A stretch of DNA of 64,000 bases from Gemmatimonadota bacterium (GTDB taxonomy: Bacteria > Latescibacterota > UBA2968 > UBA8231), in contig JAYOYH010000010.1 of NCBI GenBank assembly GCA_038153405.1, forward strand, positions 22,751-86,750, in the 5' to 3' direction. Position numbers and translations under genes: made by a program. Positions 1 to 64,000 of this stretch are shown one piece after another. Each line of letters opens with the position of its first letter. Positions within the stretch are counted from its first letter, which is position 1. Below the pieces are notes generated by a model, which was not told the origin of the DNA, made no database searches, and worked only from the letters and a program-made list of their open reading frames with translations.

Positions 1-1263
1 GAGCAATATGAGCAGGCCCTAGGAGCCGAACCCAACCACGCCGAAAGCAGGCATAACTTAGCCGTGCTGCGCGCCGATCAGGGCCGCCTTCCCGAGGCCA
101 TCGCCCTATTAGAGCAACTGCCCGACTACGTACCCGCGCTCAGCACACTCGCCCTCTTTTACGCCAAACAGGCGCAGTACGACCGGGCGACGACCGCGCT
201 CCAACGGGCTCTAGCGCTCGCACCACAGTCCTCTCAGCTCAACCGCCAATTGGGCTCACTGCTCATGCAGCAAGGCCTGTTTGCAGCGGCCGATGACCAA
301 TTGGGCAAGGCCTGGGCCCTCGATTCAACCGACGCTGAAACGGCGCGTATCATGGGGCAGCTCAGCGTGCGCATGGACCGCCCTCAGCGCGCAATCGACT
401 TTTTTCACCGCGCCCTTAACGCCCGCCCGCTACACGCCGAAACGCAGTACAATATGGCGACGGCGCTGGCCCAGTTCGGCCGGCGCGACGAAGCACAGAC
501 CTATATGCAGCGCTTTGAAGAGCTCGCCCAGCGCAGCGCCGAGATTGCCCAACTGCGGCGGTCACTCGATGATGCTCCAGACGATATCGCCCTCCACCTG
601 GCATTGGCGCACCACTACGCTGCCCTTCAGCAGCCGAACCGCGCCCGCGACTACTACCGCGCCGTTCTTCTGATCGACTCGCTGCACTTAGAAACCCTTG
701 TGCGTCTTTCGAGCCTATTACTGCGACAGGGCGAGCGGTCCGAAAGCCTAGCGCTGTGTCAGCGCGGCATCGAAGCGCATGGAGACGGTCCAGAAACGAG
801 CCCTCTGCACTTTACCACTGGCTACATCCACTACTTGGAAAAGCGTTACCCTGAGGCTGAAACGGCCTTTTCGCGCTCGCTTTCACTCGACGCCCAGCAA
901 GCCGAAGCGTGGAACAATCTCGGCAACGTACAGCAGCTACGAGGCGACATCGCAGCGGCACAGAGCTCGTTTACAAAAGCCATTGCCGCCGATTCCCTGT
1001 TAATTGATGGGCACTTTAATCTGGCCATCACCTATCAACGCCAGAAGGCCTGGCTCTCGGCCCACCGATCTTTTAGCAGGGCTCTGGAGATTAACCCTCG
1101 CTATGCACAGGCCTATTACGGCTTGGCCACCGTCTGTGAAGCAATGGACTCCACCGCCGCGGCTCTGCGCGCCTATCGCAAGTTTCTCGACTACAACCCA
1201 GTCGATGCAGCGTGGCGCGCACGCGCTCAACAGCGCCTAGCACAGCTCGAGTCCCAGCTCTAA
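1..1263 (+). CDS. Tetratricopeptide-repeat protein, 5' end truncated by the window edge. The reading frame is open from nt 1; the ORF tool's GTG at 64 is internal.
   Basis: In-frame translation from nt 1 (EQYEQALGAEPNHAESRHNLAVLRADQ...) continues the 399-aa ORF. It is made of repeated A/L/Y-rich 34-aa TPR-like units. The stop is at 1261-1263. Confidence 0.7.
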   Translation, partial: EQYEQALGAEPNHAESRHNLAVLRADQGRLPEAIALLEQLPDYVPALSTLALFYAKQAQYDRATTALQRALALAPQSSQLNRQLGSLLMQQGLFAAADDQLGKAWALDSTDAETARIMGQLSVRMDRPQRAIDFFHRALNARPLHAETQYNMATALAQFGRRDEAQTYMQRFEELAQRSAEIAQLRRSLDDAPDDIALHLALAHHYAALQQPNRARDYYRAVLLIDSLHLETLVRLSSLLLRQGERSESLALCQRGIEAHGDGPETSPLHFTTGYIHYLEKRYPEAETAFSRSLSLDAQQAEAWNNLGNVQQLRGDIAAAQSSFTKAIAADSLLIDGHFNLAITYQRQKAWLSAHRSFSRALEINPRYAQAYYGLATVCEAMDSTAAALRAYRKFLDYNPVDAAWRARAQQRLAQLESQL

Positions 1264-2997
1264 ATGCGCATCCAATCACTCATCGCGTCGCTGCTGCTCT
1301 ACATGGGCTGCGGCGAACCACCCACCGACTCAATGCACCCAGTGGATACCGTTGCGTCGATTACCGAGCGCCAATCGGTGTATTTTGTAGATGTGGCAGC
1401 CGACGTCGGCCTCGTCTGGCAGCACGACAACGGCGTCAGTCCCAACAAATTCTTTCCAGAAACGATGAGCGGAGGAGGGGCTTTCTTCGACTACGACGGC
1501 GATGGCGACCTCGACGTGTACGCCATCAACGGTGGAGCGTTAGAAGGCGAACAAACAGCTCGCCCGCCCAATGCGCTCTTCCGCAACGACGGCGGTCTTT
1601 TTACCGCCGTCGACCATGCCGCCGGCGCGGACGACCGGGGCTACGGCATGGGAACGGCGGCCGGCGATATCGAGGGCGACGGCGATCTCGACCTCTATAT
1701 CACCAACTTTGGCTCCAACGTCTTGCTGCGCAATGATGGTGGCCTTTTTGCCGATATAAGCCATGGCAGCGCTACCGATGATTCGCTGTGGGGCAGCAGC
1801 TGCGCTTTTGCCGACTACGACCGCGATGGCGATCTCGACCTCTATGTCGCCAATTACGTGCGCTATGCCCTGAGCGATGCCGCACGAGACAATGCGCCCT
1901 ATATGTCAAACTACGATTCCTACGAAGGCAATGTGCAAAAGGGCTATCCCCATCCGGCCAACTTCCCCGGTTCACCCGATCGCCTCTATCGCAATGACGG
2001 CACGGGACATTTCAGCGAAGTGGCTCAACAGGCCGGTATCTTCGACGAGGGAGGCAAGGGACTCGGCGTAGTATTTGCAGACTACGACGTCGACGGCTGG
2101 CCCGACATCTACGTCGCCAACGACGCCGTGCGCAATTTTCTCTACCGCAATGCGCAGGACGGCACTTTTGTCGAAGGGGCCTCTCTATCGGGTGTGGCCT
2201 ACGGACAGGATGGACAGATGGAAGCGGGCATGGGCGTCGATTGGGGTGATTACGACGGCGATGGCCTGCTCGATCTAACAGTGACCAATTTTCAGGCCGA
2301 ACCCAACGCTCTTTATCGCAACGAAGGAAACCAGTTTTTTTCCATCGCGAGCTTTACTTCGGGCACCGGCATGGTAACGCTCCCCTACCTGGGCTTTGGC
2401 ACGCAATTTATCGACTACGACCACGACGGCGACCTCGATTTGTTCACCGCCAACGGACACGTCTTAGACAACGTAGAAGACGTCGACCAATCGACCCAGT
2501 ATGCTCAGCGCAACCTGCTTTTCCGCAACGACGGCGCGGCGACGGGGCCTGTGCGCTTCAGCGAAGTGGGGCTGCAGGTGGGCCTGAATAGCGAACGCGT
2601 CAGCCGCGGATCGGCCAGTGGCGACTACGACGACGACGGCGATGTAGATCTATTGGTGTTCAACGTGGGACAAGAGCTCAACTTATTCCGCAACGATAGC
2701 AGCGCGACCGATAAGCACTGGCTGTGGGTTGAGTTACAGGGTAAGGGCGCCAACCGGCACGGCATTGGCGCGCGCCTTACGCTATCGGTCGGCGGCATCG
2801 AGCAGGTGCGCGAAGTGCGCGGCAGCCGTTCGTACCTATCGCAGAGCGATTTAAAAGTGCATTTCGGTTTGGGAACACAGCCCTCTGCCGAATGGCTGGA
2901 CGTGCACTGGCCCTCGGGCATAAAAGAGCGCTTTCAACAGGTAGCCGGCCGCCAAGTCGCGCGCATAGCAGAGGGTTCCGGGCAGCCGCTGCCCTAG
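1264..2997 (+). CDS. FG-GAP repeat / ASPIC-UnbV (CRTAC1-family) lipoprotein
   Basis: 577 aa. The N-terminus LLLYMGC resembles a lipobox. There are many repeats of the DYD(G/R)DGDLDLY type (FG-GAP/VCBS-like). The C-terminal block (HWLWVELQGKGANRHGIGARLTL...) is typical of the ASPIC/UnbV domain. The ATG directly follows the stop of the upstream TPR gene. Confidence 0.7.
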   Translation: MRIQSLIASLLLYMGCGEPPTDSMHPVDTVASITERQSVYFVDVAADVGLVWQHDNGVSPNKFFPETMSGGGAFFDYDGDGDLDVYAINGGALEGEQTARPPNALFRNDGGLFTAVDHAAGADDRGYGMGTAAGDIEGDGDLDLYITNFGSNVLLRNDGGLFADISHGSATDDSLWGSSCAFADYDRDGDLDLYVANYVRYALSDAARDNAPYMSNYDSYEGNVQKGYPHPANFPGSPDRLYRNDGTGHFSEVAQQAGIFDEGGKGLGVVFADYDVDGWPDIYVANDAVRNFLYRNAQDGTFVEGASLSGVAYGQDGQMEAGMGVDWGDYDGDGLLDLTVTNFQAEPNALYRNEGNQFFSIASFTSGTGMVTLPYLGFGTQFIDYDHDGDLDLFTANGHVLDNVEDVDQSTQYAQRNLLFRNDGAATGPVRFSEVGLQVGLNSERVSRGSASGDYDDDGDVDLLVFNVGQELNLFRNDSSATDKHWLWVELQGKGANRHGIGARLTLSVGGIEQVREVRGSRSYLSQSDLKVHFGLGTQPSAEWLDVHWPSGIKERFQQVAGRQVARIAEGSGQPLP

Positions 2998-5018
2998 CGG
3001 TGCACGGCCAACTGCGCGAGTAGGAAGCGTCCGTATTCTGCCTGGCCCAGCTCACCCGTCACTGCACGCACGTGGCGTTCGGCATCGGCAGCGCGCCCCT
3101 GTTCGGGTAGCTTTTCGCATAGGATGGCCAGCAGATCGTAGAAGAATAGCCGGCGCACTTGGGCATCTTCAAGCGATTTTTCCAGCAGTTCCACGCCATC
3201 TTCTCCCAACAAGTAGTGCGCATATCCGGCAAAGAACGCGGCCAACCCCGGCGAGAAGCCGGCGCTGTGCGCCAACAGCGATAGGCGTTCCTGCATGGCT
3301 CGTATAGCGAGCCTTTCGCTTTCGCTTAGCCCACCAGATAGCGCCTGACGACTGCGCCCCCAGCGCAGGGTAGCCCACATATCGCCCCACGGGGTAAACG
3401 GCTCCTCCAAGCTAGCCGCGCGATAGTACTGCGCAGCGCGCTCGACGTCGCGGTTGGCAAAGAGCTGATCGGCGGCATTGAGAGCGAGGATTGCCGGCCC
3501 CTTGCCCTGGCGCCAGCGCTGGTAGGCGCTCTGTTCCGCCGGACTTAATGTGCCCCACAGCGCATCAGCCCGCTCCGCTAACTCGCCAGCGTGCCGCTCG
3601 TTGCCCAGACTCATGGGCTCCTCGCTGAGCAAGATATGCATGTCGTGCAATACGGCCAGCTGCTCTAACGGCAAATCACCTTGGAGTGTGCGGTAGACGC
3701 TATCGGCCCGCCCAACCGCTGCGCTGGCCGCGTCGCCGGCCACCATGCCAACGAGCGCTTCTGCCACGCCGCGCGCCAGCAAGACCTGTCCCCGGGACGT
3801 GGGATGCACGTGATCGGCCATCAGCTCCCACCCCACCCCTGCAGCTGGGCTGCGCTCGGCAAAGAGGACCTCGCTATCGACCAGCACAACATCCCGCGCG
3901 CGCGCCGTTGTGCGAATGGCTTCGTTCAGCGCGCTGCTGGCGCGCCAGGGCGTAGGATCCATATCGCGTGCCGCCCTATAAGCGCGCCGTGCCTGCTGGC
4001 CGCGCCCAAGAGCCTCCAAGCAGCGGCCGCGATTAAAGTGTGCCCATGCGCTATAGGGCGCCTGCTGCAGGGCGTCGTCAAAAGCCTCCAACGCCGCGGC
4101 AAAACGCCCCGCCGCGTAGGCCTCGACGCCACCTGCTGTCAGCGCCAGCCAAACGCTGAGCGCCTCGCCATCCATGGGCGGCTCGGCATAGGTCGGAGCA
4201 AACCCCCGCTCATTGCTTGCCACGGTGCACAGAACGAGCTGCACGCCATTTTCTTTACACGTCTGAGCTAGGGCGCTTAGGTTGGCGCGGATATTCTCTT
4301 CCGCGGCGTTGCGCCGTGTATCATCGGCCTCTACGTTGCCCGCGGCGGACATGACGCGCAGCAGCGAGGTCGGAGGGGAACTGCCTTCGGCGTTGAGAAG
4401 AGATAGCGCCTGTCGCACAAGCGAAGTCAGCCCCCACTGCATCAGACCGTAGTGCAGTTCTTTCATCCATATCGACGAACCGCCCTGGCTAAGCGAAGCC
4501 GACCCATAGACTCCGTATATTTCGTTGTGTCCGCTGTAGACGACCACGACGTCGGGCTCTAGTTCCATCGCGTCTTCTACAGCACGGGCAACGGCAAAGC
4601 TGGATATAGCCGTGATGCCCATGTTAAAGACCTCGACTGAACGGCCGGGCATGGCCTCCGCGAGCATCGTTTGCACATAGGAAGAAACCGAGAGTCGCCG
4701 GGGATGGGGATATCCCTGCACGGTTGATCCGCCGACGAGTATCACTCGCAGCGCATCGGCGGGGCGCGGTTCGACAAAGGGATGGGGCGTCATGCGCATA
4801 CCGGCCACAGACACCCCCGAAAAAAAGCGCCGCGCATATTCTGGATTTATCGCGTACAGGAATTTCTCTTCAACGCGCGCCAGTTCGACTACCAGCCGCG
4901 GCGCGCGAAAATCAAAGACAAAGCGCAGGCACAGTTCCAACCCTATAACCAGAAAGAACCCCAGCGCCAGCGCGGCGGCTACACCGCCCCACCGCCCAAT
5001 ACCTTGCACCTGCAGCAT
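2994..5018 (-). CDS. Membrane-anchored SGNH/GDSL-like hydrolase fused to TPR repeats
   Basis: 674 aa. There is an N-terminal TM helix. The VILVGGSTVQG...VVVYSGHNE block resembles SGNH hydrolase blocks I and III. TPR-like helices follow (AYAAGRFAAALEAFDDALQQAPYSAWAHFNRGRCLEALG...). Confidence 0.5.
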   Translation of the reverse strand: MLQVQGIGRWGGVAAALALGFFLVIGLELCLRFVFDFRAPRLVVELARVEEKFLYAINPEYARRFFSGVSVAGMRMTPHPFVEPRPADALRVILVGGSTVQGYPHPRRLSVSSYVQTMLAEAMPGRSVEVFNMGITAISSFAVARAVEDAMELEPDVVVVYSGHNEIYGVYGSASLSQGGSSIWMKELHYGLMQWGLTSLVRQALSLLNAEGSSPPTSLLRVMSAAGNVEADDTRRNAAEENIRANLSALAQTCKENGVQLVLCTVASNERGFAPTYAEPPMDGEALSVWLALTAGGVEAYAAGRFAAALEAFDDALQQAPYSAWAHFNRGRCLEALGRGQQARRAYRAARDMDPTPWRASSALNEAIRTTARARDVVLVDSEVLFAERSPAAGVGWELMADHVHPTSRGQVLLARGVAEALVGMVAGDAASAAVGRADSVYRTLQGDLPLEQLAVLHDMHILLSEEPMSLGNERHAGELAERADALWGTLSPAEQSAYQRWRQGKGPAILALNAADQLFANRDVERAAQYYRAASLEEPFTPWGDMWATLRWGRSRQALSGGLSESERLAIRAMQERLSLLAHSAGFSPGLAAFFAGYAHYLLGEDGVELLEKSLEDAQVRRLFFYDLLAILCEKLPEQGRAADAERHVRAVTGELGQAEYGRFLLAQLAVHR

Positions 5019-5034
5019 GCCCTAGTGCACCGCT

Positions 5035-6705
5035 TCAACGACTTTCCGCATAGCGCGCAAGAGCCTCTTCATTCCACTGTGTCTGGTCTTTATAAGCCAA
5101 GCGCAGCGAGTCGAGATACGCGGCAAATAGCTTGGCCTCTTCTTGCTCTCGCAGCTTAACGCGGATGGGACGCTGCACCTGCTTAAAGGGAATAGCTTCC
5201 TTTAATATGGGTCGATTGAGGCGAAAAACGCTAAAGCGATCTTGGACTTCCAATGGTCCGTGCACAATACCTACGTCTTTTTCGTTGCTGTCGCCCAAAA
5301 ACGTTCGGTACGGCGACTGATACAGCGATGCAATCTCTAACCGGCCGCTGTCGGAAAAGGCATGACCGCCCAACTCCTCCATACCCGGCCGCACGGAAAG
5401 GCGCCCGGCCAGCGACTCCAGCGATTCTCCGCCGCGGGCGAGCTCGACGACCTCCTCCGCTTCGCTCCGAGTCTCGACCAGCACCTCGGTAAGGTGAATA
5501 ACGCCGGGCAGCTTCTTATACGTGTCGAGATATTCCTCGTAATAGGCTTCGACGCGTTCGTCGGCAATTGCCACTTTATCTGCGATCTGATCTAGGCGCA
5601 GCTGATTAATCATAAGTGCTCTGCGGCGCTGCTGGCGGAACGCAACGATATCGCTATCGGCACCTCGGTTTTGTCTGCGCGCCTCTAAGACCATGAGCGA
5701 ATCGGGCAGAATCCACCGCTCGATTTCATCGAATACTGCAGTGCTATCGGGCGGTAGGGCCCCCTTTTTCAGGTCGCGAATTCCGCGCACGGCATCGCCG
5801 ACCAAAATGCGCCCTCCCCGATAGCTAATTAATTCTCGCGCGGCCGATTCCGGAGTTAGCCCCTTGCGAAAAAGCCCGTTGAGCACATCGTGTACGCGCT
5901 CTCGCTCGTAGCGTATATCGCGCAATGTGGCGAGCGAATCGACGACGACTTCACGTCGCTCTGCCCATTTAACTTTGCTCATCCTATTGGCAATATTGTC
6001 GCGAACGGCCGCAAAGCCTTTGCGTCGCTTTTCTATAATCTTTACAATTTCCCAGCCGTCCTTCGTGCGAATAGGCTCGCTAAACTCGCCCTCTTCCAAG
6101 AAGAAGGTGGCCTCGCGCAGTGCAGGAACGACATCTCCCTGCCCAAAGAACGCCCCCAAATTGCCGCCCGTTATGGCATCATCGGCACGCGAATATTCCT
6201 TGGCCACTTCGGAGAAAGGGCGGCCTTTGCGCAGCTCCTCAATAACGACGCGCGCATCTTCTTCGCTCTTTGAGAGAATGTGCGCCGGCCACACCTCCCA
6301 GCCTAAATCAAAGCTTTCATAGGCCTCGCGCAGTTCGGCCTCGTCTATGCGCAGCTGGCGATCCACCAATTCGATAGACACCTTCTGAGCCAAACGCTTG
6401 TTGGTTTCCACATCCAACACATGCTCCAATTCGGGCAGCACCCCGATGCCTTTTTTCGCCGCTTCCAAGAGCATAATTTCTCGGTCGACCAAGTCCTGCG
6501 CATACTGTCGCAATGCACTTACATCTTCTTTTTCGGCACGTAGATGGTTAGGTAAACTGGCGATAAAAGCCGATACTTCGCCGGCATCGATATCAACGTC
6601 TCCGACCTGAACAATACTGGAGTCCGGGACGCCTATCTTTTTTTGATCGGCACAGCCGCCCACAGCCAGCGCGGCAACCAAACCCGCCCATGCGTAACGA
6701 ATCAT
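5035..6705 (-). CDS. PpiC/parvulin-type peptidyl-prolyl cis-trans isomerase lipoprotein (SurA/PpiD-like)
   Basis: 556 aa. Lipobox LAVGGC. The parvulin block is HILSKSEEDARVVIEELRKGRPFSEVAKEYS...GGNLGAFFGQGDVVPALREATFF...DGWEIVKII. A long SurA_N-like N-terminal region precedes it. Confidence 0.75.
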   Translation of the reverse strand: MIRYAWAGLVAALAVGGCADQKKIGVPDSSIVQVGDVDIDAGEVSAFIASLPNHLRAEKEDVSALRQYAQDLVDREIMLLEAAKKGIGVLPELEHVLDVETNKRLAQKVSIELVDRQLRIDEAELREAYESFDLGWEVWPAHILSKSEEDARVVIEELRKGRPFSEVAKEYSRADDAITGGNLGAFFGQGDVVPALREATFFLEEGEFSEPIRTKDGWEIVKIIEKRRKGFAAVRDNIANRMSKVKWAERREVVVDSLATLRDIRYERERVHDVLNGLFRKGLTPESAARELISYRGGRILVGDAVRGIRDLKKGALPPDSTAVFDEIERWILPDSLMVLEARRQNRGADSDIVAFRQQRRRALMINQLRLDQIADKVAIADERVEAYYEEYLDTYKKLPGVIHLTEVLVETRSEAEEVVELARGGESLESLAGRLSVRPGMEELGGHAFSDSGRLEIASLYQSPYRTFLGDSNEKDVGIVHGPLEVQDRFSVFRLNRPILKEAIPFKQVQRPIRVKLREQEEAKLFAAYLDSLRLAYKDQTQWNEEALARYAESR

Positions 6706-6819
6706 CTACTATGTTCTCCTCTGCAATACTTGTAACACAAAGCGACGCGACACCGCCAAAGCGATGCCGCGTCCGAATATGAACAGCTTGAAAACCGTAT
6801 AACTAGCTATTGTGCGCGC

Positions 6820-7584
6820 TCAGGGGCTGGTATTGGCTACTCTGCGCCCGTCGGGATATACCCGCCCAATTTCGCGCTGAAAGAGCATCTCCACGTCGGT
6901 GGTCTCTACCGGGTCGCCTTTGTAGTCAAAGCGCACGACAATATCGTCAATGTGCACCGTCAATAGGTCGACATCGCTAGCCAACGGTTCAAATACGATA
7001 TAGCCCTCGCTCTCCTGGGCAGAAAAAATCTGCTCGTCTTGATACATCGTCCTGCGCAGAATGCCATCGCGTTCCTTCCAGACAATAAACGAATTGCCGG
7101 GTATGCCCGGCGAATCGCCTCCACTGCCGCCACCGGCGTAGCGGCGATAGTAAATGGATAGCTGGTCTCTGGTCAACGCATAGTATTTGCGGCCGTTTGA
7201 CGTCGTGATATACACCTTCTGCGGATCGAGGTAGACCTTGGGATACTCGTAATTGGACACGTTGAGGCGAAAAATCGTCCACCGTTTGGGCGTATCCCCG
7301 GTGTCAAAATACTCCGAGTTGCCAAAGGTATACGGGTTGCGGGACTCGGCCCCGTCGTTGGAATAAGCGCTGAACTGGCGATTGAGTTCTTCGTCAGTCA
7401 TCGGCCGCAGGGTGATGGCCAGGCGCGCCTGGTTATAGGTAACGCTGCCATCGTCGGCAACTTCTTTGTCCTCGCCCTGCTCCGCTTCGCTCAGCGGCTG
7501 CAAATCATCTGCATAGTATCGATATGAACAACCCGTCCATCCGACGGCTGCGGCGAAGAAGAGCAGGTAACAGATTTTCAACAT
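6820..7584 (-). CDS. Hypothetical lipoprotein (254 aa)
   Basis: N-terminus MLKICYLLFFAAAVGWTGC (lipobox). The gene starts 10 nt after the stop of the upstream 917-aa OMP gene, so the two are translationally coupled. It has no recognisable catalytic motif. Confidence 0.55.
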   Translation of the reverse strand: MLKICYLLFFAAAVGWTGCSYRYYADDLQPLSEAEQGEDKEVADDGSVTYNQARLAITLRPMTDEELNRQFSAYSNDGAESRNPYTFGNSEYFDTGDTPKRWTIFRLNVSNYEYPKVYLDPQKVYITTSNGRKYYALTRDQLSIYYRRYAGGGSGGDSPGIPGNSFIVWKERDGILRRTMYQDEQIFSAQESEGYIVFEPLASDVDLLTVHIDDIVVRFDYKGDPVETTDVEMLFQREIGRVYPDGRRVANTSP

Positions 7585-7594
7585 GGCTCTCTCC

Positions 7595-10348
7595 TTATTC
7601 CAGACCAGCGTAAACCGTTACGAACATCGCCGTCTCGGTTCGCGCTTTATCAGCCGATGCACGGTCGATTCGCGCGATGCGGAAACCCGCCTGCGTCCAC
7701 AAATTATACCCTTGGTAGTCGACGTTATTAGTGAACTGCAGCGCGTATACGAGCTCGTTGCGATCGGAGCGCAGCAGGTTGTCCTCGAGTTGTTTTCTAT
7801 ACTGCTCGACGAACAAGTACTCAACGCCGGTCTGCAGCTCTGTGCGAGAGAGGATCGGCACGCGCGCAATCAGCGAAAATAGCTCGCGCAATTCCGTCGT
7901 CGCTACGCGGACCTGAGAATCTTCTCTCTCGGCGGGACGCTGGCGCTGAAACTCGCTCTTCCAGCGCGGCTGGAACTTGACAATGCCGACGTCAAACGTG
8001 TAGTCCAGCTTGTTGAGTATGCCAAGGAACGACGCCGATTCGCGTATATCTTGCTGCTCGACCGGACGCTGATCGTAGTCGATCTGGTTTACTACCTCCC
8101 ACTTTACGCGATTCTTGAACTGCAATCGATCGCTGGTATACTGATAGCCAAAGTAGAAGGTGTTGGCCCACGCATCGCGAAACGGCAGCGGATCGGTGTA
8201 GGGAACGAAAGCGCCACGCGACCCCTCGCGGACGATCCACTCAATCATATCATCGCGAATATCGTCCTGCACGCGGCGCAGGTTATTAAAGACCTGCACG
8301 CGGCCCCGGCGCGAAAAATCGCGATCGTAGGTCAGCATTAGGTAATTGCTGACGTTGGAGCGATCGTCCGCCAGCTGGCGCTCGTCGAGGCGTCCAACGG
8401 TCAGACGGGCCTCGGGACCCAACTGCGTGCCGATATAGGCGTTGTAGCCGCGGCGATCCCGCTTGTAGAGATAGTCCGGCAAATTGTCGTTTTCAAAGCG
8501 ATCGACAATGCCGTTGTTGTTCATATCCACACCGAAGAGAAATTCCGGCCGATCGGACGCATAGCGCAAGAAGGGCTCCTCGTAGTCGGGCATCGTATTT
8601 TCCCGGACATCCGAGTCGTTCTGGTTGAAGTCGTTTACAAAGTCGTTGTTCTCGTCGTAGCCCGGAAAGATACGCGTATCCTGCGAAAAGTTAGAGCGCA
8701 GCCAGTCGGGATTGCGGTCTTGGTCGTCATTGTCGTCGACGAACTCGTATACAAAGCGCGTATTGTCGTCGTAGTTGATATCGGCGGCGTCATTCTGCGT
8801 TCCCGCCAGGTACGCGCTGGTACTGTAGTCGGGATCTACGTTGTAGACTTCGCCAAAGGCGTAGTAGGGATAGGCGCGCTTGTAGACGTTGACGAACCAG
8901 GCGTCGGCCTGATTGTTGAAGGCGCGATGCTGGGTCACATCGCTTTCCGAACGGCGCGGATAGCGGAAGTGCTGGCGGTTGCGGTCCCATTCGCCGGAGA
9001 GATAAAAACCGCCGACATCGCTCACGTCGATGGTCACGCCAAAAATCTCGTTGGCAACCGGCAGGCCGTAGTTGACCCGTACGAACTGCTGGTTCGAACC
9101 GTCCTTGACGTTGCCGTCTGCACGCACGGTGCGCTCGGGGATGCCTTCGGACAGCAGCACCGGCTGGCCGTTTGAGTTGAGCTGGCGGTTTGAGGTGACG
9201 TCGATTCGATAATCATTGGCCAGCAGTAACTGGAACTCTATGCTCTTAATCTGCTCGGGCTGTGGACCGAATGAGTTGCGATATTCCGGCCCCTCGAGGT
9301 CGTAGACCAGGACGATGACCTCGTTGCCGTCGGCAGAGAGAAAACCCTCGCGGCGGAAGCCGCCCTGCACAGACGGATGAAAGTCGAGGATGTTGTTATC
9401 GCCCAAGCGGCGGCGGTTGCTGATCTTGCCGCCGTCGATCGTCGTTATGATCATCTCCTCCTGAAAGTAGGCCGCACCCGCCTGGCCGTCCTCCGGCGAG
9501 TCATCGCTCAGGCGCACCTCAATGCGCGAGACGTCGGCGTTGTTCTGCCCTTCCGTCAGGGTGCCACCAAAGGGATTGCCCTGAAAGGCCTGCCCCTTCG
9601 TTTGTGCGTTAAACGCGCTCAAATAGGTCGCACCGAGCTTTACAAAATCACCGATCTGCACGGTTCCTCGCCCACCGACTAAGTTGGTGTCGTTGGAGCG
9701 CTCGCGCCCACCGCCGGTAGTGTTTCCCGTCGTGCTACCCGTGGCACCCGGTGAAGATGGACGAGAAGCGATAAACGTCGCCTCGTATTTATCCGTAGCC
9801 AAGTCCAACTGGATGCCTGCAAACGTCGGCTTGGAAAAGGTCATCGGCGTCAGCGTTGTGCGGATGCGATCGCCAATGGTCAGCGCGTAGGCATACTGGC
9901 CTTTCTGATCGGAGGCAATGACCACGCCGGAAAACCAGCTGGTGAAGTTCGTAGTCTTGAACAGGTTGCTACCGGCCGTCTGCGGAGCAGAAATACGCCA
10001 GTCGTAAATGAGCTGTCCGCGCGTTATGTAGTTGCCGTACAGATCATAGAAGTAGAACCCTTCCTGCGTCGTGTTCACATACCGTTCATACTTGCGACGG
10101 GCGTAGTTGGTGTAGTCCTGCTGACGCCACTGGTACTCGTTGAAGAGCTCCTGCGGCACATACCACTTCTTCACCGCTGGATCCAACGCGTCAAACAACA
10201 CACCCGAACCGTTCGGCTCATAGAATAGCTCGCCCCCGCGCCGGACGCCCAAACGCGAGCCAAAGTCTTCTTGTGCGAGCGCCGCATTGGCTTCTACTAA
10301 CAGAACAGCAGCTGCTACAAACAGAAAAATACGTTTAGCGTTGTTCAC
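7595..10348 (-). CDS. Large secreted outer-membrane protein of unknown family (917 aa), putative beta-barrel
   Basis: GTG start with signal peptide MNNAKRIFLFVAAAVLLVEANAALA. Alternating Y/F/W-rich amphipathic beta-strand segments run through the sequence. A D/N-rich low-complexity insert is present (DDNDDQDRNPDW...NDFVNDFNQNDSD). It is the third gene of a same-strand operon. Confidence 0.55.
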   Translation of the reverse strand: MNNAKRIFLFVAAAVLLVEANAALAQEDFGSRLGVRRGGELFYEPNGSGVLFDALDPAVKKWYVPQELFNEYQWRQQDYTNYARRKYERYVNTTQEGFYFYDLYGNYITRGQLIYDWRISAPQTAGSNLFKTTNFTSWFSGVVIASDQKGQYAYALTIGDRIRTTLTPMTFSKPTFAGIQLDLATDKYEATFIASRPSSPGATGSTTGNTTGGGRERSNDTNLVGGRGTVQIGDFVKLGATYLSAFNAQTKGQAFQGNPFGGTLTEGQNNADVSRIEVRLSDDSPEDGQAGAAYFQEEMIITTIDGGKISNRRRLGDNNILDFHPSVQGGFRREGFLSADGNEVIVLVYDLEGPEYRNSFGPQPEQIKSIEFQLLLANDYRIDVTSNRQLNSNGQPVLLSEGIPERTVRADGNVKDGSNQQFVRVNYGLPVANEIFGVTIDVSDVGGFYLSGEWDRNRQHFRYPRRSESDVTQHRAFNNQADAWFVNVYKRAYPYYAFGEVYNVDPDYSTSAYLAGTQNDAADINYDDNTRFVYEFVDDNDDQDRNPDWLRSNFSQDTRIFPGYDENNDFVNDFNQNDSDVRENTMPDYEEPFLRYASDRPEFLFGVDMNNNGIVDRFENDNLPDYLYKRDRRGYNAYIGTQLGPEARLTVGRLDERQLADDRSNVSNYLMLTYDRDFSRRGRVQVFNNLRRVQDDIRDDMIEWIVREGSRGAFVPYTDPLPFRDAWANTFYFGYQYTSDRLQFKNRVKWEVVNQIDYDQRPVEQQDIRESASFLGILNKLDYTFDVGIVKFQPRWKSEFQRQRPAEREDSQVRVATTELRELFSLIARVPILSRTELQTGVEYLFVEQYRKQLEDNLLRSDRNELVYALQFTNNVDYQGYNLWTQAGFRIARIDRASADKARTETAMFVTVYAGLE

Positions 10349-10409
10349 GAAAACCCTCCCTTATTCACCAGCATTTGTCTGACAATCTATTCCAAATGCT
10401 CGAAGTACG

Positions 10410-13400
10410 TCAATATGCCACATTGACAATGCGCATCAGCTCGCTGTCGCCCTGATCGGCTTCAACGATGATGCGGCAAATATACATACCCGGAGGCACC
10501 AACGCCCCCGACGCGTCGAGCCCGTTCCAGCGGAACTCCTGCGCACCAACCATCCCGGCCATACCGCTTCCCTGTCCGCGCCCCACCAAGCGCCCACTAA
10601 GGTCGAATATCTCCACACCTAGCGGACGCTCTTCCAACACTTTGAGCAGGGCGAAACGCACGACGAGTTCGTCGTTTATGCCATCGCCGTTCGGCGTAAA
10701 TACAGCCGCCATATCAACGTCTTGAATGAGCGCATCACTCAGCGCCATTAGGCTGACGCGAGCCGTTGAGGATTCGACCAGTTCGGTAGCATCCTTTGAC
10801 GACGTATCAACGCGCTGAAAAACGCCCTCTTCGCCGTTGGACGAACGGACGAAACTGCCAAACTCAATGCCTTCGCGGAAGCTCTGGGATTCAAACTGCA
10901 CCTCGACAATGGCATGGCGTCCTCCCAACAAGTTTCCATTCACCGATTCGGGGAAGCGCACCCATAGCGAGTCGCTGCGCGTAGCCATAACCATGAGCGC
11001 CTCGCCCGCCTCGTTGCGAAAGGTGCCGTCGGCATCCCGACCATAAAACCGCGTGAAATCGGTCTGTACGGCAGTCGTCAGGGAGGCCGTAGGATCGATG
11101 AGAGAGGCCTGTTCAGATACGGATACCGTTCCGACCCGCACGCCTTTCAACTCGGCAGCGAGTGGAGTGACGATAAGAACTTCATTGAAGCCATCGCGCA
11201 CCGTCACGTCAGCCGGATCCGGTGCAGCCGCTCGAATAAAGTACGAGAAGCTCTGCTGCGAAAGGGGATCAACGCCCGTAGGCGCCACGTAATCGACGGG
11301 AAGCGAAAGGAGCTCCGTCACGGGACGGCCCTTACCCTCGTCCGTAAGCAGCGCTAGTTCGCCCGCTAGTTCTAACGACAGGGGCGGCGCCAAATCGACG
11401 CGCAGTTCGCGAACGCGGGCCGTCTTGAACGGTTCTTCGGAGGAAATATTAACGCGAATCTGCAAAAACTTGCGCGGGTTAGGCGAGGTTATCGTCGCCT
11501 CGTTGCGCCCGTTGGTCGGCGCATACGACTCGCTCCACTCGCTCCAGCCGACAAAGGCCAGTTCGCCTTCGCTGTCGTAGGAAGAGCGCGGCTCGCGGCG
11601 GAGTTTCTTTCCGTCTTCGTCTACCAATCCATCGCCGTCGTTGTCGATCAGGTCGATGGGATCTTCATCCGTCACGCCATCGCCGTCGTCGTCGACGCGA
11701 CTCTCGTGCCGTTTGTTGTCTGGCAAGGTCTGCCAGATATTCCATGCGGTCCACTCCAGCACCAGCGCATCGTAGACTTCCTTTGCAACCTCCTGCCGCT
11801 CTTGGGCTCCGGCAATTTCGACCACTTCGTAGTAGGTGAAGTTGGTATCGGTTTGATCGGACGTGCGCGTTTGCACCTGCAGGCGCACGTCGGGATGGTT
11901 CTCCAACGGCTCAATCCGCTCGACGGTTTGCCCGGTAACCGGGTCGGTGTCGCGAATAATCACATCGCCTCCCCAGGCAATCTGCGGCAGCGTTTTGCGA
12001 ATAAACTCCCCGCGCGCATCCGTCAGGGAGATCGGCGGCGAATAGGCCCAAACGCTAACGGGATACCCCTCCCCATAGAGTTGGATCTCGCCGAGGGTTG
12101 CCAGCGAACCATAGCGTCCCGACTGCTGCCCGGTCACGTCGATATCGCGCACCTGCAAAAAGCGGATTTTGCGCGGGGAAAACGTCTCGCGGAATATGCG
12201 CACGACTTGGTCGTGATTGTCCACGTGCTCGGCAGAAATAATGTTGTCCCACTTAAGCCCCTCTTCCAACTGGGGAAAATCGTCGCGCTGTTGCATGCTG
12301 AGCGGCTTGAGCAGCGTGCCGTCTGACACCAAGATATCCGGGCCTAGGAAAGCGCCTAAATGGCTCTGGTTGATGCGCTTGTTAACCACGGAGACGTTAT
12401 CCACCCAGAATACGGCACCCAAATCGTACCAGGCCGTTCCCTTAAGATAGATCGGAGACCACGTATTGGCCTGCCATTCGGAGTCGTAGAGCCCATCCGT
12501 GGCCAACTCGGGGGCTCCAAGGCCACCATTTTCATAGGAGGCGCCACCGCGCTTTTCCGGCTGCAGGGCGTAATTATCGCCCTTGGCCCACACCTGCACT
12601 TCGGAAATGCGCGGCACTTCACGGCTGTAATAGAGTATGGGACCGCGCTTGTCCTCCGACAGGGCTTCAAACTTAGCGCGAGCATTCAGGCCGTTTTCGT
12701 CGTCCTGCAGCTCCACGAGCAGGCCGCCCGCCGTCAGGCGCTGAAAGACCAGTGCACCTCTCTGTTCCGAGGGAAGTGCCTCGTACACCACCCGGCCCTC
12801 TTCCCCAGCCCCGAGGAACGCATCGCGCCACAAATCGGAATCGGTGACCTTAATGCGGATATACTGCAGAAACGTGCCGTCTATATCGGGCAGTCCATCC
12901 AAATCCCAGTCGGCGCGATCTAGCGGGCGGAGGGGAAAGGTCATCTGCACGTAGCGCCCGTCCGTGCCCGGCGTGGGGCGGAGCACGAGTTCGTTAACCT
13001 CTTCTCCTCCACCGCCCGAACACGAGGTGCCTCCGGCATAGCCTGCCGACTCATCGCGCACGCATTGAGCGATTTTTCCGGCGGCAAAGTTGGTCGCAAC
13101 CTGTCCGACGAGCGAGAAGTTCAGGCTGTTACCCAGTGGAAAGGGAAAGCGCTCGCCCATGGACGCAAAAACGGCAAATGATTTCAGTGGTTCACCGAGA
13201 AATTCTTCTCCTACCTGGCCAGCCGGAAAAATAACCGTGACGCTGTCGACGTAAACCAAACGCCCTAGGTCGATTTCCAATTCCCACTTGCGCAACCCAT
13301 CGACGGAAAACTCGTGCGTTTCGTCGAGGCGACGCTCGTAGTTGGAAGCAACGGAGGGTTCCCAGTAGGTCTCGAGATTGTCGTCAAGGATAGCTAAGGA

Positions 13401-13751
13401 CCGGGTGTTATTGGATAAACTGCTGGCCCCACCGCTGACCACATCGCCGCCAGCGCGCACCAAATCCTTATAGCTAAAGTTGGCTGCCGTAGGGCCGATG
13501 TTGATATTGCGCCGATAAAAGACCGGACGCATCCCCTCCGCATCGACCTGAAAGATGTCGGCGTCGGTAATGGGCACGTTAAGCGAACCGACGAGGTCGT
13601 TTTGATAGCTCCAATTGAGCCAATGCGAAGCCCTATCGACTCGAATCGAGTTGCCAAATAGCCTGTAGGCGTCACCGACCTGAGACAGTGCAGGGACTGC
13701 CAACAGGACTCCTAGCAACACAGCGTGGCACACAGTCATCCGATTTTTCAT
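10410..13751 (-). CDS. T9SS cargo protein (1113 aa) with two N-terminal discoidin (F5/8 type C)-like domains and a C-terminal T9SS sorting domain
   Basis: Signal peptide MKNRMTVCHAVLLGVLLAVPALSQ. ILDDNLETYWEP...ELEIDLGRLVYVDSVTVIF and ATDGLYDSEWQ...YDLGAVFWVDNVSVV match the discoidin pattern. An acidic DDDGDGVTDEDPIDLIDNDGDGLVDEDG calcium-binding-like stretch is present. The C-terminus FTPNGDGINDELVVRF....VNVAY has the gliding-motility/CHU_C-type T9SS CTD signature. Confidence 0.75.
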   Translation of the reverse strand: MKNRMTVCHAVLLGVLLAVPALSQVGDAYRLFGNSIRVDRASHWLNWSYQNDLVGSLNVPITDADIFQVDAEGMRPVFYRRNINIGPTAANFSYKDLVRAGGDVVSGGASSLSNNTRSLAILDDNLETYWEPSVASNYERRLDETHEFSVDGLRKWELEIDLGRLVYVDSVTVIFPAGQVGEEFLGEPLKSFAVFASMGERFPFPLGNSLNFSLVGQVATNFAAGKIAQCVRDESAGYAGGTSCSGGGGEEVNELVLRPTPGTDGRYVQMTFPLRPLDRADWDLDGLPDIDGTFLQYIRIKVTDSDLWRDAFLGAGEEGRVVYEALPSEQRGALVFQRLTAGGLLVELQDDENGLNARAKFEALSEDKRGPILYYSREVPRISEVQVWAKGDNYALQPEKRGGASYENGGLGAPELATDGLYDSEWQANTWSPIYLKGTAWYDLGAVFWVDNVSVVNKRINQSHLGAFLGPDILVSDGTLLKPLSMQQRDDFPQLEEGLKWDNIISAEHVDNHDQVVRIFRETFSPRKIRFLQVRDIDVTGQQSGRYGSLATLGEIQLYGEGYPVSVWAYSPPISLTDARGEFIRKTLPQIAWGGDVIIRDTDPVTGQTVERIEPLENHPDVRLQVQTRTSDQTDTNFTYYEVVEIAGAQERQEVAKEVYDALVLEWTAWNIWQTLPDNKRHESRVDDDGDGVTDEDPIDLIDNDGDGLVDEDGKKLRREPRSSYDSEGELAFVGWSEWSESYAPTNGRNEATITSPNPRKFLQIRVNISSEEPFKTARVRELRVDLAPPLSLELAGELALLTDEGKGRPVTELLSLPVDYVAPTGVDPLSQQSFSYFIRAAAPDPADVTVRDGFNEVLIVTPLAAELKGVRVGTVSVSEQASLIDPTASLTTAVQTDFTRFYGRDADGTFRNEAGEALMVMATRSDSLWVRFPESVNGNLLGGRHAIVEVQFESQSFREGIEFGSFVRSSNGEEGVFQRVDTSSKDATELVESSTARVSLMALSDALIQDVDMAAVFTPNGDGINDELVVRFALLKVLEERPLGVEIFDLSGRLVGRGQGSGMAGMVGAQEFRWNGLDASGALVPPGMYICRIIVEADQGDSELMRIVNVAY

Positions 13752-13808
13752 ACTCTATCCTCTTTGAGGAGCATTTCGCGCAGATCGTCGCAATGCGTTT
13801 CCCGCAGC

Positions 13809-16259
13809 TTAATAGGCGACGGAAATGAGTTTCGTTCTCGCCTCGCCCGCATCGTCCGCTTCCGTCGACAGCCGCAATATGTATAGTCCTGGCGGCACCA
13901 GGCTGCCCATGTCGTCCCTTCCATCCCACTGTTCTGAATAGCCACCTGAGTTCAGCAAGCGCTCGATGAGGCGCAGGCGGTTCCCATTCAGATCGTATAC
14001 CGCAAGCAGGACCGCGCGGGGCTCTAACAAGCGCTGGACGTCAAAGCGGACCTCTAACAGATCGTTGACCCCGTCGCCGTTCGGTGTAAAAGGGTTGGGA
14101 GTCGTTTCGAAGTTCGCAACTAAATTGCTCCCCTGCGCCGAGATATCGGCGATAACCGCAAGCGAGTTGCGGTCGGAAAGCTGCTCTGTAGCATCAAAAT
14201 CGATGACATCGCTGCCCTCGACCGGCTGCGGCAGAAAGAGAGCCAAGGTGTCGGCAGCTGCGCCCAACGTGAGGATTCCGTTATTGGTAAAGCGGCGATC
14301 GAAGCTCGATGCCAGCGTATCCAAGAACACGTTGGCCGCGAAGTTGGTGCGGAAGTCAATCACGCGCGCGCGGAAGTTGACTTTCACAACCGCCTCCCGA
14401 TCCAGCCCATCGTCACCGGGGGCAATCGTCGGAAATCCGATCACAAATTGCTCGTCATCAACGAATAGCGCGCTGAACTGATCATCATCGAAATCGGGGT
14501 TTTCGCTGGCAGACAACATGCGCACATCGCCGGCACCCATATCGATTGACACAGATTGAATGTTTTCGACGCGGGCAGGCGTGAAGACCTGCAGCCGATT
14601 GAAACCGTTGTTATTCGCTCCCAGGGACGCTCTAATCGCAATGGCGAAGGTCGTGTCTATACCAGCCTTGACGTCGACCGCGGGAGCGATCTCGCCGACC
14701 ACGGCGTCGGTGATCTGCGGCGCCGAGTATTCAAAGCGCAGGTTGCGCACAATCGTCGCCGACTCCGATGATAAACTTCTGAACTCAACATCGATCTGAA
14801 TAAAGGGCCTACCACTCGGCGAGTTGATGAGCTGGCCATTGGTCACCTGCTGCACGCCGCTCCAGTACTCGAGATCCGGCTCAATTTTCCTGCGCAAGTT
14901 GCCGGGCAGCGCCTGATATTCGGCGCGCGTCAGACGAACGGATTCGCGCTCGTCGGGCAGCAGCGCGCTGAATATTTCGCGAACTTCTAGGTTGAACTGT
15001 GGGTCGTTCAAGTCGATCTGCTCGCCGCGCGTCTTCGATCCGGCGCGACGGTCCACTACAATAGCGTTTTCCGGCTTCCACTCGACCTGACGCTCGAATT
15101 CGTTGACGCGAAACAGCACATCCGGCTCGGCATTAACACCCGTCTGAATGCGCACGATGGCACTCGACTTGGTCGGGTCACCGACCTTATCCTCTTCCCA
15201 AAAAATGCGACCAAGGGTCGACGGCGGCAGCGGCAAGGCGATAGAGCGATAGGTCGCCTGCGGCACAAAGCCGTCGGCAAAGAATTCCATCTCGCCCAAA
15301 TCATAGTCGAGTTCGGTCTGAAAGTCCATGCGCGCGTAGCGCATTTTGGCGGGCGGATCGAACGCCACCGCCACTGTGTCCTCGACGTTAACGGGCGCAC
15401 TCTGCTCGGGAACAAAAGTGGGAAACGTCGGGGCAATTTTGGTGAATATGGGAAAGGCCAACTGACCGACGGTCGGATCGTCCAAGCTCAAGCCGGCAAT
15501 GACTTTTTCCGTGCCGGCAATACCCCGATAGAACGTGTAGGCAGAAATGCGAACGGGCGCCTCCGGACTGGGATATACCCGCATGAGGCGAATGGGAAAA
15601 AAGCGTCCGAGGTCGACATACAGCGTCCAGACCTGCTTGACGTCCTGCCCAACGCGGTCGATGCGCTCAAAGTGGGTAAGCGGATCGCCGTCAAATACGC
15701 GGCCCAATCCCTCTTGGAGCCGCTGTAAGGTCAGCGCACGCTCAAAAATACCCAGTGTCGTGAGATTGAGACCCTTATTGTATTTGTCTCCTCCCGGCGG
15801 GCGCGGAAACGACTCCGCTACGTTAATCAGCGCAGCGACCGTATCCACGCCGGCTAGGCGCAGCATCTGCACGTCTTCCAGCGACCGAGGAAAGTCACCC
15901 CAGCGCGAAATGAGCACATCACCAGCGGCCACGGAGCGATCGCCGAGGGTGGCATCCAGCTGCGCTACGACTTCGGATCGGGCAACGTGTTGCGAAAATT
16001 CAAATAGAATGGAGTCAGCACCAGCGCTGCCCTCCTCAACCTGCGGGACAGGCACCATTTGCACCGGCTCGATCGGCGCAATCCCGTCGGGAACGCGTAG
16101 GAGATCGACGGCTTCGAGATAGCGCTGCTCGGAGATAGGTCCCTGTTTGGCATCAACCCAGGAGATATCTTGCGGAATGGAAAAGATCTTGAGTTCGGCA
16201 GGGCTTTCGCCCACCAGGCCCGCCAGCACTGCTACGGCGATACGCTTTGACCATCTCAT
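13809..16259 (-). CDS. T9SS cargo protein (about 816 aa) with C-terminal T9SS sorting domain; paralogous over its C-terminal half to the 1113-aa neighbour
   Basis: C-terminus FTPNGDGVNDLLEVRF...LISVAY. The preferred start is MRWSKRIAVAVLAGLVG at 16259 (signal-like, GGAGAG upstream) rather than the acidic MNEESDPESQG start at 16292. The region FIQIDVEFRSLSSESATIVRNLRF...IRA aligns with QIRVNISSEEPFKTARVRELRV...IRA of the downstream protein. Confidence 0.7.
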   Translation of the reverse strand: MRWSKRIAVAVLAGLVGESPAELKIFSIPQDISWVDAKQGPISEQRYLEAVDLLRVPDGIAPIEPVQMVPVPQVEEGSAGADSILFEFSQHVARSEVVAQLDATLGDRSVAAGDVLISRWGDFPRSLEDVQMLRLAGVDTVAALINVAESFPRPPGGDKYNKGLNLTTLGIFERALTLQRLQEGLGRVFDGDPLTHFERIDRVGQDVKQVWTLYVDLGRFFPIRLMRVYPSPEAPVRISAYTFYRGIAGTEKVIAGLSLDDPTVGQLAFPIFTKIAPTFPTFVPEQSAPVNVEDTVAVAFDPPAKMRYARMDFQTELDYDLGEMEFFADGFVPQATYRSIALPLPPSTLGRIFWEEDKVGDPTKSSAIVRIQTGVNAEPDVLFRVNEFERQVEWKPENAIVVDRRAGSKTRGEQIDLNDPQFNLEVREIFSALLPDERESVRLTRAEYQALPGNLRRKIEPDLEYWSGVQQVTNGQLINSPSGRPFIQIDVEFRSLSSESATIVRNLRFEYSAPQITDAVVGEIAPAVDVKAGIDTTFAIAIRASLGANNNGFNRLQVFTPARVENIQSVSIDMGAGDVRMLSASENPDFDDDQFSALFVDDEQFVIGFPTIAPGDDGLDREAVVKVNFRARVIDFRTNFAANVFLDTLASSFDRRFTNNGILTLGAAADTLALFLPQPVEGSDVIDFDATEQLSDRNSLAVIADISAQGSNLVANFETTPNPFTPNGDGVNDLLEVRFDVQRLLEPRAVLLAVYDLNGNRLRLIERLLNSGGYSEQWDGRDDMGSLVPPGLYILRLSTEADDAGEARTKLISVAY

Positions 16260-16349
16260 TCCTTGGCTCTCCGGGTCAGATTCCTCATTCAATACGCGAT
16301 AAAGGGCGAGATACTAAACGGCAGGAAGGTTAGAGCACGCGTTTGTCCT

Positions 16350-16393
16350 GAAAAACAGCGTTGAAGAGAGGGGGTTGCCCCCCTCTCTTCAAC
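16350..16393 (-). terminator. Intrinsic terminator downstream of the 330-aa secreted-protein gene
   Basis: The 14-15 bp G/C-rich perfect stem TTGAAGAGAGGGGG / CCCCCTCTCTTCAA has a 4-nt loop. On the minus strand it is followed by a T5 run (plus-strand AAAAA at 16351-16355). Confidence 0.7.
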
Positions 16394-16423
16394 GGGATAT
16401 CACAGCGCATTGCAGCGCTTAAA

Positions 16424-17329
16424 TTACTCGACCGAGGCCTTGATACGACCCCAAGAATCGCTCTCAACAGCCGTGCCACCACCACCGGCACCGACCAAGC
16501 GACCATCGACGAAACGCTCAGCGTAACGCCAGGTAGCGGCCTGACCGGACAGGGTGTGGAACGCGCGGTAGTTGGAGGGCTCGATGTCGAAGTCAGGCAC
16601 CGAAACCTGGAAGCCAATGATGCCACCGTCGACCAGGTTCGTGGCCTGGCTATCATCGGGGCTGTTCCAGATCAGGTCGTCAAACGGCGTGACGTAGAAC
16701 TCGAAGATCGAGGTCGTCGGACCCTCGCCAACCGAGCCACCGCCGCCATCGGCATAGGGCAGCGCGTTGACCCACTCGGCACCGGCGCCCTGATAACCGA
16801 CGTGGCGGCCATCGGGGGTGTCGGCAATAGCGACATACTGCTGAGCGGTGCGGTTGTTGTTCAACAGCTTCTCGTCGTCGGTCCAGTTCTCGTCAGCCGA
16901 ACCCGTGTAGTCACCACCGGTGTGGTCGCCGTCGAGCATGAACTCGATAGCGTCGTGACGCCAGAGCTGACCGAGGTCGCCACCAGCATACTCGTTGATG
17001 TACACGTTATCAACGCGCTCCATGGCCATGTAGATGGTGCTGGAGTTGCCGTTCCAGCCTACCCAAATGCGGTAGTCGAGGTCGGCCGGATCATACTGGG
17101 CACCTTCGCCCACGGTCGGATCCTGGTAGAAATCAGTCGTGACGAGCGGAGCATCGCCAACGACGTCTTCCCAGTCAGCAACGCTGATATCGCGAATATC
17201 GATATCAGACAAATCCGAATCGGGAATTTCGTAGATCAGGTAAACAGATTCGCCTATGTGGGCGCTTGCGGTACCGCTCATGCCGCCAACGAGGCCGGCA
17301 ACGATCAGAGAGAGTAGAGACTTTCTCAT
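16424..17329 (-). CDS. Secreted hypothetical protein (about 301 aa)
   Basis: The start is placed at the internal Met (MRKSLLSLIVAGLVGGMSGTASA, signal peptide) preceded by AAGGAG at 9-nt spacing. The ORF tool's longer 330-aa start would sit inside a terminator hairpin. The sequence is D/G/W-rich with no catalytic motif. Confidence 0.55.
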   Translation of the reverse strand: MRKSLLSLIVAGLVGGMSGTASAHIGESVYLIYEIPDSDLSDIDIRDISVADWEDVVGDAPLVTTDFYQDPTVGEGAQYDPADLDYRIWVGWNGNSSTIYMAMERVDNVYINEYAGGDLGQLWRHDAIEFMLDGDHTGGDYTGSADENWTDDEKLLNNNRTAQQYVAIADTPDGRHVGYQGAGAEWVNALPYADGGGGSVGEGPTTSIFEFYVTPFDDLIWNSPDDSQATNLVDGGIIGFQVSVPDFDIEPSNYRAFHTLSGQAATWRYAERFVDGRLVGAGGGGTAVESDSWGRIKASVE

Positions 17330-17416
17330 TTGTTTGGACTCCTTCCAAAAGATCTTTTGAATCACACTGTACTCATACGTAAAGAAGGCTTCTGCGGCAT
17401 CGATATGACACCGCAT

Positions 17417-17445
17417 GAAAACTGAAAATACCGAAGCATTTTCAG
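17417..17445 (-). terminator. Terminator/attenuator-like hairpin
   Basis: CTGAAAAT-ACCGAAGC-ATTTTCAG (8-bp stem) is followed on the minus strand by TTTTCA. It lies between a sigma70-like promoter and the start of the 16424..17329 gene. Confidence 0.4.
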
Positions 17446-17566
17446 GAAAATTTCAGTTCGCCATCACCTCCTTTCGCCGTGGAATGCGCAGAAAACAAAA
17501 TGCGACCATCGCCCTTCTCTAAAGAGAGAACGCGATGGGAATGCGTTAGATAAAAAATTTCACCTT

Positions 17567-17595
17567 ATGATATGTTAAAGTACAGCAGGTGTCAA
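17567..17595 (-). promoter_or_regulatory. Sigma70-like promoter on the minus strand
   Basis: The minus strand reads TTGACA - 17 nt - TATCAT (-35 at 17595..17590, -10 at 17572..17567). It sits in an AT-rich intergenic stretch. Confidence 0.35.
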
Positions 17596-17676
17596 GGCAA
17601 AACTGCCCTCGCCACACCCAGCCCTAAGGTAGTAGAAAATAATACGTTATGATTCGAATGGGGCAAATCAGTGCCT

Positions 17677-18534
17677 CTATTTATCTTCTTCCTGCTCATC
17701 CTGAGCCCGAAAGCGTATTTGTTTTACGTGGTGCATGCCAATGGAAAACGGGCCAGAAGGGGTCTTTCCCGTCAAGGCCGCATTGACGCGGTCGTAATAG
17801 CTCCTGTCGGTTTCCCCCGACAGGCGCACGGTGCTGGCATCGACAGTGCCCATCACCGTTCGCCCGTTCCAGTAGATGGCCGTGATGGGGCGAAACTCCT
17901 CGGCGGAGCCGCTGTCGTCGAAATCTATTTTGTCGACTTTGTCCAGGGGGATAAAACGCTTGTTGCGACCGCGAAAAAAGTCGAGGCGCAGCTTGCCGCG
18001 AAAGCGCAGGTCTTCCACTTCGAAGCGCTTGCCCTCCAACGTGATGACGGTAGCCTTTAATACGGGCTCCTCGACGACCTCCTCGCCTTCGGGGTGCTGC
18101 AGGATGATTTCCTGCACATCGCTGACCAAGATGAAGAACGGCCCCAGCGATGTGACGCCCGTAAAGCGCCGGCCGCTGCTGCCTCCTCCAACTGCGTCCT
18201 GGTGCGGAGCTGCCCCACCACCGGTCAACATGAGGCCCCTCTCTTTCTTTCCAGACCGCATCGACAGAGATACGGCCTGTTCCTCGTCTCTTCCCTCCCC
18301 TTCAAAGCGGATTCGATCGATCAGTACTAATTGCAGCATTCGCCGCTGATCGCCGATATAGACTTCGATTTCTTGACGTCCCTGATACGCAAAGCGCTCT
18401 ACCTTGTGCTGGTTACCATAGCGATCAATCACGATCGCCTGCGCGGCCCCTCCTTCGATAACGCCGCACAGAGTGAGCAATAGACCGAGCAACACTATCA
18501 GGTGACTACGAGCCTGTTCACGTGTAGATTTCAT
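17677..18534 (-). CDS. Secreted hypothetical protein (285 aa)
   Basis: Signal peptide MKSTREQARSHLIVLLGLLLTLCGVIEGGAAQA. No known motif. It is the last gene of a long same-strand operon. Confidence 0.5.
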   Translation of the reverse strand: MKSTREQARSHLIVLLGLLLTLCGVIEGGAAQAIVIDRYGNQHKVERFAYQGRQEIEVYIGDQRRMLQLVLIDRIRFEGEGRDEEQAVSLSMRSGKKERGLMLTGGGAAPHQDAVGGGSSGRRFTGVTSLGPFFILVSDVQEIILQHPEGEEVVEEPVLKATVITLEGKRFEVEDLRFRGKLRLDFFRGRNKRFIPLDKVDKIDFDDSGSAEEFRPITAIYWNGRTVMGTVDASTVRLSGETDRSYYDRVNAALTGKTPSGPFSIGMHHVKQIRFRAQDEQEEDK

Positions 18535-18558
18535 ACAGATCGCTCCGCGTTGAGTCTA

Positions 18559-19248
18559 TTATTGTTCGCCTTCGTCGGCCGCCCCTTCGCCGGGCTGTCC
18601 CGGAGTCGGCGGAGGTCCGATAATGATATTCTGCGTCTGGCCCATATTGACCTGCACCGGACGAATCTCATCGCTGCCGCTGCTGGACAAGTTTTCAATG
18701 CGCACTTTGTACTCGCCGGTCGGCACGATAAAATACCGCACTTCGGTCGACGTCATGCCGCGCCCTAGAACCGTGCGCAGATTGTAGTCATATATAAGAA
18801 AGGGCACCTGGCGACGCTCGCTGCCCTCAAAGAAGATGAGCTGAAAGCGCCCAATGGGAATGGTCGCATACACTTCCTGTCCCATATTGACCTGCACTTC
18901 CTTCTCCACGCTGTCCTCGACATCCGTATTGACCACGACCAAATAGGATCCCGGCGGCAGATCGACGTACTGGGGAAAGGCGCCATAACCCGTTTCGTAG
19001 CCGACGGGCGAACTAGCCGCAGAGCGCGGCGAATCGGCATACACCTCTTCGCCCGTATCGTTATCAATGACGTAGAAGTTGACCTCGTTGATTCCGCCCG
19101 CTTCCAACATGAGACGGCCCTTGCCCTCGGCAATCGGCGGTGGACCGTAGGCTGTGCCGCTACCGGTCGTGGCACAGCCTACCAACGCGACGAGCAGCGC
19201 AAAACAAGCGCAAAACCAAACCCTATTCCGCAACCATCCTGTAATCAT
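18559..19248 (-). CDS. Hypothetical lipoprotein (229 aa) with T/S/P-rich N-linker and P/G-rich acidic C-tail
   Basis: The start is adjusted to MITGWLRNRVWFCACFALLVALVGC (lipobox). The tool's longer ORF would overlap the upstream gene by more than 270 nt. The C-terminus reads GPPPTPGQPGEGAADEGEQ. Confidence 0.55.
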   Translation of the reverse strand: MITGWLRNRVWFCACFALLVALVGCATTGSGTAYGPPPIAEGKGRLMLEAGGINEVNFYVIDNDTGEEVYADSPRSAASSPVGYETGYGAFPQYVDLPPGSYLVVVNTDVEDSVEKEVQVNMGQEVYATIPIGRFQLIFFEGSERRQVPFLIYDYNLRTVLGRGMTSTEVRYFIVPTGEYKVRIENLSSSGSDEIRPVQVNMGQTQNIIIGPPPTPGQPGEGAADEGEQ

Positions 19249-19319
19249 TGTGCCTACCCTCCTCTGGCATTTGAGCCAATAGCCCGTTAAGCGGCCAGAC
19301 CGCAATGCCTTCATTGCTC

Positions 19320-20912
19320 CTAATGAACGCGCAGCGGCACTAGCGTGAAGTGACGCGATGCATCGGACTGGCTCTTCACATGAGAAAGAAACCTTTTCTC
19401 GTCTCTCCACAAGTGGGGATACGAAGCGGGGGTGGAAACCCCTCGCTCTACCAGCACGCGCCAGAATGCCTTGTCGCGCATGGCAAAGGCTGTGGCGACC
19501 AAGAAAAAGTCCGCGCCGGCTTCGGCCAAGCTGTCTAGGCGCGAAATGGAAAATGCGTCCGGCGTGAGCTGCCAGCCCTTGCGATGGCAATAGTATAACA
19601 TGGTCGGACTCTGTGCGCGAAACGGCGCGCCGGCGTTTTCGTCCAGATCGCCAACGACTAGCAGGGCGTCGCTCGGCACCTTGGTATCGACGATCTTTCC
19701 CGCAGCAAAACAGCTCTCGTAGTAGGCGTGTAGATTATTGGGCTGTTCGTAGTAGGGGCTCAGCGCTCCGGCGCTGTGCGCCAGCGTTACGCCGCTCACA
19801 ACGCCTAAGAAGACGACGCGCGGGACTGCGTTTCCGTTCCGCATCCAAGCGGCGCGGTGCATCCACTGGTAGAGCCAATCGACTCCGCGCGCAGCCAACA
19901 GCGCCCCGAACGGCACAAAGGGCAACTGGTAGTAGTGCAGCTTGCGATTGCCCTCTGGCACAAGTGCCAAATACAGCAACAGCCCCAATGCCCAACCCCA
20001 CAGTCCCCAGGCATGCCGCGCCCTCTGCTTCCATAAGGCGAACGCACCCATCCCCAGCGCCGCGGCACCCACTGGCGTATAAACCACGTCGATAAAACGC
20101 CAGCCCATCTGTTTGTAAAAATCAATGGACCACAGCACGCTTCGATCCCACTTATCGTAGCCGTAGCGGTTCCAGATGCCAAACGTCAGGCCCGTCTCGG
20201 CAAACAAATCTGCCGCGTGCGCATACCACATCGCGGCGGGCAGCAGCACTGCTAGTGCATAGACCCATAGGGCAGGGCGCAAGAGAAATCGCCATCCCCA
20301 GCGCTCCAAAGCGAGCCCGACCAAGGCAAAGCCGAGGTACAGGGTGGGAATCTTAACCATGAAGCACAGCGCAGCGCTGGCAGCGGCACCCAAAGCGTAC
20401 GGTAAACGCCCGCTCTCCGCCCAGCAATGGAACAGCAGCAGCGCCGCTACGCTCAGCAGGAGCATGAGCGGCTCGGGCATAAAAACGCGTCCGAAATATA
20501 TGCTGAGCGGGGTGAAGAGAAAGAAGAATACTGCCCACAGAGCGACCCGTTCGTCGCCGAATATTCGCCGGGCAAAAACAAATAGCAGAAAGGCCGCTGC
20601 CAGCGAAAACAGGGCAGAGATCAGGCGTCCCAACCCTTCGTGGACGCCCCCGTAGACACCGTATACCGCGGCGACTATAAAAGGATACAGGGGAAAATTC
20701 ATTTCTACGAAGCCGGGCGTATTGCCGCGCCAGTCGACCCGGGGGTAGAGCAGATCGTACCCCTCTTCGTAAAAGTTGCGCGCAATCGCCGCCGTATCCG
20801 TCTGGCGCCACGCCTGTTTGTCTATGAGGGGTTCGCCCATCTCGACGAGGCGCACAGCCAACCCCAACGCCAGCATCCCCAGCAGCCACAGCCGGGCGGT
20901 CTGCCTGGACAT
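19320..20912 (-). CDS. GT-C fold membrane glycosyltransferase, family 39/83 (ArnT / PMT-like)
   Basis: 530 aa with about 11 predicted TM helices. The first periplasmic loop carries acidic/aromatic residues (RQTDTAAIARNFYEEGYDLLYPRVDW). A soluble C-terminal domain follows. The architecture matches the ArnT/PqaB/PMT_2 family. Confidence 0.65.
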   Translation of the reverse strand: MSRQTARLWLLGMLALGLAVRLVEMGEPLIDKQAWRQTDTAAIARNFYEEGYDLLYPRVDWRGNTPGFVEMNFPLYPFIVAAVYGVYGGVHEGLGRLISALFSLAAAFLLFVFARRIFGDERVALWAVFFFLFTPLSIYFGRVFMPEPLMLLLSVAALLLFHCWAESGRLPYALGAAASAALCFMVKIPTLYLGFALVGLALERWGWRFLLRPALWVYALAVLLPAAMWYAHAADLFAETGLTFGIWNRYGYDKWDRSVLWSIDFYKQMGWRFIDVVYTPVGAAALGMGAFALWKQRARHAWGLWGWALGLLLYLALVPEGNRKLHYYQLPFVPFGALLAARGVDWLYQWMHRAAWMRNGNAVPRVVFLGVVSGVTLAHSAGALSPYYEQPNNLHAYYESCFAAGKIVDTKVPSDALLVVGDLDENAGAPFRAQSPTMLYYCHRKGWQLTPDAFSISRLDSLAEAGADFFLVATAFAMRDKAFWRVLVERGVSTPASYPHLWRDEKRFLSHVKSQSDASRHFTLVPLRVH

Positions 20913-20919
20913 GAAGGCG

Positions 20920-22095
20920 TTAGAAGGGGCGCCAATGGGGAGACATATCGTCGCGGTCGTCGTTGTTCGTCAAGTTGACGGGCATACCAACGGGAGAGGG
21001 CAGATCATCCAAGTCAAAGCCGCGCGTCGATACGCGGTAAATGTCGTAGTCGTCTTCGTTCATCTTGCCCGCATAGGCAATCGACTTGCCATCACCCGAC
21101 CACGTGGGCTCTTGCTCGTAGGTTTTTTCGGCGACGGAGATGCGCACCCGCGCACTGCCATCGGCATTCATCAGCATCAACTCTTGGCCGCCAAACCGCT
21201 CTGAATTATAGGCGATGCGCTTGCCCAGCGGCCCCCAAGCGGCAAACCAATCGTATTTCTTATTGTCCGTCAGACGCACTCGATTCGAACCATCTACGGC
21301 GATGAGATAGAGCTCGTCATTGCTGTCAAAAACCGATGAAGTAAAGGCGATGAGTCGGCCATCGGGCGACCACGAAGGTTCGCGCCCCTCGACCAGTTTG
21401 CGCTTATTGCCGCCATCGGCATCCATCAGCCAGATTGACTTATCGCCGTCGCGCTGGCTCTCAAAAGCGATGGTCCGGCCATCGGGCGACCAGACCGCGC
21501 GCTGGTCGCGCTCGGCGTGCTCGGTCAAGCGCCGTCGATTCGAACCGTCTGCGTCCAACGCATAAATGTCGAAATTGGTCATCACATCGCCGCTGGTAAA
21601 CAGGATCTGCTGGCCATCGGGCGACCAAGACGGGTGCTGCTCAAACTCGGGCGTATCGGTCAACTGGCGCCGCTCGGAGCCATCTGCGCGCATCGTAAAA
21701 AGGTCCCAGTTGCGCGCGCTCTGCGGGGTCGATGCATACAGGATAGTACCGGCCAGCGATTCGCCGGCATTGCTCCCAGCCGGCACCTCAAAGGTGACCT
21801 TGTAGTCTTGGACCCCGCTCATTGGAGGCGCTTCCAACTCCAGCACCCGCGTATCCAGGTAGCTTCCAGCCGAGACGTTGACCACATACGTTCCGCTGCG
21901 CAACTCGGCGTCGCTGTCCGGACCGGGAAAGACGTAGGTTCCGGCCGATACCAAGTTGTTGAACTTGTATTGCAGGTCGTTGGCATCTAAGCGCACGTGC
22001 TGCCCATCGCCGCCCTTCACCTCTATAGTAACCTGGTTTTTTCCACATGCGGCCAATAGAAAGACCGCTGCAAAAAGCGAAAAAACTATGCGCAT
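20920..22095 (-). CDS. TolB-like WD40/PD40 beta-propeller lipoprotein
   Basis: The start is adjusted to MRIVFSLFAAVFLLAAC (lipobox). Repeats of the SWSPDG / WSPDGR / TWSGDGK type are present (PD40). Confidence 0.7.
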   Translation of the reverse strand: MRIVFSLFAAVFLLAACGKNQVTIEVKGGDGQHVRLDANDLQYKFNNLVSAGTYVFPGPDSDAELRSGTYVVNVSAGSYLDTRVLELEAPPMSGVQDYKVTFEVPAGSNAGESLAGTILYASTPQSARNWDLFTMRADGSERRQLTDTPEFEQHPSWSPDGQQILFTSGDVMTNFDIYALDADGSNRRRLTEHAERDQRAVWSPDGRTIAFESQRDGDKSIWLMDADGGNKRKLVEGREPSWSPDGRLIAFTSSVFDSNDELYLIAVDGSNRVRLTDNKKYDWFAAWGPLGKRIAYNSERFGGQELMLMNADGSARVRISVAEKTYEQEPTWSGDGKSIAYAGKMNEDDYDIYRVSTRGFDLDDLPSPVGMPVNLTNNDDRDDMSPHWRPF

Positions 22096-22124
22096 ATATC
22101 CCTCCGCAACGTGTTGATATGCTC

Positions 22125-22805
22125 TCAATCCAATCCGCTGAGCCGGCGCAGGACTCCGTCCAACTCGTCAATGACGGCGGACAAATCGGCCATTCCCTGG
22201 GCTCGTATAGGTTTGCCAACGCGAAAAAAGACGCGCGAGCGCGGCCTGATATAGCTCTCGTATTCGATGCCAATGGGAACAATGGGCACTTCAATACCCC
22301 ACCTTTCCTGCGTCCGCAATAGGTGCTCTACCACCTCCTTTTGCACGGGCCCCATACGGTCCTGGTAGCGCATGCCTTCGGGGTGGGAAATCACCAATTC
22401 GCCGTGCCTATACAGCCACGATAAATAGGCCTGCATATCGCTGTTGGCCTCTCGTGCACGCCGTATCGCTTCGCGCCGCTGCTCCCGATCCTTCAGCCGG
22501 CGCACATCTTTGGGGCGAGTGACCTTAACGCCGCCGGCCAGTTCCAGAATGCCCCACAAGCCGCGCTTCATTACAAAGGTGGCAAAGCGACCCGTGTAGC
22601 GATACAGGGAAATCCCCTCGACGATAATATCCCGGTAGGCGTGGTGCTTGGGCAATAGCAGTCCTGCCCCTTCGCGCGGCAGGTTTTCGACGCCTTCGGC
22701 AACCACCTCGTGAAAGTGCAGCAACCCCGCACCGCACAAGCGCACGAGTTGGGCCAGCGCATCAATGCGCCGCAGGCTGAGGTCGTCGTCCCGCACTTCG
22801 CCCAT
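22125..22805 (-). CDS. Lysophospholipid / 1-acyl-sn-glycerol-3-phosphate acyltransferase (PlsC-family)
   Basis: The HX4D acyltransferase motif is present (PKHHAYRDII). The length of 226 aa and the EGMRYQD / IVPIGIEY blocks fit the LPLAT family. It overlaps the downstream gene by 4 nt. Confidence 0.65.
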   Translation of the reverse strand: MGEVRDDDLSLRRIDALAQLVRLCGAGLLHFHEVVAEGVENLPREGAGLLLPKHHAYRDIIVEGISLYRYTGRFATFVMKRGLWGILELAGGVKVTRPKDVRRLKDREQRREAIRRAREANSDMQAYLSWLYRHGELVISHPEGMRYQDRMGPVQKEVVEHLLRTQERWGIEVPIVPIGIEYESYIRPRSRVFFRVGKPIRAQGMADLSAVIDELDGVLRRLSGLD

Positions 22806-22813
22806 CGCAGCGC

Positions 22814-23296
22814 CTAGTGGAATAGTTCCTTGATTTTTCCCCAGGTGCTCTCGTCCACATCCGTGCTCATATGGGCGCCAGACAGGGAACGCACGACGGG
22901 TTCCATATCGCTTCCACTGCCGTGGGAATGGATGCGCGCATCGGGGTAAACGAGCACGGCGTAGTCGCCGCTAGCGCCAGCCCGCTCGACGATGGAATCG
23001 GGGATAGCCCACTCGCCATCTATGGCTTTTGTGCGCGGCCAAACGACGCCGATTAAGTCAAAGGTATGTGCGGACGCGTTGGATATGTTCTGCCAGCTGG
23101 CCAGGCGCTCTACCTGTTGGAAGTGGTCTGGTGAGTACAAGTAGAACAGACGCAGAGTGCCATCGCCTGCCGGGCCATAGCCGCCTTCACCCGCAATCCC
23201 GCTGCCGACGAGGATAAAGCTCAAGCAACACAGCACCACACTTACCCTAGTCACAACCCACCTGCTTGCCACCTTGTTACTCGGCGCGAATCGCAT
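22814..23296 (-). CDS. Hypothetical secreted or membrane protein (160 aa)
   Basis: ORF in operon context with a hydrophobic N-terminal segment (VSVVLCCLSFILVGSGIA). It overlaps the upstream gene's 3' end by 20 nt, so the start may be further downstream. Confidence 0.35.
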   Translation of the reverse strand: MRFAPSNKVASRWVVTRVSVVLCCLSFILVGSGIAGEGGYGPAGDGTLRLFYLYSPDHFQQVERLASWQNISNASAHTFDLIGVVWPRTKAIDGEWAIPDSIVERAGASGDYAVLVYPDARIHSHGSGSDMEPVVRSLSGAHMSTDVDESTWGKIKELFH

Positions 23297-24314
23297 AATC
23301 CTTCTGTACCTCTTCCTGTCCTTCGAGAATGCGCACTAGAGACAAATGCGCGCTCAGCACCTGTTCGATCTGCACCACGCCTACGCGGCGCGGAAGCGCC
23401 GTGCCCAGGACGGCACCCGTTTCTGGGTCCTTCAACTCTCGGCCGTGATCCCATACACCGTATTTGTTGCCGTTGGCCACCGAGTCAGCCAGACCGACGT
23501 TGATATAGGCGCGCGCGCCGTCGACGTCGATGATTTTTGGCCCGGACGAGACTTTGAGCTCCGCTGGCGGCTTGATGAGGCTATCCAGTCCGGCGGCCAA
23601 CTGCAAGAGCTCCTTGCCGACCGATTTGCCCAGCAGTGTCTCGTGAAACTCCGGACTGCCCCACTCCATTTGCCCCAGTAAAAAGTACTCTTTTTCCAGC
23701 GGGACATAGGCAGCCGGGTTCGTAATACCATAGCGCTTGCTATCTTCGACAGCTTCGCGTATCACCTCGCCTGCCGGCTGTCCGTCAATGACTTTATACG
23801 GGTAGAGGCGTATGCTGGTGAGCCCCTGATAGCTGCGGTATCCTCCAACGGGTACAGTCGCGCGAAAGCGCTTCATGCTCAGCTCATCGATCTCGCCCAA
23901 GACGACGAAGTCCGCCCCGACTCGCCGGCCCACTTCCAGTGCCCTATCGACGGAAATCCGCCCTTTTAGCTCTTTCTTATCCAGATGGACCAGCGCCGAA
24001 TCGATGGGCAGCGTGCGAAAAAATTCACTGGCGTAGAGCGAATCGGCCAGGCCGCGCGGCAGCGCAGTGTAGATATCCCACTGCCCCTTGTATTTCGATT
24101 CGTCCTTAAAGGGCAGAAATAGCAGTGCCTGCGCCAGAGCGCTGGCGCTGTCTGTAGCCGCGCTAGAGGGCACAACAAAATCGGCTGCCGTCGCGCCGCC
24201 TTCCCCCGTCTTTTGCTTTGAGCCAACGCCCATGACCGGCACCGGCGACTCGCGGACCGAGGCGCAGCCCCAAACCAAACACCCCAGCAACAGCAGCATC
24301 GCCCTATGCTTCAT
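23277..24314 (-). CDS. Hypothetical lipoprotein (345 aa)
   Basis: Lipobox MKHRAMLLLLGCLVWGC. The C-terminal region (IIDVDGARAYINVGLADSVANGNKYGVW...VGVVQIEQV) suggests a small beta-rich periplasmic domain of uncertain family. Confidence 0.5.
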   Translation of the reverse strand: MKHRAMLLLLGCLVWGCASVRESPVPVMGVGSKQKTGEGGATAADFVVPSSAATDSASALAQALLFLPFKDESKYKGQWDIYTALPRGLADSLYASEFFRTLPIDSALVHLDKKELKGRISVDRALEVGRRVGADFVVLGEIDELSMKRFRATVPVGGYRSYQGLTSIRLYPYKVIDGQPAGEVIREAVEDSKRYGITNPAAYVPLEKEYFLLGQMEWGSPEFHETLLGKSVGKELLQLAAGLDSLIKPPAELKVSSGPKIIDVDGARAYINVGLADSVANGNKYGVWDHGRELKDPETGAVLGTALPRRVGVVQIEQVLSAHLSLVRILEGQEEVQKDYAIRAE

Positions 24315-25588
24315 GAGACGCGCTCCTGCAAGCGGGTGAGCACATAGGGCCCTTTGGGAATCACGGCGATGCGCGCATCGTCGCCCCTCTCGCGCAGCGC
24401 GCGCTGAATGCCCTCTTCGACAGAGGGGACCATTTCAACCAGCACGCTGTCGCGCTGCTCTGCGCCAATACCCTCCGAATACATCATGACCCGTGCCTTG
24501 CGCAGCACCTTGCACAACTCCTGCAGCTGCCACTGATCGATGACGAAAAACTGCGGATCTTCCAACTGGCGCGCGAACTGCTCGACGCTCTCCGTGTTGA
24601 GCAATAGCTCGGTAAACTCGGGACTGCCAATCCCCTCGTCGCAGCGGGCCACGATCAGTACCGTGCCCCCTTCGGCCACGATCGGCAGAGCGGCTGTAAG
24701 CCCCTTGACGGCTTGATAAAAAGTCAGATCGAGCGGCAGCCCCGCGCTCGAGGTGATAACTAAGTCGGCCGGTTCGGCCAGAGCAGCGCCATTCTGCTTT
24801 TCGACAAAGGCCACGCCCTCGGCGTGCGCTTTTTCCAGATCGCCAGCAAAAATAGCGGTGATCTCGCGCCGCTCGTTCATGGCGACATTGAGCGTAAAAT
24901 CGACGCCGGCGCGCTGGGCCACTTCCAGCGCCTGGCGGTGGAATGGATTGCCCTCGATAATGCCTTCAGCGGCGTTGGCATGCGATAGCAGGCGCGGGCC
25001 GTGCAAGACCCGCATCGTATCAACCCCCATCAAGCCGGGGCAAATCGCCTTGCGCCCGCCGGAATAGCCAGCCATCAGATGGGGTTCAATTAACGAGGTC
25101 GCAATCTTCAAGTCGGCTTCGACATAGAGAGTATCGATCCAGATTGGCGCACCACCCGAGGTCTCGCCCAGATAGGTGAGGGTGTCCTTATCGCGCGCCC
25201 GGTGGTTTACAACCCGGTAGTTCTGCGCAATTTCGGCGCCGACCAACTGCACTAGTTCGTCCCCTTCATTGGGACGATGCAAGCCCGTGCCGATGAGAAT
25301 AGTGATGTCCTCGCGGGCCATGCCCTCCTCTTCGAGGGTGCGCAAGATGGGCGGCAGAATCGTTGCATTGGGCACCGGTCGAGTTATATCAGCGATGACG
25401 ACGCAGGCATTTTTCCGACCGGCTGCCAGTCGACGCAGCGACGGCGTGCCAATGGGATGGGCCAGCGCGTGATCGAGTCGCCCCTCAATCTGATCGAGCG
25501 CTGGCGCACCGCTCATCTGTAAGATGTGGGCGCGGTCGGGCACTTCGATCTGTAGGCCGTCCCGTCCGTAGTCCATCGTCACTTTCAT
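24311..25588 (-). CDS. larA: LarA-family protein (nickel-pincer-dependent lactate / 2-hydroxyacid racemase homolog, DUF2088)
   Basis: 425 aa. The family-typical N-terminal sequence is DYGRDGLQIEVPD...VIADITRPVP. The conserved blocks GTGLHRP, GGRKAICPGL and EGNPFH are present. Confidence 0.7.
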   Translation of the reverse strand: MKVTMDYGRDGLQIEVPDRAHILQMSGAPALDQIEGRLDHALAHPIGTPSLRRLAAGRKNACVVIADITRPVPNATILPPILRTLEEEGMAREDITILIGTGLHRPNEGDELVQLVGAEIAQNYRVVNHRARDKDTLTYLGETSGGAPIWIDTLYVEADLKIATSLIEPHLMAGYSGGRKAICPGLMGVDTMRVLHGPRLLSHANAAEGIIEGNPFHRQALEVAQRAGVDFTLNVAMNERREITAIFAGDLEKAHAEGVAFVEKQNGAALAEPADLVITSSAGLPLDLTFYQAVKGLTAALPIVAEGGTVLIVARCDEGIGSPEFTELLLNTESVEQFARQLEDPQFFVIDQWQLQELCKVLRKARVMMYSEGIGAEQRDSVLVEMVPSVEEGIQRALRERGDDARIAVIPKGPYVLTRLQERVS

Positions 25589-26478
25589 ATGGGCTTGCGC
25601 TCCTCTGCGAGTTTTTCTTCGAGATAGACGCGGAAAGCCGCTCCGTGTTCCGGATCCTGCAGGGCAAAATCGGCGAATGCCTTGAAGTAGGTGAGCGGCG
25701 TGCCGATGTCGTAGCGCCGTTCGGCTCCGTTGAGACGCACGCAGCGCACGGGGGCACCGCGCTGCAGCAGAATGCGAATGGCGTCGGTTAGCCAGAGTTC
25801 GCCACCCAGCCCGGGTTTGATCGAATCGATGGCCGAAAATATCTCCGGCGTAAAGATGTAGCGTGCGGCGACAGCCAAACAGCTGGGCGCCTCCGCGATA
25901 TCGGGCTTTTCCACGATATCGGCGATGGCAAAATCATCGCCAACCTCTCCCGCCGGCTGCACGACTCCATATTTGCGCGTGTCTTCGCGCGGCACTTCCC
26001 AAACGCCAATGGTAGCTACCGAGTTGTGACGTTCGTGCGAATCGGCCATACGCTCGATAACGCGCGGCTCATCGGGCGAGTAGATAATCGTATCGCCAAA
26101 GGCAACTACAAAGGACTCATTGCCGACGAATTCGCGGGCCAATCGCACGGCATCGGCATTTCCGTCAGGACGGCGCTGGCGCGCGTAGTAGAATTCTACA
26201 CCTTGAGCGGCATAATCGACTTCGCCGATGATCTGCTCTTTGTCGGACAGCCGCGCTTCCAACTCGGGATCTGCGTCGAAGTGATCCTCAATCGAGCGCT
26301 TTTTCCGGCCCGTTATAAAAAGGAACTTACTCAGGCCCTGTTGGATCATCTCCTCGACGACGTACTGCACTACCGGCTTATACCCCACCGGCAACATTTC
26401 TTTTGGCTGGGATTTTGTCGCAGGCAGTAATCGAGTACCCATGCCCGCGACGGGGAAAACGGCTTTGCGAATAGACAT
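25585..26478 (-). CDS. galU: UTP--glucose-1-phosphate uridylyltransferase
   Basis: KAVFPVAGMGTRLLPATKSQPKEMLPV...VQYVVEE...IEDHFD is a near-canonical GalU signature. The gene encodes 297 aa. Confidence 0.85.
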   Translation of the reverse strand: MSIRKAVFPVAGMGTRLLPATKSQPKEMLPVGYKPVVQYVVEEMIQQGLSKFLFITGRKKRSIEDHFDADPELEARLSDKEQIIGEVDYAAQGVEFYYARQRRPDGNADAVRLAREFVGNESFVVAFGDTIIYSPDEPRVIERMADSHERHNSVATIGVWEVPREDTRKYGVVQPAGEVGDDFAIADIVEKPDIAEAPSCLAVAARYIFTPEIFSAIDSIKPGLGGELWLTDAIRILLQRGAPVRCVRLNGAERRYDIGTPLTYFKAFADFALQDPEHGAAFRVYLEEKLAEERKPI

Positions 26479-26609
26479 GTGCTTACAATCTGGCTACAAG
26501 GTGCGACTAACGGTCTAGCTGGCATAAAATAGGCCATGCTCGAACATCGAGCAACCTCGTTGTTTTTTAACCACTTTCGCAATTTGGCAAAAGCAATTGA
26601 CCGCTGTAT

Positions 26610-28457
26610 TTAGGACCGATACGCCTCTTCGATTAGCGCGCCATAGCGCTCGACGATGGCCTTGGGAACGACCTTCTTGAGACCGCGCGTCAGGGTGCCA
26701 TCCTCTTCGCTGAGCGGGTTGGGCAAGAGCGCGATGCGCTGCGGCCGCTCGTGGCCGGGCAGGCCGGCGGCACGCGCTTCACCAAGCAGCTGTGCGCGCA
26801 CCAATTCGGCTATCTGTGGATGGACGCGCAGGGCGTCCTCGCCGATGCCCTGTAGCTCATCGGGTGCGTGTTTTTGCGCCTCTTCGACGTCGACTACGAC
26901 CAGCGGCAGAGGAAAGTCGCGCTGCTGGTCGCCGCAGATCAAAACGTGCTCGACCAACGGCGCGCGCGCAAAGATGCGCTCCAGCAGTTCCGGGTTGACA
27001 AACTCGCCATTGCGCAGCTTGAACTGGCGACCGACCCGACCGCGAAACGTCAGAAAGCCCTCCTCGTCCATACTGAACAAGTCGCCGGTGCGATACCAAA
27101 TCTGTCCTTCGTGCTCGACGAGAGCCCGCTGCGTCTGCTCCGGATCGTCCAAATAGCCGCGCATGACGTTGGCCCCGCTGGCCCACAGTTCGCCCACGCG
27201 TCCCCCGCCGGGCCGATAGATGCCCTCACCCTCGGGATCCCCGTAGCCTATTTCACCGCCCTGATCATCGACGATACGCACCTTGATCAGCGGCCGTCCC
27301 ACGGTGCCGACCTTGCGTCCGCCCAAATGGTTTGCGGCAATCAGCGGCGCGCACTCCGTAGCGCCGTAGCCCTCGAACGTAGTGATGTCCAAGACTTGGT
27401 GAAAAAAGTCCAGCGCCTCTGGATCGGCCTTGGCTGAGCCCACGATAAGCACTTCCAGATTAGCGCCCACGCGCGTGGCAAACTGCTGGCGAATCTTATC
27501 GATCACCTTGGCGCCGACCAGTGCAAAAAACAAGCGATCGACCGCCGTTGCCTCGCCCCTGCTCAATCGCTGTTTGGCCGTTACGGCGCGTTTGATAAGA
27601 GCCCCTTTCACCCCACCGGCCTGAATCTCTTTGCGCACATTGCCGTAGACCTTGTCGAGAATCAGCGGCACCGTGAGAAAGCCGTGCGGTTCCGAAAGGC
27701 GGATATCGCTCAGCACGCGATCGGGCGAACGCGCCATGTCCAGCACCCAGCCCTTAGCAAGCGGGTAGTATATGTTCAGGATGCCCATCGAGTGGTAGTC
27801 CGGCGCGGACTTGAAAAAGCGAAAGTCCTCGCGCAGGCTAATCACATCCCACGCTTCCTCTACATTGGCGACGATATTGGCATGAGTCTGTATAACGCCC
27901 TTGGGCATGCCGGAAGAACCCGATGTATAGAGCACCTTGCTCTCGTCATCGGCACTTATTTCCACGTCGGGTAAATCGCCCTCCGCGCCGACCAATTGCT
28001 GCCAGGCAGCGGCCGCTTCTCCCTCGCCGTCTACCAGCACCAACTGGGGCGGGGCGGGCATATCCTGCAAGACGTTTCCCAGCGCCTCGGCTCCCTTGCG
28101 ATCGACCACCAGCAGCGCCATGCCCGAGTGGCGGATGTTGTAAGCGAGGATTTCTGGCGACGACTTCAGGCAAAGCGGCACGCTACTCAGCCCTAACCGA
28201 TCGCAGGCCAGAAATACCAGCAGCGGTTCAAAGCCGCCGTCGGTGAGAATGCCGATGCGCTGTCCTTTGACCATCCCGCGACCGGCCAATCCAGCGGCCA
28301 GTCGGTCGCGCTGCGATTTTAGCTCTGCATAGGTCATGGGCTGGTACTGTGCATCCCTGCTGCCGGGAGGCAGCACGCGCACGGCCACTCGTTCAGCACA
28401 TTCGGTAAAACTCCGCTCCAATAATTCCGCAAGTGTTCGCACGTTGGTAGGCTCCAT
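26610..28457 (-). CDS. AMP-dependent synthetase/ligase (long-chain acyl-CoA synthetase-like)
   Basis: The AMP-binding motif LYTSGSSGMPKGV is present. YGATE, the YRTGD hinge and a C-terminal lysine region also fit. The gene encodes 615 aa. Confidence 0.8.
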   Translation of the reverse strand: MEPTNVRTLAELLERSFTECAERVAVRVLPPGSRDAQYQPMTYAELKSQRDRLAAGLAGRGMVKGQRIGILTDGGFEPLLVFLACDRLGLSSVPLCLKSSPEILAYNIRHSGMALLVVDRKGAEALGNVLQDMPAPPQLVLVDGEGEAAAAWQQLVGAEGDLPDVEISADDESKVLYTSGSSGMPKGVIQTHANIVANVEEAWDVISLREDFRFFKSAPDYHSMGILNIYYPLAKGWVLDMARSPDRVLSDIRLSEPHGFLTVPLILDKVYGNVRKEIQAGGVKGALIKRAVTAKQRLSRGEATAVDRLFFALVGAKVIDKIRQQFATRVGANLEVLIVGSAKADPEALDFFHQVLDITTFEGYGATECAPLIAANHLGGRKVGTVGRPLIKVRIVDDQGGEIGYGDPEGEGIYRPGGGRVGELWASGANVMRGYLDDPEQTQRALVEHEGQIWYRTGDLFSMDEEGFLTFRGRVGRQFKLRNGEFVNPELLERIFARAPLVEHVLICGDQQRDFPLPLVVVDVEEAQKHAPDELQGIGEDALRVHPQIAELVRAQLLGEARAAGLPGHERPQRIALLPNPLSEEDGTLTRGLKKVVPKAIVERYGALIEEAYRS

Positions 28458-28514
28458 GTTGCCACAGTTGGGATCGAGACCTCGTTCTTCAGCCTATTAC
28501 ATAAGAAAAAACGC

Positions 28515-28582
28515 GGTAAAATCAACCGTTTTATTGCCGATGCCTCGCCGCACCTCAGGGGGTATCGGCAAGCCATTTTACC
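28515..28582. repeat. Nested imperfect inverted repeat in a divergent intergenic region
   Basis: GGTAAAAT...ATTGCCGAT // ATCGGCAA...ATTTTACC: two 8-bp arm pairs with an asymmetric internal loop. It lies between the divergently transcribed acyl-CoA synthetase and FapA-like genes. Confidence 0.3.
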
Positions 28583-28649
28583 ACCGGGGTACTAGTTCAT
28601 ATATTGGTAGAGGAACAGGGCACCATAGGTCCATTTTTGAGCACCCAAT

Positions 28650-31601
28650 ATGAGCGGCGAAAAATTCGACAAAAAACGTGCGGAAGCGGAGGTCTCCAAT
28701 GGGGAAAGCCTTCTGGAAGGCCTAGAGTCGCTCTTGGCCGAAGAAGGGCTCAGCCTCGAAGGCGAGATCGATGAAGAAGAACTCGACCTTCTACTTGAAG
28801 GGGATGGCGATCTCGGCGAGGAAATTAAAGGGGAACCCGCACCCCGCAACCGCAGCCGCAGCGCCCAGCGCTCAAAGGGAACCGAACGGCGCAGCCGCGA
28901 CCGCGCCGACTTTCACAACCTCGATACCCAGATGCAGGTTGCCCCCCTCGGCGTCATCGTATCGCAAGATCAGCTAACCGCAACGCTGTCGCACATTACA
29001 GAAGACCACGACTACGAAACTGTGATTGAGCTCATTCGCAGTCGCGGCATATCGCATGGCATCGACTACGTCGCTATCCGCTCGGCGATCAATAGCGCCC
29101 GGCGCGGCATATCCTGCCGCGAACTAGTCATCGCACGCGGTCACCCGCCGCAACGCATTAAAGAAGCATCGACAGTCTATCGCCTACCCGTCGAAGTCAT
29201 GCAGAAGAAAAAACCTTCGGACAAGATGACGGACTTCGAGCTGTTAAAGCACATCCTCGAGGGCCGGCATATAGAGGCGATTCGATCGTATCGCGGCGTG
29301 GTCAGACCCGTCATACCCGGCGATGTCATCACCGAAATTATTCCGGCTGAGATAGAACCCGGCGTGACGGTCTTTGGCACGCCGTTCGACTTGGAACAAG
29401 ACGATGAAGTCTACCTGCAGATTGGCGACAATACCGACTTGTCGGAAGACGGCCTAAGCTGTGTAGCCTCCATATATGGGTATGCCGGAATACTGGATGG
29501 CGTCCCGACGGTCCTCCCTCCGATTTGGATTAGCCCGGACCGCATGGATGCCTACTTCGTCTTTATTGCGCCGGCCGAGGGCTACGCCCAACCCGCGCCT
29601 TCGATAGAGGACTTGAACTACCTGCTGGAGATGATGTGGATCAGCAATGGTATTATGGAAAAGCAGGTTCTCCTCATCCAACAGCGCCTCGAACGCGCCC
29701 ATCCCCTACCCTCTCTGCTGCCCATTGCCCAAGGCCATCACGAAGTGCCCGGCGACAATGCGCAAATACACTATACCTTCGACCCCTATTCCATCCTGTC
29801 GTGGAACCAAATTGAGGCAGTGCAGTCCATGCAGTCGCCCGAGGAAATATGCGAAGCGCTCGATGCTATTTACTCCGATCCAGCCGCTCCGACATTCACC
29901 GCTATGGGCACGGGACACACGCTCATCGAAAAGACGCCGGCCACTGTAGGCGTCACCGGCGTCGACATACAGGGCGAAGAAGTCGTTCCCAAACCGGGCG
30001 ATGACCTGCAGATCGAATTTGGCAGCTTTCTTTACCTAGACAAAAACGGGCTGCGCTGTCGCGCAGAGGTCTTTGGCTACGTGTGTCTACAGTGGGACAT
30101 TCAAGTCCGTCTGCTGCCGCCGCTATGGATTACGCCCGATAAGACGCGCGCCTACTTTCTCAACCTGCCCCAGGGATCGTCGCCGCGCTATCCCCAGCTA
30201 AACGAGATAGAGGCCCTGTTCCAGCAGTACGACATCACCTATGGCTTCGATCCAGAGCGCTGGCTGAGCGCTCTCGGGCAGCTGAAAAAAGGAGAGCAGA
30301 ACGACTACCTCATCCTAATTGCGGAAGGCGAGCCGGCGCAGACCGGCCGCGACGCCTATTTCGAGTGGAACGTCGACGTGCTCGAAGAGAAGAAAATCGG
30401 CAAGGTGCTCGAAGATGGCTCGATCGACTTCCGCGAGCGCGATCTGATTACGCTAGTACAGGAAAACGATCTATTGGGGCGACTAATCCCTCCCCTACCC
30501 GGCACGGAGGGCAAAGATATATTCGGCAACCCGCTAAGCCCACCACCGCACGTCAACATCGAGGTGGTCATCGACTCGCACGTCTACGCCAAACCAGAGC
30601 AAGACGGCGTTATTGGCTTCTTTGCCAGTAAAGACGGCGGGATCTCGGTCCTATCTAAAGACAAAGAGGCAAACGGACGGCGTTCGCGCCGAATTGATAT
30701 CAGTATCAACTCGATCTCGAGCATTGACGGCGACGTCGACTACACGACCGGCAATATCGATTTTAACGGAGACGTCGTCATCGACGGCTCGGTGCAACAG
30801 CAGTTTTCGGTGCGCGCAACGGGCAGCGTCACCATCGGCGGCTACGTCGAGTCTGGGGCGTATATCACCGCCGGCAAAAACATCGTGGTCAAACGCGGCG
30901 TCATCGGCGATACGACGGAGCTAATCGCAGGCGCGAGCATCATCACCAAGTACGTCCAGGAGTCTACTGTGCGGGCGGGCGGCGACATCCGCGTGGGCTC
31001 GTATATATTCAATGCCTCCGTGCGTGCCGGGGGACAGGTCGTCGTTTCCGGCAAAGGCGAAGGCAAGTCACGCGCCCTAGTCGGTGGCTTAGTATGGGGC
31101 GGGCGCGGCATCCTCGCCAAGTCCATCGGCTCGCCCTATAACACCAATACTAAGCTAGTAGCTGGGATCAATCCGGATTCGGTCGAGCGCATCGATAAAA
31201 TTCGAGCCAACCTTATCACCTGCGGAGAAAAACAGGAAGCGCTGCTGGCGCACATTGGCCTTTCCAGCATGGATATCGCCCAGGTCAAGAAAAAGCTGTC
31301 CTTTTGCCGCACGGACAAGGATAAGCAGAAGATCTTGCAAGTCGTCAAGCGCATCGCCCACGTTGCCGAGCTGGAAGACAGCCTGCAGCAGGAGTTGGAA
31401 GATATCGCAGATAGACAGCGCAAAACATCGCTGCGCACCGTTATCAGCATCCATGGGAAACTCTTTGCCGGCGTAGAATTGCGCATTGGCGAACTGACCC
31501 ATTTGATTAACGAAGATCTGCAAAATATCAGCTTTGGCATTGTGCAAAGCGACGACGAACAAACCATACAGGTGGGGCCATTCAGAGGCTCGTCGCGCTA
31601 G
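28650..31601 (+). CDS. FapA/DUF342-like protein (983 aa) with acidic-then-basic N-tail, duplicated FapA_N-like domains, a right-handed beta-helix region and a C-terminal coiled coil
   Basis: The beta-helix repeats read SVRATGSVTIGGYVESGAYITAGKNIVVKRGVIGDTTELIAGASIITKYVQESTVRAGGDIRVGSYIFNASVRAGGQVVVSGKGE. The C-terminal coiled coil is LQQELEDIADRQRK. The internal duplication is clear (SEDGLSCVASIYGYAGILDGVPTVLPPIWISPDRMDAYFVFIAP vs DKNGLRCRAEVFGYVCLQWDIQVRLLPPLWITPDKTRAYFLNLP). Confidence 0.6.
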   Translation: MSGEKFDKKRAEAEVSNGESLLEGLESLLAEEGLSLEGEIDEEELDLLLEGDGDLGEEIKGEPAPRNRSRSAQRSKGTERRSRDRADFHNLDTQMQVAPLGVIVSQDQLTATLSHITEDHDYETVIELIRSRGISHGIDYVAIRSAINSARRGISCRELVIARGHPPQRIKEASTVYRLPVEVMQKKKPSDKMTDFELLKHILEGRHIEAIRSYRGVVRPVIPGDVITEIIPAEIEPGVTVFGTPFDLEQDDEVYLQIGDNTDLSEDGLSCVASIYGYAGILDGVPTVLPPIWISPDRMDAYFVFIAPAEGYAQPAPSIEDLNYLLEMMWISNGIMEKQVLLIQQRLERAHPLPSLLPIAQGHHEVPGDNAQIHYTFDPYSILSWNQIEAVQSMQSPEEICEALDAIYSDPAAPTFTAMGTGHTLIEKTPATVGVTGVDIQGEEVVPKPGDDLQIEFGSFLYLDKNGLRCRAEVFGYVCLQWDIQVRLLPPLWITPDKTRAYFLNLPQGSSPRYPQLNEIEALFQQYDITYGFDPERWLSALGQLKKGEQNDYLILIAEGEPAQTGRDAYFEWNVDVLEEKKIGKVLEDGSIDFRERDLITLVQENDLLGRLIPPLPGTEGKDIFGNPLSPPPHVNIEVVIDSHVYAKPEQDGVIGFFASKDGGISVLSKDKEANGRRSRRIDISINSISSIDGDVDYTTGNIDFNGDVVIDGSVQQQFSVRATGSVTIGGYVESGAYITAGKNIVVKRGVIGDTTELIAGASIITKYVQESTVRAGGDIRVGSYIFNASVRAGGQVVVSGKGEGKSRALVGGLVWGGRGILAKSIGSPYNTNTKLVAGINPDSVERIDKIRANLITCGEKQEALLAHIGLSSMDIAQVKKKLSFCRTDKDKQKILQVVKRIAHVAELEDSLQQELEDIADRQRKTSLRTVISIHGKLFAGVELRIGELTHLINEDLQNISFGIVQSDDEQTIQVGPFRGSSR

Positions 31602-31611
31602 GAGATCCTCC

Positions 31612-33252
31612 ATGAAACTCGGCATTGGGCTATTGATTTTCACATCGATCACCCTGAGTCTGGCCTCCCGTGTGTATGCACAGGATGAAGATGAAACGAC
31701 GCGCCCCGCCTTGAGCGGCAGCATGGGCAGCGTCACCATTGGCCAAGAGCAGTTCTACCGACTCAGCATGCGACCCGATATCCCCGTCGGCCGATGGGGT
31801 TTCGCTCTCGACATCGAGCTATTTATCGATTCGGAGGGGGATGTCAGCGCGCGCGGCTGGCGCTTTGGTTCGTCGACGGAGGCACTCGACTCCTTTCTGC
31901 GCAAGATTTACTACGTGCGCTACGGGCGTCCGAACGACCCGCTCTACTTCAAGATTGGCGCCTTGGACAGAGTCGGACTCGGCTATGGGCTCATCATGTC
32001 CGACTACAGAAATACCCTGCAGTATCCCGGCATAAAAAAGACGGGCATCCAATTCCGCTTTGAAGAAATCGCTGGAAGCCCTCTCGGCATAGAGGGCGTA
32101 GTGAATAATATCCAGGACTTTCAAGAGGGAGGCGGCCTCATCGGCCTGCGCGCCTTTGCCCGCGCGATGGGCAAACTCGAACTGGGTGTGACCTACGTCG
32201 TCGACCTCGATCAGTACAGCGGGCTGCGCGACCGCGACGGCGATGGCTTTCCCGACGAGGTAGACGCCTTTCCATCAAATAGCCAGCTATCCCTAGACAA
32301 CGACGGCGACGGCGTGCCCGACCAGATCGATAGCGACGACGACAACGACGGGGCCATCGACATCGACAGCGAAAGCGGCGTACCGCCCGCCGTGGCGGCG
32401 GCCCTAGAACAACTGAATGCCGACTATGGCGACGCCTTTGCCGTCGATACGGAGGTATCCCGCAGAAAGCCCTTTAACCGCGACCAGGTCGGACGCGATC
32501 GCTTTGCCATATTTGGTGTTGACGCGGGCTACCCGCTCAGCGAACGAGATGCACTGCAGCTCAAACTATACGGCCAATTTGCCCTGCTCGTAGACGACGA
32601 AGACGACATCAGCGCATTCGAGGCGAACGCTCAGGGCCTAGTGCCGGGCAATCGCCGCGCCGAGGGCTGGGGCCTTGCCGCCCCGGGCCTATGGCTCAAA
32701 GCCGGCCCCCTGGACGGCCAAATTGAGTTTCGCCATTTTCGCGACGACTTTGACGCGCGCTATTTCGACGAACTCTACGAGCTCGACCGTGCGCGCATTG
32801 ACGTGGCCTCGGGGCGCGCCCGCCCCAAAGACGCCCTGCTCGACCACAGCGATCCGCTATCCGGCGTATTCGGTCGCCTTGGAGCGGATTTGGGGTCGTA
32901 CCTCTACGCGTCGGCCGCCTACCAATACCTGTCTGGCAGCGACGATCCCAAGCAGCAGCTGTTGACTAATGTGCGCCTGGCCCCCTCCCTGTTGAAGTCC
33001 ATACCGCGCCTTACTCGCGCCCGCGCCTACTATCAAAAAAATAATATCGGCGCGCGACTCAACGAGGAGGGCACGGGGCCCGATGGCTTTTTCGAATCCA
33101 CCGAGGATGCGTTCTACGGCTACGAACTGGGGCTGGCGATGAGCGGCGGCGTCGACGTGCTGTGGGATACGCGCTTCGTATTTGAACGAGATGCCAATCG
33201 CCAGCTGCGGGCGCGCAAAATTATGACCATCGAAACGGTATTCACCTTCTAA
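31612..33252 (+). CDS. Outer-membrane protein with thrombospondin type 3-like calcium-binding repeats (547 aa)
   Basis: The start is adjusted to MKLGIGLLIFTSITLSLASRVYAQ (signal peptide, GGAGAT RBS). The tool's longer start would overlap the previous gene. DRDGDGFPDEVD...DNDGDGVPDQIDSDDDNDGAIDID matches TSP3 repeats. The C-terminus is IETVFTF (a terminal Phe is typical of beta-barrel OMPs). Confidence 0.6.
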   Translation: MKLGIGLLIFTSITLSLASRVYAQDEDETTRPALSGSMGSVTIGQEQFYRLSMRPDIPVGRWGFALDIELFIDSEGDVSARGWRFGSSTEALDSFLRKIYYVRYGRPNDPLYFKIGALDRVGLGYGLIMSDYRNTLQYPGIKKTGIQFRFEEIAGSPLGIEGVVNNIQDFQEGGGLIGLRAFARAMGKLELGVTYVVDLDQYSGLRDRDGDGFPDEVDAFPSNSQLSLDNDGDGVPDQIDSDDDNDGAIDIDSESGVPPAVAAALEQLNADYGDAFAVDTEVSRRKPFNRDQVGRDRFAIFGVDAGYPLSERDALQLKLYGQFALLVDDEDDISAFEANAQGLVPGNRRAEGWGLAAPGLWLKAGPLDGQIEFRHFRDDFDARYFDELYELDRARIDVASGRARPKDALLDHSDPLSGVFGRLGADLGSYLYASAAYQYLSGSDDPKQQLLTNVRLAPSLLKSIPRLTRARAYYQKNNIGARLNEEGTGPDGFFESTEDAFYGYELGLAMSGGVDVLWDTRFVFERDANRQLRARKIMTIETVFTF

Positions 33253-33268
33253 TGCGAGTGTTCTGTTC

Positions 33269-34381
33269 ATGAAAATAACCGCCGTCCGCGCCCACGTGTT
33301 GCGCCTGCCCGAAGTCAGTGCCATTTGCGAAGGCACGCAAGATACCTGCCTAATTCATATAGAAACCGATGCGGGTATCAGCGGCTGGGGCGAAGTCGAC
33401 TCCTGTCCGAGCGTAGTCAAGGCGGTGATCGAAGCCCCGCTGTCGCACCAGATCTGCAACGGCCTGGCCAACGCCTTGGTGGGCGCCGATCCGCTGGCTG
33501 TCGAGGCCTGCATGGCGCGCATGGATGCAGCAGCGAACTACTACGGGCGCGTCGGCGTGGGCGCCCCCCCCCAGGCCCGCATACACCACGCGCTGTGGGG
33601 TATAGCCGGCCAATCCCACGGGGCCCCCCGCCCCCACCGGCCTTGGGGGCCCCTTAATACGAAGTTTCGCGCCTACTGCTCCATTCTCTTCGGCGATACA
33701 CCCAAAGCGACATACGAACTGGCGCGCCAACACGCCGATATGGGATTTACCGCCATCAAATTTGGCTGGGGGCCAATGGGGCAGAGCGAAGAGAGCGACA
33801 TCGCTCTTGTGCGCGAAGCGCGGCGCGGCGCCGGAAACGACGTCGATGTGCTCGTTGACGCCGGTCAGGTTTGGGACTGGAAAACGGCCCTGCAGCGCGC
33901 CGAGGCCTTTGCCGAATACGGCATCTTCTGGCTGGAAGAGCCGCTGCACCCCCAAGACGTGGCCGGCTATGCCCAGCTCTGTGGCTCCTCTCCGGTGCCC
34001 ATTGCCACTGGAGAAGCCGAATCGAATCTGCAGGATTTCGAGCGCCTGCTCATCGAAGGCGAAATCGACTGGGTGCAGCCCGATCCGGGCCGCTGTGGCA
34101 TATCCACCATGGTCGAGGTGGGCCGTTTGGCACACAGACTGCACCGCAAGGTAGTCAACCACAGCTTTAAGAGCGGCATCACCATTGCCGCGTCACTGCA
34201 CGGCTTAGCCGCCGTGCCCCATGGCGCACTCTTCGAGTATTGCATGGCCGATTCGCCGCTGCGTCACGAGCTAACGCGCGAGACGTTTGACGTGGTCGAC
34301 GGCTACGTCCACGTGCCCCAAGCACCCGGATTGGGCGTGACGATCAACGAGGATACGCTGGCCAAATTCCTGGTGGCCTAG
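33269..34381 (+). CDS. Enolase-superfamily enzyme, MR/MLE subgroup (dipeptide-epimerase-like)
   Basis: 370 aa. The N-terminal capping domain is MKITAVRAHVLRLP...GISGWGEVD. Barrel motifs are present: KFGWG, a DAGQ metal-Asp region, LEEP and ATGE. Residues 95-130 are compositionally odd, coinciding with C/G homopolymers. Confidence 0.65.
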   Translation: MKITAVRAHVLRLPEVSAICEGTQDTCLIHIETDAGISGWGEVDSCPSVVKAVIEAPLSHQICNGLANALVGADPLAVEACMARMDAAANYYGRVGVGAPPQARIHHALWGIAGQSHGAPRPHRPWGPLNTKFRAYCSILFGDTPKATYELARQHADMGFTAIKFGWGPMGQSEESDIALVREARRGAGNDVDVLVDAGQVWDWKTALQRAEAFAEYGIFWLEEPLHPQDVAGYAQLCGSSPVPIATGEAESNLQDFERLLIEGEIDWVQPDPGRCGISTMVEVGRLAHRLHRKVVNHSFKSGITIAASLHGLAAVPHGALFEYCMADSPLRHELTRETFDVVDGYVHVPQAPGLGVTINEDTLAKFLVA

Positions 34382-34473
34382 GGCACACCGGCTCCCACGC
34401 TTCACATCCGCAACACGCAACGGGCCCTGTAGCCCATTACGCGCTCGGCGCACATACCAACGGCGGGGCTCTT

Positions 34474-35607
34474 ATGTCGACACACCCGATGCTCATACTC
34501 GATGGTCACCTCGACCTGGCATACAACGCGCTCTTTCACCGGCGCGACCTGACCCAAGACGTCTATGCGCTGCGCGAGCGCGAAGATCCGCGCCCACCGG
34601 GACCGGCCCATCCAGACTCGCTGCGCGAGCGCAAGCGCCAGGAAAGCCCGGCCAAGGGCACGGCGACGGTTGCCCTGCCCGATATGCGCCGCGGCCGGAT
34701 CGGCATCGCCCTTTCGACGATTATGACGCGCGTGCAAATGCCCACGCAAACCCTCGATGACGGAGCGCGCACGCAGCTGGCCGCCCATGCCCTCGGACAG
34801 GCGCATCTGCACTACTACAAAGCATTGGAGCGCGAGGGGCACCTGCGCTTTATCCACGGCATAGACGATTTAGACGCCAGCATTCAGGCGTGGTCTGCCC
34901 CGGCACCCGACGCACCGATTGGCCTAATTTTATCGATGGAAAGTGCGGACTCCATTCTCGGACCCGACCAGGTTAGCTGGTGGTACGAACAAGGGCTGCG
35001 CTCGGTTGGCCTGACGCACTTTGGCGCCAATACCTGGGGACACGGCACCGGCACGCGCGGCGGCCTGTACGCCTGTGCCTATCCCCTACTCGACGCGCTA
35101 TCCGAAACCAATATCGCGCTCGATTTGACGCACGCTGCCGACCTAACCTTCTGGCAGTTGCTCGACTACTGGCAAGGTGCCGTGCACGCCAGCCACTGTA
35201 TGTGCCGCACGCTCGTGCCCGGCCAGCGCCACCTGAGTGACGATATGATCAAGGCCCTCATCGAACGCGGTGGCGTGATCGGCATAGTCTTCGCCGAGTA
35301 CATGCTCAACCCGGAAATCGACTTCGACAACCCGGCGACCTACCCGCGCACGGCGCGGCGCAGCATGAGCGCCGCCATTGACCACGTCGACCACATTTGC
35401 CAACTGGCCGGCAACTGCCAGCACGTGGCCATCGGCTCCGATCTCGACGGCGGCTTTGGCCGCGAGCTCTCACCCACCGATCTCGACACCATTGCCGACC
35501 TGCAGCGCTTTCTCGACCAGCTAACGCGCAGGGGCTATAGCACGGCGGATATAGAGGCCATTGCCCACGGCAATTTGGTGCGCTTTTTTCGCCAGACCTG
35601 GAGTTAG
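34474..35607 (+). CDS. Membrane dipeptidase family (peptidase M19) protein, copy 1
   Basis: 377 aa. The N-terminal LILDGHLDLAYN motif is the zinc His/Asp motif. Amidohydrolase-fold blocks (GLTHFG...HGTG, HASH, GSDLDGG) are present. Confidence 0.7.
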   Translation: MSTHPMLILDGHLDLAYNALFHRRDLTQDVYALREREDPRPPGPAHPDSLRERKRQESPAKGTATVALPDMRRGRIGIALSTIMTRVQMPTQTLDDGARTQLAAHALGQAHLHYYKALEREGHLRFIHGIDDLDASIQAWSAPAPDAPIGLILSMESADSILGPDQVSWWYEQGLRSVGLTHFGANTWGHGTGTRGGLYACAYPLLDALSETNIALDLTHAADLTFWQLLDYWQGAVHASHCMCRTLVPGQRHLSDDMIKALIERGGVIGIVFAEYMLNPEIDFDNPATYPRTARRSMSAAIDHVDHICQLAGNCQHVAIGSDLDGGFGRELSPTDLDTIADLQRFLDQLTRRGYSTADIEAIAHGNLVRFFRQTWS

Positions 35608-35610
35608 ACC

Positions 35611-36696
35611 ATGAGCGACGAACGCCCTCTCATACTCGACAGTCACCTCGACCTCTCCTTTTCCGCCCTGCAAATCAACCGCGACCTGACCCAGCCGGCA
35701 GCGACGGTGCGCGCGCACGACTCGGTCGCAACCATGGAAGGCTTTGGCTCCTGCACCGTCACCCTACCCGAGTTGCGCAAGGGCAAGGTCGGCCTAGTGT
35801 GCGGCACGGTAATGTCGCGATTAGACCCCGACGACAAATGGACGCGCACCGGCATGTACACCCAAGCCCAATGCCACGGCGTTGGCCGGGGGCATCTGGC
35901 CTACTATCAAGCATTGGAACGAGCAGGGCATATCCGCTTTATCAAAACGACAGCCGAACTCGATGCAGCCGTTGCCGCCTGGCAAGACCCCCCTGCCGAC
36001 GAGCCGATCGGCCTTATCCTCGCCATGGAAAGTGCAGACCCCATTCTCGGTCCCGACCAAGTGTCCGAATGGTATGACCTAGGCCTGCGCATGGTGAGCA
36101 TTTCGCACTATGGGACCAGCGCCTACTCGCACGGCACCGGCACCGAGGGCGGCCTGCTGCCCACGGCCAAACCGCTGCTCGATGCGCTGCGCGCAGCCGG
36201 CATCATCGTCGACGTCACCCACCTGACCGACCAGGCGCACTGGGAATTACTCGATGCGTACGACGGTCCCATTGCCGCATCGCACCACAATTGCCGCGCC
36301 CTGACACCCGGACAGCGCCAGCTAACCGATGAAATGATCCACTCCATAGCCGAGCGCAACGGCGTGATCGGCGCAGCGCTCGACGCCTGGATGCTCGATC
36401 CAACCTGGCAGCGCAAGGTGCCCGCTTTTGGCCAGCAAACCCAGGCGACCTTAGAGACCGTTGCCGACCATATCGACTACATTTGCCAGCTGCTGGGAAC
36501 GGCGCGCCACTGCGGCATCGGCACCGACTTAGACGGCGGCTTTGGCACCGAACAGGCCCCGCGCGACCTCAATACCATCGCCGACCTGCAGAAGTTGGTC
36601 GCCATCTTCGAAGGGCGCGGCTACGACCCAGCGACGATTGCCGGCATTTTTTCCGGCCACTGGATCGACCTCTTTCGCCGCACCTGGTCGCGCTAA
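35611..36696 (+). CDS. Membrane dipeptidase family (peptidase M19) protein, copy 2 (tandem paralog)
   Basis: 361 aa. LILDSHLDLSFS, SHYGT..HGTG, ASHHN and GTDLDGG run collinear with copy 1. The gene starts 4 nt after the copy-1 stop. Confidence 0.7.
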   Translation: MSDERPLILDSHLDLSFSALQINRDLTQPAATVRAHDSVATMEGFGSCTVTLPELRKGKVGLVCGTVMSRLDPDDKWTRTGMYTQAQCHGVGRGHLAYYQALERAGHIRFIKTTAELDAAVAAWQDPPADEPIGLILAMESADPILGPDQVSEWYDLGLRMVSISHYGTSAYSHGTGTEGGLLPTAKPLLDALRAAGIIVDVTHLTDQAHWELLDAYDGPIAASHHNCRALTPGQRQLTDEMIHSIAERNGVIGAALDAWMLDPTWQRKVPAFGQQTQATLETVADHIDYICQLLGTARHCGIGTDLDGGFGTEQAPRDLNTIADLQKLVAIFEGRGYDPATIAGIFSGHWIDLFRRTWSR

Positions 36697-36913
36697 AAAA
36701 ATCTAAAAGCCAGCAATCGCCCCCGACAAGATTGCGGAGGGCTTAGGTCCTCTTTTTTCATCAACGTGACTTTTTCTTTTCTTTTACCTTGATGCATACG
36801 TCTTTTTTCTAGTAAAATTGCCCTCATTCCAAATTTTCTATTGTCATTTTGATTGAAATAGGCTTAAATTTGCTTAGTAGGTAAACATAATACTTTTCTA
36901 AGGGAGATATACG
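36697..36913 (+). promoter_or_regulatory. AT-rich roughly 215-bp leader/promoter region upstream of ilvBN
   Basis: It stands out as AT-rich in a GC-rich genome. Multiple T-runs are present. A strong RBS AAGGGAG sits 7 nt before the ilvB ATG. No Ile/Val/Leu-rich leader peptide ORF is evident. Confidence 0.4.
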
Positions 36914-38632
36914 ATGGCTAGAGGAGCCGACGTCGTCATTGAAGCACTCGACCGCTTCGGGGTCGAGTACGTCTTCGGCCACCCCGGCGGGGCCGCTATG
37001 CCCATTTTTGACGCCCTGCTCAATTCGGACCAGATCAAGTTCGTGCTCACGCGCCACGAGCAGGGCGCCACCCACATGGCCGACGGCTACGCGCGCGCCA
37101 CGGGCAAGCCCGGTGTCGCCCTCGTAACATCGGGCCCGGGGGCCACCAACACGATCACCGGCTTGCTGACAGCGCAGATGGACTCATCGCCCATTATCGT
37201 GCTCACAGGGCAGACCATCACCTCGATGCTCGGCAAGGACGCCTTTCAGGAAGCCGACGTATTCGGCATCTCCATGCCCGTCGTCAAGCACTCCTACTTG
37301 GTCAAGGATCCCGACGAGATCCCCCGCATTATGATGGAAGCGTTTCACATTGCCACCACGGGGCGCACGGGACCCGTACTCATCGATCTGCCCAAGGACG
37401 TAACGCAGGGAGCGCCTTTTCCAGAGTGCACGACCAGTTTTCCCGAGAAAGTGTATCTGCCCGGATACCACTGGCAGCCCAAGGCCAATCCGGACCTCCT
37501 GCGCGAAGCGGCCGACCTCATTCGCCAGAGCAAACGCCCCCTGCTCTATCTGGGCGGTGGCTGCATTGCGGCCGGAGCCCACGAGGCGGCAAAGGCCTTT
37601 GCTGAGAAAACGCGCATGGCCGTTACCAACACCCTGCTGGGCAAGGGTGCCTTCCCAGAGCAGCACGAACTGTCGGTCGGCATGTTGGGGATGCACGGCA
37701 CGGCCTACGCCAACAAAGCCGTTGTCGGCTGTGACCTAATCATGTCCGTCGGCGGCCGCTGGGACGACCGCATCACCGGCAAGCTCTCTGAGTTCTGTCC
37801 CGACGCAAAGAAAATCCACATCGATATCGACCCGGCCGAACACGGCAAAGTCATCATGCCGGACGTCTTCATCGAAGGCGATGCGCGCCAGGTCCTCGAA
37901 GAGTTGATCAACCTTGTTGAACCGCTTGACAGCGGCCAGTGGCTAGCGCAAATAGACGAGTGGAAGGAAAAATACCCGCTGAAATACGGCAAGCGCGGCG
38001 GCCTTAAAATGCAGGCCGTCATCGATCGGATCTACCACTTGACCGCCGGCCGCGCCATCGTCACCACCGACGTCGGTCAGCACCAGATGTGGGCGGCACA
38101 GTTCTATAAGACAGCACATCACCGGCAGTGGCTCTCCTCGGGCGGCGCCGGCACCATGGGCTTTGGTTTCCCCGCTGCCATCGGCGCTCAATTCGGACGA
38201 CCCGATGACATAGTCATCGCCATTGCCGGCGACGGCGGTTTTCAAATGACGCTGTGCGAATTGGCCACGGCCTGTATCCACCGCCTGCCAATCAAAATCT
38301 TGGTGCTCGATAACAAGTATCTCGGCATGGTACGCCAGTGGCAAAACCTCTTTTTCGACAACCGCCTGTCCGGCGTAGACCTGGATGGCAACCCCGACTT
38401 CGTCAAGCTCATTGAAGCGTACGGCGGCAAGGGCTTCCATCTGCGCCGCACCGCCGATATCGACAAGGTGTTGAAACAGGCTCTCGATTACAACGAGGGT
38501 CCCTGCCTCATCCACGCCGAGTGCGAAAAAGAAGACAATGTCTTCCCGATGATTCCGGCTGGCGCCGCCATAAGCGAGATGCTCACAGAAGCGCCCAAGC
38601 ACAAACTGGCGCAACCCAAAGGGAGTACCTGA
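36914..38632 (+). CDS. ilvB: Acetolactate synthase large subunit (biosynthetic type)
   Basis: 572 aa. The N-terminal thiamine pyrophosphate (TPP) pyrimidine-binding domain reads [32 protein letters not shown]...[33 protein letters not shown]. The TPP-binding GDGGFQM motif is present. Confidence 0.9.
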
Positions 38633-38634
38633 TT

Positions 38635-39210
38635 ATGCAGCCCACTATTGCCTTTGACGAAAAGGAGCTCAACGCGCGGCAGGCCGCCGTCGATGCACCG
38701 CAACTGCGGGCGGCTACGCCGAACGAGAAGTCTACCATAGGCCTGCTGGTCAACGATCGCCCTGGCGTGCTCGTTCGCATCGCCCAAGTTTTTGCTCGAC
38801 GCGGCTACAACATTGAGAACTTGGTCGTCTCGCAGGCCCATATTCCCAATACCTCGCGCATGACCATTACCTGTATCGGGCCAGAGAACGAGCTCCAGCA
38901 GATCATTCTGCAGCTCAACAAATTGGTCGACGTCATCCACGCCAAAGACCACACAGACGACCAAGCCATCGCGCGCGAGTTGGCCCTCTTCAAAATCGGC
39001 TGCACGGTTTCCGAACGCACCGAAGTGCTGCAAATAGCGGAGGTGTTTCGCGGCAAGACCGTCGATATCTCGTCGGAGACCATCACAATAGAAGCGACGG
39101 GGACTACAGAAAAAATGGACGCCCTGCGCGCGCTGCTAGACAAATTTGCGATAAAGGAAATGGTGCGGACCGGCAAAGTCGTCATGGCCCGCGGCGACCA
39201 GAGCACCTGA
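38635..39210 (+). CDS. ilvN: Acetolactate synthase small (regulatory) subunit
   Basis: The start is adjusted to MQPTIAFDEK..., 3 nt after the ilvB stop. The ACT domain is IGLLVNDRPGVLVRIAQVFARRGYNIENLVV. The gene encodes 191 aa. Confidence 0.85.
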   Translation: MQPTIAFDEKELNARQAAVDAPQLRAATPNEKSTIGLLVNDRPGVLVRIAQVFARRGYNIENLVVSQAHIPNTSRMTITCIGPENELQQIILQLNKLVDVIHAKDHTDDQAIARELALFKIGCTVSERTEVLQIAEVFRGKTVDISSETITIEATGTTEKMDALRALLDKFAIKEMVRTGKVVMARGDQST

Positions 39211-39216
39211 TGCGGC

Positions 39217-39257
39217 ATTGAGGCACGGCTTTCCAAGAAGGCTCGCCGTGCCTCAAT
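39217..39257 (+). other. 13-bp-stem hairpin after ilvN (ATTGAGGCACGGC-N15-GCCGTGCCTCAAT)
   Basis: Perfect inverted repeat with a 15-nt loop and no T-tract after it. It may be a Rho-dependent or attenuator-type element, or an mRNA stabiliser. Confidence 0.3.
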
Positions 39258-39282
39258 CACTCCATTGGAATAGGAGATTCCT

Positions 39283-39660
39283 TTGAGCGAAAAACCGACC
39301 TGGACGCTGCTGCTGATCGACCCGAGCGCCATGTCGCGCGCCACGCTCAAACGCCAGCTGGAGTACTATGGCTACGCCGTGAGCGAAGCCGAAAGCGGGC
39401 GCGGCGGCGTGCAGCTATTCCAACAGCAGCACCGCGAAATCGATCTGATCGTTCTCGATATGGGTATCGGCGACGTGCCCGGAGCCAACGTCCTGCAAGT
39501 GCTGCAGAAGATACGCCCCGAAGCCAACGTTATTCTCATCACCGACCAAGCGCTGGCCGATGGGCGCGCCCTGCCGGAAGGCGTGGCCGGCGTGCTCAAA
39601 AAACCCGTGCGCACCGACCGTCTACTCGCCGTCGTTGGCAAAGCCTTAGGACGCACGTGA
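39283..39660 (+). CDS. Stand-alone response-regulator receiver domain (CheY-like)
   Basis: 125 aa with a TTG start after GGAGAT. LLLID...IDLIVLDMGIGD...ILITDQ...K gives the receiver-domain acidic pocket and the conserved Lys. There is no output domain. Confidence 0.7.
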   Translation: MSEKPTWTLLLIDPSAMSRATLKRQLEYYGYAVSEAESGRGGVQLFQQQHREIDLIVLDMGIGDVPGANVLQVLQKIRPEANVILITDQALADGRALPEGVAGVLKKPVRTDRLLAVVGKALGRT

Positions 39661-40244
39661 ACTGGACGCCGCCCGCGCACTGTCGGGGCCTCCTATTTGA
39701 CTGCGATGGCACGCTCGTCGACTCCATGCCGCTCCACTATCGGGCCTGGTGCACGACGCTCAACCGCCATGGCCTCGCCTTTCCCGAAACGCAGTTCTAC
39801 GCCTGGGCTGGCCTCCCCATTGCCGACATCATAGCGCGCCTCAGCGCGGCACAGGGCATCGACGTCGACATCGATGCCGTTGCCGCCGAACGCGATCAGT
39901 GCTTTCACAGTCTGTCCACGTGCGCTATGCAGCCGGTTCAACCCGTTGTCGAAATCGCCCGAGCCCATCGCCAGGTCCTGCCCATGGCCGTGGCTACCGG
40001 CAGCACCCACGCGTCGGCCAGCGCCTCGCTGGAAGCCATAGGGATATTGCCTTGGTTTGCTGCCGTGGTAAGTTCTTTAGACGCCGGACGGGCCAAACCC
40101 GCACCCGATGTCTTCTTGGCTGCTGCGCGGGCCATCGGCGTTCCGGCCGACTCCTGCGTTGCCTTTGAAGACGGCGATACGGGCTTAGAAGCAGCCCGCG
40201 CTGCGGGCATGTTGGCCATCGATATTCGACCGTGGTTGAAATGA
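39657..40244 (+). CDS. HAD-superfamily hydrolase (subfamily IA, beta-phosphoglucomutase/phosphatase-like)
   Basis: Motif I GLLFDCDGTLVDS, motif II ...ATGS and motif IV FEDGDTG are present. The gene encodes 195 aa from a GTG start. Confidence 0.75.
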   Translation: MNWTPPAHCRGLLFDCDGTLVDSMPLHYRAWCTTLNRHGLAFPETQFYAWAGLPIADIIARLSAAQGIDVDIDAVAAERDQCFHSLSTCAMQPVQPVVEIARAHRQVLPMAVATGSTHASASASLEAIGILPWFAAVVSSLDAGRAKPAPDVFLAAARAIGVPADSCVAFEDGDTGLEAARAAGMLAIDIRPWLK

Positions 40245-40262
40245 CTCGAACGAGGAATTGCC

Positions 40263-41168
40263 ATGTCTATACGACCCGTTAAATCCACCCTGCAGGCGCA
40301 ACCAACCCAAGAAGGTGCCGGCGTTAAGCTGCACCGCGGCTTCGGCTTTGGCCAGACGAACGAGACCGATCCATTCCTGCTCTTCGACGACTTTCGCAAC
40401 GAAAATCCCCAGGACTATCTGGCCGGCTTTCCCTGGCACCCGCATCGGGGCATTGAAACCATTACCTATGTGCTGGCCGGAACTGTAGCACACGGCGACA
40501 GCTTGGGCAACAGCGGCGATCTCGGCGCCGGCGACGTGCAGTGGATGACCGCCGGTCGGGGCATTTTGCACCAAGAGATGCCGCGCGGCGATGCGGCCGG
40601 TCGCATGCACGGATTTCAGCTATGGGCCAACCTCCCCTCGTCGCTAAAAATGACGGCGCCGCGCTATCAGGACGTGCTGTCGAAGGACATCCCTGCAATC
40701 ACCGACGACGACGGTACGACGGCACGCATTATCTGCGGCCAGTTTTGGGGACAGAAAGGCGTAGTCGACGGCATCGCCGCCGACCCATGCTATCTGGATA
40801 TTTCGATTCCGCCCAACCAGTTCAAAATACTACCCGTCGACACCTACCGCAGCGCCTTTGCCTATATCTTTGCCGGATCGGGCTGGTTCCGCGACGCCTC
40901 GGCGCCGCAGGCCGTGCAAACGGAGATCCTCGGACAAGTCGCCCCGGGTGAGGTCGATGCCTTGGGCAACCGCTCGCTCGTGCTCTTTGACGGCGGCGAC
41001 CAAGTAGCGGTGCAGGCCGGTCCCGAAGGCATGCGCTTTCTGCTTATTTCGGGTCGCCCCATTGAAGAGCCCGTCGCCTGGTACGGCCCCATCGTTATGA
41101 ATACCGAAGCCGAACTGCGACAGGCCTTCAGCGAACTGCAAAACGGCACGTTTATTGCAGACCGCTAG
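40263..41168 (+). CDS. Pirin-family protein (bicupin)
   Basis: GFPWHPHRGIETITYVLAG...H.D..G is a pirin N-terminal cupin motif with metal-ligand histidines. The gene encodes 301 aa. Confidence 0.85.
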   Translation: MSIRPVKSTLQAQPTQEGAGVKLHRGFGFGQTNETDPFLLFDDFRNENPQDYLAGFPWHPHRGIETITYVLAGTVAHGDSLGNSGDLGAGDVQWMTAGRGILHQEMPRGDAAGRMHGFQLWANLPSSLKMTAPRYQDVLSKDIPAITDDDGTTARIICGQFWGQKGVVDGIAADPCYLDISIPPNQFKILPVDTYRSAFAYIFAGSGWFRDASAPQAVQTEILGQVAPGEVDALGNRSLVLFDGGDQVAVQAGPEGMRFLLISGRPIEEPVAWYGPIVMNTEAELRQAFSELQNGTFIADR

Positions 41169-41193
41169 CCCCACACCGGTCCCACCAAAACGC

Positions 41194-41237
41194 AAAAGGC
41201 CCCGTTAGATCCATATCTAACGGGGCCTTCTTTTTTG
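41194..41237. terminator. Bidirectional intrinsic terminator between convergent pirin and TonB-receptor genes
   Basis: AAAA-GGCCCCGTTAGAT-CCAT-ATCTAACGGGGCC-TTCTTTTTT is a 13-bp perfect stem flanked by an A-run and a T-run. Confidence 0.8.
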
Positions 41238-41254
41238 CCTCTTACATAGTGCGA

Positions 41255-44104
41255 CTAAAACGCTGTACTTAGCTGCAGTACAGTAAGACGACCGATCATC
41301 GGCGCACCGACGAACTCGATGTGCTCGTTGTCCAGCGCGTTCGCTATATCCAGCGTCAAGCGCACATCCTCGTACTTGTTACTGGTAGGAAATTGATAGC
41401 TGACGCTCAGATCCGACACCATGTATTCGCCAACTTTGCCGACATACACGCCCGAGCTCTGACGGAACGAGTCGCTGTAACGATGCTGTAAACCCAGACT
41501 TAGACCCGAATGTGTAGTATACTTCATACCCCATTTGAGCTTCAGCTTCGGCGCGTTGAGCGCGATATCGGCTATGCCGTCGACGTCCTCAAAGAAGTTG
41601 TTCTGGATATAGGCCAAACCGCCCGAAACCATCAGCGCATCGCTGGCGTAGTAGGCCATATTCAGATCGAGACCGCTCGTGGTCACCTTACCGAAGTTGC
41701 GATAAGTGAGAATCAGCGCCGTCGGATCGTAGGCCTGCTCGGGCGATACGGTCCCATATGGAATGCTGGCCGCACCGCGCACAAAGAGCGCCGTCACTTC
41801 GTCGACGGCCGTGCCGTTGCCGTTGCCTTCCAACACACCAGGCAGTTGAACAGCGTCCAGCGCGGCGACGGCCCCGGCGACTTGGGCATTGGCCGGGTCG
41901 GCCATCGCCGCGGCAATGCCCGGGCCCAGCGCGGCCGCCAAACTCGTCGGCTCAAGGAATACGTTGGGGGTTTCCACCGCCAGCGGACCGACGAAGTTTT
42001 CCGTCGTCGTGCGATAGGCGTCGGCGGCAATGACCAGCTTGTTGCCCAGCACGCCCTTATAGCCGAGTTCGAATGTATTCGTCGTCGTTGAACGCGTAAA
42101 CGGCACGTCGTAGGCATCGGCGACCGGATCAAAGGGGGCCGCATCGCCCGCCGCAACTTTTTCCAAGTTGAGCGACATCAGCATATTGTCGAGCCCTGCC
42201 AGCTGCTGCGGTATCAGCGACGGCAGCGACGCGGCTAGCGCACCTGCCGTGGCCTGCGCCGTCGCCGCATCCATGCCAGCCGCCTGAAGCTGACCGGTGA
42301 CCAGCTGCGTGAAAACAGGCGTAACCTGCGCAAGAGTCGCACCGCGGCCTACGCCCCACATAACGTTAGTGAAGATCGGATCGTCCATGTTCCAGTACTG
42401 CTCGGGCGACGCGCCGGCCAGCGGCGCAAACGGCGAGCGGAACTGCGGACGGCCATTGGCCGAGCGCATAAAGCTCATGCCACCGTCAAAGCCCCCGCGA
42501 TAGGTGCCCTGGGCGCGCACGTCAAAGCTCGGCGCAAAGCCAAATGCGGGCTGAAACAGCGCTCCAGTGCCGAAAGCATCGCGCGAAGATACAAGATCGA
42601 GGTACATATTGTTGCTGCCCGGCGTTGAGAACGCCCTATTGTAGGTCAGGCGCAGCGTCTGCGCATCCGTCGGCTTAAATACCAGCGCCGCGCGCGGGCT
42701 AACGGCCGCGTCGGGAATGCGGTTGTGATCGTCGTAGCGCGCAGCCAGCACCAGCTCCAACTGATCGGTCAGCGACGTTTCGCTCTGCAAATAGAGACCG
42801 AATTCGTTGGTGTCGTCGTCGTTTTCATTGGCGCCGTTGATCGTGCCTTCCGTATCGGGCCGCGTGCGCAGCACATCGGTGCCGTAGGTAAAGCGCTGGC
42901 GGGCACCAAGATCAAAGGAGTGTTGTAACTGGTAAACCGTCAGACTCGACTTATCGCGAATGGGATCACCGCTGCGCAGCAAAAAGGTATCGCCCGCATC
43001 GGTCCAGTTCTGAAAAGTCTGGAAGAACAGTCCCTTGTAGAGAACGCGCGCCTGGTAGTAGCCGCTGACCCAGCCGTCGGCCTGGCCGGCGCCCAGCCCC
43101 GTCATCTCTATGTTGCTTGCACTATTATACCCGCTTGAAACGACGGCTGTTAGGTCGTCGCTCGGCCTGTAATCAAGACGGAACTCGGAGGACATACGCG
43201 ACAGGTCGTAGTCGCGCTCTCTTATCTCTTCTGGATCGACATACTCCCAGTCCTTACCCAAAAATGTCTGCATCGAGAGCTTATACCCTAGCTTCTCCCC
43301 TATTTTTCCTGCGTGACGCGCGGATATACTGCGGACGTTACGCTCCCCTAAGAAACCCAAGTTAACATTCGTCCCCTGCTGATCCAGCGGCGAGCGCGTT
43401 ATAATGTGCATTACGCCGTTCGCGCTGTTGGGACCGTAGAGCGCCGAACCAGGCCCCAGCACGAGTTCGATGCGCTCAATATCATCGTTGGTAACGGGAA
43501 TGAAGTTGTAGGCATTCAGGCGCAGCGAGGGCACGCGCGCGATGCGATTGTCCGTCAGCGTCAGCAGCGCGCCGGAAAAGATATTGTTAAAACCGCGCGC
43601 CACGACATTGGCCTGGGCCAAGCCCGTCTGTGCAAAGTCAACGGCCGGCAGGTCGCGAATATGCTCGGCCACTGAAGACACCGGCTGCGCGCGAATATCG
43701 TCCGCCTCTATGACAGAGACGGAAGCTGGTGCATCGAGAATTTTCTCCTGTCGCCGCGAGGCCGAAACCACGCTCTGACCGAGCAGAATAACCTCGTCGC
43801 GCAGCACCAAATCGAGGGTCAGCCGAGCGCCGCTGCCCACGTTCACATCAGCGCGGACCAGCTCTTCGTAGCCGATATGCGTAACGCGCAGCACATAGCG
43901 ACCAACGGGCACATCGTCCAGCGAAAATCGTCCCTCCTCGTCGCTAATGGCTCCCGTCTTAAAGCCCCCGCCTTCCAACGCGACATTAGCACCGACAATA
44001 GCTTCTCCATCCGCATCTGTAACCATTCCAGAAAGGTCTGAATTTCCCTGACCCAATGCGCTGGCTGCCCACATTACACACAAAACAGCCCACAATCTCA
44101 CCAT
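41255..44104 (-). CDS. TonB-dependent outer-membrane receptor with N-terminal carboxypeptidase-regulatory-like domain
   Basis: 949 aa. Signal peptide is present. GMVTDADGEAIVGANVAL...GRYVLRVTHIGY is the CarbopepD_reg domain. Plug-domain motifs SASRRQEKILDAPASVSVI are present. It is a long beta-barrel ending in TAF. Confidence 0.85.
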   Translation of the reverse strand: MVRLWAVLCVMWAASALGQGNSDLSGMVTDADGEAIVGANVALEGGGFKTGAISDEEGRFSLDDVPVGRYVLRVTHIGYEELVRADVNVGSGARLTLDLVLRDEVILLGQSVVSASRRQEKILDAPASVSVIEADDIRAQPVSSVAEHIRDLPAVDFAQTGLAQANVVARGFNNIFSGALLTLTDNRIARVPSLRLNAYNFIPVTNDDIERIELVLGPGSALYGPNSANGVMHIITRSPLDQQGTNVNLGFLGERNVRSISARHAGKIGEKLGYKLSMQTFLGKDWEYVDPEEIRERDYDLSRMSSEFRLDYRPSDDLTAVVSSGYNSASNIEMTGLGAGQADGWVSGYYQARVLYKGLFFQTFQNWTDAGDTFLLRSGDPIRDKSSLTVYQLQHSFDLGARQRFTYGTDVLRTRPDTEGTINGANENDDDTNEFGLYLQSETSLTDQLELVLAARYDDHNRIPDAAVSPRAALVFKPTDAQTLRLTYNRAFSTPGSNNMYLDLVSSRDAFGTGALFQPAFGFAPSFDVRAQGTYRGGFDGGMSFMRSANGRPQFRSPFAPLAGASPEQYWNMDDPIFTNVMWGVGRGATLAQVTPVFTQLVTGQLQAAGMDAATAQATAGALAASLPSLIPQQLAGLDNMLMSLNLEKVAAGDAAPFDPVADAYDVPFTRSTTTNTFELGYKGVLGNKLVIAADAYRTTTENFVGPLAVETPNVFLEPTSLAAALGPGIAAAMADPANAQVAGAVAALDAVQLPGVLEGNGNGTAVDEVTALFVRGAASIPYGTVSPEQAYDPTALILTYRNFGKVTTSGLDLNMAYYASDALMVSGGLAYIQNNFFEDVDGIADIALNAPKLKLKWGMKYTTHSGLSLGLQHRYSDSFRQSSGVYVGKVGEYMVSDLSVSYQFPTSNKYEDVRLTLDIANALDNEHIEFVGAPMIGRLTVLQLSTAF

Positions 44105-44138
44105 GAAATAATCCCTCCCTTAAGCGGGTAAGCACATA

Positions 44139-44168
44139 TTGTAACTTGGCGTTGCACTCCTATATAAC
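44139..44168 (+). promoter_or_regulatory. Candidate sigma70-like promoter (TTGTAA - N18 - TATAAC) for the Gfo/Idh/MocA gene
   Basis: The hexamers sit at 44139-44144 and 44163-44168, directly abutting the downstream palindrome. Confidence 0.3.
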
Positions 44169-44196
44169 AATCCATTTGCAACGCAGCAAATGGATT
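44169..44196. promoter_or_regulatory. Perfect palindrome AATCCATTTGC-N6-GCAAATGGATT (candidate operator)
   Basis: 11-bp perfect arms with a 6-nt spacer. It sits immediately downstream of the -10-like element and is followed by TTT. Confidence 0.4.
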
Positions 44197-44242
44197 TTTA
44201 TGTTTTCGAGCCACACACACTCCTACCCCATTTAGAGGCAGT

Positions 44243-45262
44243 ATGTCCGATACGCTCAAATTGGCCTTTGTCGGCTGCGGGGCAATCGCCCGCTATCACT
44301 TGGACGGCCTTTCTGAACACGCACCCAACGTGCGCGTGACGGCCTGCGTCGATCCCGATCCAGAAAAAGCGCACGCCTATGCCAAAGAGACTGGCGGTCG
44401 CGCCTTCGCCTCCATCGATGAAGCGCTGGCCGAGGGCGACTTTGACGCCGTCGACCTGATGTTACCACACGACTTGCACGAGCGCATTGCCATTCAGTGT
44501 CTGCAGGCGGGCAAGCACGTCCTGTTGGAAAAACCCATGGCGCCTACGCTCGACGCGTGCGATCGAATTTTACAGGTGGCAAAGGGCACAGACGTCGTCT
44601 TTATGGTCGCAGAAAACGCCCAGTACTGGCCTGAAATCGTCAAGGCAAAAGAGCTGATAGATAACGGCGCTATTGGCGAGATCATCACCGCGCGCGCAGC
44701 CTTTGTCTACGAGTACGACGACTACTGGTTTAAGGAGGCACGGCCCTGGCGCTTTGACCGCGGGCGCACGGGCGGCGGCATCACCATCGACGGCGGTTCG
44801 CACTGGATACGCCCCCTGCGCATGTGGATGGGTGAACTGGACGCGGTGGTCGGGGTCATCGGCCACCCTCTACGGCAAATGGAGGGCGAGTCGCTCACCC
44901 GTGCCCTGTTCCGCTTCGAATCGGGCAAAGTGGCGCAGTTCGATGCCATGATGATCGATACGGTTTTCGCCCCCGAACCCTGGTGGCGCATTACTGGCAC
45001 TCTAGGCGAGATCACTATCAGCGCTAGTCTGGCCGGCGCCGAACTCTGGCTGTGGAACGCCGCCCACCGCGAGGGGGAGAAAGTATTTTCCAGCCCGGGT
45101 TATCCCCAGTCATTTGGTCCAGAGATCGCCGATTTTGCCGCGGCCGTTTTACGCGGCAAGGCACTCGAAGCGGGTCCAGAATACGCGCTCGGGGAACTCC
45201 GCGCCGCGCTGGCGATTTATCGCTCGGTTGAGACCGAGCGCTGGGAGCGCGTCTGGGACTGA
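44243..45262 (+). CDS. Gfo/Idh/MocA-family NAD(P)-dependent oxidoreductase
   Basis: The N-terminal Rossmann sequence is LKLAFVGCGAIARYHL. The EKP motif (LLEKPMA) is typical of the family. The gene encodes 339 aa. Confidence 0.8.
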   Translation: MSDTLKLAFVGCGAIARYHLDGLSEHAPNVRVTACVDPDPEKAHAYAKETGGRAFASIDEALAEGDFDAVDLMLPHDLHERIAIQCLQAGKHVLLEKPMAPTLDACDRILQVAKGTDVVFMVAENAQYWPEIVKAKELIDNGAIGEIITARAAFVYEYDDYWFKEARPWRFDRGRTGGGITIDGGSHWIRPLRMWMGELDAVVGVIGHPLRQMEGESLTRALFRFESGKVAQFDAMMIDTVFAPEPWWRITGTLGEITISASLAGAELWLWNAAHREGEKVFSSPGYPQSFGPEIADFAAAVLRGKALEAGPEYALGELRAALAIYRSVETERWERVWD

Positions 45263-45407
45263 TACTCTTGCACCACATTTTCCTTTTAGATATATTATGC
45301 GGTTGTATACGATGGGCCCCCCGCTTGCGATATGCGGCTCAGGTGCGCAAACGCGCTCTACCCGATTTTCCGGTCAACTACAACCATTAGCGAAAGTGTA
45401 TTGAGGC

Positions 45408-48050
45408 ATGGCGAAAAAATACGTCTACCTGTTTGGTACCCGTAAGTCAGAAGGCGATAGGAGTATGCGCAACTTGCTCGGCGGCAAGGGCGCCAACTTG
45501 GCAGAGATGTCCAGTCTCGGACTGCCTGTCCCGGCCGGCTTCACCATTACCACCGACGTCTGCACCTACTACTACGATCACAGCAAGTCCTATCCGCGCG
45601 AGTTGAGCAAACAGATAGAGGCGGCCATTGGCGAGGTCGAAAAGAAGATGGGCGCCCGATTCGGCAATCCGCAAAACCCGCTCTTGCTCTCCGTGCGCTC
45701 CGGCGCGCGCGTGTCCATGCCGGGCATGATGGAAACGGTGCTCAACCTCGGCCTGAACGACGAGATCGTCGAGGGCTTAATCGCCAAGTCGAATGATCCG
45801 CGCTTTTGCTACGACGTGTATCGCCGCTTCGTCCAGATGTACGGCGACGTCGTTATGGGCGTGCGTCCCGAAGGCATCGAAATCGATCCCTTTGAGCAAC
45901 TCATCGAGAAGAAGAAGCACAAGCGCGGCGTTAAGCTCGACAACGAACTGCTAGCCGAAGACCTCAAGGAACTCGTCGCCGAATACAAGGCCGAGATCAA
46001 AAAGCGCCTCAAACGCAATTTCCCCGAAGACCCCAAAGAGCAGCTGTGGGGCGCGGTGGGCGCCGTCTTTAGCTCGTGGCAGGGCGAGCGCGCCATCCGC
46101 TACCGAGAGATCGAAGGCATTCCCCATAATTGGGGCACTGCCGTCAACGTGCAGTCCATGGTCTACGGCAATATGGGCGACGATTGCGCCACCGGCGTAG
46201 CCTTTACCCGCGATCCCTCGACGGGCAAAAACCAGCTCTACGGCGAGTTTCTAATCAATGCCCAAGGCGAGGACGTGGTTGCCGGCATCCGCACCCCGGA
46301 GCCCGTGTCGCTTCTCAAACGCATACAGCCCAAGGCCTACAAAGAGTTTGAAGCTGTCTGCTCCCTGTTAGAGAAGCACTACAAAGACATGCAGGACATG
46401 GAGTTCACCATTCAGCAGGGCAAGCTGTGGATGCTGCAGACGCGCGGCGGTAAGCGCACGGCCGCCGCTGCGGTAAAAATCGCCGTCGACATGGTCCGCG
46501 AGCGCCTGATCACCAAGAAAGAAGCGCTGATGCGCGTCGATCCGGCCGATCTCGACCAGCTGCTGCACCCGACTTTTGCCACAGGCAATAAAAACGAGGT
46601 CATCGGCAAGGGCCTACCGGCCTCGCCGGGTGCATCCAGCGGCACCGTCGTGTTCCACGCCGACCAAGCCGAAGAGCTGGCAGCCAAAGGACAGAAAGTC
46701 ATCCTCGTTCGCCTAGAAACTTCGCCAGAGGATATTGGCGGCATGCACGCAGCACAGGGCATTCTCACGGCGCGCGGCGGTATGACCAGCCACGCCGCCG
46801 TGGTCGCGCGCGGCATGGGCAAGTGCTGCGTAGCCGGCTGCGACGACATCGTGATCGATTACAGAAAAGACCAGTTTATCGCAGGGGGCAAAACGGTTAA
46901 GAAGGGCGATTGGGTTTCGCTCGATGGATCCTCCGGTGAGGTCATGCTCGGCCAGGCGCCCACGCAGGATGCCACCTTCTCCAAAGAATTTGCCACGCTG
47001 ATGAAGTGGGCCGACGAAGCGCGCAAACTCAATGTGCGCACCAACGCCGACACCCCGCACGACTCAGAGGTGGCGCGGCGCTTTGGCGCCGAGGGCATTG
47101 GCCTATGCCGCACCGAGCACATGTTCTTTGAGGGCGATCGCATTCTCGCCGTGCGCGAGATGATCCTCTCGGACGACGAGCGCGGACGCCGCAAGGCGCT
47201 GGCTAAACTGAAGCCCATACAGCGCCGCGACTTTGAGGGCATTTTCAAGGCGATGCATGGTTTACCCGTTACCATTCGCCTGCTGGACCCGCCGCTGCAC
47301 GAGTTCCTGCCCCACGAAGCGGCCCAGCAAAAGGAAATGGCCGACCAGATGAAAGTGCCGCTGCGGCAGATCAAGCAGAAGATCGATTCGCTGCACGAAT
47401 TCAATCCGATGCTCGGCCACCGCGGCTGCCGCCTTGGCATCACCTTCCCCGAAATTTACGAGATGCAGGCCGAGGCCATTTTCGAGGCGGCGATCAACGC
47501 CAAGAAAAAGCGCATTAAGGCCCTGCCCGAAATCATGATACCGCTGGTTGGAACCGTGCGCGAGCTGAGCGATCTGAAGGCGATGGTCGACCGCGTCGCC
47601 AGCGAAATTGGAAAGAAGCACAAAACCAAACTCAGCTACAGCGTCGGCACGATGATCGAGATTCCGCGCGCCGCGCTGGTAGCCGATCAAATCGCCGCCG
47701 AAGCCGAGTTTTTCAGCTTTGGCACCAACGATCTGACCCAGCTAACCTTTGGCTATAGCCGCGACGATGCGGGCAAGTTCCTGCCCGAATATGTCGAACA
47801 GGGCATTCTGCCGACCGATCCCTTCCAGACTCTCGATCAGGAAGGCGTTGGCCAGTTGGTGCGCATCGGCACCGAGCGCGGACGCAAAGCGCGCAAGAAT
47901 CTCAAGGTGGGTATCTGCGGCGAGCACGGCGGCGACCCCGAATCGGTGGCCTTCTGCCACTCCGTCGGTCTGAACTACGTTTCCTGCTCTCCCTATCGCG
48001 TTCCCATCGCGCGTTTGGCCGCAGCGCAGGCCGCCATCGGCGGTAAGTAG
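45408..48050 (+). CDS. ppdK: Pyruvate, phosphate dikinase
   Basis: 880 aa. The N-terminus FGTRKSEGD...LLGGKGANLAEM is canonical. The phospho-His region is GGMTSHAAVVARGMGKCCV. A C-terminal PEP-utilising TIM barrel follows. Confidence 0.9.
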   Translation: MAKKYVYLFGTRKSEGDRSMRNLLGGKGANLAEMSSLGLPVPAGFTITTDVCTYYYDHSKSYPRELSKQIEAAIGEVEKKMGARFGNPQNPLLLSVRSGARVSMPGMMETVLNLGLNDEIVEGLIAKSNDPRFCYDVYRRFVQMYGDVVMGVRPEGIEIDPFEQLIEKKKHKRGVKLDNELLAEDLKELVAEYKAEIKKRLKRNFPEDPKEQLWGAVGAVFSSWQGERAIRYREIEGIPHNWGTAVNVQSMVYGNMGDDCATGVAFTRDPSTGKNQLYGEFLINAQGEDVVAGIRTPEPVSLLKRIQPKAYKEFEAVCSLLEKHYKDMQDMEFTIQQGKLWMLQTRGGKRTAAAAVKIAVDMVRERLITKKEALMRVDPADLDQLLHPTFATGNKNEVIGKGLPASPGASSGTVVFHADQAEELAAKGQKVILVRLETSPEDIGGMHAAQGILTARGGMTSHAAVVARGMGKCCVAGCDDIVIDYRKDQFIAGGKTVKKGDWVSLDGSSGEVMLGQAPTQDATFSKEFATLMKWADEARKLNVRTNADTPHDSEVARRFGAEGIGLCRTEHMFFEGDRILAVREMILSDDERGRRKALAKLKPIQRRDFEGIFKAMHGLPVTIRLLDPPLHEFLPHEAAQQKEMADQMKVPLRQIKQKIDSLHEFNPMLGHRGCRLGITFPEIYEMQAEAIFEAAINAKKKRIKALPEIMIPLVGTVRELSDLKAMVDRVASEIGKKHKTKLSYSVGTMIEIPRAALVADQIAAEAEFFSFGTNDLTQLTFGYSRDDAGKFLPEYVEQGILPTDPFQTLDQEGVGQLVRIGTERGRKARKNLKVGICGEHGGDPESVAFCHSVGLNYVSCSPYRVPIARLAAAQAAIGGK

Positions 48051-48056
48051 GCCCCG

Positions 48057-48824
48057 ATGAGCAAGATCATTGCCATAGCAAACCAGAAAGGCGGTGTCGG
48101 CAAAACCACCACGGCCGTCAATCTGGCCGCATCGCTTGCTGTGGCCGAACAGAAGACCTTGCTCATCGATATGGACCCGCAGGCCAACGCGACATCAGGC
48201 TGCGGCTTTCAAGATTCCGAAGAGGTCGAGCCGGGCAATATCTACCACGCCCTGCTCGGCCACAAGGAACCGCAAGACGTGACGCTGCAGACGAAGATTT
48301 CCTATCTCTCTCTCATGCCCTCGCACGTCAACCTAGCCGGCGCCGAAGTGGAAATGGTCAACCTCATTGCTCGCGAGCAGAAGCTAGAAACTCTGCTGTC
48401 CAAAGTTAAGGACGACTACTCCTACATCATCGTCGACTGTCCCCCCTCGCTCGGGCTGCTGACGATCAACGCGCTAACCGCTTCGACCTCGGTTCTCATC
48501 CCCATCCAATGCGAATACTACGCCCTGGAGGGGCTGGGCAAATTGCTCAATACCGTCCGCCTCATACAGCGCCACCTCAACCCCAAGCTGCAGATCGCGG
48601 GCGTGCTGCTGACCATGTACGACGGCCGTCTCAACCTGTCGCGTCAGGTGGCCTCCGAGGTCAAGTCATATTTCGGCAACAAGGTCTACAAGACGGCTAT
48701 CAGCCGCAACGTGCGATTGGCCGAAGCGCCCAGTCACGGCCAGCCCATCGTTCTCTACGATATCCTCTCTCCCGGTGCACAAAACTATATGAGCCTAGCA
48801 GGAGAAGTGATCAACCATGGGTAA
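48057..48824 (+). CDS. parA: Chromosome-partitioning ATPase ParA/Soj
   Basis: The deviant Walker A motif [22 protein letters not shown] is present. The gene encodes 255 aa. Confidence 0.9.
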
Positions 48825-49698
48825 GAAGCCGGTCTTGGGCAAGGGCATTAACGCCCTCATTCCCCAACACCCCGACAGCGGCAGTTCAGACGATAGCACC
48901 CGGCAGATCGTCTACATCAACGTAGACGAAATCGAGCCCAATCCCTTTCAGGCGCGCACCGAATTCAACCCCGAGCACATCGACGAGTTGATGCGTTCGA
49001 TACAGGAAAAGGGCGTGATACAGCCCATTGCGGTCAATCGCGTCGGCCAGAGCTATCACCTGATCGCCGGCGAACGCCGCTGGCGCGCCACGCGCCAAGC
49101 CGGTTTTGAGACCATTCCGGCCATCGTCCACGAAATCGAGTCGCAGCAAGACTTGATGGAGCTGTCGCTGATCGAGAATATTCAGCGCGAAAACCTGACG
49201 CCGGTAGAAGAGGCTGAGGGCTATAGGGCGCTGATGGATCGCTGTTTCCTCACCCAGGAACAGGTCGCGCAAAAAGTCGGCAAGAACCGCTCCACCGTAG
49301 CCAACCTGCTGCGCCTGCTCAATCTGCCGTTAGAAATCCAAGATTTTCTGCGCAATGGCCGCCTGCAAATGGGCCATGCCCGCGCCCTGCTCGGACTCGA
49401 CGAAGACGACGATCGCCTCGAACTAGCGCGCCGCGCGGCCGAGGAAAAGCTCACCGCGCGCGAAGTGGAGCGCGCCGTCAACGCGCGGCGCAGCGGGCGC
49501 GACAAAAAGAAGAAGGGCAAGGTCGAATCGCGCGACGCCGATCCGCTACTTCGCGATCAGGAAGAGCGCCTGCAGCACCGCTTTGGCACGGCCATTCACA
49601 TCCGGCGCAGCGGCAACAGAGGGCGCATAGAAATCGAGTTCTACGACGACGGTGACTTGGATCGCATTCTCGAGCTTTTACACGACGAAGGCGAATGA
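48817..49698 (+). CDS. parB: Chromosome-partitioning protein ParB/Spo0J
   Basis: The ParB box GERRWRA and HTH region are present. The C-terminal dimerisation domain reads [19 protein letters not shown]. It overlaps parA by 8 nt. Confidence 0.9.
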
Positions 49699-51110
49699 TT
49701 CGCAACGCCCTCCTGGCGCTCCTCCCCATCCTTAGCGCCTGCAGCCTCGTACACCAAGATTCACCCAACGAAGCGCCCGTAGTTGAAATGGCTCGCTTTG
49801 TCTGCATTGGCGCTTTTGGACAGCGGGATACGCTGTCCATGGGCGAGACCTGCCTGATTCGCCGCGGCGGCGAAGTCGAGCTCAGCGCCTTTGCCACGGA
49901 CGAAGACGACGATCCCTTATTCTATCACTGGACCTCTTTCGGCGCCGGCAGTTTCCGCGATTCGCTGGCGGCGCAAACGTCTTGGTTTGCACCGCAGACG
50001 CTCGAGAGTAACTCGGAGATCTTTCTCATACAGGCCAGCATATCCGACCGCGACTGCAGCGCCGTCGCACTTGAAGAAGACCGCCAAACCTGCCTGAGCG
50101 ATGCCTCTACCCAGCTCGTCTCGTTCCTCGTCAACGTCGTCCAACGCCCCCCCGTACTAAGCGCCATCGGCGATACGACGGTTTTTTTTAACACGCCCCA
50201 AGTAACCATCGATGCGCTCGCCTCGGATCTCGATGGGGATGCGCTGACCTACGAGTGGCAGCAGCTCGACGACCATCCGGCTCTCACTATTTCCAACACG
50301 CCCATAACGGACGAAGAAGGCGATAAGCCCCTCGGCGCGCGCGGGTCGTTTATTCCGCTCTTTCCCGGTCAGTACCAGCTGCGCATTACCGTCAGCGACG
50401 GTGAACTTGTAGCAGAGCAAGACGTGAGCGTAAATGTGGTACTCGACGAAGAGCCGCCCGACGGCGGCATGGTGCGCCTAGAATTGCCCCTACTCGACGG
50501 CACGATATATAGCTATGAGATGGACGTATACGAATATCCCAATCGCAGGGGCGAACAGCCGCAGCAAGCCACTTGGTTTGAAGCGGCCGTGCTCTGCGCG
50601 GCCGAGGGCAAGCGCCTATGCGATCCGACGGAATGGGAGTTCACGTGTAAAGGCAGCCAACAAAAGGCCTATTCGTCGCTAGACGATCCGGCCGACCTAG
50701 ATCAGCTGGTCAATTTTGGCCTGCGCTTCTGCAACACGGAGCGTTCATACCACAGCACGCTCGACGCCAACAACAATTTCGAAAATGAGATTGCCGACTC
50801 GGGCAGCTATCCAAACTGCCATTCCGGCAACGGCGTATACGACCTGACGGGGAATCTGCGCGAGTGGACAGGTAATTTGAGCGTGTTTGGCGATTGGATA
50901 GCGCGCAGCAGTCGCAGCAGCCTAATCTTGGACGAGCCGGGTGTGGGCGCTACGTGCGAATCGCTGGAGCTCTTTGCGTTTTCTTTCCTGCAGGGGCAAG
51001 ACTTCGACTTTTCCAATGCGCCCTCTATCCAACAGTTTGTCGATGGAATTAGCGCATTTGACCGACAGAGCTTGGAGCAACCCATAACGGGCTTTCGCTG
51101 CTGTCGTTAG
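49695..51110 (+). CDS. Lipoprotein with He_PIG/Ig-like repeats and a C-terminal FGE-sulfatase (SUMF1-like) domain; GldJ/GldK-like
   Basis: Lipobox LPILSAC. The repeats are DEDDDPLFYHW and DLDGDALTYEW. The FGE-sulfatase blocks are RLCDPTEWEFTCKG, PNCHSGNGVYDLTGNLREWTGN and the C-terminal GFRCCR. The start overlaps the parB stop (ATGA). Confidence 0.6.
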   Translation: MIRNALLALLPILSACSLVHQDSPNEAPVVEMARFVCIGAFGQRDTLSMGETCLIRRGGEVELSAFATDEDDDPLFYHWTSFGAGSFRDSLAAQTSWFAPQTLESNSEIFLIQASISDRDCSAVALEEDRQTCLSDASTQLVSFLVNVVQRPPVLSAIGDTTVFFNTPQVTIDALASDLDGDALTYEWQQLDDHPALTISNTPITDEEGDKPLGARGSFIPLFPGQYQLRITVSDGELVAEQDVSVNVVLDEEPPDGGMVRLELPLLDGTIYSYEMDVYEYPNRRGEQPQQATWFEAAVLCAAEGKRLCDPTEWEFTCKGSQQKAYSSLDDPADLDQLVNFGLRFCNTERSYHSTLDANNNFENEIADSGSYPNCHSGNGVYDLTGNLREWTGNLSVFGDWIARSSRSSLILDEPGVGATCESLELFAFSFLQGQDFDFSNAPSIQQFVDGISAFDRQSLEQPITGFRCCR

Positions 51111-51490
51111 GCGGCGACCTCCATCTCATCCGCGTCGACTACCTCTTCCAATACGGGCATCTCTAACGCCGGTGCGACCACGGCCCTAGGCGAACGACGG
51201 CGCGGAGCAGCAGCCTCGGCCAGCTGGCGCACGCGCAGCAACCGCTCCTCCTCTTGCTGGCGCCTCACCACCGCATGCGTTCGCTGCGAGCGCACCTGAG
51301 ACAGCGCGCGCCGCACCACAACTTTCTCGCTTTCCAACCCGTCCAGCTGTATGGATAGCGAGTGGACCAAGCGCTCCTGGCTGCGCACGTGGTCCAACAA
51401 GCCGCGGACCTGAAAGGCAATGGCATACTTGATGACGACTGGAATAGCTAAAAAAAGGGCTGATAATAAGATAAAACCCACTTCACTCAT
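51107..51490 (-). CDS. Small single-pass membrane protein with coiled coil (FtsB/DivIC-like?)
   Basis: The start is taken at MSEVGFILLSALFLAIPVVIKY (TM helix), followed by a heptad-like segment. The C-terminal Arg-rich part may be unreliable. Confidence 0.3.
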   Translation of the reverse strand: MSEVGFILLSALFLAIPVVIKYAIAFQVRGLLDHVRSQERLVHSLSIQLDGLESEKVVVRRALSQVRSQRTHAVVRRQQEEERLLRVRQLAEAAAPRRRSPRAVVAPALEMPVLEEVVDADEMEVAA

Positions 51491-51662
51491 CGAGCATCGC
51501 TCCTCAAACACAAAGGGTCTGCTCTTGTTAAGCAACCGCTATGCCATTGACTTTGACCTGTACTAATTCTATTTTTATCAATATGTTACACTATAAGTAG
51601 ACCAGCGTTAACTCGCTTCGCAACGAGCAATTTCTTCCCCTCATACTGCAAAACGCGCACTC

Positions 51663-52421
51663 ATGGACCCCGAATCACTTCGCACGCTCTTAGAACGCGT
51701 TGCCCAAGGCACGCTGCCCCCCGAGGAAGCCCTCGAACACCTTCGCGACCTACCTTTTGAAAACTTAGGTTTTGCGCACGTCGACCATCACCGCGCGCTG
51801 CGCACCGGGCACCCGGAGGTCATTTTTTGTCAGGGAAAGACGAGCGAGCAAATCGTCGCGATCGCCGAACGGCTCGTCGAACGCCAATCGCAGGTGCTGG
51901 CCACGCGCATTGTGCCAGACGCCGCCGCCGCCCTGTGTGAGCGCTATCCACAAACGCAGCACGACGAAATCGCGCGGACCGCGCTTATTCCCGGCCCGCA
52001 GACGCCCGGCCAGCGAGGACTGGTGCTAATCGTTTGCGCCGGCACGTCCGACCTGCCGGTGGCGCGCGAGGCGGAAATCACGGCGCGTGCCATGGGCGCA
52101 CACGTTGAATCCATCGTCGACGTCGGCGTCGCCGGCATCCATCGCCTGCTGGCCTATCGCGATCGCCTGCACACGGCCAAGGTGATCGTCGTCGTCGCTG
52201 GAATGGAAGGCGCGCTGGCCAGCGTGGTGGGGGGCCTCGTCGATGTGCCGGTCGTAGCCGTGCCCACCAGCGTGGGCTACGGCGCCAGTTTCAACGGCCT
52301 ATCAGCCCTGCTTACCATGCTCAACTCCTGCGCCTCTGGAGTTACCGTTGTCAATATTGACAATGGATTTGGCGCCGGTTACAGCGCGGCCCTTATCAAC
52401 AACCAGAGCAGCGCAGCATAG
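51663..52421 (+). CDS. larB: LarB (nickel-pincer cofactor biosynthesis, PurE-like pyridinium-3,5-biscarboxylic acid mononucleotide synthase)
   Basis: 252 aa. The N-terminal extension carries LRDLPFENLGFAHVDHHRALRTGHPEVIFCQGKT. The PurE-like core reads LVLIVCAGTSDLPVAREA...VIVVVAGMEGALASVVGGLVDVPVVAVPTSVGYG. Confidence 0.75.
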   Translation: MDPESLRTLLERVAQGTLPPEEALEHLRDLPFENLGFAHVDHHRALRTGHPEVIFCQGKTSEQIVAIAERLVERQSQVLATRIVPDAAAALCERYPQTQHDEIARTALIPGPQTPGQRGLVLIVCAGTSDLPVAREAEITARAMGAHVESIVDVGVAGIHRLLAYRDRLHTAKVIVVVAGMEGALASVVGGLVDVPVVAVPTSVGYGASFNGLSALLTMLNSCASGVTVVNIDNGFGAGYSAALINNQSSAA

Positions 52422-52425
52422 GCCC

Positions 52426-53052
52426 ATGTCGGCGGCACTGACCGTTGCCATTCTGGCCGGCGGGCGCAGTCGCCGCATGGGATGCGATAAGGCACTCCTG
52501 CGCGTTGGCGGCGTACCCATGCTGCAGCGCGTCATCCACGCCGCCCGTTCCCTTGGCGATCAGCAGATCATCGTTAGCAACGATTCCGAGGCACACGCTC
52601 CATTTGGCTGGCCGCTCTGGCCCGATGCCTTTCCCGATGCAGGTCCACTCGGCGGCCTGGCCACAGCCCTGCGCCACGCCGACACTCCCCATCTTCTGCT
52701 CCTAGCGTGCGACATGCCTTTTCTCACTCCTGGCCTGCTGCACTACCTAGTCGACCAAGCCGGAGCACACGAGGCCGTCGTACCCGATAGCGACGACGGT
52801 CTACAGCCGCTATGCGCCGTCTACGCGCGCTCCATCGCATCTCAGGTCGAAGCATCTATCGCGGCGGGACGACTCGGCATGCGCGCTCTCGTTGCCCAGC
52901 TCGATGCGCGCATTATTCCCGCGCGCCAATGGCAGGTCTTTGCCGAGAGAGCAAACCCCTTTGCCAACCTCAACACGCCCGAAGAGTATCGCCAGGAGAA
53001 CGAAAAAAGCCCCCGCTTTTTGCCGCGAGAGCTTGGAGAGGGAACAGGGTGA
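52426..53052 (+). CDS. mobA: MobA-like nucleotidyltransferase (molybdenum cofactor guanylyltransferase family)
   Basis: The start is adjusted to MSAALTVAILAGGRSRRMGCDKAL (LAGGxSxRMGxDK signature). The gene encodes 208 aa and starts 4 nt after the larB stop. Confidence 0.7.
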   Translation: MSAALTVAILAGGRSRRMGCDKALLRVGGVPMLQRVIHAARSLGDQQIIVSNDSEAHAPFGWPLWPDAFPDAGPLGGLATALRHADTPHLLLLACDMPFLTPGLLHYLVDQAGAHEAVVPDSDDGLQPLCAVYARSIASQVEASIAAGRLGMRALVAQLDARIIPARQWQVFAERANPFANLNTPEEYRQENEKSPRFLPRELGEGTG

Positions 53053-53064
53053 GGTGGGGCCGCG

Positions 53065-53952
53065 TTAAAACCCCGCGTCGAACACGCTGAGTACCAACAG
53101 CAGCGGCAAGTAGATCACCGAAGCCTGTAGCAAGCGCCGCGCACTGAGCGCCGAGCGCGAGAGAGCCAGGCCAATCCCCGCGGCCAGAAAGCCCAGACCG
53201 AGTACAATGGCACCCACCATATACACGGTGCCCATAAGACCCAACCACGTCGGCAGCACCGAGACGGCTAACAGCATCAGCGAAAAGAGAATAACCTGTC
53301 GGCAGGTGCGCCGCCCGTCCTCTTCTACGACCGGCAGCATTTTGAACCCACCGCGCGCGTAGTCCTCGCGGAACATCCAGGCGATTGCGTAAAAATGCGG
53401 ATGTTGCCAGGCAAATAAGATGAGGAAAAACACCCAAGCGCCGGTCTCCAACTCGCCCGTCGCAGCCGTCCAGCCCCCAACGGGCGGCAGTGCACCGGGA
53501 ATGGCGCCCAGCGACGTATTGAGCCAACTGAGGCGTTTCATCGGGGTGTAAATAACGACGTAGAGAAAGGCCGAAAGCAGGGCGAGAAAAGCCGTCAACA
53601 AGCCGGCAAATAACAGCAGTATACACACGCCGACAAGCACTAGCACAAAGCCGTACGACATGGCCGCTGCAGGCCGAATCAACCCGGCGGGAAGCGGACG
53701 ATTTCGCGTGCGCACCATCAGGCGATCGACGTCGCGCTCGAGGTAGTGGTTGAGTACGGCCGATCCGCCAACCGCAAACGCCGTTCCCAGCAGGGTGAAA
53801 AAGAGCAATTTATAGGAGTGTATGCCCTGCCCGCCGACAAAGAATCCCAGCGCACAGGTGACGAGCACCATGAAAATAATGCGCGGCTTTGTCAGCTCCC
53901 AGTAGGCGCCCCACGGGATGGCCGAACGCTGTTTATCGGACGTGTTTTCCAT
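53065..53952 (-). CDS. ctaB: Protoheme IX farnesyltransferase (heme O synthase, UbiA family)
   Basis: The N-terminus is YWELTKPRIIFMVLVT. It has about 8 TM helices. UbiA aspartate-rich motifs (NHYLERDVDRLM) are present. Confidence 0.85.
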   Translation of the reverse strand: MENTSDKQRSAIPWGAYWELTKPRIIFMVLVTCALGFFVGGQGIHSYKLLFFTLLGTAFAVGGSAVLNHYLERDVDRLMVRTRNRPLPAGLIRPAAAMSYGFVLVLVGVCILLLFAGLLTAFLALLSAFLYVVIYTPMKRLSWLNTSLGAIPGALPPVGGWTAATGELETGAWVFFLILFAWQHPHFYAIAWMFREDYARGGFKMLPVVEEDGRRTCRQVILFSLMLLAVSVLPTWLGLMGTVYMVGAIVLGLGFLAAGIGLALSRSALSARRLLQASVIYLPLLLVLSVFDAGF

Positions 53953-53962
53953 TGTATACTAA

Positions 53963-56089
<2,127 letters not shown>

Positions 56090-56094
56090 CGAAA

Positions 56095-56415
56095 CTACTT
56101 ATTCTCTTCCATCTGCTTTTTTAATTCGTCGGCGCCTTTTTTCAACAGAACCTTGCCGACTTCTATTGCTCCCTTGCCGTACTCGGCCGCTTTGCGCTTG
56201 AGCAATTCGGTCCGCACGTCGAGGTCGCTGACCGCTTCGCTATGCGTCCAGTAGAGGCCAACGGCCAGTACAAGCGCCAGCATCACCGCGACGCGCAAAA
56301 CCATGCGAATCAGACTGGCCAAAAATAGGATGGCCAGTGCGACCAGCAAGAGCGCCACCAGCGGATGTGTTTCCAAGTAAATAAACAGTGCGTCGATAGA
56401 AGCGTCTTCGCCCAT
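56095..56415 (-). CDS. Small membrane protein (106 aa), two TM helices plus Lys-rich amphipathic C-tail
   Basis: LVALLLVALAILFLASLIRMVL and AVMLALVLAVGLYW are the hydrophobic segments. It lies 4 nt from the M20 peptidase gene on the same strand. Confidence 0.45.
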   Translation of the reverse strand: MGEDASIDALFIYLETHPLVALLLVALAILFLASLIRMVLRVAVMLALVLAVGLYWTHSEAVSDLDVRTELLKRKAAEYGKGAIEVGKVLLKKGADELKKQMEENK

Positions 56416-56419
56416 TGCG

Positions 56420-57772
56420 CTATCCTCCTATATCTAGGCCATTGAGTCGAGCCACCGCATCGGCCAGGACCTGTACTCCAAATAGCACATTGGCCTCCGA
56501 TACGCGCTCGTCGTGTCCGTGACACAGATCAAAAAACTCCAGACCGCGTTCCCAGCGCATCGGCACAAAGCCGTATACGACCATATCAAAATCGACGAGA
56601 AAGCGCGCATCGGTGCCCCCCGTTTGCATATAGGGAACGGCAATGCCATTCGGCTCGAAGCGCTGTAGAGCACAGGCCAGGGCATCAAAGAGCGGCGTCC
56701 GGTGGTCGAACTCGACTCCCGGGCGAAAAGAGTGCATTGCATAGCGCAGATCGCTTCCGGCCAGCGCCTCTACTTCGGTTAAGAACTCGACCTCGCTCAC
56801 ACCCGGCAGCGGCCGACCGCTCAGCTGCACCGTCGCCTGCGAGGGGATCACATTGCGCTTGACACCGGCCTCGAGCACGGTCGGCGCACAGGTGTTGCGC
56901 ACCATGGCGTCAAACATGCCGCGCGCCGCCGCGTTGATCGGCAGCTGGGCCAGCGCAGCGTCGCAGCGCTGAGCGTCCAACAGCGCCCGCAGGTTTTCGG
57001 CAACCTGTGCGTCGCCTTGCGCATCGGCGGCGCATTCAAAAAAAGCGCGCACGCTGGGCGGCGGGCGATGCGGCATCTTACCTCCGGCCATTGCAGCCAG
57101 CGCAGCGGCCAGGTGGAAAATGGCATTGTCGTCGTGTGGAACCGAGGAATGCCCCGGCCGACCGGCGGCCACCAAATCGAGATTGGCCGACCCCTTCTCT
57201 CCCACCTGCACGGTATAGAGAAATTGATCGCCCACCGGAATGGCAAAACCACCCGCTTCGTTGATGCCAAACTCGGCGTCAAAAAGCTGTGGATGTTCGC
57301 GCACCAACCACTCGACGCCGCAGTGACCGCCAAACTCTTCATCCGCCGCCGCCACCAGGACGATATCCCGTTTGAGGGGCAGGTCCAAGCGCTTTGCCAG
57401 CGAGACGATCTGCATATGCAGCGCACCGGTCAGCTTCGAATCAATGGCACCGCGCCCCCAAACAAAGCCTTCCGAGCGCATCCCGGCAAAGGGAGGATAG
57501 CGCCATTTATCGGGCTCGGCCGGCACCACGTCCAAATGCGATAACAGCAACAGGGGACGTTGGCTGCCGTTCCCGCGCAGGCGCACCACTAAATTGCCGC
57601 GCTTTTCCGCCGATACCAGCACGTCGCTTTCTACCCCCCACGACGTCGCCTCGGCCGCTAGGTCGCGCGCCAGAGCCAACTCATCCCCCGGCGGATTCAC
57701 CGTATTAAAGCGCAGCATACGCCCCAGGCGCTCCAGCGCTTCTTCTCCTTCTGCATGCCAATCAATGTGCAT
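56420..57772 (-). CDS. M20-family metallopeptidase (ArgE/DapE/ACY1-like amidohydrolase)
   Basis: LSHLDVVPA is the His/Asp metal site. The GRGAIDSK motif and AADEEFGG are present. The gene encodes 450 aa. Confidence 0.75.
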   Translation of the reverse strand: MHIDWHAEGEEALERLGRMLRFNTVNPPGDELALARDLAAEATSWGVESDVLVSAEKRGNLVVRLRGNGSQRPLLLLSHLDVVPAEPDKWRYPPFAGMRSEGFVWGRGAIDSKLTGALHMQIVSLAKRLDLPLKRDIVLVAAADEEFGGHCGVEWLVREHPQLFDAEFGINEAGGFAIPVGDQFLYTVQVGEKGSANLDLVAAGRPGHSSVPHDDNAIFHLAAALAAMAGGKMPHRPPPSVRAFFECAADAQGDAQVAENLRALLDAQRCDAALAQLPINAAARGMFDAMVRNTCAPTVLEAGVKRNVIPSQATVQLSGRPLPGVSEVEFLTEVEALAGSDLRYAMHSFRPGVEFDHRTPLFDALACALQRFEPNGIAVPYMQTGGTDARFLVDFDMVVYGFVPMRWERGLEFFDLCHGHDERVSEANVLFGVQVLADAVARLNGLDIGG

Positions 57773-57775
57773 AAT

Positions 57776-59206
57776 TCAAGCCAGCGTAGTAAAGGACCAG
57801 TCGTCCAACGGCAGCATGGCCGCGCTATCGACCTGTGCGCCTACGCCCAACCCCGGGCACTGTAGCGAGCCGATGGCAATATGACCGCCCGAAATGGACA
57901 GCGCGGCCAACCCGCCGTCCTCGGCATACATATCGCCATGCACGCGCAGGCAGTCGGCGCGCTCGCTTTCCGACAAATGTGCCAGTCCGCGCACGTAGTG
58001 ATGCCCGTTGCGCTCGGCGTGACCAATGCCAAGCGCCGCCAGATGCGCCAGATCCTGATGGAGCGGCACGACGGGCAGATTCATCAGGTCTTCACCCGTC
58101 AGAAAATAGCGCGAAGGATCGCGCGACGCGGCCAGCGCCGCATTGGCTATGGCCTTTACCAATCCCTTGCACGCTTTTGACGATACACCGCAATAGCCCA
58201 GTTCCATAGCCCGCACAAACGTATCCAAATCGCCGTCCGATTCGTCTACGAGCATAGGTTTACGCGCGGCAGCGGCACCGATGCCGCGCTTGAGCGCAGG
58301 GTCCAGGGCCACGCTGCGCTCAAGCGGCTGCTCGATATAGAGAATGCGCGACCAAAATGCCGGCAGCTGCTCTTCTACATAGTCCAACAGTGCCGAAAAA
58401 TCGTCCATATCGCCATACTGTTCATTGCCGTCCAGCGTCACGCCGTAGTCGCCCGCACGCGCATCGAGCAGCGCGGCGATGGCATTTAGGCGGTCGCGAT
58501 CAGCAGGCAGATCGCCGTTGACTTTGATCTTAAATAGGGCGATCTGCTGCCGTGCAATGTACTCCTCCAGTGCCTGCGGCAGGCCATCGTCTAGCCCAAC
58601 AGCGCTATCGCCGCAATAGATCGGATCGGCCAACCCCACTGTATGGCGCACGGCAATCGCTTTTAGCGGTGCGGCGGCCAGCGCCGCACGCGGCGCAAAG
58701 CCGGCCAGTTCCGCGTGTATCGATCCCAGGTCTAATGCAAGCCCGTTGTCGCGCACCAGCTCAAAGTAGCTCAGGCCCAAGGCGCGACCGCATGCATCGA
58801 TCAGTGCGCGCTCCATCAACGTGCTTCCGTGCGCCGCGGTCAAGTGATTCAACCCGCGCTCGTCACCAGCGCTCAGCGTCGCCGCATAGCCCTCGCGCCA
58901 GATGGAGAAGAAGTCGCGCGGCGAACGGCTCGCTTCGCTGTATGCGCGGGCGGCAGCGCGCGCGCTAAAGAGCAAGTCATTTACGTTGTCCTCATATCCT
59001 TTTTCAGGATCTTTGTCGAACCACTTGGGAGGTAGAATATCGGCAGCCACCCCGCGCGCGGATCGCCCTTCCACCGTCCCCTCTACTATGGCGTGTAAAA
59101 TGGGCACTGATGTGAGCGAAGCCACCCCGTATTTGAAGGGCATGCGCGTGCGCACGTTGCGCATATAGAAGCGTACCTCATCGACCGTTATGCGCGCTGC
59201 GCTCAC
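57776..59206 (-). CDS. Enolase-superfamily (MLE-subgroup-like) protein with extended N-terminal domain, paralog B (476 aa)
   Basis: KIKVNGD (KxK), LDGNEQY (metal Asp), YIEQPL (metal Glu), VDESDGD (metal Asp) and VSSKACKGL (second catalytic Lys) are present. Confidence 0.6.
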   Translation of the reverse strand: MSAARITVDEVRFYMRNVRTRMPFKYGVASLTSVPILHAIVEGTVEGRSARGVAADILPPKWFDKDPEKGYEDNVNDLLFSARAAARAYSEASRSPRDFFSIWREGYAATLSAGDERGLNHLTAAHGSTLMERALIDACGRALGLSYFELVRDNGLALDLGSIHAELAGFAPRAALAAAPLKAIAVRHTVGLADPIYCGDSAVGLDDGLPQALEEYIARQQIALFKIKVNGDLPADRDRLNAIAALLDARAGDYGVTLDGNEQYGDMDDFSALLDYVEEQLPAFWSRILYIEQPLERSVALDPALKRGIGAAAARKPMLVDESDGDLDTFVRAMELGYCGVSSKACKGLVKAIANAALAASRDPSRYFLTGEDLMNLPVVPLHQDLAHLAALGIGHAERNGHHYVRGLAHLSESERADCLRVHGDMYAEDGGLAALSISGGHIAIGSLQCPGLGVGAQVDSAAMLPLDDWSFTTLA

Positions 59207-60666
59207 GTATTGCCCTCCACGAGTTGGTCCATCTGCCAGCTATCCAAAGGGGTCATTGCCTCCATATCAACCGCTTCGCCGCCACCCAAGCCCGGACGCT
59301 GCAGCGAGCGAATATCGATTTGACCGCTTTCAATGGCCAGCGTGAGCACATCGCCCGTATCCCTATAGAGCGTTGGGTGCTCGTCGCGACACTGCGCTCT
59401 CTCGCGTTCTGAAAGGTGGTCCAATCCACGCACGTAGTGGTGACCATTGCGCTCCACGTGGGCAATGCCCAGCGCCGCTACGTGCGTCAGGTCTTGGTGC
59501 AGTCCGACTACCGGTATATTGGTCAGGTCTTCTGCGCTCATAAAGTAGCGTCCGCTGCCATCGTCGAGATGGCGCACTAGGGCCGCATTAGCCAGCGCCT
59601 TTATCAACCCCTTGCACGCCTTGGACGACACCCCGCGATAGCCCAATTCAACCGCGCGCTTAAACGCGTGTATCTCTCCATCTGACTCGTCGATGAGCAT
59701 CGGCTTGCGCGCTGAGACCTGTTCGATGAGAGGCGCCAGTTCAGGCGCGAGCGCCACGGCTCGATCAAGGGGTTGTTCGATGTAGAGGAGCGACGCGTAC
59801 AGGCTGGGAAGCTCGCGTTCGACGCGCTCCAACAGTCCGACGAGAGCATCCATATCGCCGTACTGCTCGTTGCCGTCCAGCGTCGTCCAATAGCCATCGC
59901 CACAGCATTCGTCGAGCAAGGCGGCAATAGAAGCTAAACGCTCGAAGTCGGCGCGTGCATCCCCGCCGATCTTGATCTTCAGATAGCGAATTCCCTGCGT
60001 TTCGACGTATTCCTCAAGGGACTGGGGCAGGCCGTCGGCCAGCGCATCTTGTGGATCTATATCGCCGCGACGAATGGGATCGACAAGCCCCACCGTATGG
60101 CGCACCGACAGCGATTGGAGCGGCGCGGCAGCAAGGGCACGTCCCACCGGCATCGCTTCCAACTCCTCGTGCACGGCGCCCAGCTCAATGCCCAATGCAC
60201 CGGAGAGCAGCAGCTGGTGGTAACTCAAGCCGCTGCCCGCGCCAATCGCATCAATTAGCGCGCGCTCCTGAAGCGAGGGGCCGTTGGAAGCAAGTAGGCT
60301 ATTGAGGCCGCGCTGCGCGCCCCATTCGGCACCCGCCTGACAGCCCTGCTGCCATATGGCAAACGCGCTGTCGGCGCGCTGACCTAACTGCCGATAGACA
60401 GCGGCGGCGGCGCGGGCACAGTCCAACAAATCGCCGACATTCTCCTCGTAGGGTTTGTTCGGATCCTTATCAAACCACTTGGGTGCTAGCATATCGGCAG
60501 CCCAGCCCACGGCGCGCTGTCCGTTGGCCAGCTCCACTTCCATGCGCACGTGCAGCACGGCTGACGCCCTCAGCGTCACGGCGCCGAAGCGGAAGGGCAT
60601 TCGCATCGGCGCATTGCGCACGAAAAATGCCACGTCGCAAACAGTTGCTTTTAATACATCGCTCAT
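59203..60666 (-). CDS. Enolase-superfamily (MLE-subgroup-like) protein with extended N-terminal domain, paralog A (487 aa)
   Basis: KIKIGGD, LDGNEQY, YIEQPL, IDESDGE and VSSKACKGL are collinear with paralog B, at roughly half identity. It overlaps paralog B by 4 nt. Confidence 0.6.
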   Translation of the reverse strand: MSDVLKATVCDVAFFVRNAPMRMPFRFGAVTLRASAVLHVRMEVELANGQRAVGWAADMLAPKWFDKDPNKPYEENVGDLLDCARAAAAVYRQLGQRADSAFAIWQQGCQAGAEWGAQRGLNSLLASNGPSLQERALIDAIGAGSGLSYHQLLLSGALGIELGAVHEELEAMPVGRALAAAPLQSLSVRHTVGLVDPIRRGDIDPQDALADGLPQSLEEYVETQGIRYLKIKIGGDARADFERLASIAALLDECCGDGYWTTLDGNEQYGDMDALVGLLERVERELPSLYASLLYIEQPLDRAVALAPELAPLIEQVSARKPMLIDESDGEIHAFKRAVELGYRGVSSKACKGLIKALANAALVRHLDDGSGRYFMSAEDLTNIPVVGLHQDLTHVAALGIAHVERNGHHYVRGLDHLSERERAQCRDEHPTLYRDTGDVLTLAIESGQIDIRSLQRPGLGGGEAVDMEAMTPLDSWQMDQLVEGNT

Positions 60667-60720
60667 TGAGTCACTCCTCGATACGGACAGTCTATATCAT
60701 GGCGCGCACCGATGCAAGCA

Positions 60721-60750
60721 AAAGAAAACCCCGGAGGATTCCGGGGTTTT
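60721..60750 (-). terminator. Intrinsic terminator after argH (also readable on the plus strand)
   Basis: AAAA-CCCCGGA-GGAT-TCCGGGG-TTTTG. On the minus strand the hairpin is followed by TTTTCTTTTG. It separates argH from the enolase-pair transcription unit. Confidence 0.7.
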
Positions 60751-60775
60751 GCTCCGCATTAACTCGGGCTTATCG

Positions 60776-62167
60776 CTACGTCCCCAGCAGCGCGCGCGCC
60801 TTGGCCAGCTGCACGCGCACGGCATCTGGACCAGTTCCCCCTTCGATATTGCGCAGCGCCAACGAGGCGCGCACGTCGAGCAGGGCTAGGGCTTCGACAC
60901 CAAAGTGCGGACTGGCCGCCTGCAGATCTTCTAAAGACAGTTGCGTCAGCGCCTTACCGGCACTCAGCGCCGAGCGCACGAGCGCGCCGATCACGCGATG
61001 GGCCTCGCGAAAGGGCATGCCTTGGCGCACGAGATAATCCGCCAGATCAGTAGCCAGCGCACCGGCATCGACCATGTGCTCCATGCGGTCCGCATTGAGC
61101 GACATGCTCGCCCAAGCGCCACCGAAGACCTCGAGGCACAGCGCCGCTGTATCCAGCGCATCAAAGAGCGGCTCCTTATCCTCCTGCATATCCTTGGAGT
61201 AGGTCAGTGGCGCGCCCTTCATGGTCGTCAATAGCGCCATCAGGTCGCCATAGACGCGCCCCGTCTTGCCGCGAATCAGCTCCAGCGAATCGGGGTTTTT
61301 CTTCTGCGGCATCATGCTCGAACCGGTTGAAAAGGCATCCGATAGCTCGACAAAGGCAAACTCGGCCGACGACCAAACGATCAGATCTTCGCAGAACCGG
61401 CTCAGATGCATCATGAGAATGGCCAGCGCCGACAGCGTTTCGAGAATAAAATCGCGATCGCTCACCGCATCGAGGCTGTTGGGCGTCACGGCGGAAAAGC
61501 CCAACTCTCGACGCAAAAACTCGCGGTCTATGGGAAAGGTGCTGCCGGCCAGCGCCCCCGAACCCAATGGCATATAATCCGCCCGCTTCCACGCATCGGC
61601 CAGGCGTCCGCCGTCGCGCTCGAGCATCCAAAACAGCGATAGCGCGTAGTGGGCAAAGAGGATGGGCTGTGCCTGCTGTAGATGGGTATAGCCCGGCAAA
61701 ACGGCGTCGAAGTGGCGTTCAGCCGAATCGAGCAACGCGTGCTGCAGAGCGACAATGCGCGCGCGCAGTGCCTCTATTTCGCTGCGCAGATAGAGGCGCT
61801 CGTCTAGGTTGACCTGATCGTTGCGACTGCGCCCGGTGTGTATTTTGCCGCCGCTGGGGCCGACGATTTCCGTCAGGCGACGCTCGACGGCCATGTGGAT
61901 ATCTTCCAGCGCATCGGGCAGCGGATAGTCGGGCTGGGCAAATTCGCGCCCGACCTGTTCGAGCGCCTCGACGATTTGTCGGCACTCGTCTTCATCGAGC
62001 ACGCCGATGCGCTGCAATCCGCGCGCATAGGCCATATTGCCCTCTATATCGGCGCGCAGCAGTCGACGATCAAAGCCAATGGACGCATTGAAGCGCTCCA
62101 TAAGCGCGTCGTTGCCGTCGGCAAAGCGACCGCCCCAAGGCTTGTCGACGTTTTCGCCCCCCATCAA
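60776..62167 (-). CDS. argH: Argininosuccinate lyase
   Basis: The N-terminus WGGRFADGNDALMERFNASIGFDRRL matches. The fumarase/aspartase signature GSSMMPQKKNPD is present. The gene encodes 463 aa. Confidence 0.9.
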   Translation of the reverse strand: MMGGENVDKPWGGRFADGNDALMERFNASIGFDRRLLRADIEGNMAYARGLQRIGVLDEDECRQIVEALEQVGREFAQPDYPLPDALEDIHMAVERRLTEIVGPSGGKIHTGRSRNDQVNLDERLYLRSEIEALRARIVALQHALLDSAERHFDAVLPGYTHLQQAQPILFAHYALSLFWMLERDGGRLADAWKRADYMPLGSGALAGSTFPIDREFLRRELGFSAVTPNSLDAVSDRDFILETLSALAILMMHLSRFCEDLIVWSSAEFAFVELSDAFSTGSSMMPQKKNPDSLELIRGKTGRVYGDLMALLTTMKGAPLTYSKDMQEDKEPLFDALDTAALCLEVFGGAWASMSLNADRMEHMVDAGALATDLADYLVRQGMPFREAHRVIGALVRSALSAGKALTQLSLEDLQAASPHFGVEALALLDVRASLALRNIEGGTGPDAVRVQLAKARALLGT

Positions 62168-63360
62168 TTGGCCTGGCGCAGGATCTCGTCAAATACGTCG
62201 ACTACTTCGTCGATGCGGTCCTTTTCCACCACTAGCGGCGGCAGGAAGCGCACGACGTTGGCGCCGGCCGTAGCCACCAGTATATCGCGCTCGCGAAACG
62301 GAACGAGGAAGTCGGCGGCCGGTTTTTCGGTTACGGCGCCGACGATCAGCCCGCGCCCGCGCACGCCCTTTACCTGATCGGGAAAGCGCTCCTGCAGTTT
62401 TTGCAAGCGCCCTGCCAGATACTGACCCTTCTCTTTTACCGTCTCGACAAAGCCTCCGTCGAGCAACTTATTAAACACCACAACCGCGGCGGCACAGGCC
62501 ACGGGATTGGCGCCAAAGGTCGCGGCGTGGTCACCTGCGGCAATGGCGTCGGCAACCTTCTGCCGCATCAGCGCTACGCCGATGGGCAGCCCGCCGCCCA
62601 GCGCCTTGGCCAGCGTCATAATGTCCGGCTCTACGCCGTATTGCTGGTGCGCCCACAGCGAACCGGTGCGCCCGCAGCCAACCTGGATTTCGTCAAAGAC
62701 CAGCAACATATCGCGCTCGTCGCACAGCGCCCGCAGCCCCTGCAAAAACTCTGGGGTCGCCACGTGAATACCGCCCTCGGCCTGTATGGGTTCGACGAGA
62801 ATGGCGCACGTCTCGTCACTGACCAGTTTCTCCACGGAAGCCAAATCGTTGAAATCGGCAAAGTCGATGCCCGGCAGGAGCGGCTCGAACCCCTTGTGGT
62901 ACTTTGGCTGACCCGTCGTAGAAATCGAACCGTAGGTGCGACCGTGAAAGGAGTTGTTGAAGGCGATCAGGCGGTTCTTGGGCTTGGCGTGCGTCGTATT
63001 GCCCCATTTGCGACAGAACTTCATCGCCGCTTCCCACGATTCCGTGCCGCTGTTGCAGAAAAATACTCGGTCGGCAAACGAGTTTTCCACCAGCAGTTTG
63101 GCCAACTCTACCGAGGGGATGGTGTGGTATAGGTTGGATACGTGCATCAATTTGCCGACTTGTTCCTCTATGGCCTTGGCTACTTCGTAATCGCCATACC
63201 CCAGCGCATTGACAGCAAGTCCGCTGACGAAGTCGAGATAGCGATTGCCATCCGTATCGAATAGATAGACCCCGTTGCCCCGCTCCAAGACAAATTCCGG
63301 ACGACCATAGGTCTGTAAAATGTAATTCTTCTCTGCCTTTATAATGTCTTCGGTGCGCAT
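62164..63360 (-). CDS. argD: Acetylornithine (or succinylornithine) aminotransferase, class III PLP-dependent
   Basis: The sequences YLDFVSGLAVNALGY, the PLP-lysine region FDEIQVGCGRTG and TLAKALGGG are present. It overlaps argH by 4 nt. Confidence 0.85.
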   Translation of the reverse strand: MRTEDIIKAEKNYILQTYGRPEFVLERGNGVYLFDTDGNRYLDFVSGLAVNALGYGDYEVAKAIEEQVGKLMHVSNLYHTIPSVELAKLLVENSFADRVFFCNSGTESWEAAMKFCRKWGNTTHAKPKNRLIAFNNSFHGRTYGSISTTGQPKYHKGFEPLLPGIDFADFNDLASVEKLVSDETCAILVEPIQAEGGIHVATPEFLQGLRALCDERDMLLVFDEIQVGCGRTGSLWAHQQYGVEPDIMTLAKALGGGLPIGVALMRQKVADAIAAGDHAATFGANPVACAAAVVVFNKLLDGGFVETVKEKGQYLAGRLQKLQERFPDQVKGVRGRGLIVGAVTEKPAADFLVPFRERDILVATAGANVVRFLPPLVVEKDRIDEVVDVFDEILRQAN

Positions 63361-63372
63361 AATAGTCTCCGT

Positions 63373-64000
63373 TTACTGGACGATCTCCGTGCCAATGCCC
63401 TCGCGCGTAAATATCTCGAGTAGCATAGAGTGAGGGATGCGCCCGTCGATAACATGCGTCTTGCGCACCCCAGATTTAACCGCCTTAACACACGCCTCTA
63501 TCTTCGGTATCATACCTCCGCTGACGATCCCGTCGCCGATCAGGGACTCCACATCGCCGACGCGCACCGTTGACAGCAGCGTCGTCGGATCTTTTGCATC
63601 GCGTAAGATGCCAGTCACATCCGTGAGAAATACGAGCTTTTCGGCGTGCAGCGCCGCGGCGATTTCCCCGGCTGCCGTATCGGCATTCACATTGTAACTC
63701 TGCCCGTCCGGTCCGCGACCGATGGGGGCAATAACGGGTATAATGCCCTCCCGCACCAGATCCAATAGCGGCGCTGTATCGACGCGCTCGACGTCGCCGA
63801 CAAAGCCGATATCGACTTCGCCGTCGGCCGTTTTGACCAGGTGTTTGCGCACGTGTAAAATGCCCGCATCTTTGGCCGAAATGCCAATCGCACGGCCACC
63901 AACGCCCTCGATATCGCGCACCATTTCGGCGTTTATCTCGCCAAAGAGAACGTCTTCAACGACTTTCATTGTCTCGCTATCGGTCACGCGCAGACCGTTG
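63373..64000 (-). CDS. argB: Acetylglutamate kinase, C-terminal part only; the gene continues past the window end
   Basis: The amino-acid-kinase fold motifs VNADTAAGEIAAAL...KLVFLTDVTGIL...GGMIPKIEA are present. The ORF is open to the window edge. Confidence 0.8.
   Translation of the reverse strand, partial: NGLRVTDSETMKVVEDVLFGEINAEMVRDIEGVGGRAIGISAKDAGILHVRKHLVKTADGEVDIGFVGDVERVDTAPLLDLVREGIIPVIAPIGRGPDGQSYNVNADTAAGEIAAALHAEKLVFLTDVTGILRDAKDPTTLLSTVRVGDVESLIGDGIVSGGMIPKIEACVKAVKSGVRKTHVIDGRIPHSMLLEIFTREGIGTEIVQ

Follow-up and report, generated by a model that had tools for sequence, protein, structure and literature searches.

Gene content and organization

The locus occupies the minus strand of the window, the whole 64,000-nt stretch of DNA that was analysed, and centers on five genes that encode two large proteins with signal peptides (A and B), a predicted outer-membrane β-barrel protein, a lipoprotein, and a peptidyl-prolyl isomerase (PPIase) (Table 1). 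Open reading frame calling reproduces all five together with the intergenic gaps of 57, 61, 10, and 114 nt reported in the preliminary description. The start of protein A is most likely ATG 16259, because its orthologues are 816–829 aa long and a Shine-Dalgarno-like AAGGA precedes this codon; read from TTG 16292, the frame spans 13809-16292 and encodes 827 aa. Both A and B had been termed giant, but at 816 and 1113 aa they are large only.

The module extends beyond these five genes. Upstream, it includes a gene for a CBM9-like secreted protein and, downstream, it probably takes in a gene for an SGNH/GDSL hydrolase that starts 16 nt past the PPIase gene. The single five-gene operon proposed initially is doubtful, since the 114 nt that separate the lipoprotein and PPIase genes contain a conserved terminator-like hairpin. 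A second hairpin follows the CBM9-like gene, and stems of −24 to −35 kcal/mol with differing sequences occupy the equivalent place in orthologous loci. The module thus consists of three predicted transcription units, divided at the conserved hairpins.

Gene order is identical in every orthologous locus and recurs with modifications across dozens of paralogous loci; the arrangement is therefore far beyond chance, and the genes constitute a functional unit that is conserved, as had been supposed. The surroundings include a PMT_2-type glycosyltransferase gene; at some paralogous loci, PMT_2+TPR proteins are also encoded downstream of the barrel.

Table 1. Coordinates of the module and its neighbors in the window
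Feature	Position	Strand	Remarks
FG-GAP/UnbV_ASPIC protein	1264..2997	+	Convergent with the module; near it in 36/83 loci; also in distant lineages
SGNH/GDSL hydrolase with TPR, 674 aa	2994..5018	-	Neighbor conserved in orthologous loci
SurA/PrsA-like parvulin PPIase, lipoprotein, 556 aa	5035..6705	-	Pfam Rotamase, E 3e-14
Terminator-like hairpin, 13-bp stem	6744..6773	-	Between lipoprotein and PPIase genes; structure, not sequence, conserved in orthologous loci
Lipoprotein, 254 aa	6820..7584	-	10 nt past the barrel gene; predicted Ig-like β-sandwich
Giant outer-membrane β-barrel protein (predicted), 917 aa	7595..10348	-	GTG start; signal peptide; AF2 model; unassigned family
Tagged surface protein B (predicted), 1113 aa	10410..13751	-	Signal peptide, discoidin/CBM32-like regions, acidic DxDGDG loops, common C-terminal module, tag
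C-terminal tag domain of protein B, last 100 aa	10413..10712	-	FTPNGDGIND...VNVAY; isolated domain: CHU_C 29.2 bits, FlgD_ig 23.1 bits
Tagged surface protein A (predicted), 816 aa (827 aa from TTG 16292)	13809..16259	-	Signal peptide, weak CBM32/fucolectin-like region, common C-terminal module, tag
C-terminal tag domain of protein A, last 100 aa	13812..14111	-	FTPNGDGVND...ISVAY; Pfam CHU_C 30.2 bits (cut-off 27), FlgD_ig 19.5 bits
Terminator-like hairpin, 16-bp stem, then CTGTTTTT	16359..16394	-	3′ of the CBM9-like gene
CBM9-like secreted protein, 301 aa from ATG 17329	16424..17329	-	Conserved module member; C-terminal tag TAVESDSWGRIKASVE
Exported protein, 285 aa, family unassigned	17677..18534	-	Upstream neighbor conserved in orthologous loci only
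Lipoprotein, ~229 aa	18559..19248	-	Starts MITGWL...; lipobox LVGC; upstream neighbor conserved in orthologous loci only
PMT_2-type (GT39/GT83-like) membrane glycosyltransferase	19320..20912	-	Conserved neighbor

Tagged proteins and their C-terminal domain

The similarity of proteins A and B to CBM32, discoidin, and fucolectin domains is weak, and Pfam F5_F8_type_C is present in relatives of protein B. The C-terminal paralogy of the two, originally placed at about 300 residues, covers about 350–375 residues, with residues 739–1113 of B aligning to 477–827 of A at 27% identity (E 1e-22). Both proteins end, as first noticed, in FTPNGDG(I/V)ND...(V/I)(N/S)VAY.

The designation of these endings as type-B T9SS sorting domains holds in part. 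Pfam CHU_C recognizes the domain of protein A, yet full-length protein B reaches only 24.1 bits (cut-off 27), NCBIfam TIGR04131, the type-B model, returns 18.2 (A) and 15.8 bits (B) against a cut-off of 35, and FlgD_ig fits equally well. The tag is a special Ig-like domain of the CHU_C/FlgD-Ig type, defined by the motif FTPNGDGxND and by last residues of the form hydrophobic-(A/V)-Tyr. It is strictly C-terminal in 217/217 cases, nearly all with the final Tyr. It is a distinct Tyr-terminated subtype that falls below the NCBIfam type-B cut-off.

The barrel protein and its accessory proteins

The AF2 model of the 917-aa protein, of moderate confidence, is a barrel of ~25 long strands with an inserted β domain at residues 275–390. 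No Pfam or NCBIfam model matches the protein even at E up to 10, and no match is found in a search of PDB sequences. Fold comparison yields generic matches, to SlpA, MtrB, and LptD (TM ≤0.35), and aligns 415 residues with SprA. The family is nonetheless large, with more than 1000 cluster representatives and with 942 and 1012 relatives in the searches, and is best conserved in its N-terminal ~100 aa. It is a new family that belongs to no known one; the absence of an assignable family for the barrel and the lipoprotein, noted from the outset, persists in Pfam, NCBIfam, and PDB sequence searches. A genome can encode five or more copies of the barrel, and a chromosome can carry up to five paralogous cassettes, each of which retains both cargo classes.

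Cys19 of the 254-aa protein is invariant and lies in a lipobox; the model of this protein, of poor confidence, is an Ig-like β-sandwich. Most paralogous cassettes do not encode it. The PPIase also has a lipobox (AVGGC), kept in orthologues, and its gene is present in 67/83 loci. Pfam SurA_N_3 matches at E 0.016, under the cut-off, while among the 60 of 67 PDB sequence matches listed (E up to 0.01), all are PrsA, SurA, or other parvulin-type chains. The association of the SprA translocon with a PPIase, mentioned in the preliminary description, is reported for Fjoh_4997 (PMC9143113).

The order of barrel, lipoprotein, and parvulin PPIase had also been read as an echo of LptD–LptE–SurA, which would make the locus a lipopolysaccharide insertion unit. 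This candidate is rejected, being effectively refuted by sequence, fold, copy number, and neighbors. The barrel has no LptD/OstA family match at E up to 10, and its TM-score to LptD (0.18–0.21) does not exceed those to BtuB, porins, and ushers. The family reaches five or more divergent copies per genome, and the lipoprotein, which is missing from most paralogous cassettes, has a model that matches Ig-like sandwiches, with LptE not among the best 60 structure matches listed. The conserved partners of the barrel are instead the tagged genes.

The CBM9-like protein is assigned by a profile match to the CBM9 of a Thermotoga xylanase in the PDB (1i82, E 6e-5); Pfam CBM9_1 is matched by 3/16 members of its family. 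Relatives occur in 62/83 loci, and nine more divergent ones are detected via the tag. Its gene has a strong Shine-Dalgarno sequence (GGAAGGAG).

Genomic linkage of tag and barrel

The DNA comes from an uncultured member of Latescibacterota, not of Rhodothermota. Relatives of the module are likewise found in Latescibacterota, not in Rhodothermota or Bacteroidota, the groups named for comparison in the preliminary description; the cassette is typical of this phylum and occurs also in related FCB lineages. Across 83 loci from Latescibacterota species genomes, the gene immediately upstream of the barrel encodes a tagged protein in about 78 of the 81 untruncated loci by gene order, and in 64 of 83 under a strict distance filter. 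The median gap is 25 nt, and each locus has 1–4 tagged genes. The upstream partners are discoidin/CBM32-like and bear a CHU_C/FlgD-Ig domain that is strictly C-terminal and ends in Tyr.

The linkage is specific and holds in both directions. When long metagenome loci are sampled from the tag side, the barrel is found in 13/18 with a Tyr-terminated tag vs 0/27 with other CHU_C/FlgD-like domains (Fisher p 1e-7); the remaining 5/18 have no barrel nearby. Tagged-protein genes are thus conserved neighbors of the barrel gene and not merely adjacent to it. A PorP/SprF-like small barrel is encoded directly downstream in 9/42 ordinary CHU_C loci vs 2/22 of the Tyr type; therefore, the giant barrel stands where the cognate membrane partner would be. 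None of the 83 Latescibacterota loci has a PorP/V/Q-like gene, and a T9SS in Latescibacterota is not mentioned in the literature searched. An Ignavibacteria-labelled relative encodes, in this order, a tagged protein, a PorV/PorQ-family-like 310-aa barrel (NF033709, E 2.8e-15), the giant barrel, and a TPR protein, which ties the family to a T9SS-type context. A PorP/V/Q-like barrel and the giant barrel occur together in three loci (L084, L094, and L099).

Proposed function and alternatives

The best explanation, to which we assign a probability of about 0.5, is that the locus represents a modular, hitherto undescribed cassette for surface display at the outer membrane, repeated in the genomes that carry it, in which the barrel serves the tagged proteins as cognate membrane partner. 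The signal peptides of the two large proteins would direct export through Sec. The lectin-like (discoidin/CBM32-type) regions would then be displayed by way of the common ~350-aa C-terminal module, whose terminal tag may dock physically onto the co-encoded 917-aa barrel for retention at the cell surface. The logic would be that of Bacteroidota, in which PorP/SprF barrels collect and anchor cognate type-B CTD cargo that is genetically linked to them and needs long C-terminal regions (PMC9143113; PMC12618676). The gene of the 254-aa lipoprotein is presumably coupled in translation to that of the barrel, and its product may be a stoichiometric barrel subunit; the CBM9-like protein, which ends in a SWGRIK tag of its own, may be an additional surface component. 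In the periplasm, the SurA/PrsA-like lipoprotein PPIase may help assemble the very large barrel, the cargo, or both. The route across the outer membrane would be either a T9SS or the barrel itself. The output is likely a sugar-binding or adhesive surface complex, in which case the paralogous cassettes of a genome may provide different specificities. Several observations sit uneasily with a cognate-partner role: 25 or more strands are far beyond what an anchor needs, PorP/SprF having 14; in L084, L094, and L099, where a PorP/V/Q-like barrel is also present, the giant barrel must have a different or an extra task; 5/18 long tag-bearing loci have no barrel nearby; and the tag does not reach the NCBIfam type-B model. 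The moderate and poor confidence of the barrel and lipoprotein models likewise weighs against it.

It is possible, though unlikely, that the barrel is itself the outer-membrane translocon for the co-encoded proteins, independent of SprA/Sov, with the tag as secretion signal and the PPIase holding or folding periplasmic cargo. Its size class is that of protein-conducting or protein-enclosing barrels (SlpA, MtrB, LptD, and SprA, the last with the 415 aligned residues), and each cassette pairs one barrel with 1–4 cargo genes and has its own chaperone. The absence of PorP/V/Q-like genes from all 83 loci and of any T9SS in Latescibacterota from the literature searched is also consistent with such autonomy. 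However, the Latescibacterota cassettes show no evident energy source or periplasmic machinery, and a CHU_C-family tag is a T9SS signal in studied organisms. Moreover, the L084, L094, and L099 cassettes contain a T9SS-type shuttle-like barrel, type-A-like CTD proteins are also encoded in cassette-bearing lineages, and some tagged genes are orphans.

Two further readings assign the barrel to other tasks. Nutrient capture resembling SusC/SusD, with lectin-like and CBM9-like proteins binding glycans, the giant barrel as import channel, and paralogues for different substrates, is improbable. Multiplication per genome, as in PULs, the uniformly carbohydrate-binding-like accessory proteins (CBM32/discoidin and CBM9), the SGNH/GDSL hydrolase gene downstream, and ExbB-ExbD-ExbD directly upstream of the L084/L085 cassette would all suit uptake, and the conservation peak in the N-terminal roughly 100 aa is reminiscent of a TonB-dependent transporter plug. 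Yet Plug and TonB_dep_Rec signals are missing from the barrel, whereas the window also encodes a genuine TonB-dependent receptor that scores strongly; no glycoside hydrolases or inner-membrane sugar transporters are seen in the cassettes examined, and known uptake loci have neither a dedicated PPIase nor C-terminal sorting tags. Deinococcus SlpA ties the surface layer to the envelope, and a comparable scaffold, with an abundant structural barrel carrying a layer of tagged proteins, is quite improbable here. Weak Pfam SlpA_C matches at the same profile positions in three distant family members hint at it, as does the CBM9-like gene, whose strong promoter-like site, strong Shine-Dalgarno sequence, and own terminator are often features of genes for abundant proteins. 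Against it, TM-scores are only 0.28–0.30, an SLH domain or coiled-coil stalk is absent, family profiles do not match SlpA sequences in the PDB, and many divergent copies per genome fit poorly with a single structural scaffold.

Comparison with known systems

The surface-display cassette proposed here resembles T9SS cargo-plus-anchor pairs but is not a member of them. As with type-B cargo (SprB–SprF and PG1035–PorP–PorE), the proteins are Sec-exported and have a strictly C-terminal CHU_C-type Ig-like domain with the motif FTPNGDGxND, surface location being predicted here; the cargo gene adjoins a dedicated outer-membrane barrel gene, many cargo/partner pairs occur per genome, and adhesin-like cargo proteins have a long C-terminal region in common (PMC9143113, PMC12618676). 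In contrast to type-B cargo, the Tyr-terminated tag fails the NCBIfam type-B cut-off, and the cassette further encodes a lipoprotein, a tagged CBM9-like protein, and a PPIase of its own. PorP/SprF barrels are 14-stranded, FadL-like, and about 300 aa long, whereas the partner here has 917 aa, 25 or more predicted strands, and no family, and it coexists with PorV/Q/P-like barrels in some lineages. Unlike in Bacteroidota, a T9SS is undocumented for Latescibacterota in the literature searched.

SprA/Sov exceeds 2000 residues, has 36 strands, and is normally single-copy, in contrast to the multi-copy 917-aa barrel, which has no SprA_N or other sequence signal of that translocon. SprA/Sov is accompanied by PorV, Plug, and a PPIase (Fjoh_4997), while the PPIase of the window is a parvulin-type lipoprotein. 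In size class and best fold matches, the barrel approaches the 26–30-stranded LptD–LptE, MtrB–MtrA–MtrC, and SlpA, all of which accommodate a second protein inside the barrel or on it, and tight coupling between the genes for barrel and lipoprotein is a further point in common. However, there is no sequence relationship to these, TM-scores are at most 0.35, the lipoprotein is not LptE-like, cytochromes and an SLH domain are lacking, and the family is multi-copy per genome. SusC/SusD loci are likewise barrel-centered cassettes, multiplied per genome in an FCB-group bacterium, with a lipoprotein and predicted surface proteins that have carbohydrate-binding-like domains. Unlike in those loci, the barrel is not a TonB-dependent transporter and the cassettes have no SusD-like protein or glycoside hydrolases; instead, the accessory proteins bear C-terminal sorting tags and are joined by a PPIase.

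Gene Organization and Transcription Units

The module comprises five minus-strand ORFs that encode two large tagged proteins (A and B), a giant β-barrel protein, a lipoprotein, and a peptidyl-prolyl isomerase (PPIase). They lie where the preliminary description had placed them, and the short gaps that it reported between them (57, 61, 10, and 114 nt) are confirmed. Read from the TTG at 16292, tagged protein A has 827 residues; on the basis of the lengths of its orthologues (816–829 aa) and of an AAGGA that precedes the ATG at 16259, the latter is probably its start. The remaining starts have good Shine–Dalgarno sequences. The barrel protein has a signal peptide, and the predicted signal-peptidase sites of the barrel (between ALA and QE) and of tagged protein B (between ALS and QV) leave an N-terminal Gln, which recalls the Q-rule reportedly followed by exported proteins of Bacteroidetes.

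The five genes had also been taken for a single operon. This proposal is doubtful, since two strong terminator-like hairpins, each with a GC-rich stem and a T-rich tail, divide the region, and their stems are kept in orthologous loci though the sequences differ. Three units are likely: one with only the CBM9-like gene; one with tagged proteins A and B, the barrel, and the lipoprotein; and one with the PPIase and a GDSL/TPR gene. An Rfam scan of positions 2500–21500 matched no family, and thus the hairpins represent no known RNA family. Farther along the window, the encoded FapA protein is unusually long among FapA-like proteins.

Positions of the cassette genes and of other features in the window
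Feature	Position	Strand	Match
Tagged protein A	13809-16292	-	
Tagged protein B, 1113 aa	10410-13751	-	
Giant barrel, 917 aa	7595-10348	-	
Lipoprotein, 254 aa	6820-7584	-	
PPIase, 556 aa	5035-6705	-	
CBM9-like protein, 301 aa	16424-17329	-	PDB 1i82, E 6e-5
Hairpin after the CBM9-like gene	16394-16359	-	
Hairpin between lipoprotein and PPIase genes (114-nt gap)	6773-6744	-	
SWGRIK-type tag, CBM9-like protein	16424-16471	-	
SWGRIK-type tag, 160-aa ORF	22814-22861	-	
PMT_2-type membrane glycosyltransferase	19320-20912	-	
FapA_N + FapA protein, 983 aa	28650-31601	+	E 5e-70, 1e-53
ParA, ParB, then 471-aa FGE-sulfatase + PKD-like protein	48057-51110	+	
FGE-sulfatase protein	49695-51110	+	

The Tyr-Terminated Tag

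Tagged proteins A and B carry signal peptides, and their last 100 residues form the tag domain. Both finish in FTPNGDG(I/V)ND…VAY, and both are paralogous toward their C termini (27% identity over the last 350–375 residues, E 1e-22), as described earlier. Their assignment to the type-B sorting domain of type IX secretion (T9SS) stands in part. The Pfam CHU_C model (PF13585; cut-off, 27 bits) is passed by the 827-aa protein A (30.2 bits) and, as an isolated domain only, by the 1113-aa protein B (29.2 bits, compared with 24.1 bits at full length), but NCBIfam TIGR04131 is failed by both (18.2 and 15.8 bits; cut-off, 35). Pfam CHU_C and FlgD_ig both match 42 of 42 diverse related tags. In the PDB, the tag profile retrieves FlgD Ig domains, the Fn-like domains of C5a peptidase, and the PorU CTD (6za2, E 1.4e-3), while NCBI names one tagged-protein orthologue a [quoted passage not shown]. 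Across the 83 Latescibacterota loci that carry the cassette (i.e., the barrel, its tagged proteins, and accessory genes), all 217 tag domain matches stop within 5 residues of the C terminus, with hydrophobic-(A/V)-Tyr as the last residues of nearly all. Since the tags match both CHU_C and FlgD_ig and fall short of the NCBIfam type-B model, they make up a Tyr-terminated subtype of their own within the CHU_C/FlgD-Ig fold. Proteins A and B also give weak CBM32, discoidin, and fucolectin matches, and Pfam F5_F8_type_C is present in their relatives.

The Giant Barrel Family

The barrel had been described as lacking an assignable family, and this holds: neither Pfam nor NCBIfam gives a match at E values as high as 10, and a 27-sequence profile matches no PDB sequence. 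The AlphaFold2 model built on the 27-sequence alignment (pLDDT 67, pTM 0.68), of moderate confidence, is a very large β-barrel of ~25 strands of at least 9 residues, with a confidently modelled β domain inserted at residues 275–390. The top Foldseek ranks are SlpA, MtrB, and LptD, at TM-scores ≤0.35; given these generic matches, the modelled barrel would fall into the 26–30-stranded size class that encloses or carries a partner, and into none of those families. The most conserved stretches, residues 31–120 and 541–630 (mean column identity 0.74–0.86), are exactly the parts that AlphaFold2 fails to model (pLDDT 34–50). The second is Asp/Asn-rich, with DxDxDG-like loops of the calcium-binding type. 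These stretches could form a plug or a fold dependent on a partner or on calcium.

Relatives of the barrel amount to 942 clusters in a word-indexed search, 1012 representatives at 50% identity in an exhaustive search, and more than 575 matches in species genomes; every named member is a “hypothetical protein”. Among the best 80 of 575 matches, up to five loci occur on one chromosome (e.g., OZ220690.1). Tandem arrays of 2–4 paralogous barrel genes per cassette are found in Latescibacterota loci L058, L059, L063, L066, L071, and L072 and in the distant loci L086 and L087.

The nearest relatives are 74–97% identical, and those with names come from MAGs, and many from complete chromosomes, labelled Candidatus Latescibacterota, with some labelled Gemmatimonadota or Handelsmanbacteria. 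Neither Rhodothermota nor Bacteroidota is the source of the window. MAGs with near-identical cassettes (L006, L009, L016, L017, L026, and L045) are labelled Gemmatimonadota, Handelsmanbacteria, and even Gemmatimonas phototrophica, and complete chromosomes with the same cassette genes bear the Latescibacterota label; the labels of these cassette-bearing MAGs are probably inconsistent.

The order of barrel, lipoprotein, and PPIase had also suggested an LptD/LptE/SurA unit, which is now rejected. The LptD/OstA domains (N-terminal β-jellyroll and LptD barrel) are absent, LptD is expected as a single essential copy rather than at up to five loci per chromosome, and the lipoprotein shows neither the fold nor the family of LptE, with no LptE among the 60 best matches listed for its low-confidence model. 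The barrel is not a PorP/SprF or PorV/PorQ protein, having 917 residues and ~25 long strands compared with ~300–400 residues and 14 strands, and TIGR03519, NF033709, and PF11751 do not match it. It likewise lacks the length (>2000 aa), 36-stranded barrel, and SprA_N domain of SprA/Sov; the Plug and 22-stranded TonB_dep_Rec domains of TonB-dependent transporters; and the POTRA domains of Omp85/TpsB or the plug and N- and C-terminal domains of ushers. DUF5916, in which a CBM9 domain is fused to a barrel, was rejected as the ancestor of the CBM9-like protein and the giant barrel; the barrel profile aligns with the DUF5916 protein of L002 at an hhalign probability of 0.2.

Accessory Proteins

The lipoprotein has a lipobox with an invariant Cys19. 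The PPIase proves SurA-like in its parvulin domain (Pfam Rotamase, E 3e-14 at residues 147–224), with SurA and PrsA parvulin domains retrieved from the PDB at E 1e-12 to 4e-15, but the SurA models remain below cut-off (SurA_N_3, E 0.016 and 15.5 bits against 27.2; NCBIfam SurA, 34.7 bits against 394). A paralogue of this PPIase has two parvulin matches. On the basis of its conserved lipobox, the PPIase is predicted to be membrane-anchored like PrsA.

Pfam CBM9_1 is found in 3 of 16 members of the CBM9-like family, whose C terminus is a strongly conserved TAVExxSWGRIKASF followed by 1–4 residues and the stop codon. This SWGRIK-type tag occurs on 67 ORFs in the 83 Latescibacterota loci (L001–L083), and a window ORF of 160 residues that is unrelated to the CBM9-like protein bears the same tag (…STWGKIKELFH). 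No family model matches it, and it has the look of a second, phylum-wide signal for sorting or docking.

Conservation of the Cassette

The neighborhood was compared from both ends, starting with the barrel. ORFs of the 83 loci were called in six frames and labelled by phmmer/hmmsearch with the window proteins. In the orthologous loci (L005–L026), gene order is identical to that of the window: a PMT_2 glycosyltransferase, a 229-aa lipoprotein, a 285-aa protein, the CBM9-like protein, A (~826 aa), B (~1111 aa), barrel, lipoprotein, PPIase, and a GDSL/TPR protein, with FG-GAP/ASPIC and TPR genes convergent with the block. In paralogous loci, where barrels are 45–60% identical to that of the window, the core is retained but shuffled and consists of a CBM9-like protein of ~300 aa, one or two barrels, the PPIase, and 1–4 tagged proteins (A type, ~600–700 aa; B type, ~850–930 aa).

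Judged by gene order, about 78 of the 81 loci uncut by a contig end have a tagged gene directly upstream of the barrel. Under a strict distance filter the figure is 64 of 83 loci (median gap, 25 nt), an undercount that arises where ORF starts are over-extended and run into the gene upstream; the gene-order count is the better one. The PPIase gene is present in 67 of the 83 loci and the CBM9-like gene in 62, or 71 with members found by their tag. The tagged genes are therefore conserved neighbors of the barrel and not merely adjacent to it, which bears out the earlier view of a linked unit.

PMT_2-type membrane glycosyltransferases, some TPR-fused, are conserved in the vicinity of cassettes in the window and elsewhere (e.g., L003 12681–14852). 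Given these neighbors, components of the cassette might be glycosylated.

Starting from the tag gives the same linkage. PNGDG[IVL]ND was sought in metagenomes, and of the 80 loci retrieved, 26 carry the Tyr-terminated tag in full; 15 of these 26 contain the barrel, as do 13 of the 18 that span at least 12 kb. In the 54 loci with other CHU_C/FlgD-like domains, the barrel is never found (0/54, including 0/27 long ones; Fisher p 1e-9 for all loci and 1e-7 for long loci). Small barrels were sought by jackhmmer, seeded with a 310-aa PorV/PorQ-family-like protein. A PorP/SprF-like small barrel, identified by the NCBIfam/Pfam matches of one member and by jackhmmer linkage, lies directly downstream of 9/42 ordinary CHU_C genes versus 2/22 Tyr-type genes. 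The former figure reflects the known type-B pairing and acts as a positive control. When the small PorP/V/Q-like barrels were searched as a profile against the PDB, only spurious matches to designed proteins came up. From the contrasting barrel linkage of the two kinds of tag, the position that a cognate membrane partner would have in the genome is filled, for the Tyr-type tag, by the giant barrel.

Type IX Secretion Context

The 64-kb window contains none of the T9SS core (SprA/Sov, PorV, GldK/L/M/N) or other T9SS components. Relatives of PorV/Q/P-like barrels were not seen in the window or in the 83 Latescibacterota loci, and a crude regex test for PorV-like N-terminal motifs found none in these loci. 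The FGE-sulfatase protein of the window was considered as a GldK-like lipoprotein and rejected, with no match to GldK or GldJ models. T9SS or FlgD-type tags in Latescibacterota were not found in the literature searched. Other FCB phyla are listed as possible T9SS hosts (PMC11285876).

Distant relatives of the cassette differ in their surroundings. A PorP/SprF-like small barrel stands beside the cargo gene in L084, L094, and L099. In L084/L085, from an Ignavibacteria-labelled MAG, the order is ExbB, ExbD, ExbD, a tagged discoidin protein, a 310-aa barrel, the giant barrel (1007 aa), a 1045-aa TPR protein, and two DUF4159 proteins. The 310-aa barrel matches the NCBIfam PorV/PorQ family (E 2.8e-15), PorQ (1.8e-8), and PorP/SprF (1e-3), all below cut-offs, and the TPR protein has a sub-threshold PorW/SprE match. 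In L086 and L087, discoidin-plus-tag genes adjoin 3–4 tandem barrel paralogues, together with genes for a protein with the window-lipoprotein domain and for FG-GAP/ASPIC, TPR, and DUF4159 proteins; type-A-like tails ending in …LLK are found on separate proteins. On the basis of the gene content of L084–L087, the barrel family sits in a T9SS-type context outside Latescibacterota.

The ExbB-ExbD-ExbD motor operon (L084 5579–7294; L085 960–2675) stops 67 nt upstream of the cassette. This gene arrangement hints, with some uncertainty, that the barrel may be energized in the Ignavibacteria-labelled MAG; a TonB-dependent receptor gene is nearby too. The window-lipoprotein domain recurs at L084 17622–19187 and L086 954–2195, once fused to DUF4159. 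DUF4159 genes lie near barrel genes in three distant loci, and in the literature searched DUF4159 is mentioned only in the 2015 Pfam database paper.

Proposed Function and Relation to Type-B Cargo

The best-supported reading, with a probability of about 0.5, is that the cassette is a modular surface-display unit. Lectin-like proteins would be addressed by their C-terminal Ig-like tag to the dedicated giant barrel, and the unit would be completed by a lipoprotein coupled to the barrel and a SurA/PrsA-like chaperone specific to the cassette.

Other roles for the barrel appear less probable. With its size modelled in the partner-enclosing range and a tagged gene as its usual neighbor, the barrel could itself be the translocon, an unlikely alternative that, if true, would make the cassette a new secretion route. 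Somewhat less likely still is an uptake channel that the lectins would supply with substrate. A SlpA-like scaffold is improbable: SlpA is the best fold match, yet at a TM-score of only 0.28, and the SLH, coiled-coil stalk, and SlpA_C features of the Deinococcus-Thermus protein are lacking. The window barrel matches neither SLH nor SlpA_C models, SlpA_C matches in three distant family members are below cut-off (E 3e-4 to 2.5e-3), and two barrel-family profiles found no SlpA chain in the PDB, which argues against homology at the sequence level.

A bolder and unlikely reading is that the barrel and Tyr tag form an unrecognized export-and-display pathway of Latescibacterota and neighboring FCB lineages, in which SprA-independent, self-sufficient cargo-plus-translocon cassettes would have arisen from, or in parallel to, the type-B branch.

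In sediments and waters, Latescibacterota are regarded as important degraders of polysaccharides, and the cassette points to the main surface apparatus of this widespread uncultured phylum. Studies of co-variation and complex prediction can also draw on its more than 1000 natural cargo/partner pairs, and at least three new protein families are defined, i.e., the barrel, the domain of the lipoprotein, and the SWGRIK-tagged CBM9-like protein.

In the type-B systems of Bacteroidota, cargo is anchored by a PorP/SprF barrel that binds its uncleaved CTD region, and the genes of the two are linked (PMC9143113, PMC12618676). The cassette would work in a similar way. With a partner barrel of an unassigned family, tag scores short of the curated type-B model, and a T9SS core that is only putative, the cassette is not a T9SS type-B member as defined. 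Both systems place a tagged cargo gene beside the gene of a dedicated outer-membrane partner, which in the cassette is a predicted one. In contrast to type-B pairs, the partner barrel of the cassette is far larger and of a different, unassigned family, its tag scores below the cut-off of the curated type-B model, and the cassette adds a lipoprotein and a chaperone of its own as well as a C-terminal tag of a second kind.

Follow-up and report, generated by a model that had tools for sequence, protein, structure and literature searches.

We found that the largest of three neighbouring genes in a 64,000-nucleotide stretch of Latescibacterota DNA (the whole stretch that was analysed, hereafter the window) encodes a GT-C-fold membrane glycosyltransferase belonging to a widespread, uncharacterised branch of PMT_2 proteins. 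The reading that we favour, to which we assign a probability of roughly 45%, is that this protein is a periplasmic transferase that depends on a polyprenyl-phosphate sugar, that it modifies an envelope acceptor independent of lineage, and that it is co-expressed with an envelope module.

A first-pass annotation of the window had proposed that the glycosyltransferase and the products of the two genes downstream of it form an enzyme-substrate unit. All three open reading frames are present on the minus strand where this annotation had placed them (Table 1), and since each of them has many homologues, they are real genes rather than chance open reading frames.

Table 1. Genes of the conserved block and the gene downstream of it, with positions in the window
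Feature	Position	Strand	Remarks
Secreted protein	16424..17416	-	330 aa, downstream of 285-aa gene
Secreted or periplasmic protein	17677..18534	-	285 aa, signal peptide, orphan family
Lipoprotein	18559..19248	-	229 aa, counted from ATG (MITGW...)
GT-C fold membrane glycosyltransferase	19320..20912	-	530 aa, uncharacterised PMT_2 subfamily
TolB-like lipoprotein	20920..22128	-	short N-terminal domain, then PD40 beta-propeller
PlsC-type acyltransferase	22125..22805	-	226 aa; Pfam Acyltransferase E 3.1e-7
Small protein	22814..23296	-	160 aa, N-terminal hydrophobic segment, poorly conserved
CsgG/LpoB-like lipoprotein	23277..24314	-	345 aa; lipobox, then long Ser/Thr/Ala-rich tether
LarA-like nickel-pincer-dependent 2-hydroxyacid racemase/epimerase homologue	24311..25588	-	425 aa
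GalU-like UTP-glucose-1-phosphate uridylyltransferase	25585..26478	-	297 aa; conserved block begins here

The glycosyltransferase and its family

The enzyme matches the Pfam family PMT_2 (PF13231) over residues 74-229 with an E-value of 4.3e-13 (50.2 bits, cut-off 26.1), and PMT_2 is present in the precomputed annotation of all 37 relatives in our family alignment, which extends down to 28% identity. The match to Pfam PMT (PF02366) spans only residues 75-205 and just reaches the threshold (22.9 bits, cut-off 22.7); this second annotation is carried by about half of the relatives and is absent from the rest. The AlphaFold2 model has a mean pLDDT of 93.9 and shows approximately 13 helices in the membrane part, beginning with TM1 at residues 3-21, which is followed by a loop of approximately 50 residues that contains a helix. 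A soluble alpha/beta domain forms the C-terminus (approximately residues 412-530). A hydropathy scan gives approximately 10-11 distinct peaks, so the original count of about 11 transmembrane helices was a fair one.

In Foldseek searches of the PDB, all of the best 48 matches are GT-C enzymes. The best is ArnT (5f15; E 4.7e-9, TM 0.63/0.62), followed by STT3, AglB and PglB. The folds of PMTs rank below these, and also below ALG9, ALG12, DPY19 and AftA (Pmt4, 9i5k: TM 0.50, E 3.5e-4; Pmt1/2, 6p25: TM 0.32-0.34). The PMT_2 match, the structural model and the fold matches thus bear out the assignment as a PMT_2-type membrane glycosyltransferase with a GT-C fold.

The residues R36, Q37, D39, W61, G63, Y327, Y328, R444, G446 and W447 are invariant in the family alignment. 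The first three of these lie in the motif QAWRQTDTAAIARNF, in what is predicted to be the first periplasmic loop, and the C-terminal domain carries the conserved motif LYYCHRKGW.

Orthology to the two best-known types of related enzyme was considered and rejected. HMMER searches of the PDB with the protein and with its family profile matched no solved structure, ArnT chains included (E ≤ 10), and the enzyme of the window does not match the curated ArnT model (NCBIfam PRK13279) at E ≤ 0.01. That model is matched by one of the 37 relatives, weakly (E 2.8e-5). An ArnT orthologue is thus ruled out, and the firm clustering with ArnT that the first-pass annotation had regarded as an argument against its own proposal is not seen in either search. 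Nor is the enzyme a PMT orthologue: closer folds are found elsewhere, the Asp-Glu pair of loop 1 is missing, and its score with the Pfam PMT model lies at the cut-off.

A conserved envelope operon in Latescibacterota

The unit of three genes was too narrow a description. In Latescibacterota, a conserved operon begins with the genes for the GalU-like protein, the LarA-like protein, the CsgG/LpoB-like lipoprotein, the small protein and the acyltransferase, and continues with those for the TolB-like lipoprotein, the GT-C enzyme, the 229-aa lipoprotein and at least the 285-aa secreted protein, so that two further lipoproteins belong to the block. Just 7 bp separate the TolB-like gene from the GT-C gene that directly follows it, and the spacers further downstream measure 71 bp (GT-C gene to lipoprotein gene) and 24 bp (lipoprotein gene to 285-aa gene). 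The GT-C gene is probably co-transcribed with the envelope operon, from the GalU-like gene to that of the 285-aa protein. The 330-aa gene, whose product has no family match in Pfam or NCBIfam, is co-conserved in most loci and is probably a separate transcript, because it follows a gap of 260 bp in which there is a promoter-like site.

Several proteins of the block resemble known families, some of them at scores under the family cut-off. The GalU-like protein matches NTP_transferase (E 8e-35) and reaches 278 bits with the galU model TIGR01099, under the cut-off of 327; its gene is conserved in all loci with enough flanking sequence, including two loci that lack a GT-C gene (L131 and L132). The LarA-like protein matches Lar_N (E 3e-58) and LarA_C (E 3e-30), and scores 422.6 bits with the NCBIfam LarA model, under the cut-off of 460. 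The LpoB match of the 345-aa lipoprotein in the window is weak (E 0.061), and its counterpart in locus L050, which is 36% identical, matches CsgG with 29.6 bits (cut-off 20.8). The 160-aa small protein, which has no family match in Pfam or NCBIfam, is 25-66% identical between loci, and an AhpC-TSA protein takes its place in L050. The acyltransferase gene is kept in most loci and is missing in L030-L033 and L039. The TolB-like lipoprotein matches PD40 (E 3.4e-32) and the TolB model with 164 bits, under the cut-off of 343. It likely starts at the ATG near position 22095 (MRIVFSLFAAVFLLAAC/G), and its gene is always co-conserved with the 229-aa and 285-aa genes.

The 229-aa lipoprotein has the lipobox LVG/C and the mature N-terminus CATTGSGTAYGPPPIAEG, which confirms the earlier reading of this segment. 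Two beta-sandwich-like modules lie between this tether and a tail made up largely of Pro, Gly and acidic residues (GPPPTPGQPGEGAADEGEQ). A longer open reading frame starting with TTG extends to position 19590 and overlaps the GT-C gene; the ATG is the likely start, because homologues begin near it. Matches to DUF4397, CarboxypepD_reg and PEGA are weak, each below its cut-off, and the 111 homologues all come from close lineages. In the lipoprotein alignment the Cys is invariant and the pattern C-A-[ST]-[ST]-G is conserved, within a Gly/Ser/Thr tether of approximately 11 residues (mean of 3.4 Ser/Thr and 3.7 Gly in 30 homologues). The window protein has 4 Ser/Thr in 10 tether residues (binomial P = 0.023 against its own composition), and a PPP(S/T)P motif in the tail is kept among closer homologues.

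The 285-aa protein, whose signal peptide is probably cleaved after AQA, consists of three small all-beta modules that are followed by an acidic tail (AlphaFold2 model, pLDDT 83). It has no match in Pfam or NCBIfam, and Foldseek gives weak matches only (HsiE/TagJ, TM 0.31; tandem PH-like domains). Its family has just 84 representatives among 1.84 billion proteins.

The argument for a Ser/Thr-rich acceptor region comes down to the short tether of the lipoprotein. Ser and Thr make up 11.8% of this protein as a whole, the 285-aa protein contains no Ser/Thr-rich region, and the tether of the neighbouring 345-aa lipoprotein, rich in Ser, Thr and Ala, is longer. Gly/Ser/Thr tethers are, moreover, a generic feature of lipoproteins, and the Ser/Thr content of the tether in loci that lack GT-C (proteins P0229 and P0227) is equal to that elsewhere.

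Gene distribution and the likely acceptor

In the gene neighbourhoods examined, the enzyme and lipoprotein families differ in distribution, and each is also found without the other alongside. Every cluster-bearing locus falls in a single clade of the GT-C tree. In this clade (GT-C identity of at least 46%), the TolB-like, GT-C, lipoprotein and 285-aa genes are together in every locus with enough flanking sequence. Two loci (L052 and L104) are rearranged, with the order TolB-like, lipoprotein, secreted protein and GT-C, and still retain the adjacency, as does L050 at identities of 46% for GT-C, 40% for the lipoprotein and 31% for the 285-aa protein. On the other hand, approximately 60 loci with GT-C at 27-45% identity, whose neighbourhoods we examined, have no lipoprotein, 285-aa or TolB-like neighbours. 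The GT-C loci without lipoprotein neighbours include MAGs of Eisenbacteria, Ignavibacteria and Phycisphaerales, and also L053, L068 and L071, where GT-C identity is 48-52%. Conversely, L131 and L132 carry genes for GalU, LarA, lipoprotein, small protein, acyltransferase, TolB-like protein, lipoprotein, 285-aa and 330-aa proteins, with no GT-C gene within 7 kb on either side; identity is 48% for their lipoprotein and 41-45% for their 285-aa protein.

Neighbours elsewhere in the family give some indication of function. GT2 genes resembling ArnC, PgfS, AglJ or Dol-P-hexose synthase adjoin GT-C in 4 of 60 distant loci, which fits a scheme of GT2 plus GT-C (PMC11127046). The window and the conserved operon contain neither a GT2 donor synthase nor a flippase, and no arn-type (arnBCADEF) or lipid A genes are among the annotated open reading frames of the window. 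In one locus (L043), a series of SIS+CBS, Hydrolase_3, Lip_A_acyltrans, LptC, LptD_N and ABC_tran genes begins 2.5 kb downstream of the GT-C orthologue. These resemble genes for the synthesis of Kdo, the acylation of lipid A and the transport of LPS, and they are a weak hint of a link to LPS; no LPS neighbourhood recurs among the distant members of the family. Two distant relatives (L047 and L048) belong to gene clusters for polysaccharides that also encode GT4 enzymes and Wzx-like flippases.

According to the reading that we favour, the GT-C enzyme would reside in the inner membrane and, as other GT-C enzymes do, receive its sugar from polyprenyl phosphate at the periplasmic face. Asp39, which is invariant in the predicted first periplasmic loop, may serve as a catalytic residue in the transfer of this sugar, and the acceptor would bind between that loop and the conserved domain at the C-terminus, which would also be periplasmic. 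The acceptor itself would be a lipid-anchored envelope glycan, such as the lipid A or core of LPS, as for enzymes of the ArnT or Rgt type. In the Latescibacterota clade, the GT-C gene would sit inside an older envelope operon, and the downstream lipoprotein and secreted protein would be members of an envelope module, not dedicated substrates. Since the periplasmic motifs are nearly invariant even in lineages without the neighbouring lipoproteins, the acceptor is most likely common to all bacteria that have the enzyme. However, the faithful adjacency within the clade, which survives a change of gene order, suggests that more than joint inheritance links the genes in function, and counts against this reading. 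The same is true of the rejected orthology to ArnT, of the lack of arn-type, lipid A, GT2 synthase and flippase genes in the window, and of the lack of a recurrent LPS neighbourhood in distant relatives. Moreover, the periplasmic loops of actinobacterial PMTs are conserved though many proteins are modified, so protein acceptors stay compatible with the conservation of the motifs.

A dedicated pairing of enzyme and substrate is possible, but is not the best reading and seems unlikely to us. It would mean that, in the Latescibacterota clade, a PMT-like GT-C enzyme O-glycosylates the lipoproteins of its own operon, with sites in the tether and the PPP(S/T)P tail of the 229-aa protein and perhaps also in the Ser/Thr/Ala tether of the 345-aa lipoprotein, much as mycobacterial Pmt adds mannose to clusters of Thr close to lipoprotein N-termini. 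The adjacency, which holds for 100% of the clade loci whose flanking sequence is long enough (even the rearranged ones), the conserved Ser/Thr positions after the Cys and in the tail, the Pfam PMT match at threshold and the precedent of lipoprotein O-mannosylation by Pmt in Actinobacteria (e.g. PMC5554173, PMC3460810) are all consistent with such a pairing. However, the GT-C family reaches far past the lipoprotein families, the module occurs without an adjacent GT-C gene, and GT-C genes stand alone even at 48-52% identity. The generic tether, equally rich in Ser/Thr where GT-C is missing, the composition of the 285-aa protein and a fold nearer to ArnT or STT3 than to PMTs also argue against it. 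Pmt enzymes modify many different proteins, and their genes are not known to lie beside those of the substrates. The first-pass interpretation is supported in part, namely in the class of the enzyme, the lack of firm clustering with ArnT and the adjacency conserved in the clade.

We regard it as improbable that the module took up GT-C for the periplasmic transfer of a sugar to a product of its own. The operon would then make or handle a glucose-derived, acylated envelope product by means of the GalU-like protein, the LarA-like epimerase and the PlsC-type acyltransferase, and the CsgG-like lipoprotein and the TolB-like propeller would be its components in the periplasm or outer membrane. In support of this, co-conservation with the lipoproteins extends to the GalU-like, LarA-like and acyltransferase genes even in loci lacking GT-C, GT-C is inserted at two different positions of the same module, and relatives occur in the polysaccharide clusters mentioned above. 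However, a typical glycan polymerase, synthase or exporter was not found in the block, 5 of its 9 genes have no known function, and the acyltransferase and small protein are absent from some loci (those in which the former is missing, as listed above). The family-wide conservation of the periplasmic motifs in GT-C further argues for an acceptor outside the module.

Just as doubtful is the absence of any functional link, with the adjacency reflecting inherited gene order in one phylum-level lineage and GT-C having an unrelated target: although the cluster-bearing loci are confined to one clade of the GT-C tree and the outer neighbours (330-aa and 827-aa proteins and an acyl-CoA ligase) are likewise syntenic in closer genomes, the tight spacing on one strand suggests co-transcription, and the adjacency persists as far as the divergent L050 and through rearrangement.

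Comparison with known glycosyltransferase systems

The solved structure closest in fold is that of ArnT (GT83; PDB 5f15/5ezm), which belongs to the same Pfam superfamily, PMT_2. The two enzymes share their layout, namely a transmembrane domain of many helices, a presumed catalytic Asp in loop 1 and a C-terminal periplasmic alpha/beta domain. However, they are only 14% identical in the structural alignment, and the family studied here has signatures of its own, WRQTDTAAIARNF and LYYxHRKGW, which differ from ArnT.

In PMTs (Pmt1/Pmt2 and bacterial Pmt), loop 1 bears an Asp-Glu pair, whereas the loop of the GT-C enzyme reads W-R-Q-T-D39-T, in which Thr flanks the Asp on both sides and the adjacent Glu of PMTs is lacking. 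The Asp of periplasmic loop 1 is shared with Pmt (GT39; M. tuberculosis Rv1002c and Streptomyces Pmt), but the likeness in fold is weaker (TM 0.34-0.50) and PMTs lack the soluble C-terminal domain of the GT-C enzyme. The Thr and Ser residues that Pmt glycosylates lie in flexible parts of lipoproteins and secreted proteins (e.g. PMC5554173, PMC3460810).

Periplasmic glycosylation can also involve three components: a GT2 polyprenyl-phosphate-sugar synthase, a flippase and a GT-C enzyme (GT136 system, PMC11127046). In GtrABC/GT136-type systems, the GT-C enzyme takes a polyprenyl-phosphate monosaccharide in the periplasm, and GT2 genes do adjoin distant relatives of the window enzyme. Gtr-type systems have as their acceptors O-antigen or other polysaccharides whose genes lie close by, and there is no such cluster here.

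For Rgt, neither the GT-C enzyme nor its relatives match a dedicated NCBIfam model. RgtA-D of Rhizobium are members of the GT-C superfamily of PMT_2 type, and their target in diderm bacteria is LPS. These ArnT-like enzymes add galacturonic acid to the LPS core and lipid A, an example of how enzymes of this kind modify lipid A or core with various sugars (e.g. PMC4402001).

Gene neighbourhood of the membrane glycosyltransferase

The three consecutive ORFs that the first-pass annotation had described within 17677..20912 are present, on the minus strand, as it had them: a polytopic membrane glycosyltransferase (hereafter GT-C), a 229-aa lipoprotein and a secreted 285-aa protein. The spacers are 71 bp (GT-C to lipoprotein) and 24 bp (lipoprotein to 285-aa gene), and each of the three proteins has more than 100 homologues. 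A longer, TTG-started ORF (18559..19590) was considered as the lipoprotein gene, but its overlap with the GT-C gene, and homologues that begin close to the ATG at 19248, led to its rejection. More genes belong to the neighbourhood than these three: those upstream on the same strand follow with overlaps or spacers of at most 30 bp, and we refer to the block from the GalU-like gene to the 285-aa gene, GT-C aside, as the module. The nearest loci belong to metagenome-assembled genomes (MAGs) labelled Latescibacterota and, in some cases, Gemmatimonadota; the best of them has 85% identity in GT-C and 88-97% in the neighbouring proteins.

Features of the module and its surroundings (window positions)
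Feature	Position	Strand	Remarks
GalU-like uridylyltransferase	25585..26478	-	
LarA-like enzyme	24311..25588	-	
345-aa lipoprotein	23277..24314	-	counterpart at locus L050 above CsgG threshold
160-aa protein	22814..23296	-	
PlsC-type acyltransferase	22125..22805	-	
TolB-like PD40 propeller lipoprotein	20920..22128	-	7 bp from GT-C
GT-C, polytopic membrane protein, 530 aa	19320..20912	-	Pfam PMT_2
Lipoprotein, 229 aa	18559..19248	-	lipobox LVG|C, mature end CATTGSGTAYGPPPIAEG
285-aa protein	17677..18534	-	cleavable signal peptide
Terminator-like hairpin	16359-16394	-	16-bp stem, 10 G-C pairs, T-rich tail
Secreted 827-aa protein	13809-16292	-	
Secreted 1113-aa protein	10410-13751	-	
Acyl-CoA ligase	26610-28457		
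983-aa FapA-like protein	28650-31601	+	
252-aa protein	51663-52421		C-terminal AIR-carboxylase domain

The readings as a classical arn locus or as a three-component locus of the Gtr type were rejected, since the window nowhere contains a GT2 synthase of polyprenyl-phosphate sugars, a flippase or an arn (Ara4N) gene.

Several other features of the region were recorded. The LarA-like protein, a homologue of nickel-pincer racemases and epimerases, falls short of the cut-offs for lactate and malate racemases; 26 kb away lies the gene for the 252-aa protein, with a C-terminal domain of the type characteristic of LarB, an enzyme of cofactor synthesis. The strong hairpin is located directly past the gene for a 330-aa secreted protein and before the 827-aa gene, which is syntenic with the operon in closer genomes. 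The 827-aa and 1113-aa proteins carry C-terminal CHU_C / type B T9SS sorting domains, so that a type IX secretion system is probably present in the source organism. Finally, the 983-aa protein, unusually long for its family, has four matches to the FapA N-terminal region and a FapA beta-solenoid domain, and its gene is divergent from that of the acyl-CoA ligase.

Classification of GT-C

GT-C scores 50.2 bits against Pfam PMT_2 (cut-off 26.1) and 22.9 bits, i.e. at threshold, against Pfam PMT (cut-off 22.7). Its sole NCBIfam match, archaeal Agl23, is sub-threshold, and the curated ArnT model PRK13279 is matched by one of 37 relatives (E 2.8e-5). Searches of the PDB with the protein and with a family profile of 37 sequences retrieved no solved structure, GT-C or other, even at E <= 10, so the enzyme cannot be placed among ArnT and PMT proteins by sequence alone. 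The initial count of about 11 transmembrane helices agrees with some 10-11 hydropathy peaks, and the AlphaFold2 model (pLDDT 93.9, pTM 0.93) has some 13 helices in its membrane part, with a soluble alpha/beta domain starting at approximately residue 412. The best 48 PDB fold matches of this model are all GT-C enzymes, led by ArnT (5f15; E 4.7e-9, TM 0.63, 14% identity) and followed by STT3, AglB and PglB (TM 0.51-0.60) and then by ALG12/ALG9, DPY19 and AftA, with PMTs further down the list (TM 0.32-0.50).

The catalytic Asp of GT-C enzymes is generally found after the first transmembrane helix (PMC11127046). D39 occupies this position, in a loop (QAWRQTDTAAIARNF) whose R36, Q37 and D39 are invariant in the family alignment; the Asp-Glu pair of PMTs is absent. 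PRVDWRG, FGRAFMPE, VKIPTLY and PEGNxxLHYYQLPF are conserved as well, as is LYYCHRKGW of the C-terminal domain, and the subfamily can be recognized by the signature motifs WRQTDTAAIARNF and LYYxHRKGW. The profile, fold and motif results thus place GT-C in a branch of the PMT_2 clan that is new and uncharacterised; it resembles ArnT in architecture, yet it is orthologous neither to ArnT nor to PMT. Literature searches on Latescibacteria glycosyltransferases brought up nothing specific to this subfamily.

Association between GT-C and the lipoprotein module

In the genome collection, the TolB-like, GT-C, lipoprotein and 285-aa genes occur together in all 41 Latescibacterota-type loci as far as the contigs permit, down to 49% GT-C identity. 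We added 80 loci from a metagenome scan seeded with distant GT-C relatives, and labelled a neighbour-joining tree of 128 GT-C sequences by neighbouring genes. All cluster-bearing GT-Cs form a single clade, at whose base L050 retains 46%, 40% and 31% identity in GT-C, the lipoprotein and the 285-aa protein, respectively. (L050 also encodes, three genes downstream of the family member, a second and different PMT_2 GT-C fused to TPR repeats, at 8999-10537.) At two loci, L052 (1902-6704) and L104 (3720-7759), the order is TolB-like, lipoprotein, 285-aa, GT-C, such that the GT-C gene follows the 285-aa gene instead of preceding the lipoprotein gene. Since the genes are nevertheless still adjacent, the adjacency survived a rearrangement, and together with the clade-wide synteny this favours a functional link; that GT-C and the module have no functional link is improbable.

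The first-pass annotation had gone further and proposed a glycosyltransferase-substrate unit. The conserved adjacency within the clade agrees with this proposal, but GT-C and the module each occur alone at other loci. About 60 loci with GT-C relatives of 27-45% identity, including MAGs labelled Eisenbacteria, Ignavibacteria and Phycisphaerales, have zero module genes nearby, and the module is likewise missing beside the full-length GT-C of three loci inside or next to the clade (L053, L068 and L071; 48-52% identity). Conversely, L131 (1048-9608) and L132 (1160-9926), which represent two lineages and were reached via distant lipoprotein homologues, have no GT-C within 7 kb of a gene set of GalU, LarA, 345-aa lipoprotein, small protein, acyltransferase, TolB-like, lipoprotein, 285-aa and 330-aa-like proteins. 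These loci argue against a dedicated enzyme-substrate pair; the lipoprotein module is thus an entity of its own, of which GT-C is a facultative member.

The surroundings of the distant GT-C loci are heterogeneous, with housekeeping genes, polysaccharide clusters and, in one case, LPS-type genes. When all neighbours of these 60 loci were clustered in search of a recurrent partner, none occurred in more than six; generic T9SS-tail proteins came first with 6 loci, ahead of radical SAM and GT2 enzymes with 4 each. In L043 (12532-17171), from one distant lineage, the SIS+CBS, Hydrolase_3, Lip_A_acyltrans, LptC, LptD_N and ABC_tran genes 2.5 kb downstream of the GT-C orthologue look, by their domains, like genes for making Kdo, acylating lipid A and transporting LPS, and this is the sole, weak hint of a link between GT-C and LPS.

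Candidate acceptors

The distant GT-Cs without the module still carry the periplasmic signature motifs. This retention of acceptor-side motifs favours, at a probability of roughly 0.45, an acceptor in the envelope that does not depend on lineage; the most plausible candidate is a glycan with a lipid anchor, for instance lipid A or core. The sugar donor would be a polyprenyl-phosphate monosaccharide, with transfer on the periplasmic face, as suggested by the fold and by GT2 genes (resembling ArnC, PgfS, AglJ and Dol-P-hexose synthases) that adjoin GT-C in 4 of the 60 distant loci; the logic of GT2 plus GT-C in periplasmic glycosylation has been reviewed (PMC11127046).

We consider it unlikely that GT-C glycosylates the lipoproteins of its own module, as their adjacency in the clade could suggest, given the loci at which either occurs alone. 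As to the proposed Ser/Thr-rich acceptor ends, the lipoprotein has, after its Cys, a Gly/Ser/Thr tether of about 11 residues (means over 30 homologues: 3.4 Ser/Thr, 3.7 Gly), and the 345-aa lipoprotein has a longer Ser/Thr/Ala tether. However, this is a generic feature, the tether bears as much Ser/Thr in loci lacking GT-C (proteins P0229 and P0227), and the 285-aa protein has no Ser/Thr-rich segment. Ser and Thr make up 11.8% of the whole lipoprotein, which past the tether consists of two beta-sandwich-like modules (with weak, sub-threshold DUF4397, CarboxypepD_reg and PEGA matches) and a Pro/Gly/acidic tail whose PPP(S/T)P is kept only among closer homologues. Less probable still are a module-specific glycan or glycolipid as the target of GT-C, and a scenario in which, in one Latescibacterota clade, an older envelope lipoprotein operon, now in two gene orders, recruited a widely distributed housekeeping-type GT-C to O-glycosylate its lipoproteins on their tethers.

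The 285-aa protein is modelled (pLDDT 83) as three small all-beta modules. A fold search against the PDB turned up only HsiE/TagJ (TM 0.31) and tandem PH-like domains, matches too weak and partial for a function to be assigned, and a profile search of 1.84 billion proteins found just 84 representatives of the family, which is thus tiny. Five longer proteins (P0386, P0390, P0394, P0401 and P0410) repeat this type of module 3-8 times, so it may be a mobile, so far undescribed domain. One multi-module protein has SprB repeats and another a PGF-CTERM anchor; a Pfam scan of the multi-repeat matches revealed no informative fused domains, with PGF-CTERM, SprB repeats and CHAT once each.

Overall, the three-gene observation is confirmed, but its enzyme-substrate interpretation only in part, given the wider GT-C family and the independent module. 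If the tethers were glycosylated, a diderm bacterium that is not one of the Actinobacteria would have a PMT-like system for lipoproteins, with substrates genetically dedicated to it; the lipoproteins, if true substrates, would be evidence that an uncultured diderm phylum glycosylates lipoproteins in a PMT-like manner, and acceptor recognition by GT-C enzymes could be studied on a tractable pair of enzyme and acceptor. As it stands, the value is more modest, and current views are not overturned. Of modest interest is the orphan lipoprotein module, which comes from an uncultured phylum. Newly defined are a multi-lineage PMT_2 subfamily with clear motifs and without a curated model or solved relative, and an envelope operon, conserved in the Latescibacterota lineage and encoding mostly orphan proteins, both reasonable targets for heterologous expression. 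The likeness to the O-mannosylation of mycobacterial and corynebacterial lipoproteins is real, though here it is based on a generic feature.

Follow-up and report, generated by a model that had tools for sequence, protein, structure and literature searches.

A three-module FapA/DUF342-family protein encoded beside a predicted outer-membrane beta-barrel in Latescibacterota-like bacteria: gene order apparently inherited, FapA lost repeatedly

The closest studied relatives of the protein considered here are the FapA proteins of Vibrio vulnificus and Borrelia burgdorferi. The V. vulnificus protein is recruited to the cell pole by HubP (PMC12918733, citing Park 2019) and is the only FapA known to localise to the pole and to act in flagellar assembly; the B. 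burgdorferi gene (BB0267) sits in the flhF/flhG operon, and fapA of Borrelia and of many other bacteria lies in a flagellar (flhF/flhG/fliA) neighbourhood (PMC11607428). Such a neighbourhood is typical of many FapA members and is not part of the Pfam definition. A literature search on DUF342 yielded almost nothing relevant, mechanistic work being nearly absent for so large a family, and no solved structure was found for it: searches of the PDB by sequence, with profiles of the FapA-like protein and of the outer-membrane protein (OMP) encoded next to it, gave nothing meaningful, and a Foldseek search of the PDB with the FapA model found no match at E < 0.001. For the OMP, points of comparison are the large barrels Wzi, Campylobacter MOMP, OccD/OccK and AlgE and, for one of its loops, thrombospondin-3 (TSP3) surface regions; in Flavobacterium BamM seven calcium ions maintain the shape of a comparable region at the cell surface (PMC12611786).

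Here a 64-kb stretch of DNA (the window) is analysed in which a gene for a 983-aa FapA-like protein directly precedes an OMP gene. A sequence-only reading of this locus had put forward several unusual features, among them duplicated N-terminal modules and the coupling of a FapA protein to an OMP with TSP3 repeats. The family assignment and architecture are upheld below; the surprising part, the coupling, is not supported, and nothing found here overturns current ideas. Coordinates are collected in Table 1.

Table 1. Features of the FapA-OMP locus (window positions; empty cells, see text)
Feature	Coordinates	Strand	Basis or remark
Acyl-CoA synthetase (AMP-binding), divergent, upstream border of the block	26610..28457	-	Pfam on orthologues; tblastn
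FapA/DUF342-family gene, stop included	28650..31601	+	ATG start, 983 aa; ORF, Pfam and 17 homologues
Disordered N-tail, aa 1-95	28650..28934	+	Pfam: no match; low pLDDT; charge counts
FapA_N module 1, aa 96-294	28935..29531	+	76.5 bits alone; insertion splits module
FapA_N module 2, aa 293-494	29526..30131	+	62.6 bits alone; self-BLAST to module 3
FapA_N module 3, aa 493-691	30126..30722	+	108.5 bits alone
FapA beta-solenoid (aa ~691-841), hairpin (aa 842-929) and C-terminal beta domain (aa 930-983)	30720..31598	+	
Junction: TAG stop overlapped by AGGAG, then 7-nt spacer to the OMP ATG	31599..31611	+	
Predicted outer-membrane beta-barrel, 546 aa, family without Pfam model; signal peptide aa 1-23; end ...ETVFTF	31612..33252	+	
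Asp-rich TSP3-like putative calcium-binding loop, aa ~203-252	32218..32367	+	Asp ladder; weak NCBIfam
MR_MLE enolase-superfamily enzyme and two M19 dipeptidases	33269..36696	+	Pfam annotation on orthologous loci

The 983-aa protein is a genuine three-module member of the FapA/DUF342 family and is not unprecedented. As a whole it matches FapA_N (PF20250) in four stretches (E 5.5e-70, 234.8 bits) and the FapA beta-solenoid (PF03961; E 1.4e-53, 182.7 bits), far above the Pfam gathering scores of 27 and 31, respectively. The four stretches correspond to three modules because insertions split modules 1 and 2; each module passes the threshold when scanned alone, so that the 'two to three' copies read from the sequence become exactly three. 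Module 3 is the copy nearest to the profile, of which it spans positions 5-175 of 178. The modules detect one another by self-BLAST (E = 6e-8 for 1 versus 2, E = 3e-9 for 2 versus 3), and a motif, LPP[IL]WI[ST]PD[RK], recurs at their boundaries. Residues 691-983 alone, comprising the solenoid and the C-terminus, score 186.9 bits against Pfam FapA, and aa 711-753 give a weak Pfam match to MinC_C. AlphaFold2 (AF2) folds every domain confidently and places a long antiparallel helical hairpin at aa 842-929, in agreement with the beta-helix and coiled coil recognised earlier. Inspection of the sequence revealed no signal peptide or hydrophobic segment, the N-terminus being highly charged, and the AF2 model contains no membrane helix; both observations point to a cytoplasmic protein. 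A homology search returned 18 matches at 40-88% identity. The start Met is common to 17 full-length or near-full-length homologues, which keep the modules and the solenoid, with roughly 130 columns invariant and regional pairwise identities of 50-76%; the solenoid is the best-conserved region (76%).

With the studied FapA proteins it shares the order of FapA_N module(s) followed by beta-solenoid and helical hairpin, and the absence of a secretion signal; it differs from them in that FapA_N is present three times and is preceded by a disordered, charged tail of 95 aa. Moreover, unlike Borrelia fapA, its gene lies outside a flagellar neighbourhood (flhF, flhG, fliA, flgV): no flagellar Pfam family occurs among the ~45 ORFs of the window, no chemotaxis genes lie near it and its neighbours are metabolic genes.

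Variation in tandem FapA_N modules is a general element of design in the DUF342 family and no peculiarity of this protein, contrary to the view that their duplication is special. Among DUF342 representatives, 1, 2, 3, 4 or 7 FapA_N stretches were seen (four modules in P0283, seven in P0190); 9,356 cluster representatives match the 983-aa protein at E <= 0.001, and some 20 clusters, with lengths of 890-1000 aa, are collinear with it. The latter architecture is found in paralogues such as P0157, P0154 and P0161 (946-972 aa), which come from metagenome-assembled genomes (MAGs) labelled with the same phyla, Latescibacterota or Gemmatimonadota; because the three-module form is collinear with paralogues only 27-31% identical, it must be old. 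P0157 and P0154 are not encoded next to this OMP but in clusters that contain additional DUF342 genes besides those for histidine kinases, response regulators and an HDOD protein.

The N-terminal tail is indeed acidic and then basic, as had been noted: residues 20-62 contain 17 D/E and 1 K/R, residues 63-90 contain 9 K/R and 3 D/E, and the basic run ends in a conserved R-D-R-x-x-F-x-N-L-D motif. AF2 assigns a pLDDT below 50 to aa 1-19, 37-80 and 90-97 and predicts short helices at aa 21-31, 42-49 and 81-94. A conserved acidic amphipathic helix at aa 20-33, LLEGLESLLAEEG, shows 71% pairwise identity versus 40% for the tail as a whole. Its core, L-E-S-L-L, is of a type that shows roughly 5-fold enrichment at the N-termini of DUF342 proteins; the helix motif is common to the paralogues P0157, P0161, P0163 and P0175, and multi-module DUF342 proteins often have an acidic N-terminal L-E-x-[IL]-L helix of this kind. 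In FliM and FliY an N-terminal 'EIDALL' peptide binds CheY-P and FlhG. By analogy, LLEGLESLLAEEG might dock a protein with a receiver domain or an ATPase of the MinD/FlhG type, with the three FapA_N modules serving as a multivalent platform. This suggestion, to which the enrichment of the motif, its presence in the paralogues and the position of the P0157 and P0154 genes among those for response regulators, histidine kinases and an HDOD protein lend slight support, is unlikely to be correct.

The neighbouring gene starts at ATG 31612, and not at the TTG 31534 of the ORF list, and an independent gene call likewise gives 546 aa. Its product has a predicted signal peptide, with cleavage drawn between MKLGIGLLIFTSITLSLASRVYA and QD, and a C-terminal aromatic beta-signal. 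AF2 models a barrel of roughly 20 strands (pLDDT 69.8, pTM 0.67), for which Foldseek returns Wzi, MOMP, Occ and AlgE (E about 1e-7 to 1e-6, probability 1.0, TM ~0.3). On this modelling it is an outer-membrane beta-barrel of an unnamed family: it has no Pfam match (E <= 1), and none of its more than 248 homologues (60-93% identity, and thus more conserved than FapA at 40-88%) carries a Pfam annotation. Signal peptide, aromatic beta-signal and large barrel are shared with the 18-strand barrels Wzi, Campylobacter MOMP, OccD/OccK and AlgE, from which it differs in its low structural similarity (the TM value given above), in its identity of only 8-10% and in an inserted loop of roughly 90 residues bearing an invariant Asp ladder.

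This loop extends to aa ~294 and has low pLDDT at aa 202-247. It contains the D-x-D-x-D-G-x-x-D-x-x-D motif in DRDGDGFPDEVD and DNDGDGVPDQID, plus DDDNDGAIDID, and the residues D207, D209, D211, D215, D218, D229, D231, D233, D237, D240, D242-244, D250 and D252 are invariant in 39 homologues. The motif is shared with TSP3 surface regions (MtsC, MtsD, CglD and the C-terminal domain of BamM), but in the OMP the repeats form a loop inside a barrel and not a lipoprotein domain or an adhesin. The D-x-D-x-D loop described earlier is real, but Pfam TSP_3 does not match it, and NCBIfam models for MtsC, MtsD, BamM and CglD match weakly and within the Asp-rich loop only, at 12-15 bits versus cut-offs of 315-800 over the TSP3-type models (13-15 versus 350-800 for MtsC/MtsD). 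The ladder is putatively calcium-binding and probably surface-exposed, an extracellular placement being favoured because the far ends of the flanking strands have short turns (185-189 and 312-315).

Three more specific identities for the OMP were considered and rejected. It is not BamM, whose model (NF053691, cut-off 315) scores 12.2 bits in the Asp loop only and which is a lipoprotein with a peptidyl-prolyl isomerase domain rather than a barrel; nor BamG of an FCB-type BAM complex, which is FadL-type, FadL not being among the Foldseek matches listed; nor a porin for peptides linked to the adjacent MR_MLE and M19 dipeptidase genes, since distant OMP homologues have unrelated neighbours and the synteny is thus only local.

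As read earlier, the OMP gene begins 10 nt after the FapA stop (TAG, 31599-31601), with AGGAG overlapping that stop. The same spacing is called in loci L078 and L079, gaps elsewhere usually being 3-13 nt, and because of this spacing the two genes are probably co-transcribed in the source genome; a scan of the region for sigma-70 promoters and terminators performed no better than on shuffled sequence, and in L039 a terminator-like hairpin lies between the two genes. Wherever the downstream DNA was read, FapA orthologues of at least 46% identity directly precede the OMP (20 of 20 loci), whereas downstream of the 40% orthologue, P0017, lies an oppositely oriented fucosidase gene and no OMP. The pairing exists only within one syntenic block, ordered acyl-CoA synthetase (acs), FapA, OMP, MR_MLE, two M19 dipeptidases and acetolactate synthase (ALS), which is found with FapA in L001 and L075-L077 and without it in L002. 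Conservation of the pair across genomes therefore holds when counted from the closer FapA orthologues and fails when counted from the OMP, as follows.

A search of metagenome contigs with the N-terminal barrel region gave 57 OMP loci; genome contigs, scanned with the whole OMP alignment, yielded only 5 true loci because matches to the generic DDDNDG pattern dominated. FapA is present in 17 of 40 informative OMP loci and absent from 23, in which the OMP is retained at 57-93% identity; this, and the lack of an OMP neighbour at P0017, show that the two genes are not kept or lost together. More than half of the FapA-less loci (13 of 23) keep decayed FapA fragments in the intergenic region, carrying frameshifts and stop codons, the 3' end of fapA being the part most often kept after deletion. 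Deletion scars are seen by blastn between sister loci (L036 versus L038, L023 versus L027, L047 versus L049 and L053), and in L007 the FapA gene carries frameshifts. Gain of fapA by insertion, rather than loss, was rejected in view of these in-place remnants. Presence and absence of FapA interleave on the OMP tree, a rough neighbour-joining tree, and something like a dozen independent losses are implied. Because relatives have lost FapA repeatedly, always keeping the OMP, the adjacency reads as gene order inherited within a single Latescibacterota-like clade rather than as a functional module, and the coupling proposed earlier reduces to local synteny.

An alternative is that FapA and the OMP do form a functional two-gene module, in which the FapA-like protein positions, regulates or is co-regulated with the OMP, for example in an envelope-associated polar structure. 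An operon partner would look much like this: a 10-nt gap, a Shine-Dalgarno-like AGGAG over the stop and adjacency in all 20 loci with closer orthologues; the often retained 3' end of fapA could, moreover, hold signals for OMP expression. Yet the two proteins would reside in different compartments, with no predicted element in either that spans the envelope; the OMP is not found beside the 40% orthologue; L039 has a terminator-like hairpin between the genes; synteny is just as strong for the rest of the neighbourhood (acs, MR_MLE, M19, ALS); and the repeated loss of FapA alone, often leaving remnants, had already weakened such a reading, which is judged improbable. Those same losses, together with the frameshifted L007 copy, raise the question of whether in the source genome, too, the gene is a duplicate that has lost its function or is decaying. 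This is very improbable given that the copy in the window has a complete reading frame of 983 codons, that its modules and solenoid are conserved across 17 homologues and that AF2 folds its every domain confidently.

A large beta-solenoid protein directly upstream of an outer-membrane barrel also recalls two-partner secretion (type Vb), that is, a secreted beta-helical exoprotein with its dedicated transporter. This is scarcely credible here: the FapA-like protein has neither signal peptide nor TPS domain; the OMP, matching nothing in Pfam, has no POTRA, ShlB or Omp85 match, and Omp85-type chains are not among its top Foldseek matches; the OMP persists without its supposed cargo; and FapA, according to the literature, acts together with HubP, a polar landmark protein (PMC12918733). 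The best reading, probably correct, remains that of an accessory cytoplasmic FapA scaffold encoded beside an independent core OMP, highly conserved and bearing the Asp-ladder loop, their adjacency being inherited; FapA is taken to be accessory because relatives deleted its gene about a dozen times.

Within this preferred reading, the FapA-like protein most likely works as a recruited adaptor or scaffold serving a polar or signalling machine, by analogy with two distant homologues only, those of V. vulnificus and Borrelia. The disordered charged tail with its short conserved acidic helix would act as a docking motif, the three ancient FapA_N modules as a string of partner-binding modules, and the C-terminal right-handed beta-solenoid with its helical hairpin as a self-association or anchoring unit.

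The OMP family, well conserved in Latescibacterota-like MAGs, without a Pfam model and with an invariant calcium-type loop, deserves a family definition. For FapA/DUF342, a very large family with almost no mechanistic literature, the locus provides a natural loss-of-gene series, in which many sister lineages either keep or lack the gene and which could reveal the partner system of FapA by phyletic correlation. If the docking reading of the N-terminal helix were true, the repeated loss of fapA would track the loss of that partner system, and this clade of giant DUF342 proteins would consist of signal-regulated scaffolds rather than strictly flagellar factors.

The 983-aa protein belongs to the FapA/DUF342 family, as the sequence-only reading had proposed: Pfam matches it both to FapA_N (PF20250; 5.5e-70, in four stretches) and to the FapA beta-solenoid (PF03961; 1.4e-53). 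Scanned alone, three consecutive pieces each exceed the FapA_N threshold of 27 bits (aa 96-294, 76.5 bits; aa 293-494, 62.6; aa 493-691, 108.5), and self-BLAST detects a module repeat (E = 6e-8 and 3e-9; 22-30% identity) with a boundary motif, LPP[IL]WI[ST]PD[RK], recurring between modules; hence the modules number three, as ancient copies of one another. (Insertions that interrupt modules 1 and 2 account for the fourth stretch.) Thus, of the 'two to three' copies proposed, the tandem repeat stands and the number is fixed at three. An AF2 model based on an alignment of 17 homologues (mean pLDDT 77.5; pTM 0.38, as expected for a beads-on-string layout) renders the proposed beta-helix and coiled coil as a solenoid and a helical hairpin, and charge counts bear out a tail that is first acidic (aa 20-62; 17 D/E versus 1 K/R) and then basic (aa 63-90; 9 K/R). 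Pairwise identity across homologues peaks in the solenoid (76%; modules, 50-57%) and within the tail is 71% for the acidic helix versus 40% for the remainder. The protein has no detectable signal peptide or membrane segment, and neither sequence nor fold searches found a solved structure resembling it.

Features of the FapA protein and of related loci
Feature	Location	Strand	Description
FapA ORF	28650-31601	+	intact, 983 aa, TAG stop
Tail	aa 1-97		disordered, short helices (AF2)
Conserved acidic amphipathic helix	28707-28748, aa 20-33		L-E-x-[IL]-L, then acidic residues
Three modules			similar to each other, alpha/beta-plus-hairpin (AF2)
Beta-solenoid	about aa 690-840		AF2
Helical hairpin	aa 842-929		long, antiparallel (AF2)
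Beta domain	C-terminal		small (AF2)
Paralogue clusters	L072:1-22919; L073; L074:1-22865		P0157, P0154; 29-31% identical to window protein
fapA-remnant loci, acs-OMP intergenic	L015, L018-L021, L027, L034, L038, L043, L044, L049, L053, L054		tblastn

Duplication of the N-module, which had been taken as a novelty, recurs within the family. In an exhaustive phmmer search with the window protein, 9,356 DUF342 cluster representatives match at E <= 0.001; about twenty of the clusters, 890-1000 aa long, are collinear with the query at identities down to 27-31%, and many proteins of 660-860 aa match it from module 2 onward. Pfam assigns to examples one FapA_N stretch (465 aa), two (678 and 742 aa), three (905-976 aa), four (1003 aa) or seven (1481 aa), and several three-module paralogues bearing same-phyla names already have the annotation 'DUF342 domain-containing protein' or 'flagellar assembly protein A'; the three-module architecture is thus not very unusual in DUF342. 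In the seven-stretch protein (P0190), one module matches Pfam Multi_ubiq as well (4.4e-6), a hint of a beta-grasp-like fold in part of FapA_N.

The spacing noted from the sequence is there: 10 nt separate the fapA stop codon, which an AGGAG motif overlaps, from the OMP ATG at 31612. (A mechanical ORF list instead gives TTG at 31534; genes called independently on identical contigs include the same 546-aa OMP.) G+C content is even over the region, and the MAG sources of close homologues of both proteins are labelled Candidatus Latescibacterota or 'Gemmatimonadetes'. The OMP begins with a signal peptide, MKLGIGLLIFTSITLSLASRVYA, followed by QD, and ends in ...ETVFTF; it has no Pfam match and no relative among PDB sequences, and none of its more than 248 homologues (60-93% identical among the matches listed) carries a Pfam annotation. 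AF2 models it as a barrel with about 20 strands (pLDDT 69.8, pTM 0.67), for which Foldseek returns Wzi, MOMP, Occ and AlgE barrels (probability 1.0, TM only about 0.3). BamM was rejected as an identification (12 bits versus a cut-off of 315), as was FadL-type BamG, FadL being absent from the Foldseek matches listed. Between strands 189-202 and 295-312 lies an insertion of about 90 residues containing DRDGDGFPDEVD, DNDGDGVPDQID and DDDNDGAIDID, whose Asp residues are all invariant in 39 homologues; NCBIfam matches here are weak only, to the TSP3-type proteins MtsC, MtsD, BamM and CglD, so that the region claimed as TSP3 repeats is TSP3-like in motif, not in profile. This loop is predicted to be extracellular because each of the two strands beside it has a short turn at its far end.

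Conservation of the gene pair, on which the proposed coupling depended, is partial. The neighbourhood as a whole is syntenic, in the order LarA, NTP-transferase, acyl-CoA synthetase (acs, minus strand), FapA, OMP, MR_MLE, M19, M19 and acetolactate synthase (ALS), and the OMP follows FapA directly for four orthologues (P0013, P0004, P0016 and P0007; 46-63% identity); in the most distant one (P0017; 40%), whose architecture and tail are the same, the next gene is an opposite-strand fucosidase. Within an OMP-anchored sample of 5 genome and 57 metagenome loci, FapA lies directly upstream at 17 informative loci (the window counted) and is absent from 23--including a 5.36-Mb contig and a 5.9-Mb chromosome--at 21 of which acs lies 78-2393 bp from the OMP. 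The MR_MLE gene in the window (33269-34381, plus strand) is 77% identical overall to its orthologue in locus L002, except for a locally unrelated stretch at codons ~98-128 (APPQARIHHALWGIAGQSHGAPRPHRPWGPLN versus THAMAGVNLALWDIAGKARGCPAYELLGGPYQ in L002) that may reflect a compensated frameshift.

Most FapA-less loci retain traces of the gene: in 13 intergenic regions, FapA protein queries detect fragments by tblastn (E 7e-8 to 3e-54), which bear frameshifts and in-frame stops; none are detected in the shortest acs-OMP gaps. By sister-locus blastn, what L038 retains of the gene intact in L036 is 82 bp from its interior and about 180 bp from its 3' end, and internal-deletion scars also occur in L027, L049 and L053. 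On a neighbor-joining (NJ) tree of the OMP, FapA-bearing and FapA-less loci are interleaved, implying about twelve independent losses--conservatively eight or more, given tree error--if fapA can only be lost. These sequence patterns point to repeated deletion, not gain. The part kept most often is the last roughly 60-290 bp of fapA (9 of 13 remnant-bearing loci); given this retention, the 3' end may hold OMP expression signals. In L007 (3898-6857), a fapA orthologue spread over three reading frames implies two frameshifts, which would come from misassembly or mark an early pseudogene.

That FapA and the OMP form a true functional module, as their adjacency had suggested, is therefore improbable: FapA alone has been lost repeatedly, the two proteins belong to different compartments, and in L039 (~5790-5910) the fapA stop is separated from the OMP start by a terminator-like hairpin and T-run (CCCTCCGTTT...AGACGGAAGGCATTTTTTT). 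The same element stands between the fapA remnant and the OMP start in L054 (~1010-1130), so that the OMP of these lineages is probably transcribed separately. Distant OMP homologues (L057, L061, L063 and L068; 35-47% identity, likewise without Pfam matches) adjoin uvrB, radical-SAM, lexA or kaiC-like genes; with such unrelated housekeeping neighbours, the OMP family is not confined to the syntenic clade and lacks a constant partner gene. Repeated fapA deletion, the L039 hairpin and these varied neighbours together argue that the OMP gene stands alone and is strongly retained, with FapA a dispensable neighbour. A two-partner-secretion-like pair fails on every defining feature and hardly merits consideration; decay of fapA in the window genome, as seen elsewhere, is very unlikely in view of an ORF that is intact and conserved.

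Regarding function, a statement in PMC12918733 citing Park 2019 has HubP bring V. vulnificus FapA to the pole, tying flagellation to glucose; Borrelia fapA (bb0267) belongs to the flhF/flhG/flgV operon, and flagellar superoperons contain FapA together with sigma-28 (PMC11607428); and Latescibacteria single-cell genomes encode flagella (PMC4454575). The 64-kb window contains no flagellar or chemotaxis genes; it encodes metabolic enzymes, a TonB-dependent receptor, ParA/ParB, a DNA ligase and several large proteins that lack annotation. Among its ORFs, three consecutive large ones (7595-16292, minus strand; 917, 1113 and 827 aa) yield a single kind of Pfam match, to the CHU_C type IX secretion C-terminal signal in the 827-aa protein, and probably encode secreted or surface proteins. 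Two adjoining paralogous ORFs (57776-60666, minus strand; 476 and 487 aa) match only MR_MLE_C (enolase C-terminal-like), weakly and no higher than the Pfam cut-off, and lie between an M20 peptidase gene directly downstream (56420-57772) and, upstream on the same strand, arginine-pathway genes (60776-63987: argininosuccinate lyase, acetylornithine-type aminotransferase and amino-acid kinase).

The 983-aa protein is best read as a cytoplasmic scaffold or adaptor. Its conserved solenoid-hairpin would provide assembly or anchoring, partners would be bound by the three FapA_N modules and by the acidic helix, and the system it serves would be an accessory one, either flagellar or signalling, since lost from many lineages. 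The acidic L-E-x-[IL]-L helix opens many three-module paralogues, recurs at the DUF342 N-termini of P0139, P0140, P0157, P0161, P0163 and P0175, and is about 5-fold enriched at N-termini (14 of 127 DUF342 representatives, versus 31 of 1332 internal windows). The genes for P0157 and P0154 lie within clusters of histidine kinases, response regulators (single-domain and hybrid), an RR-HDOD-HD protein and one more, shorter DUF342 gene each (595 aa in L072, 466 aa in L074), an arrangement suggesting that in these phyla the family has a signalling setting. The helix core presumably resembles the 'EIDALL' peptide of FliM/FliY; that it is a peptide of this kind, on which receiver or FlhG-type partners dock, is a long shot, but, if so, these giant DUF342 proteins would be signal-regulated multivalent scaffolds.
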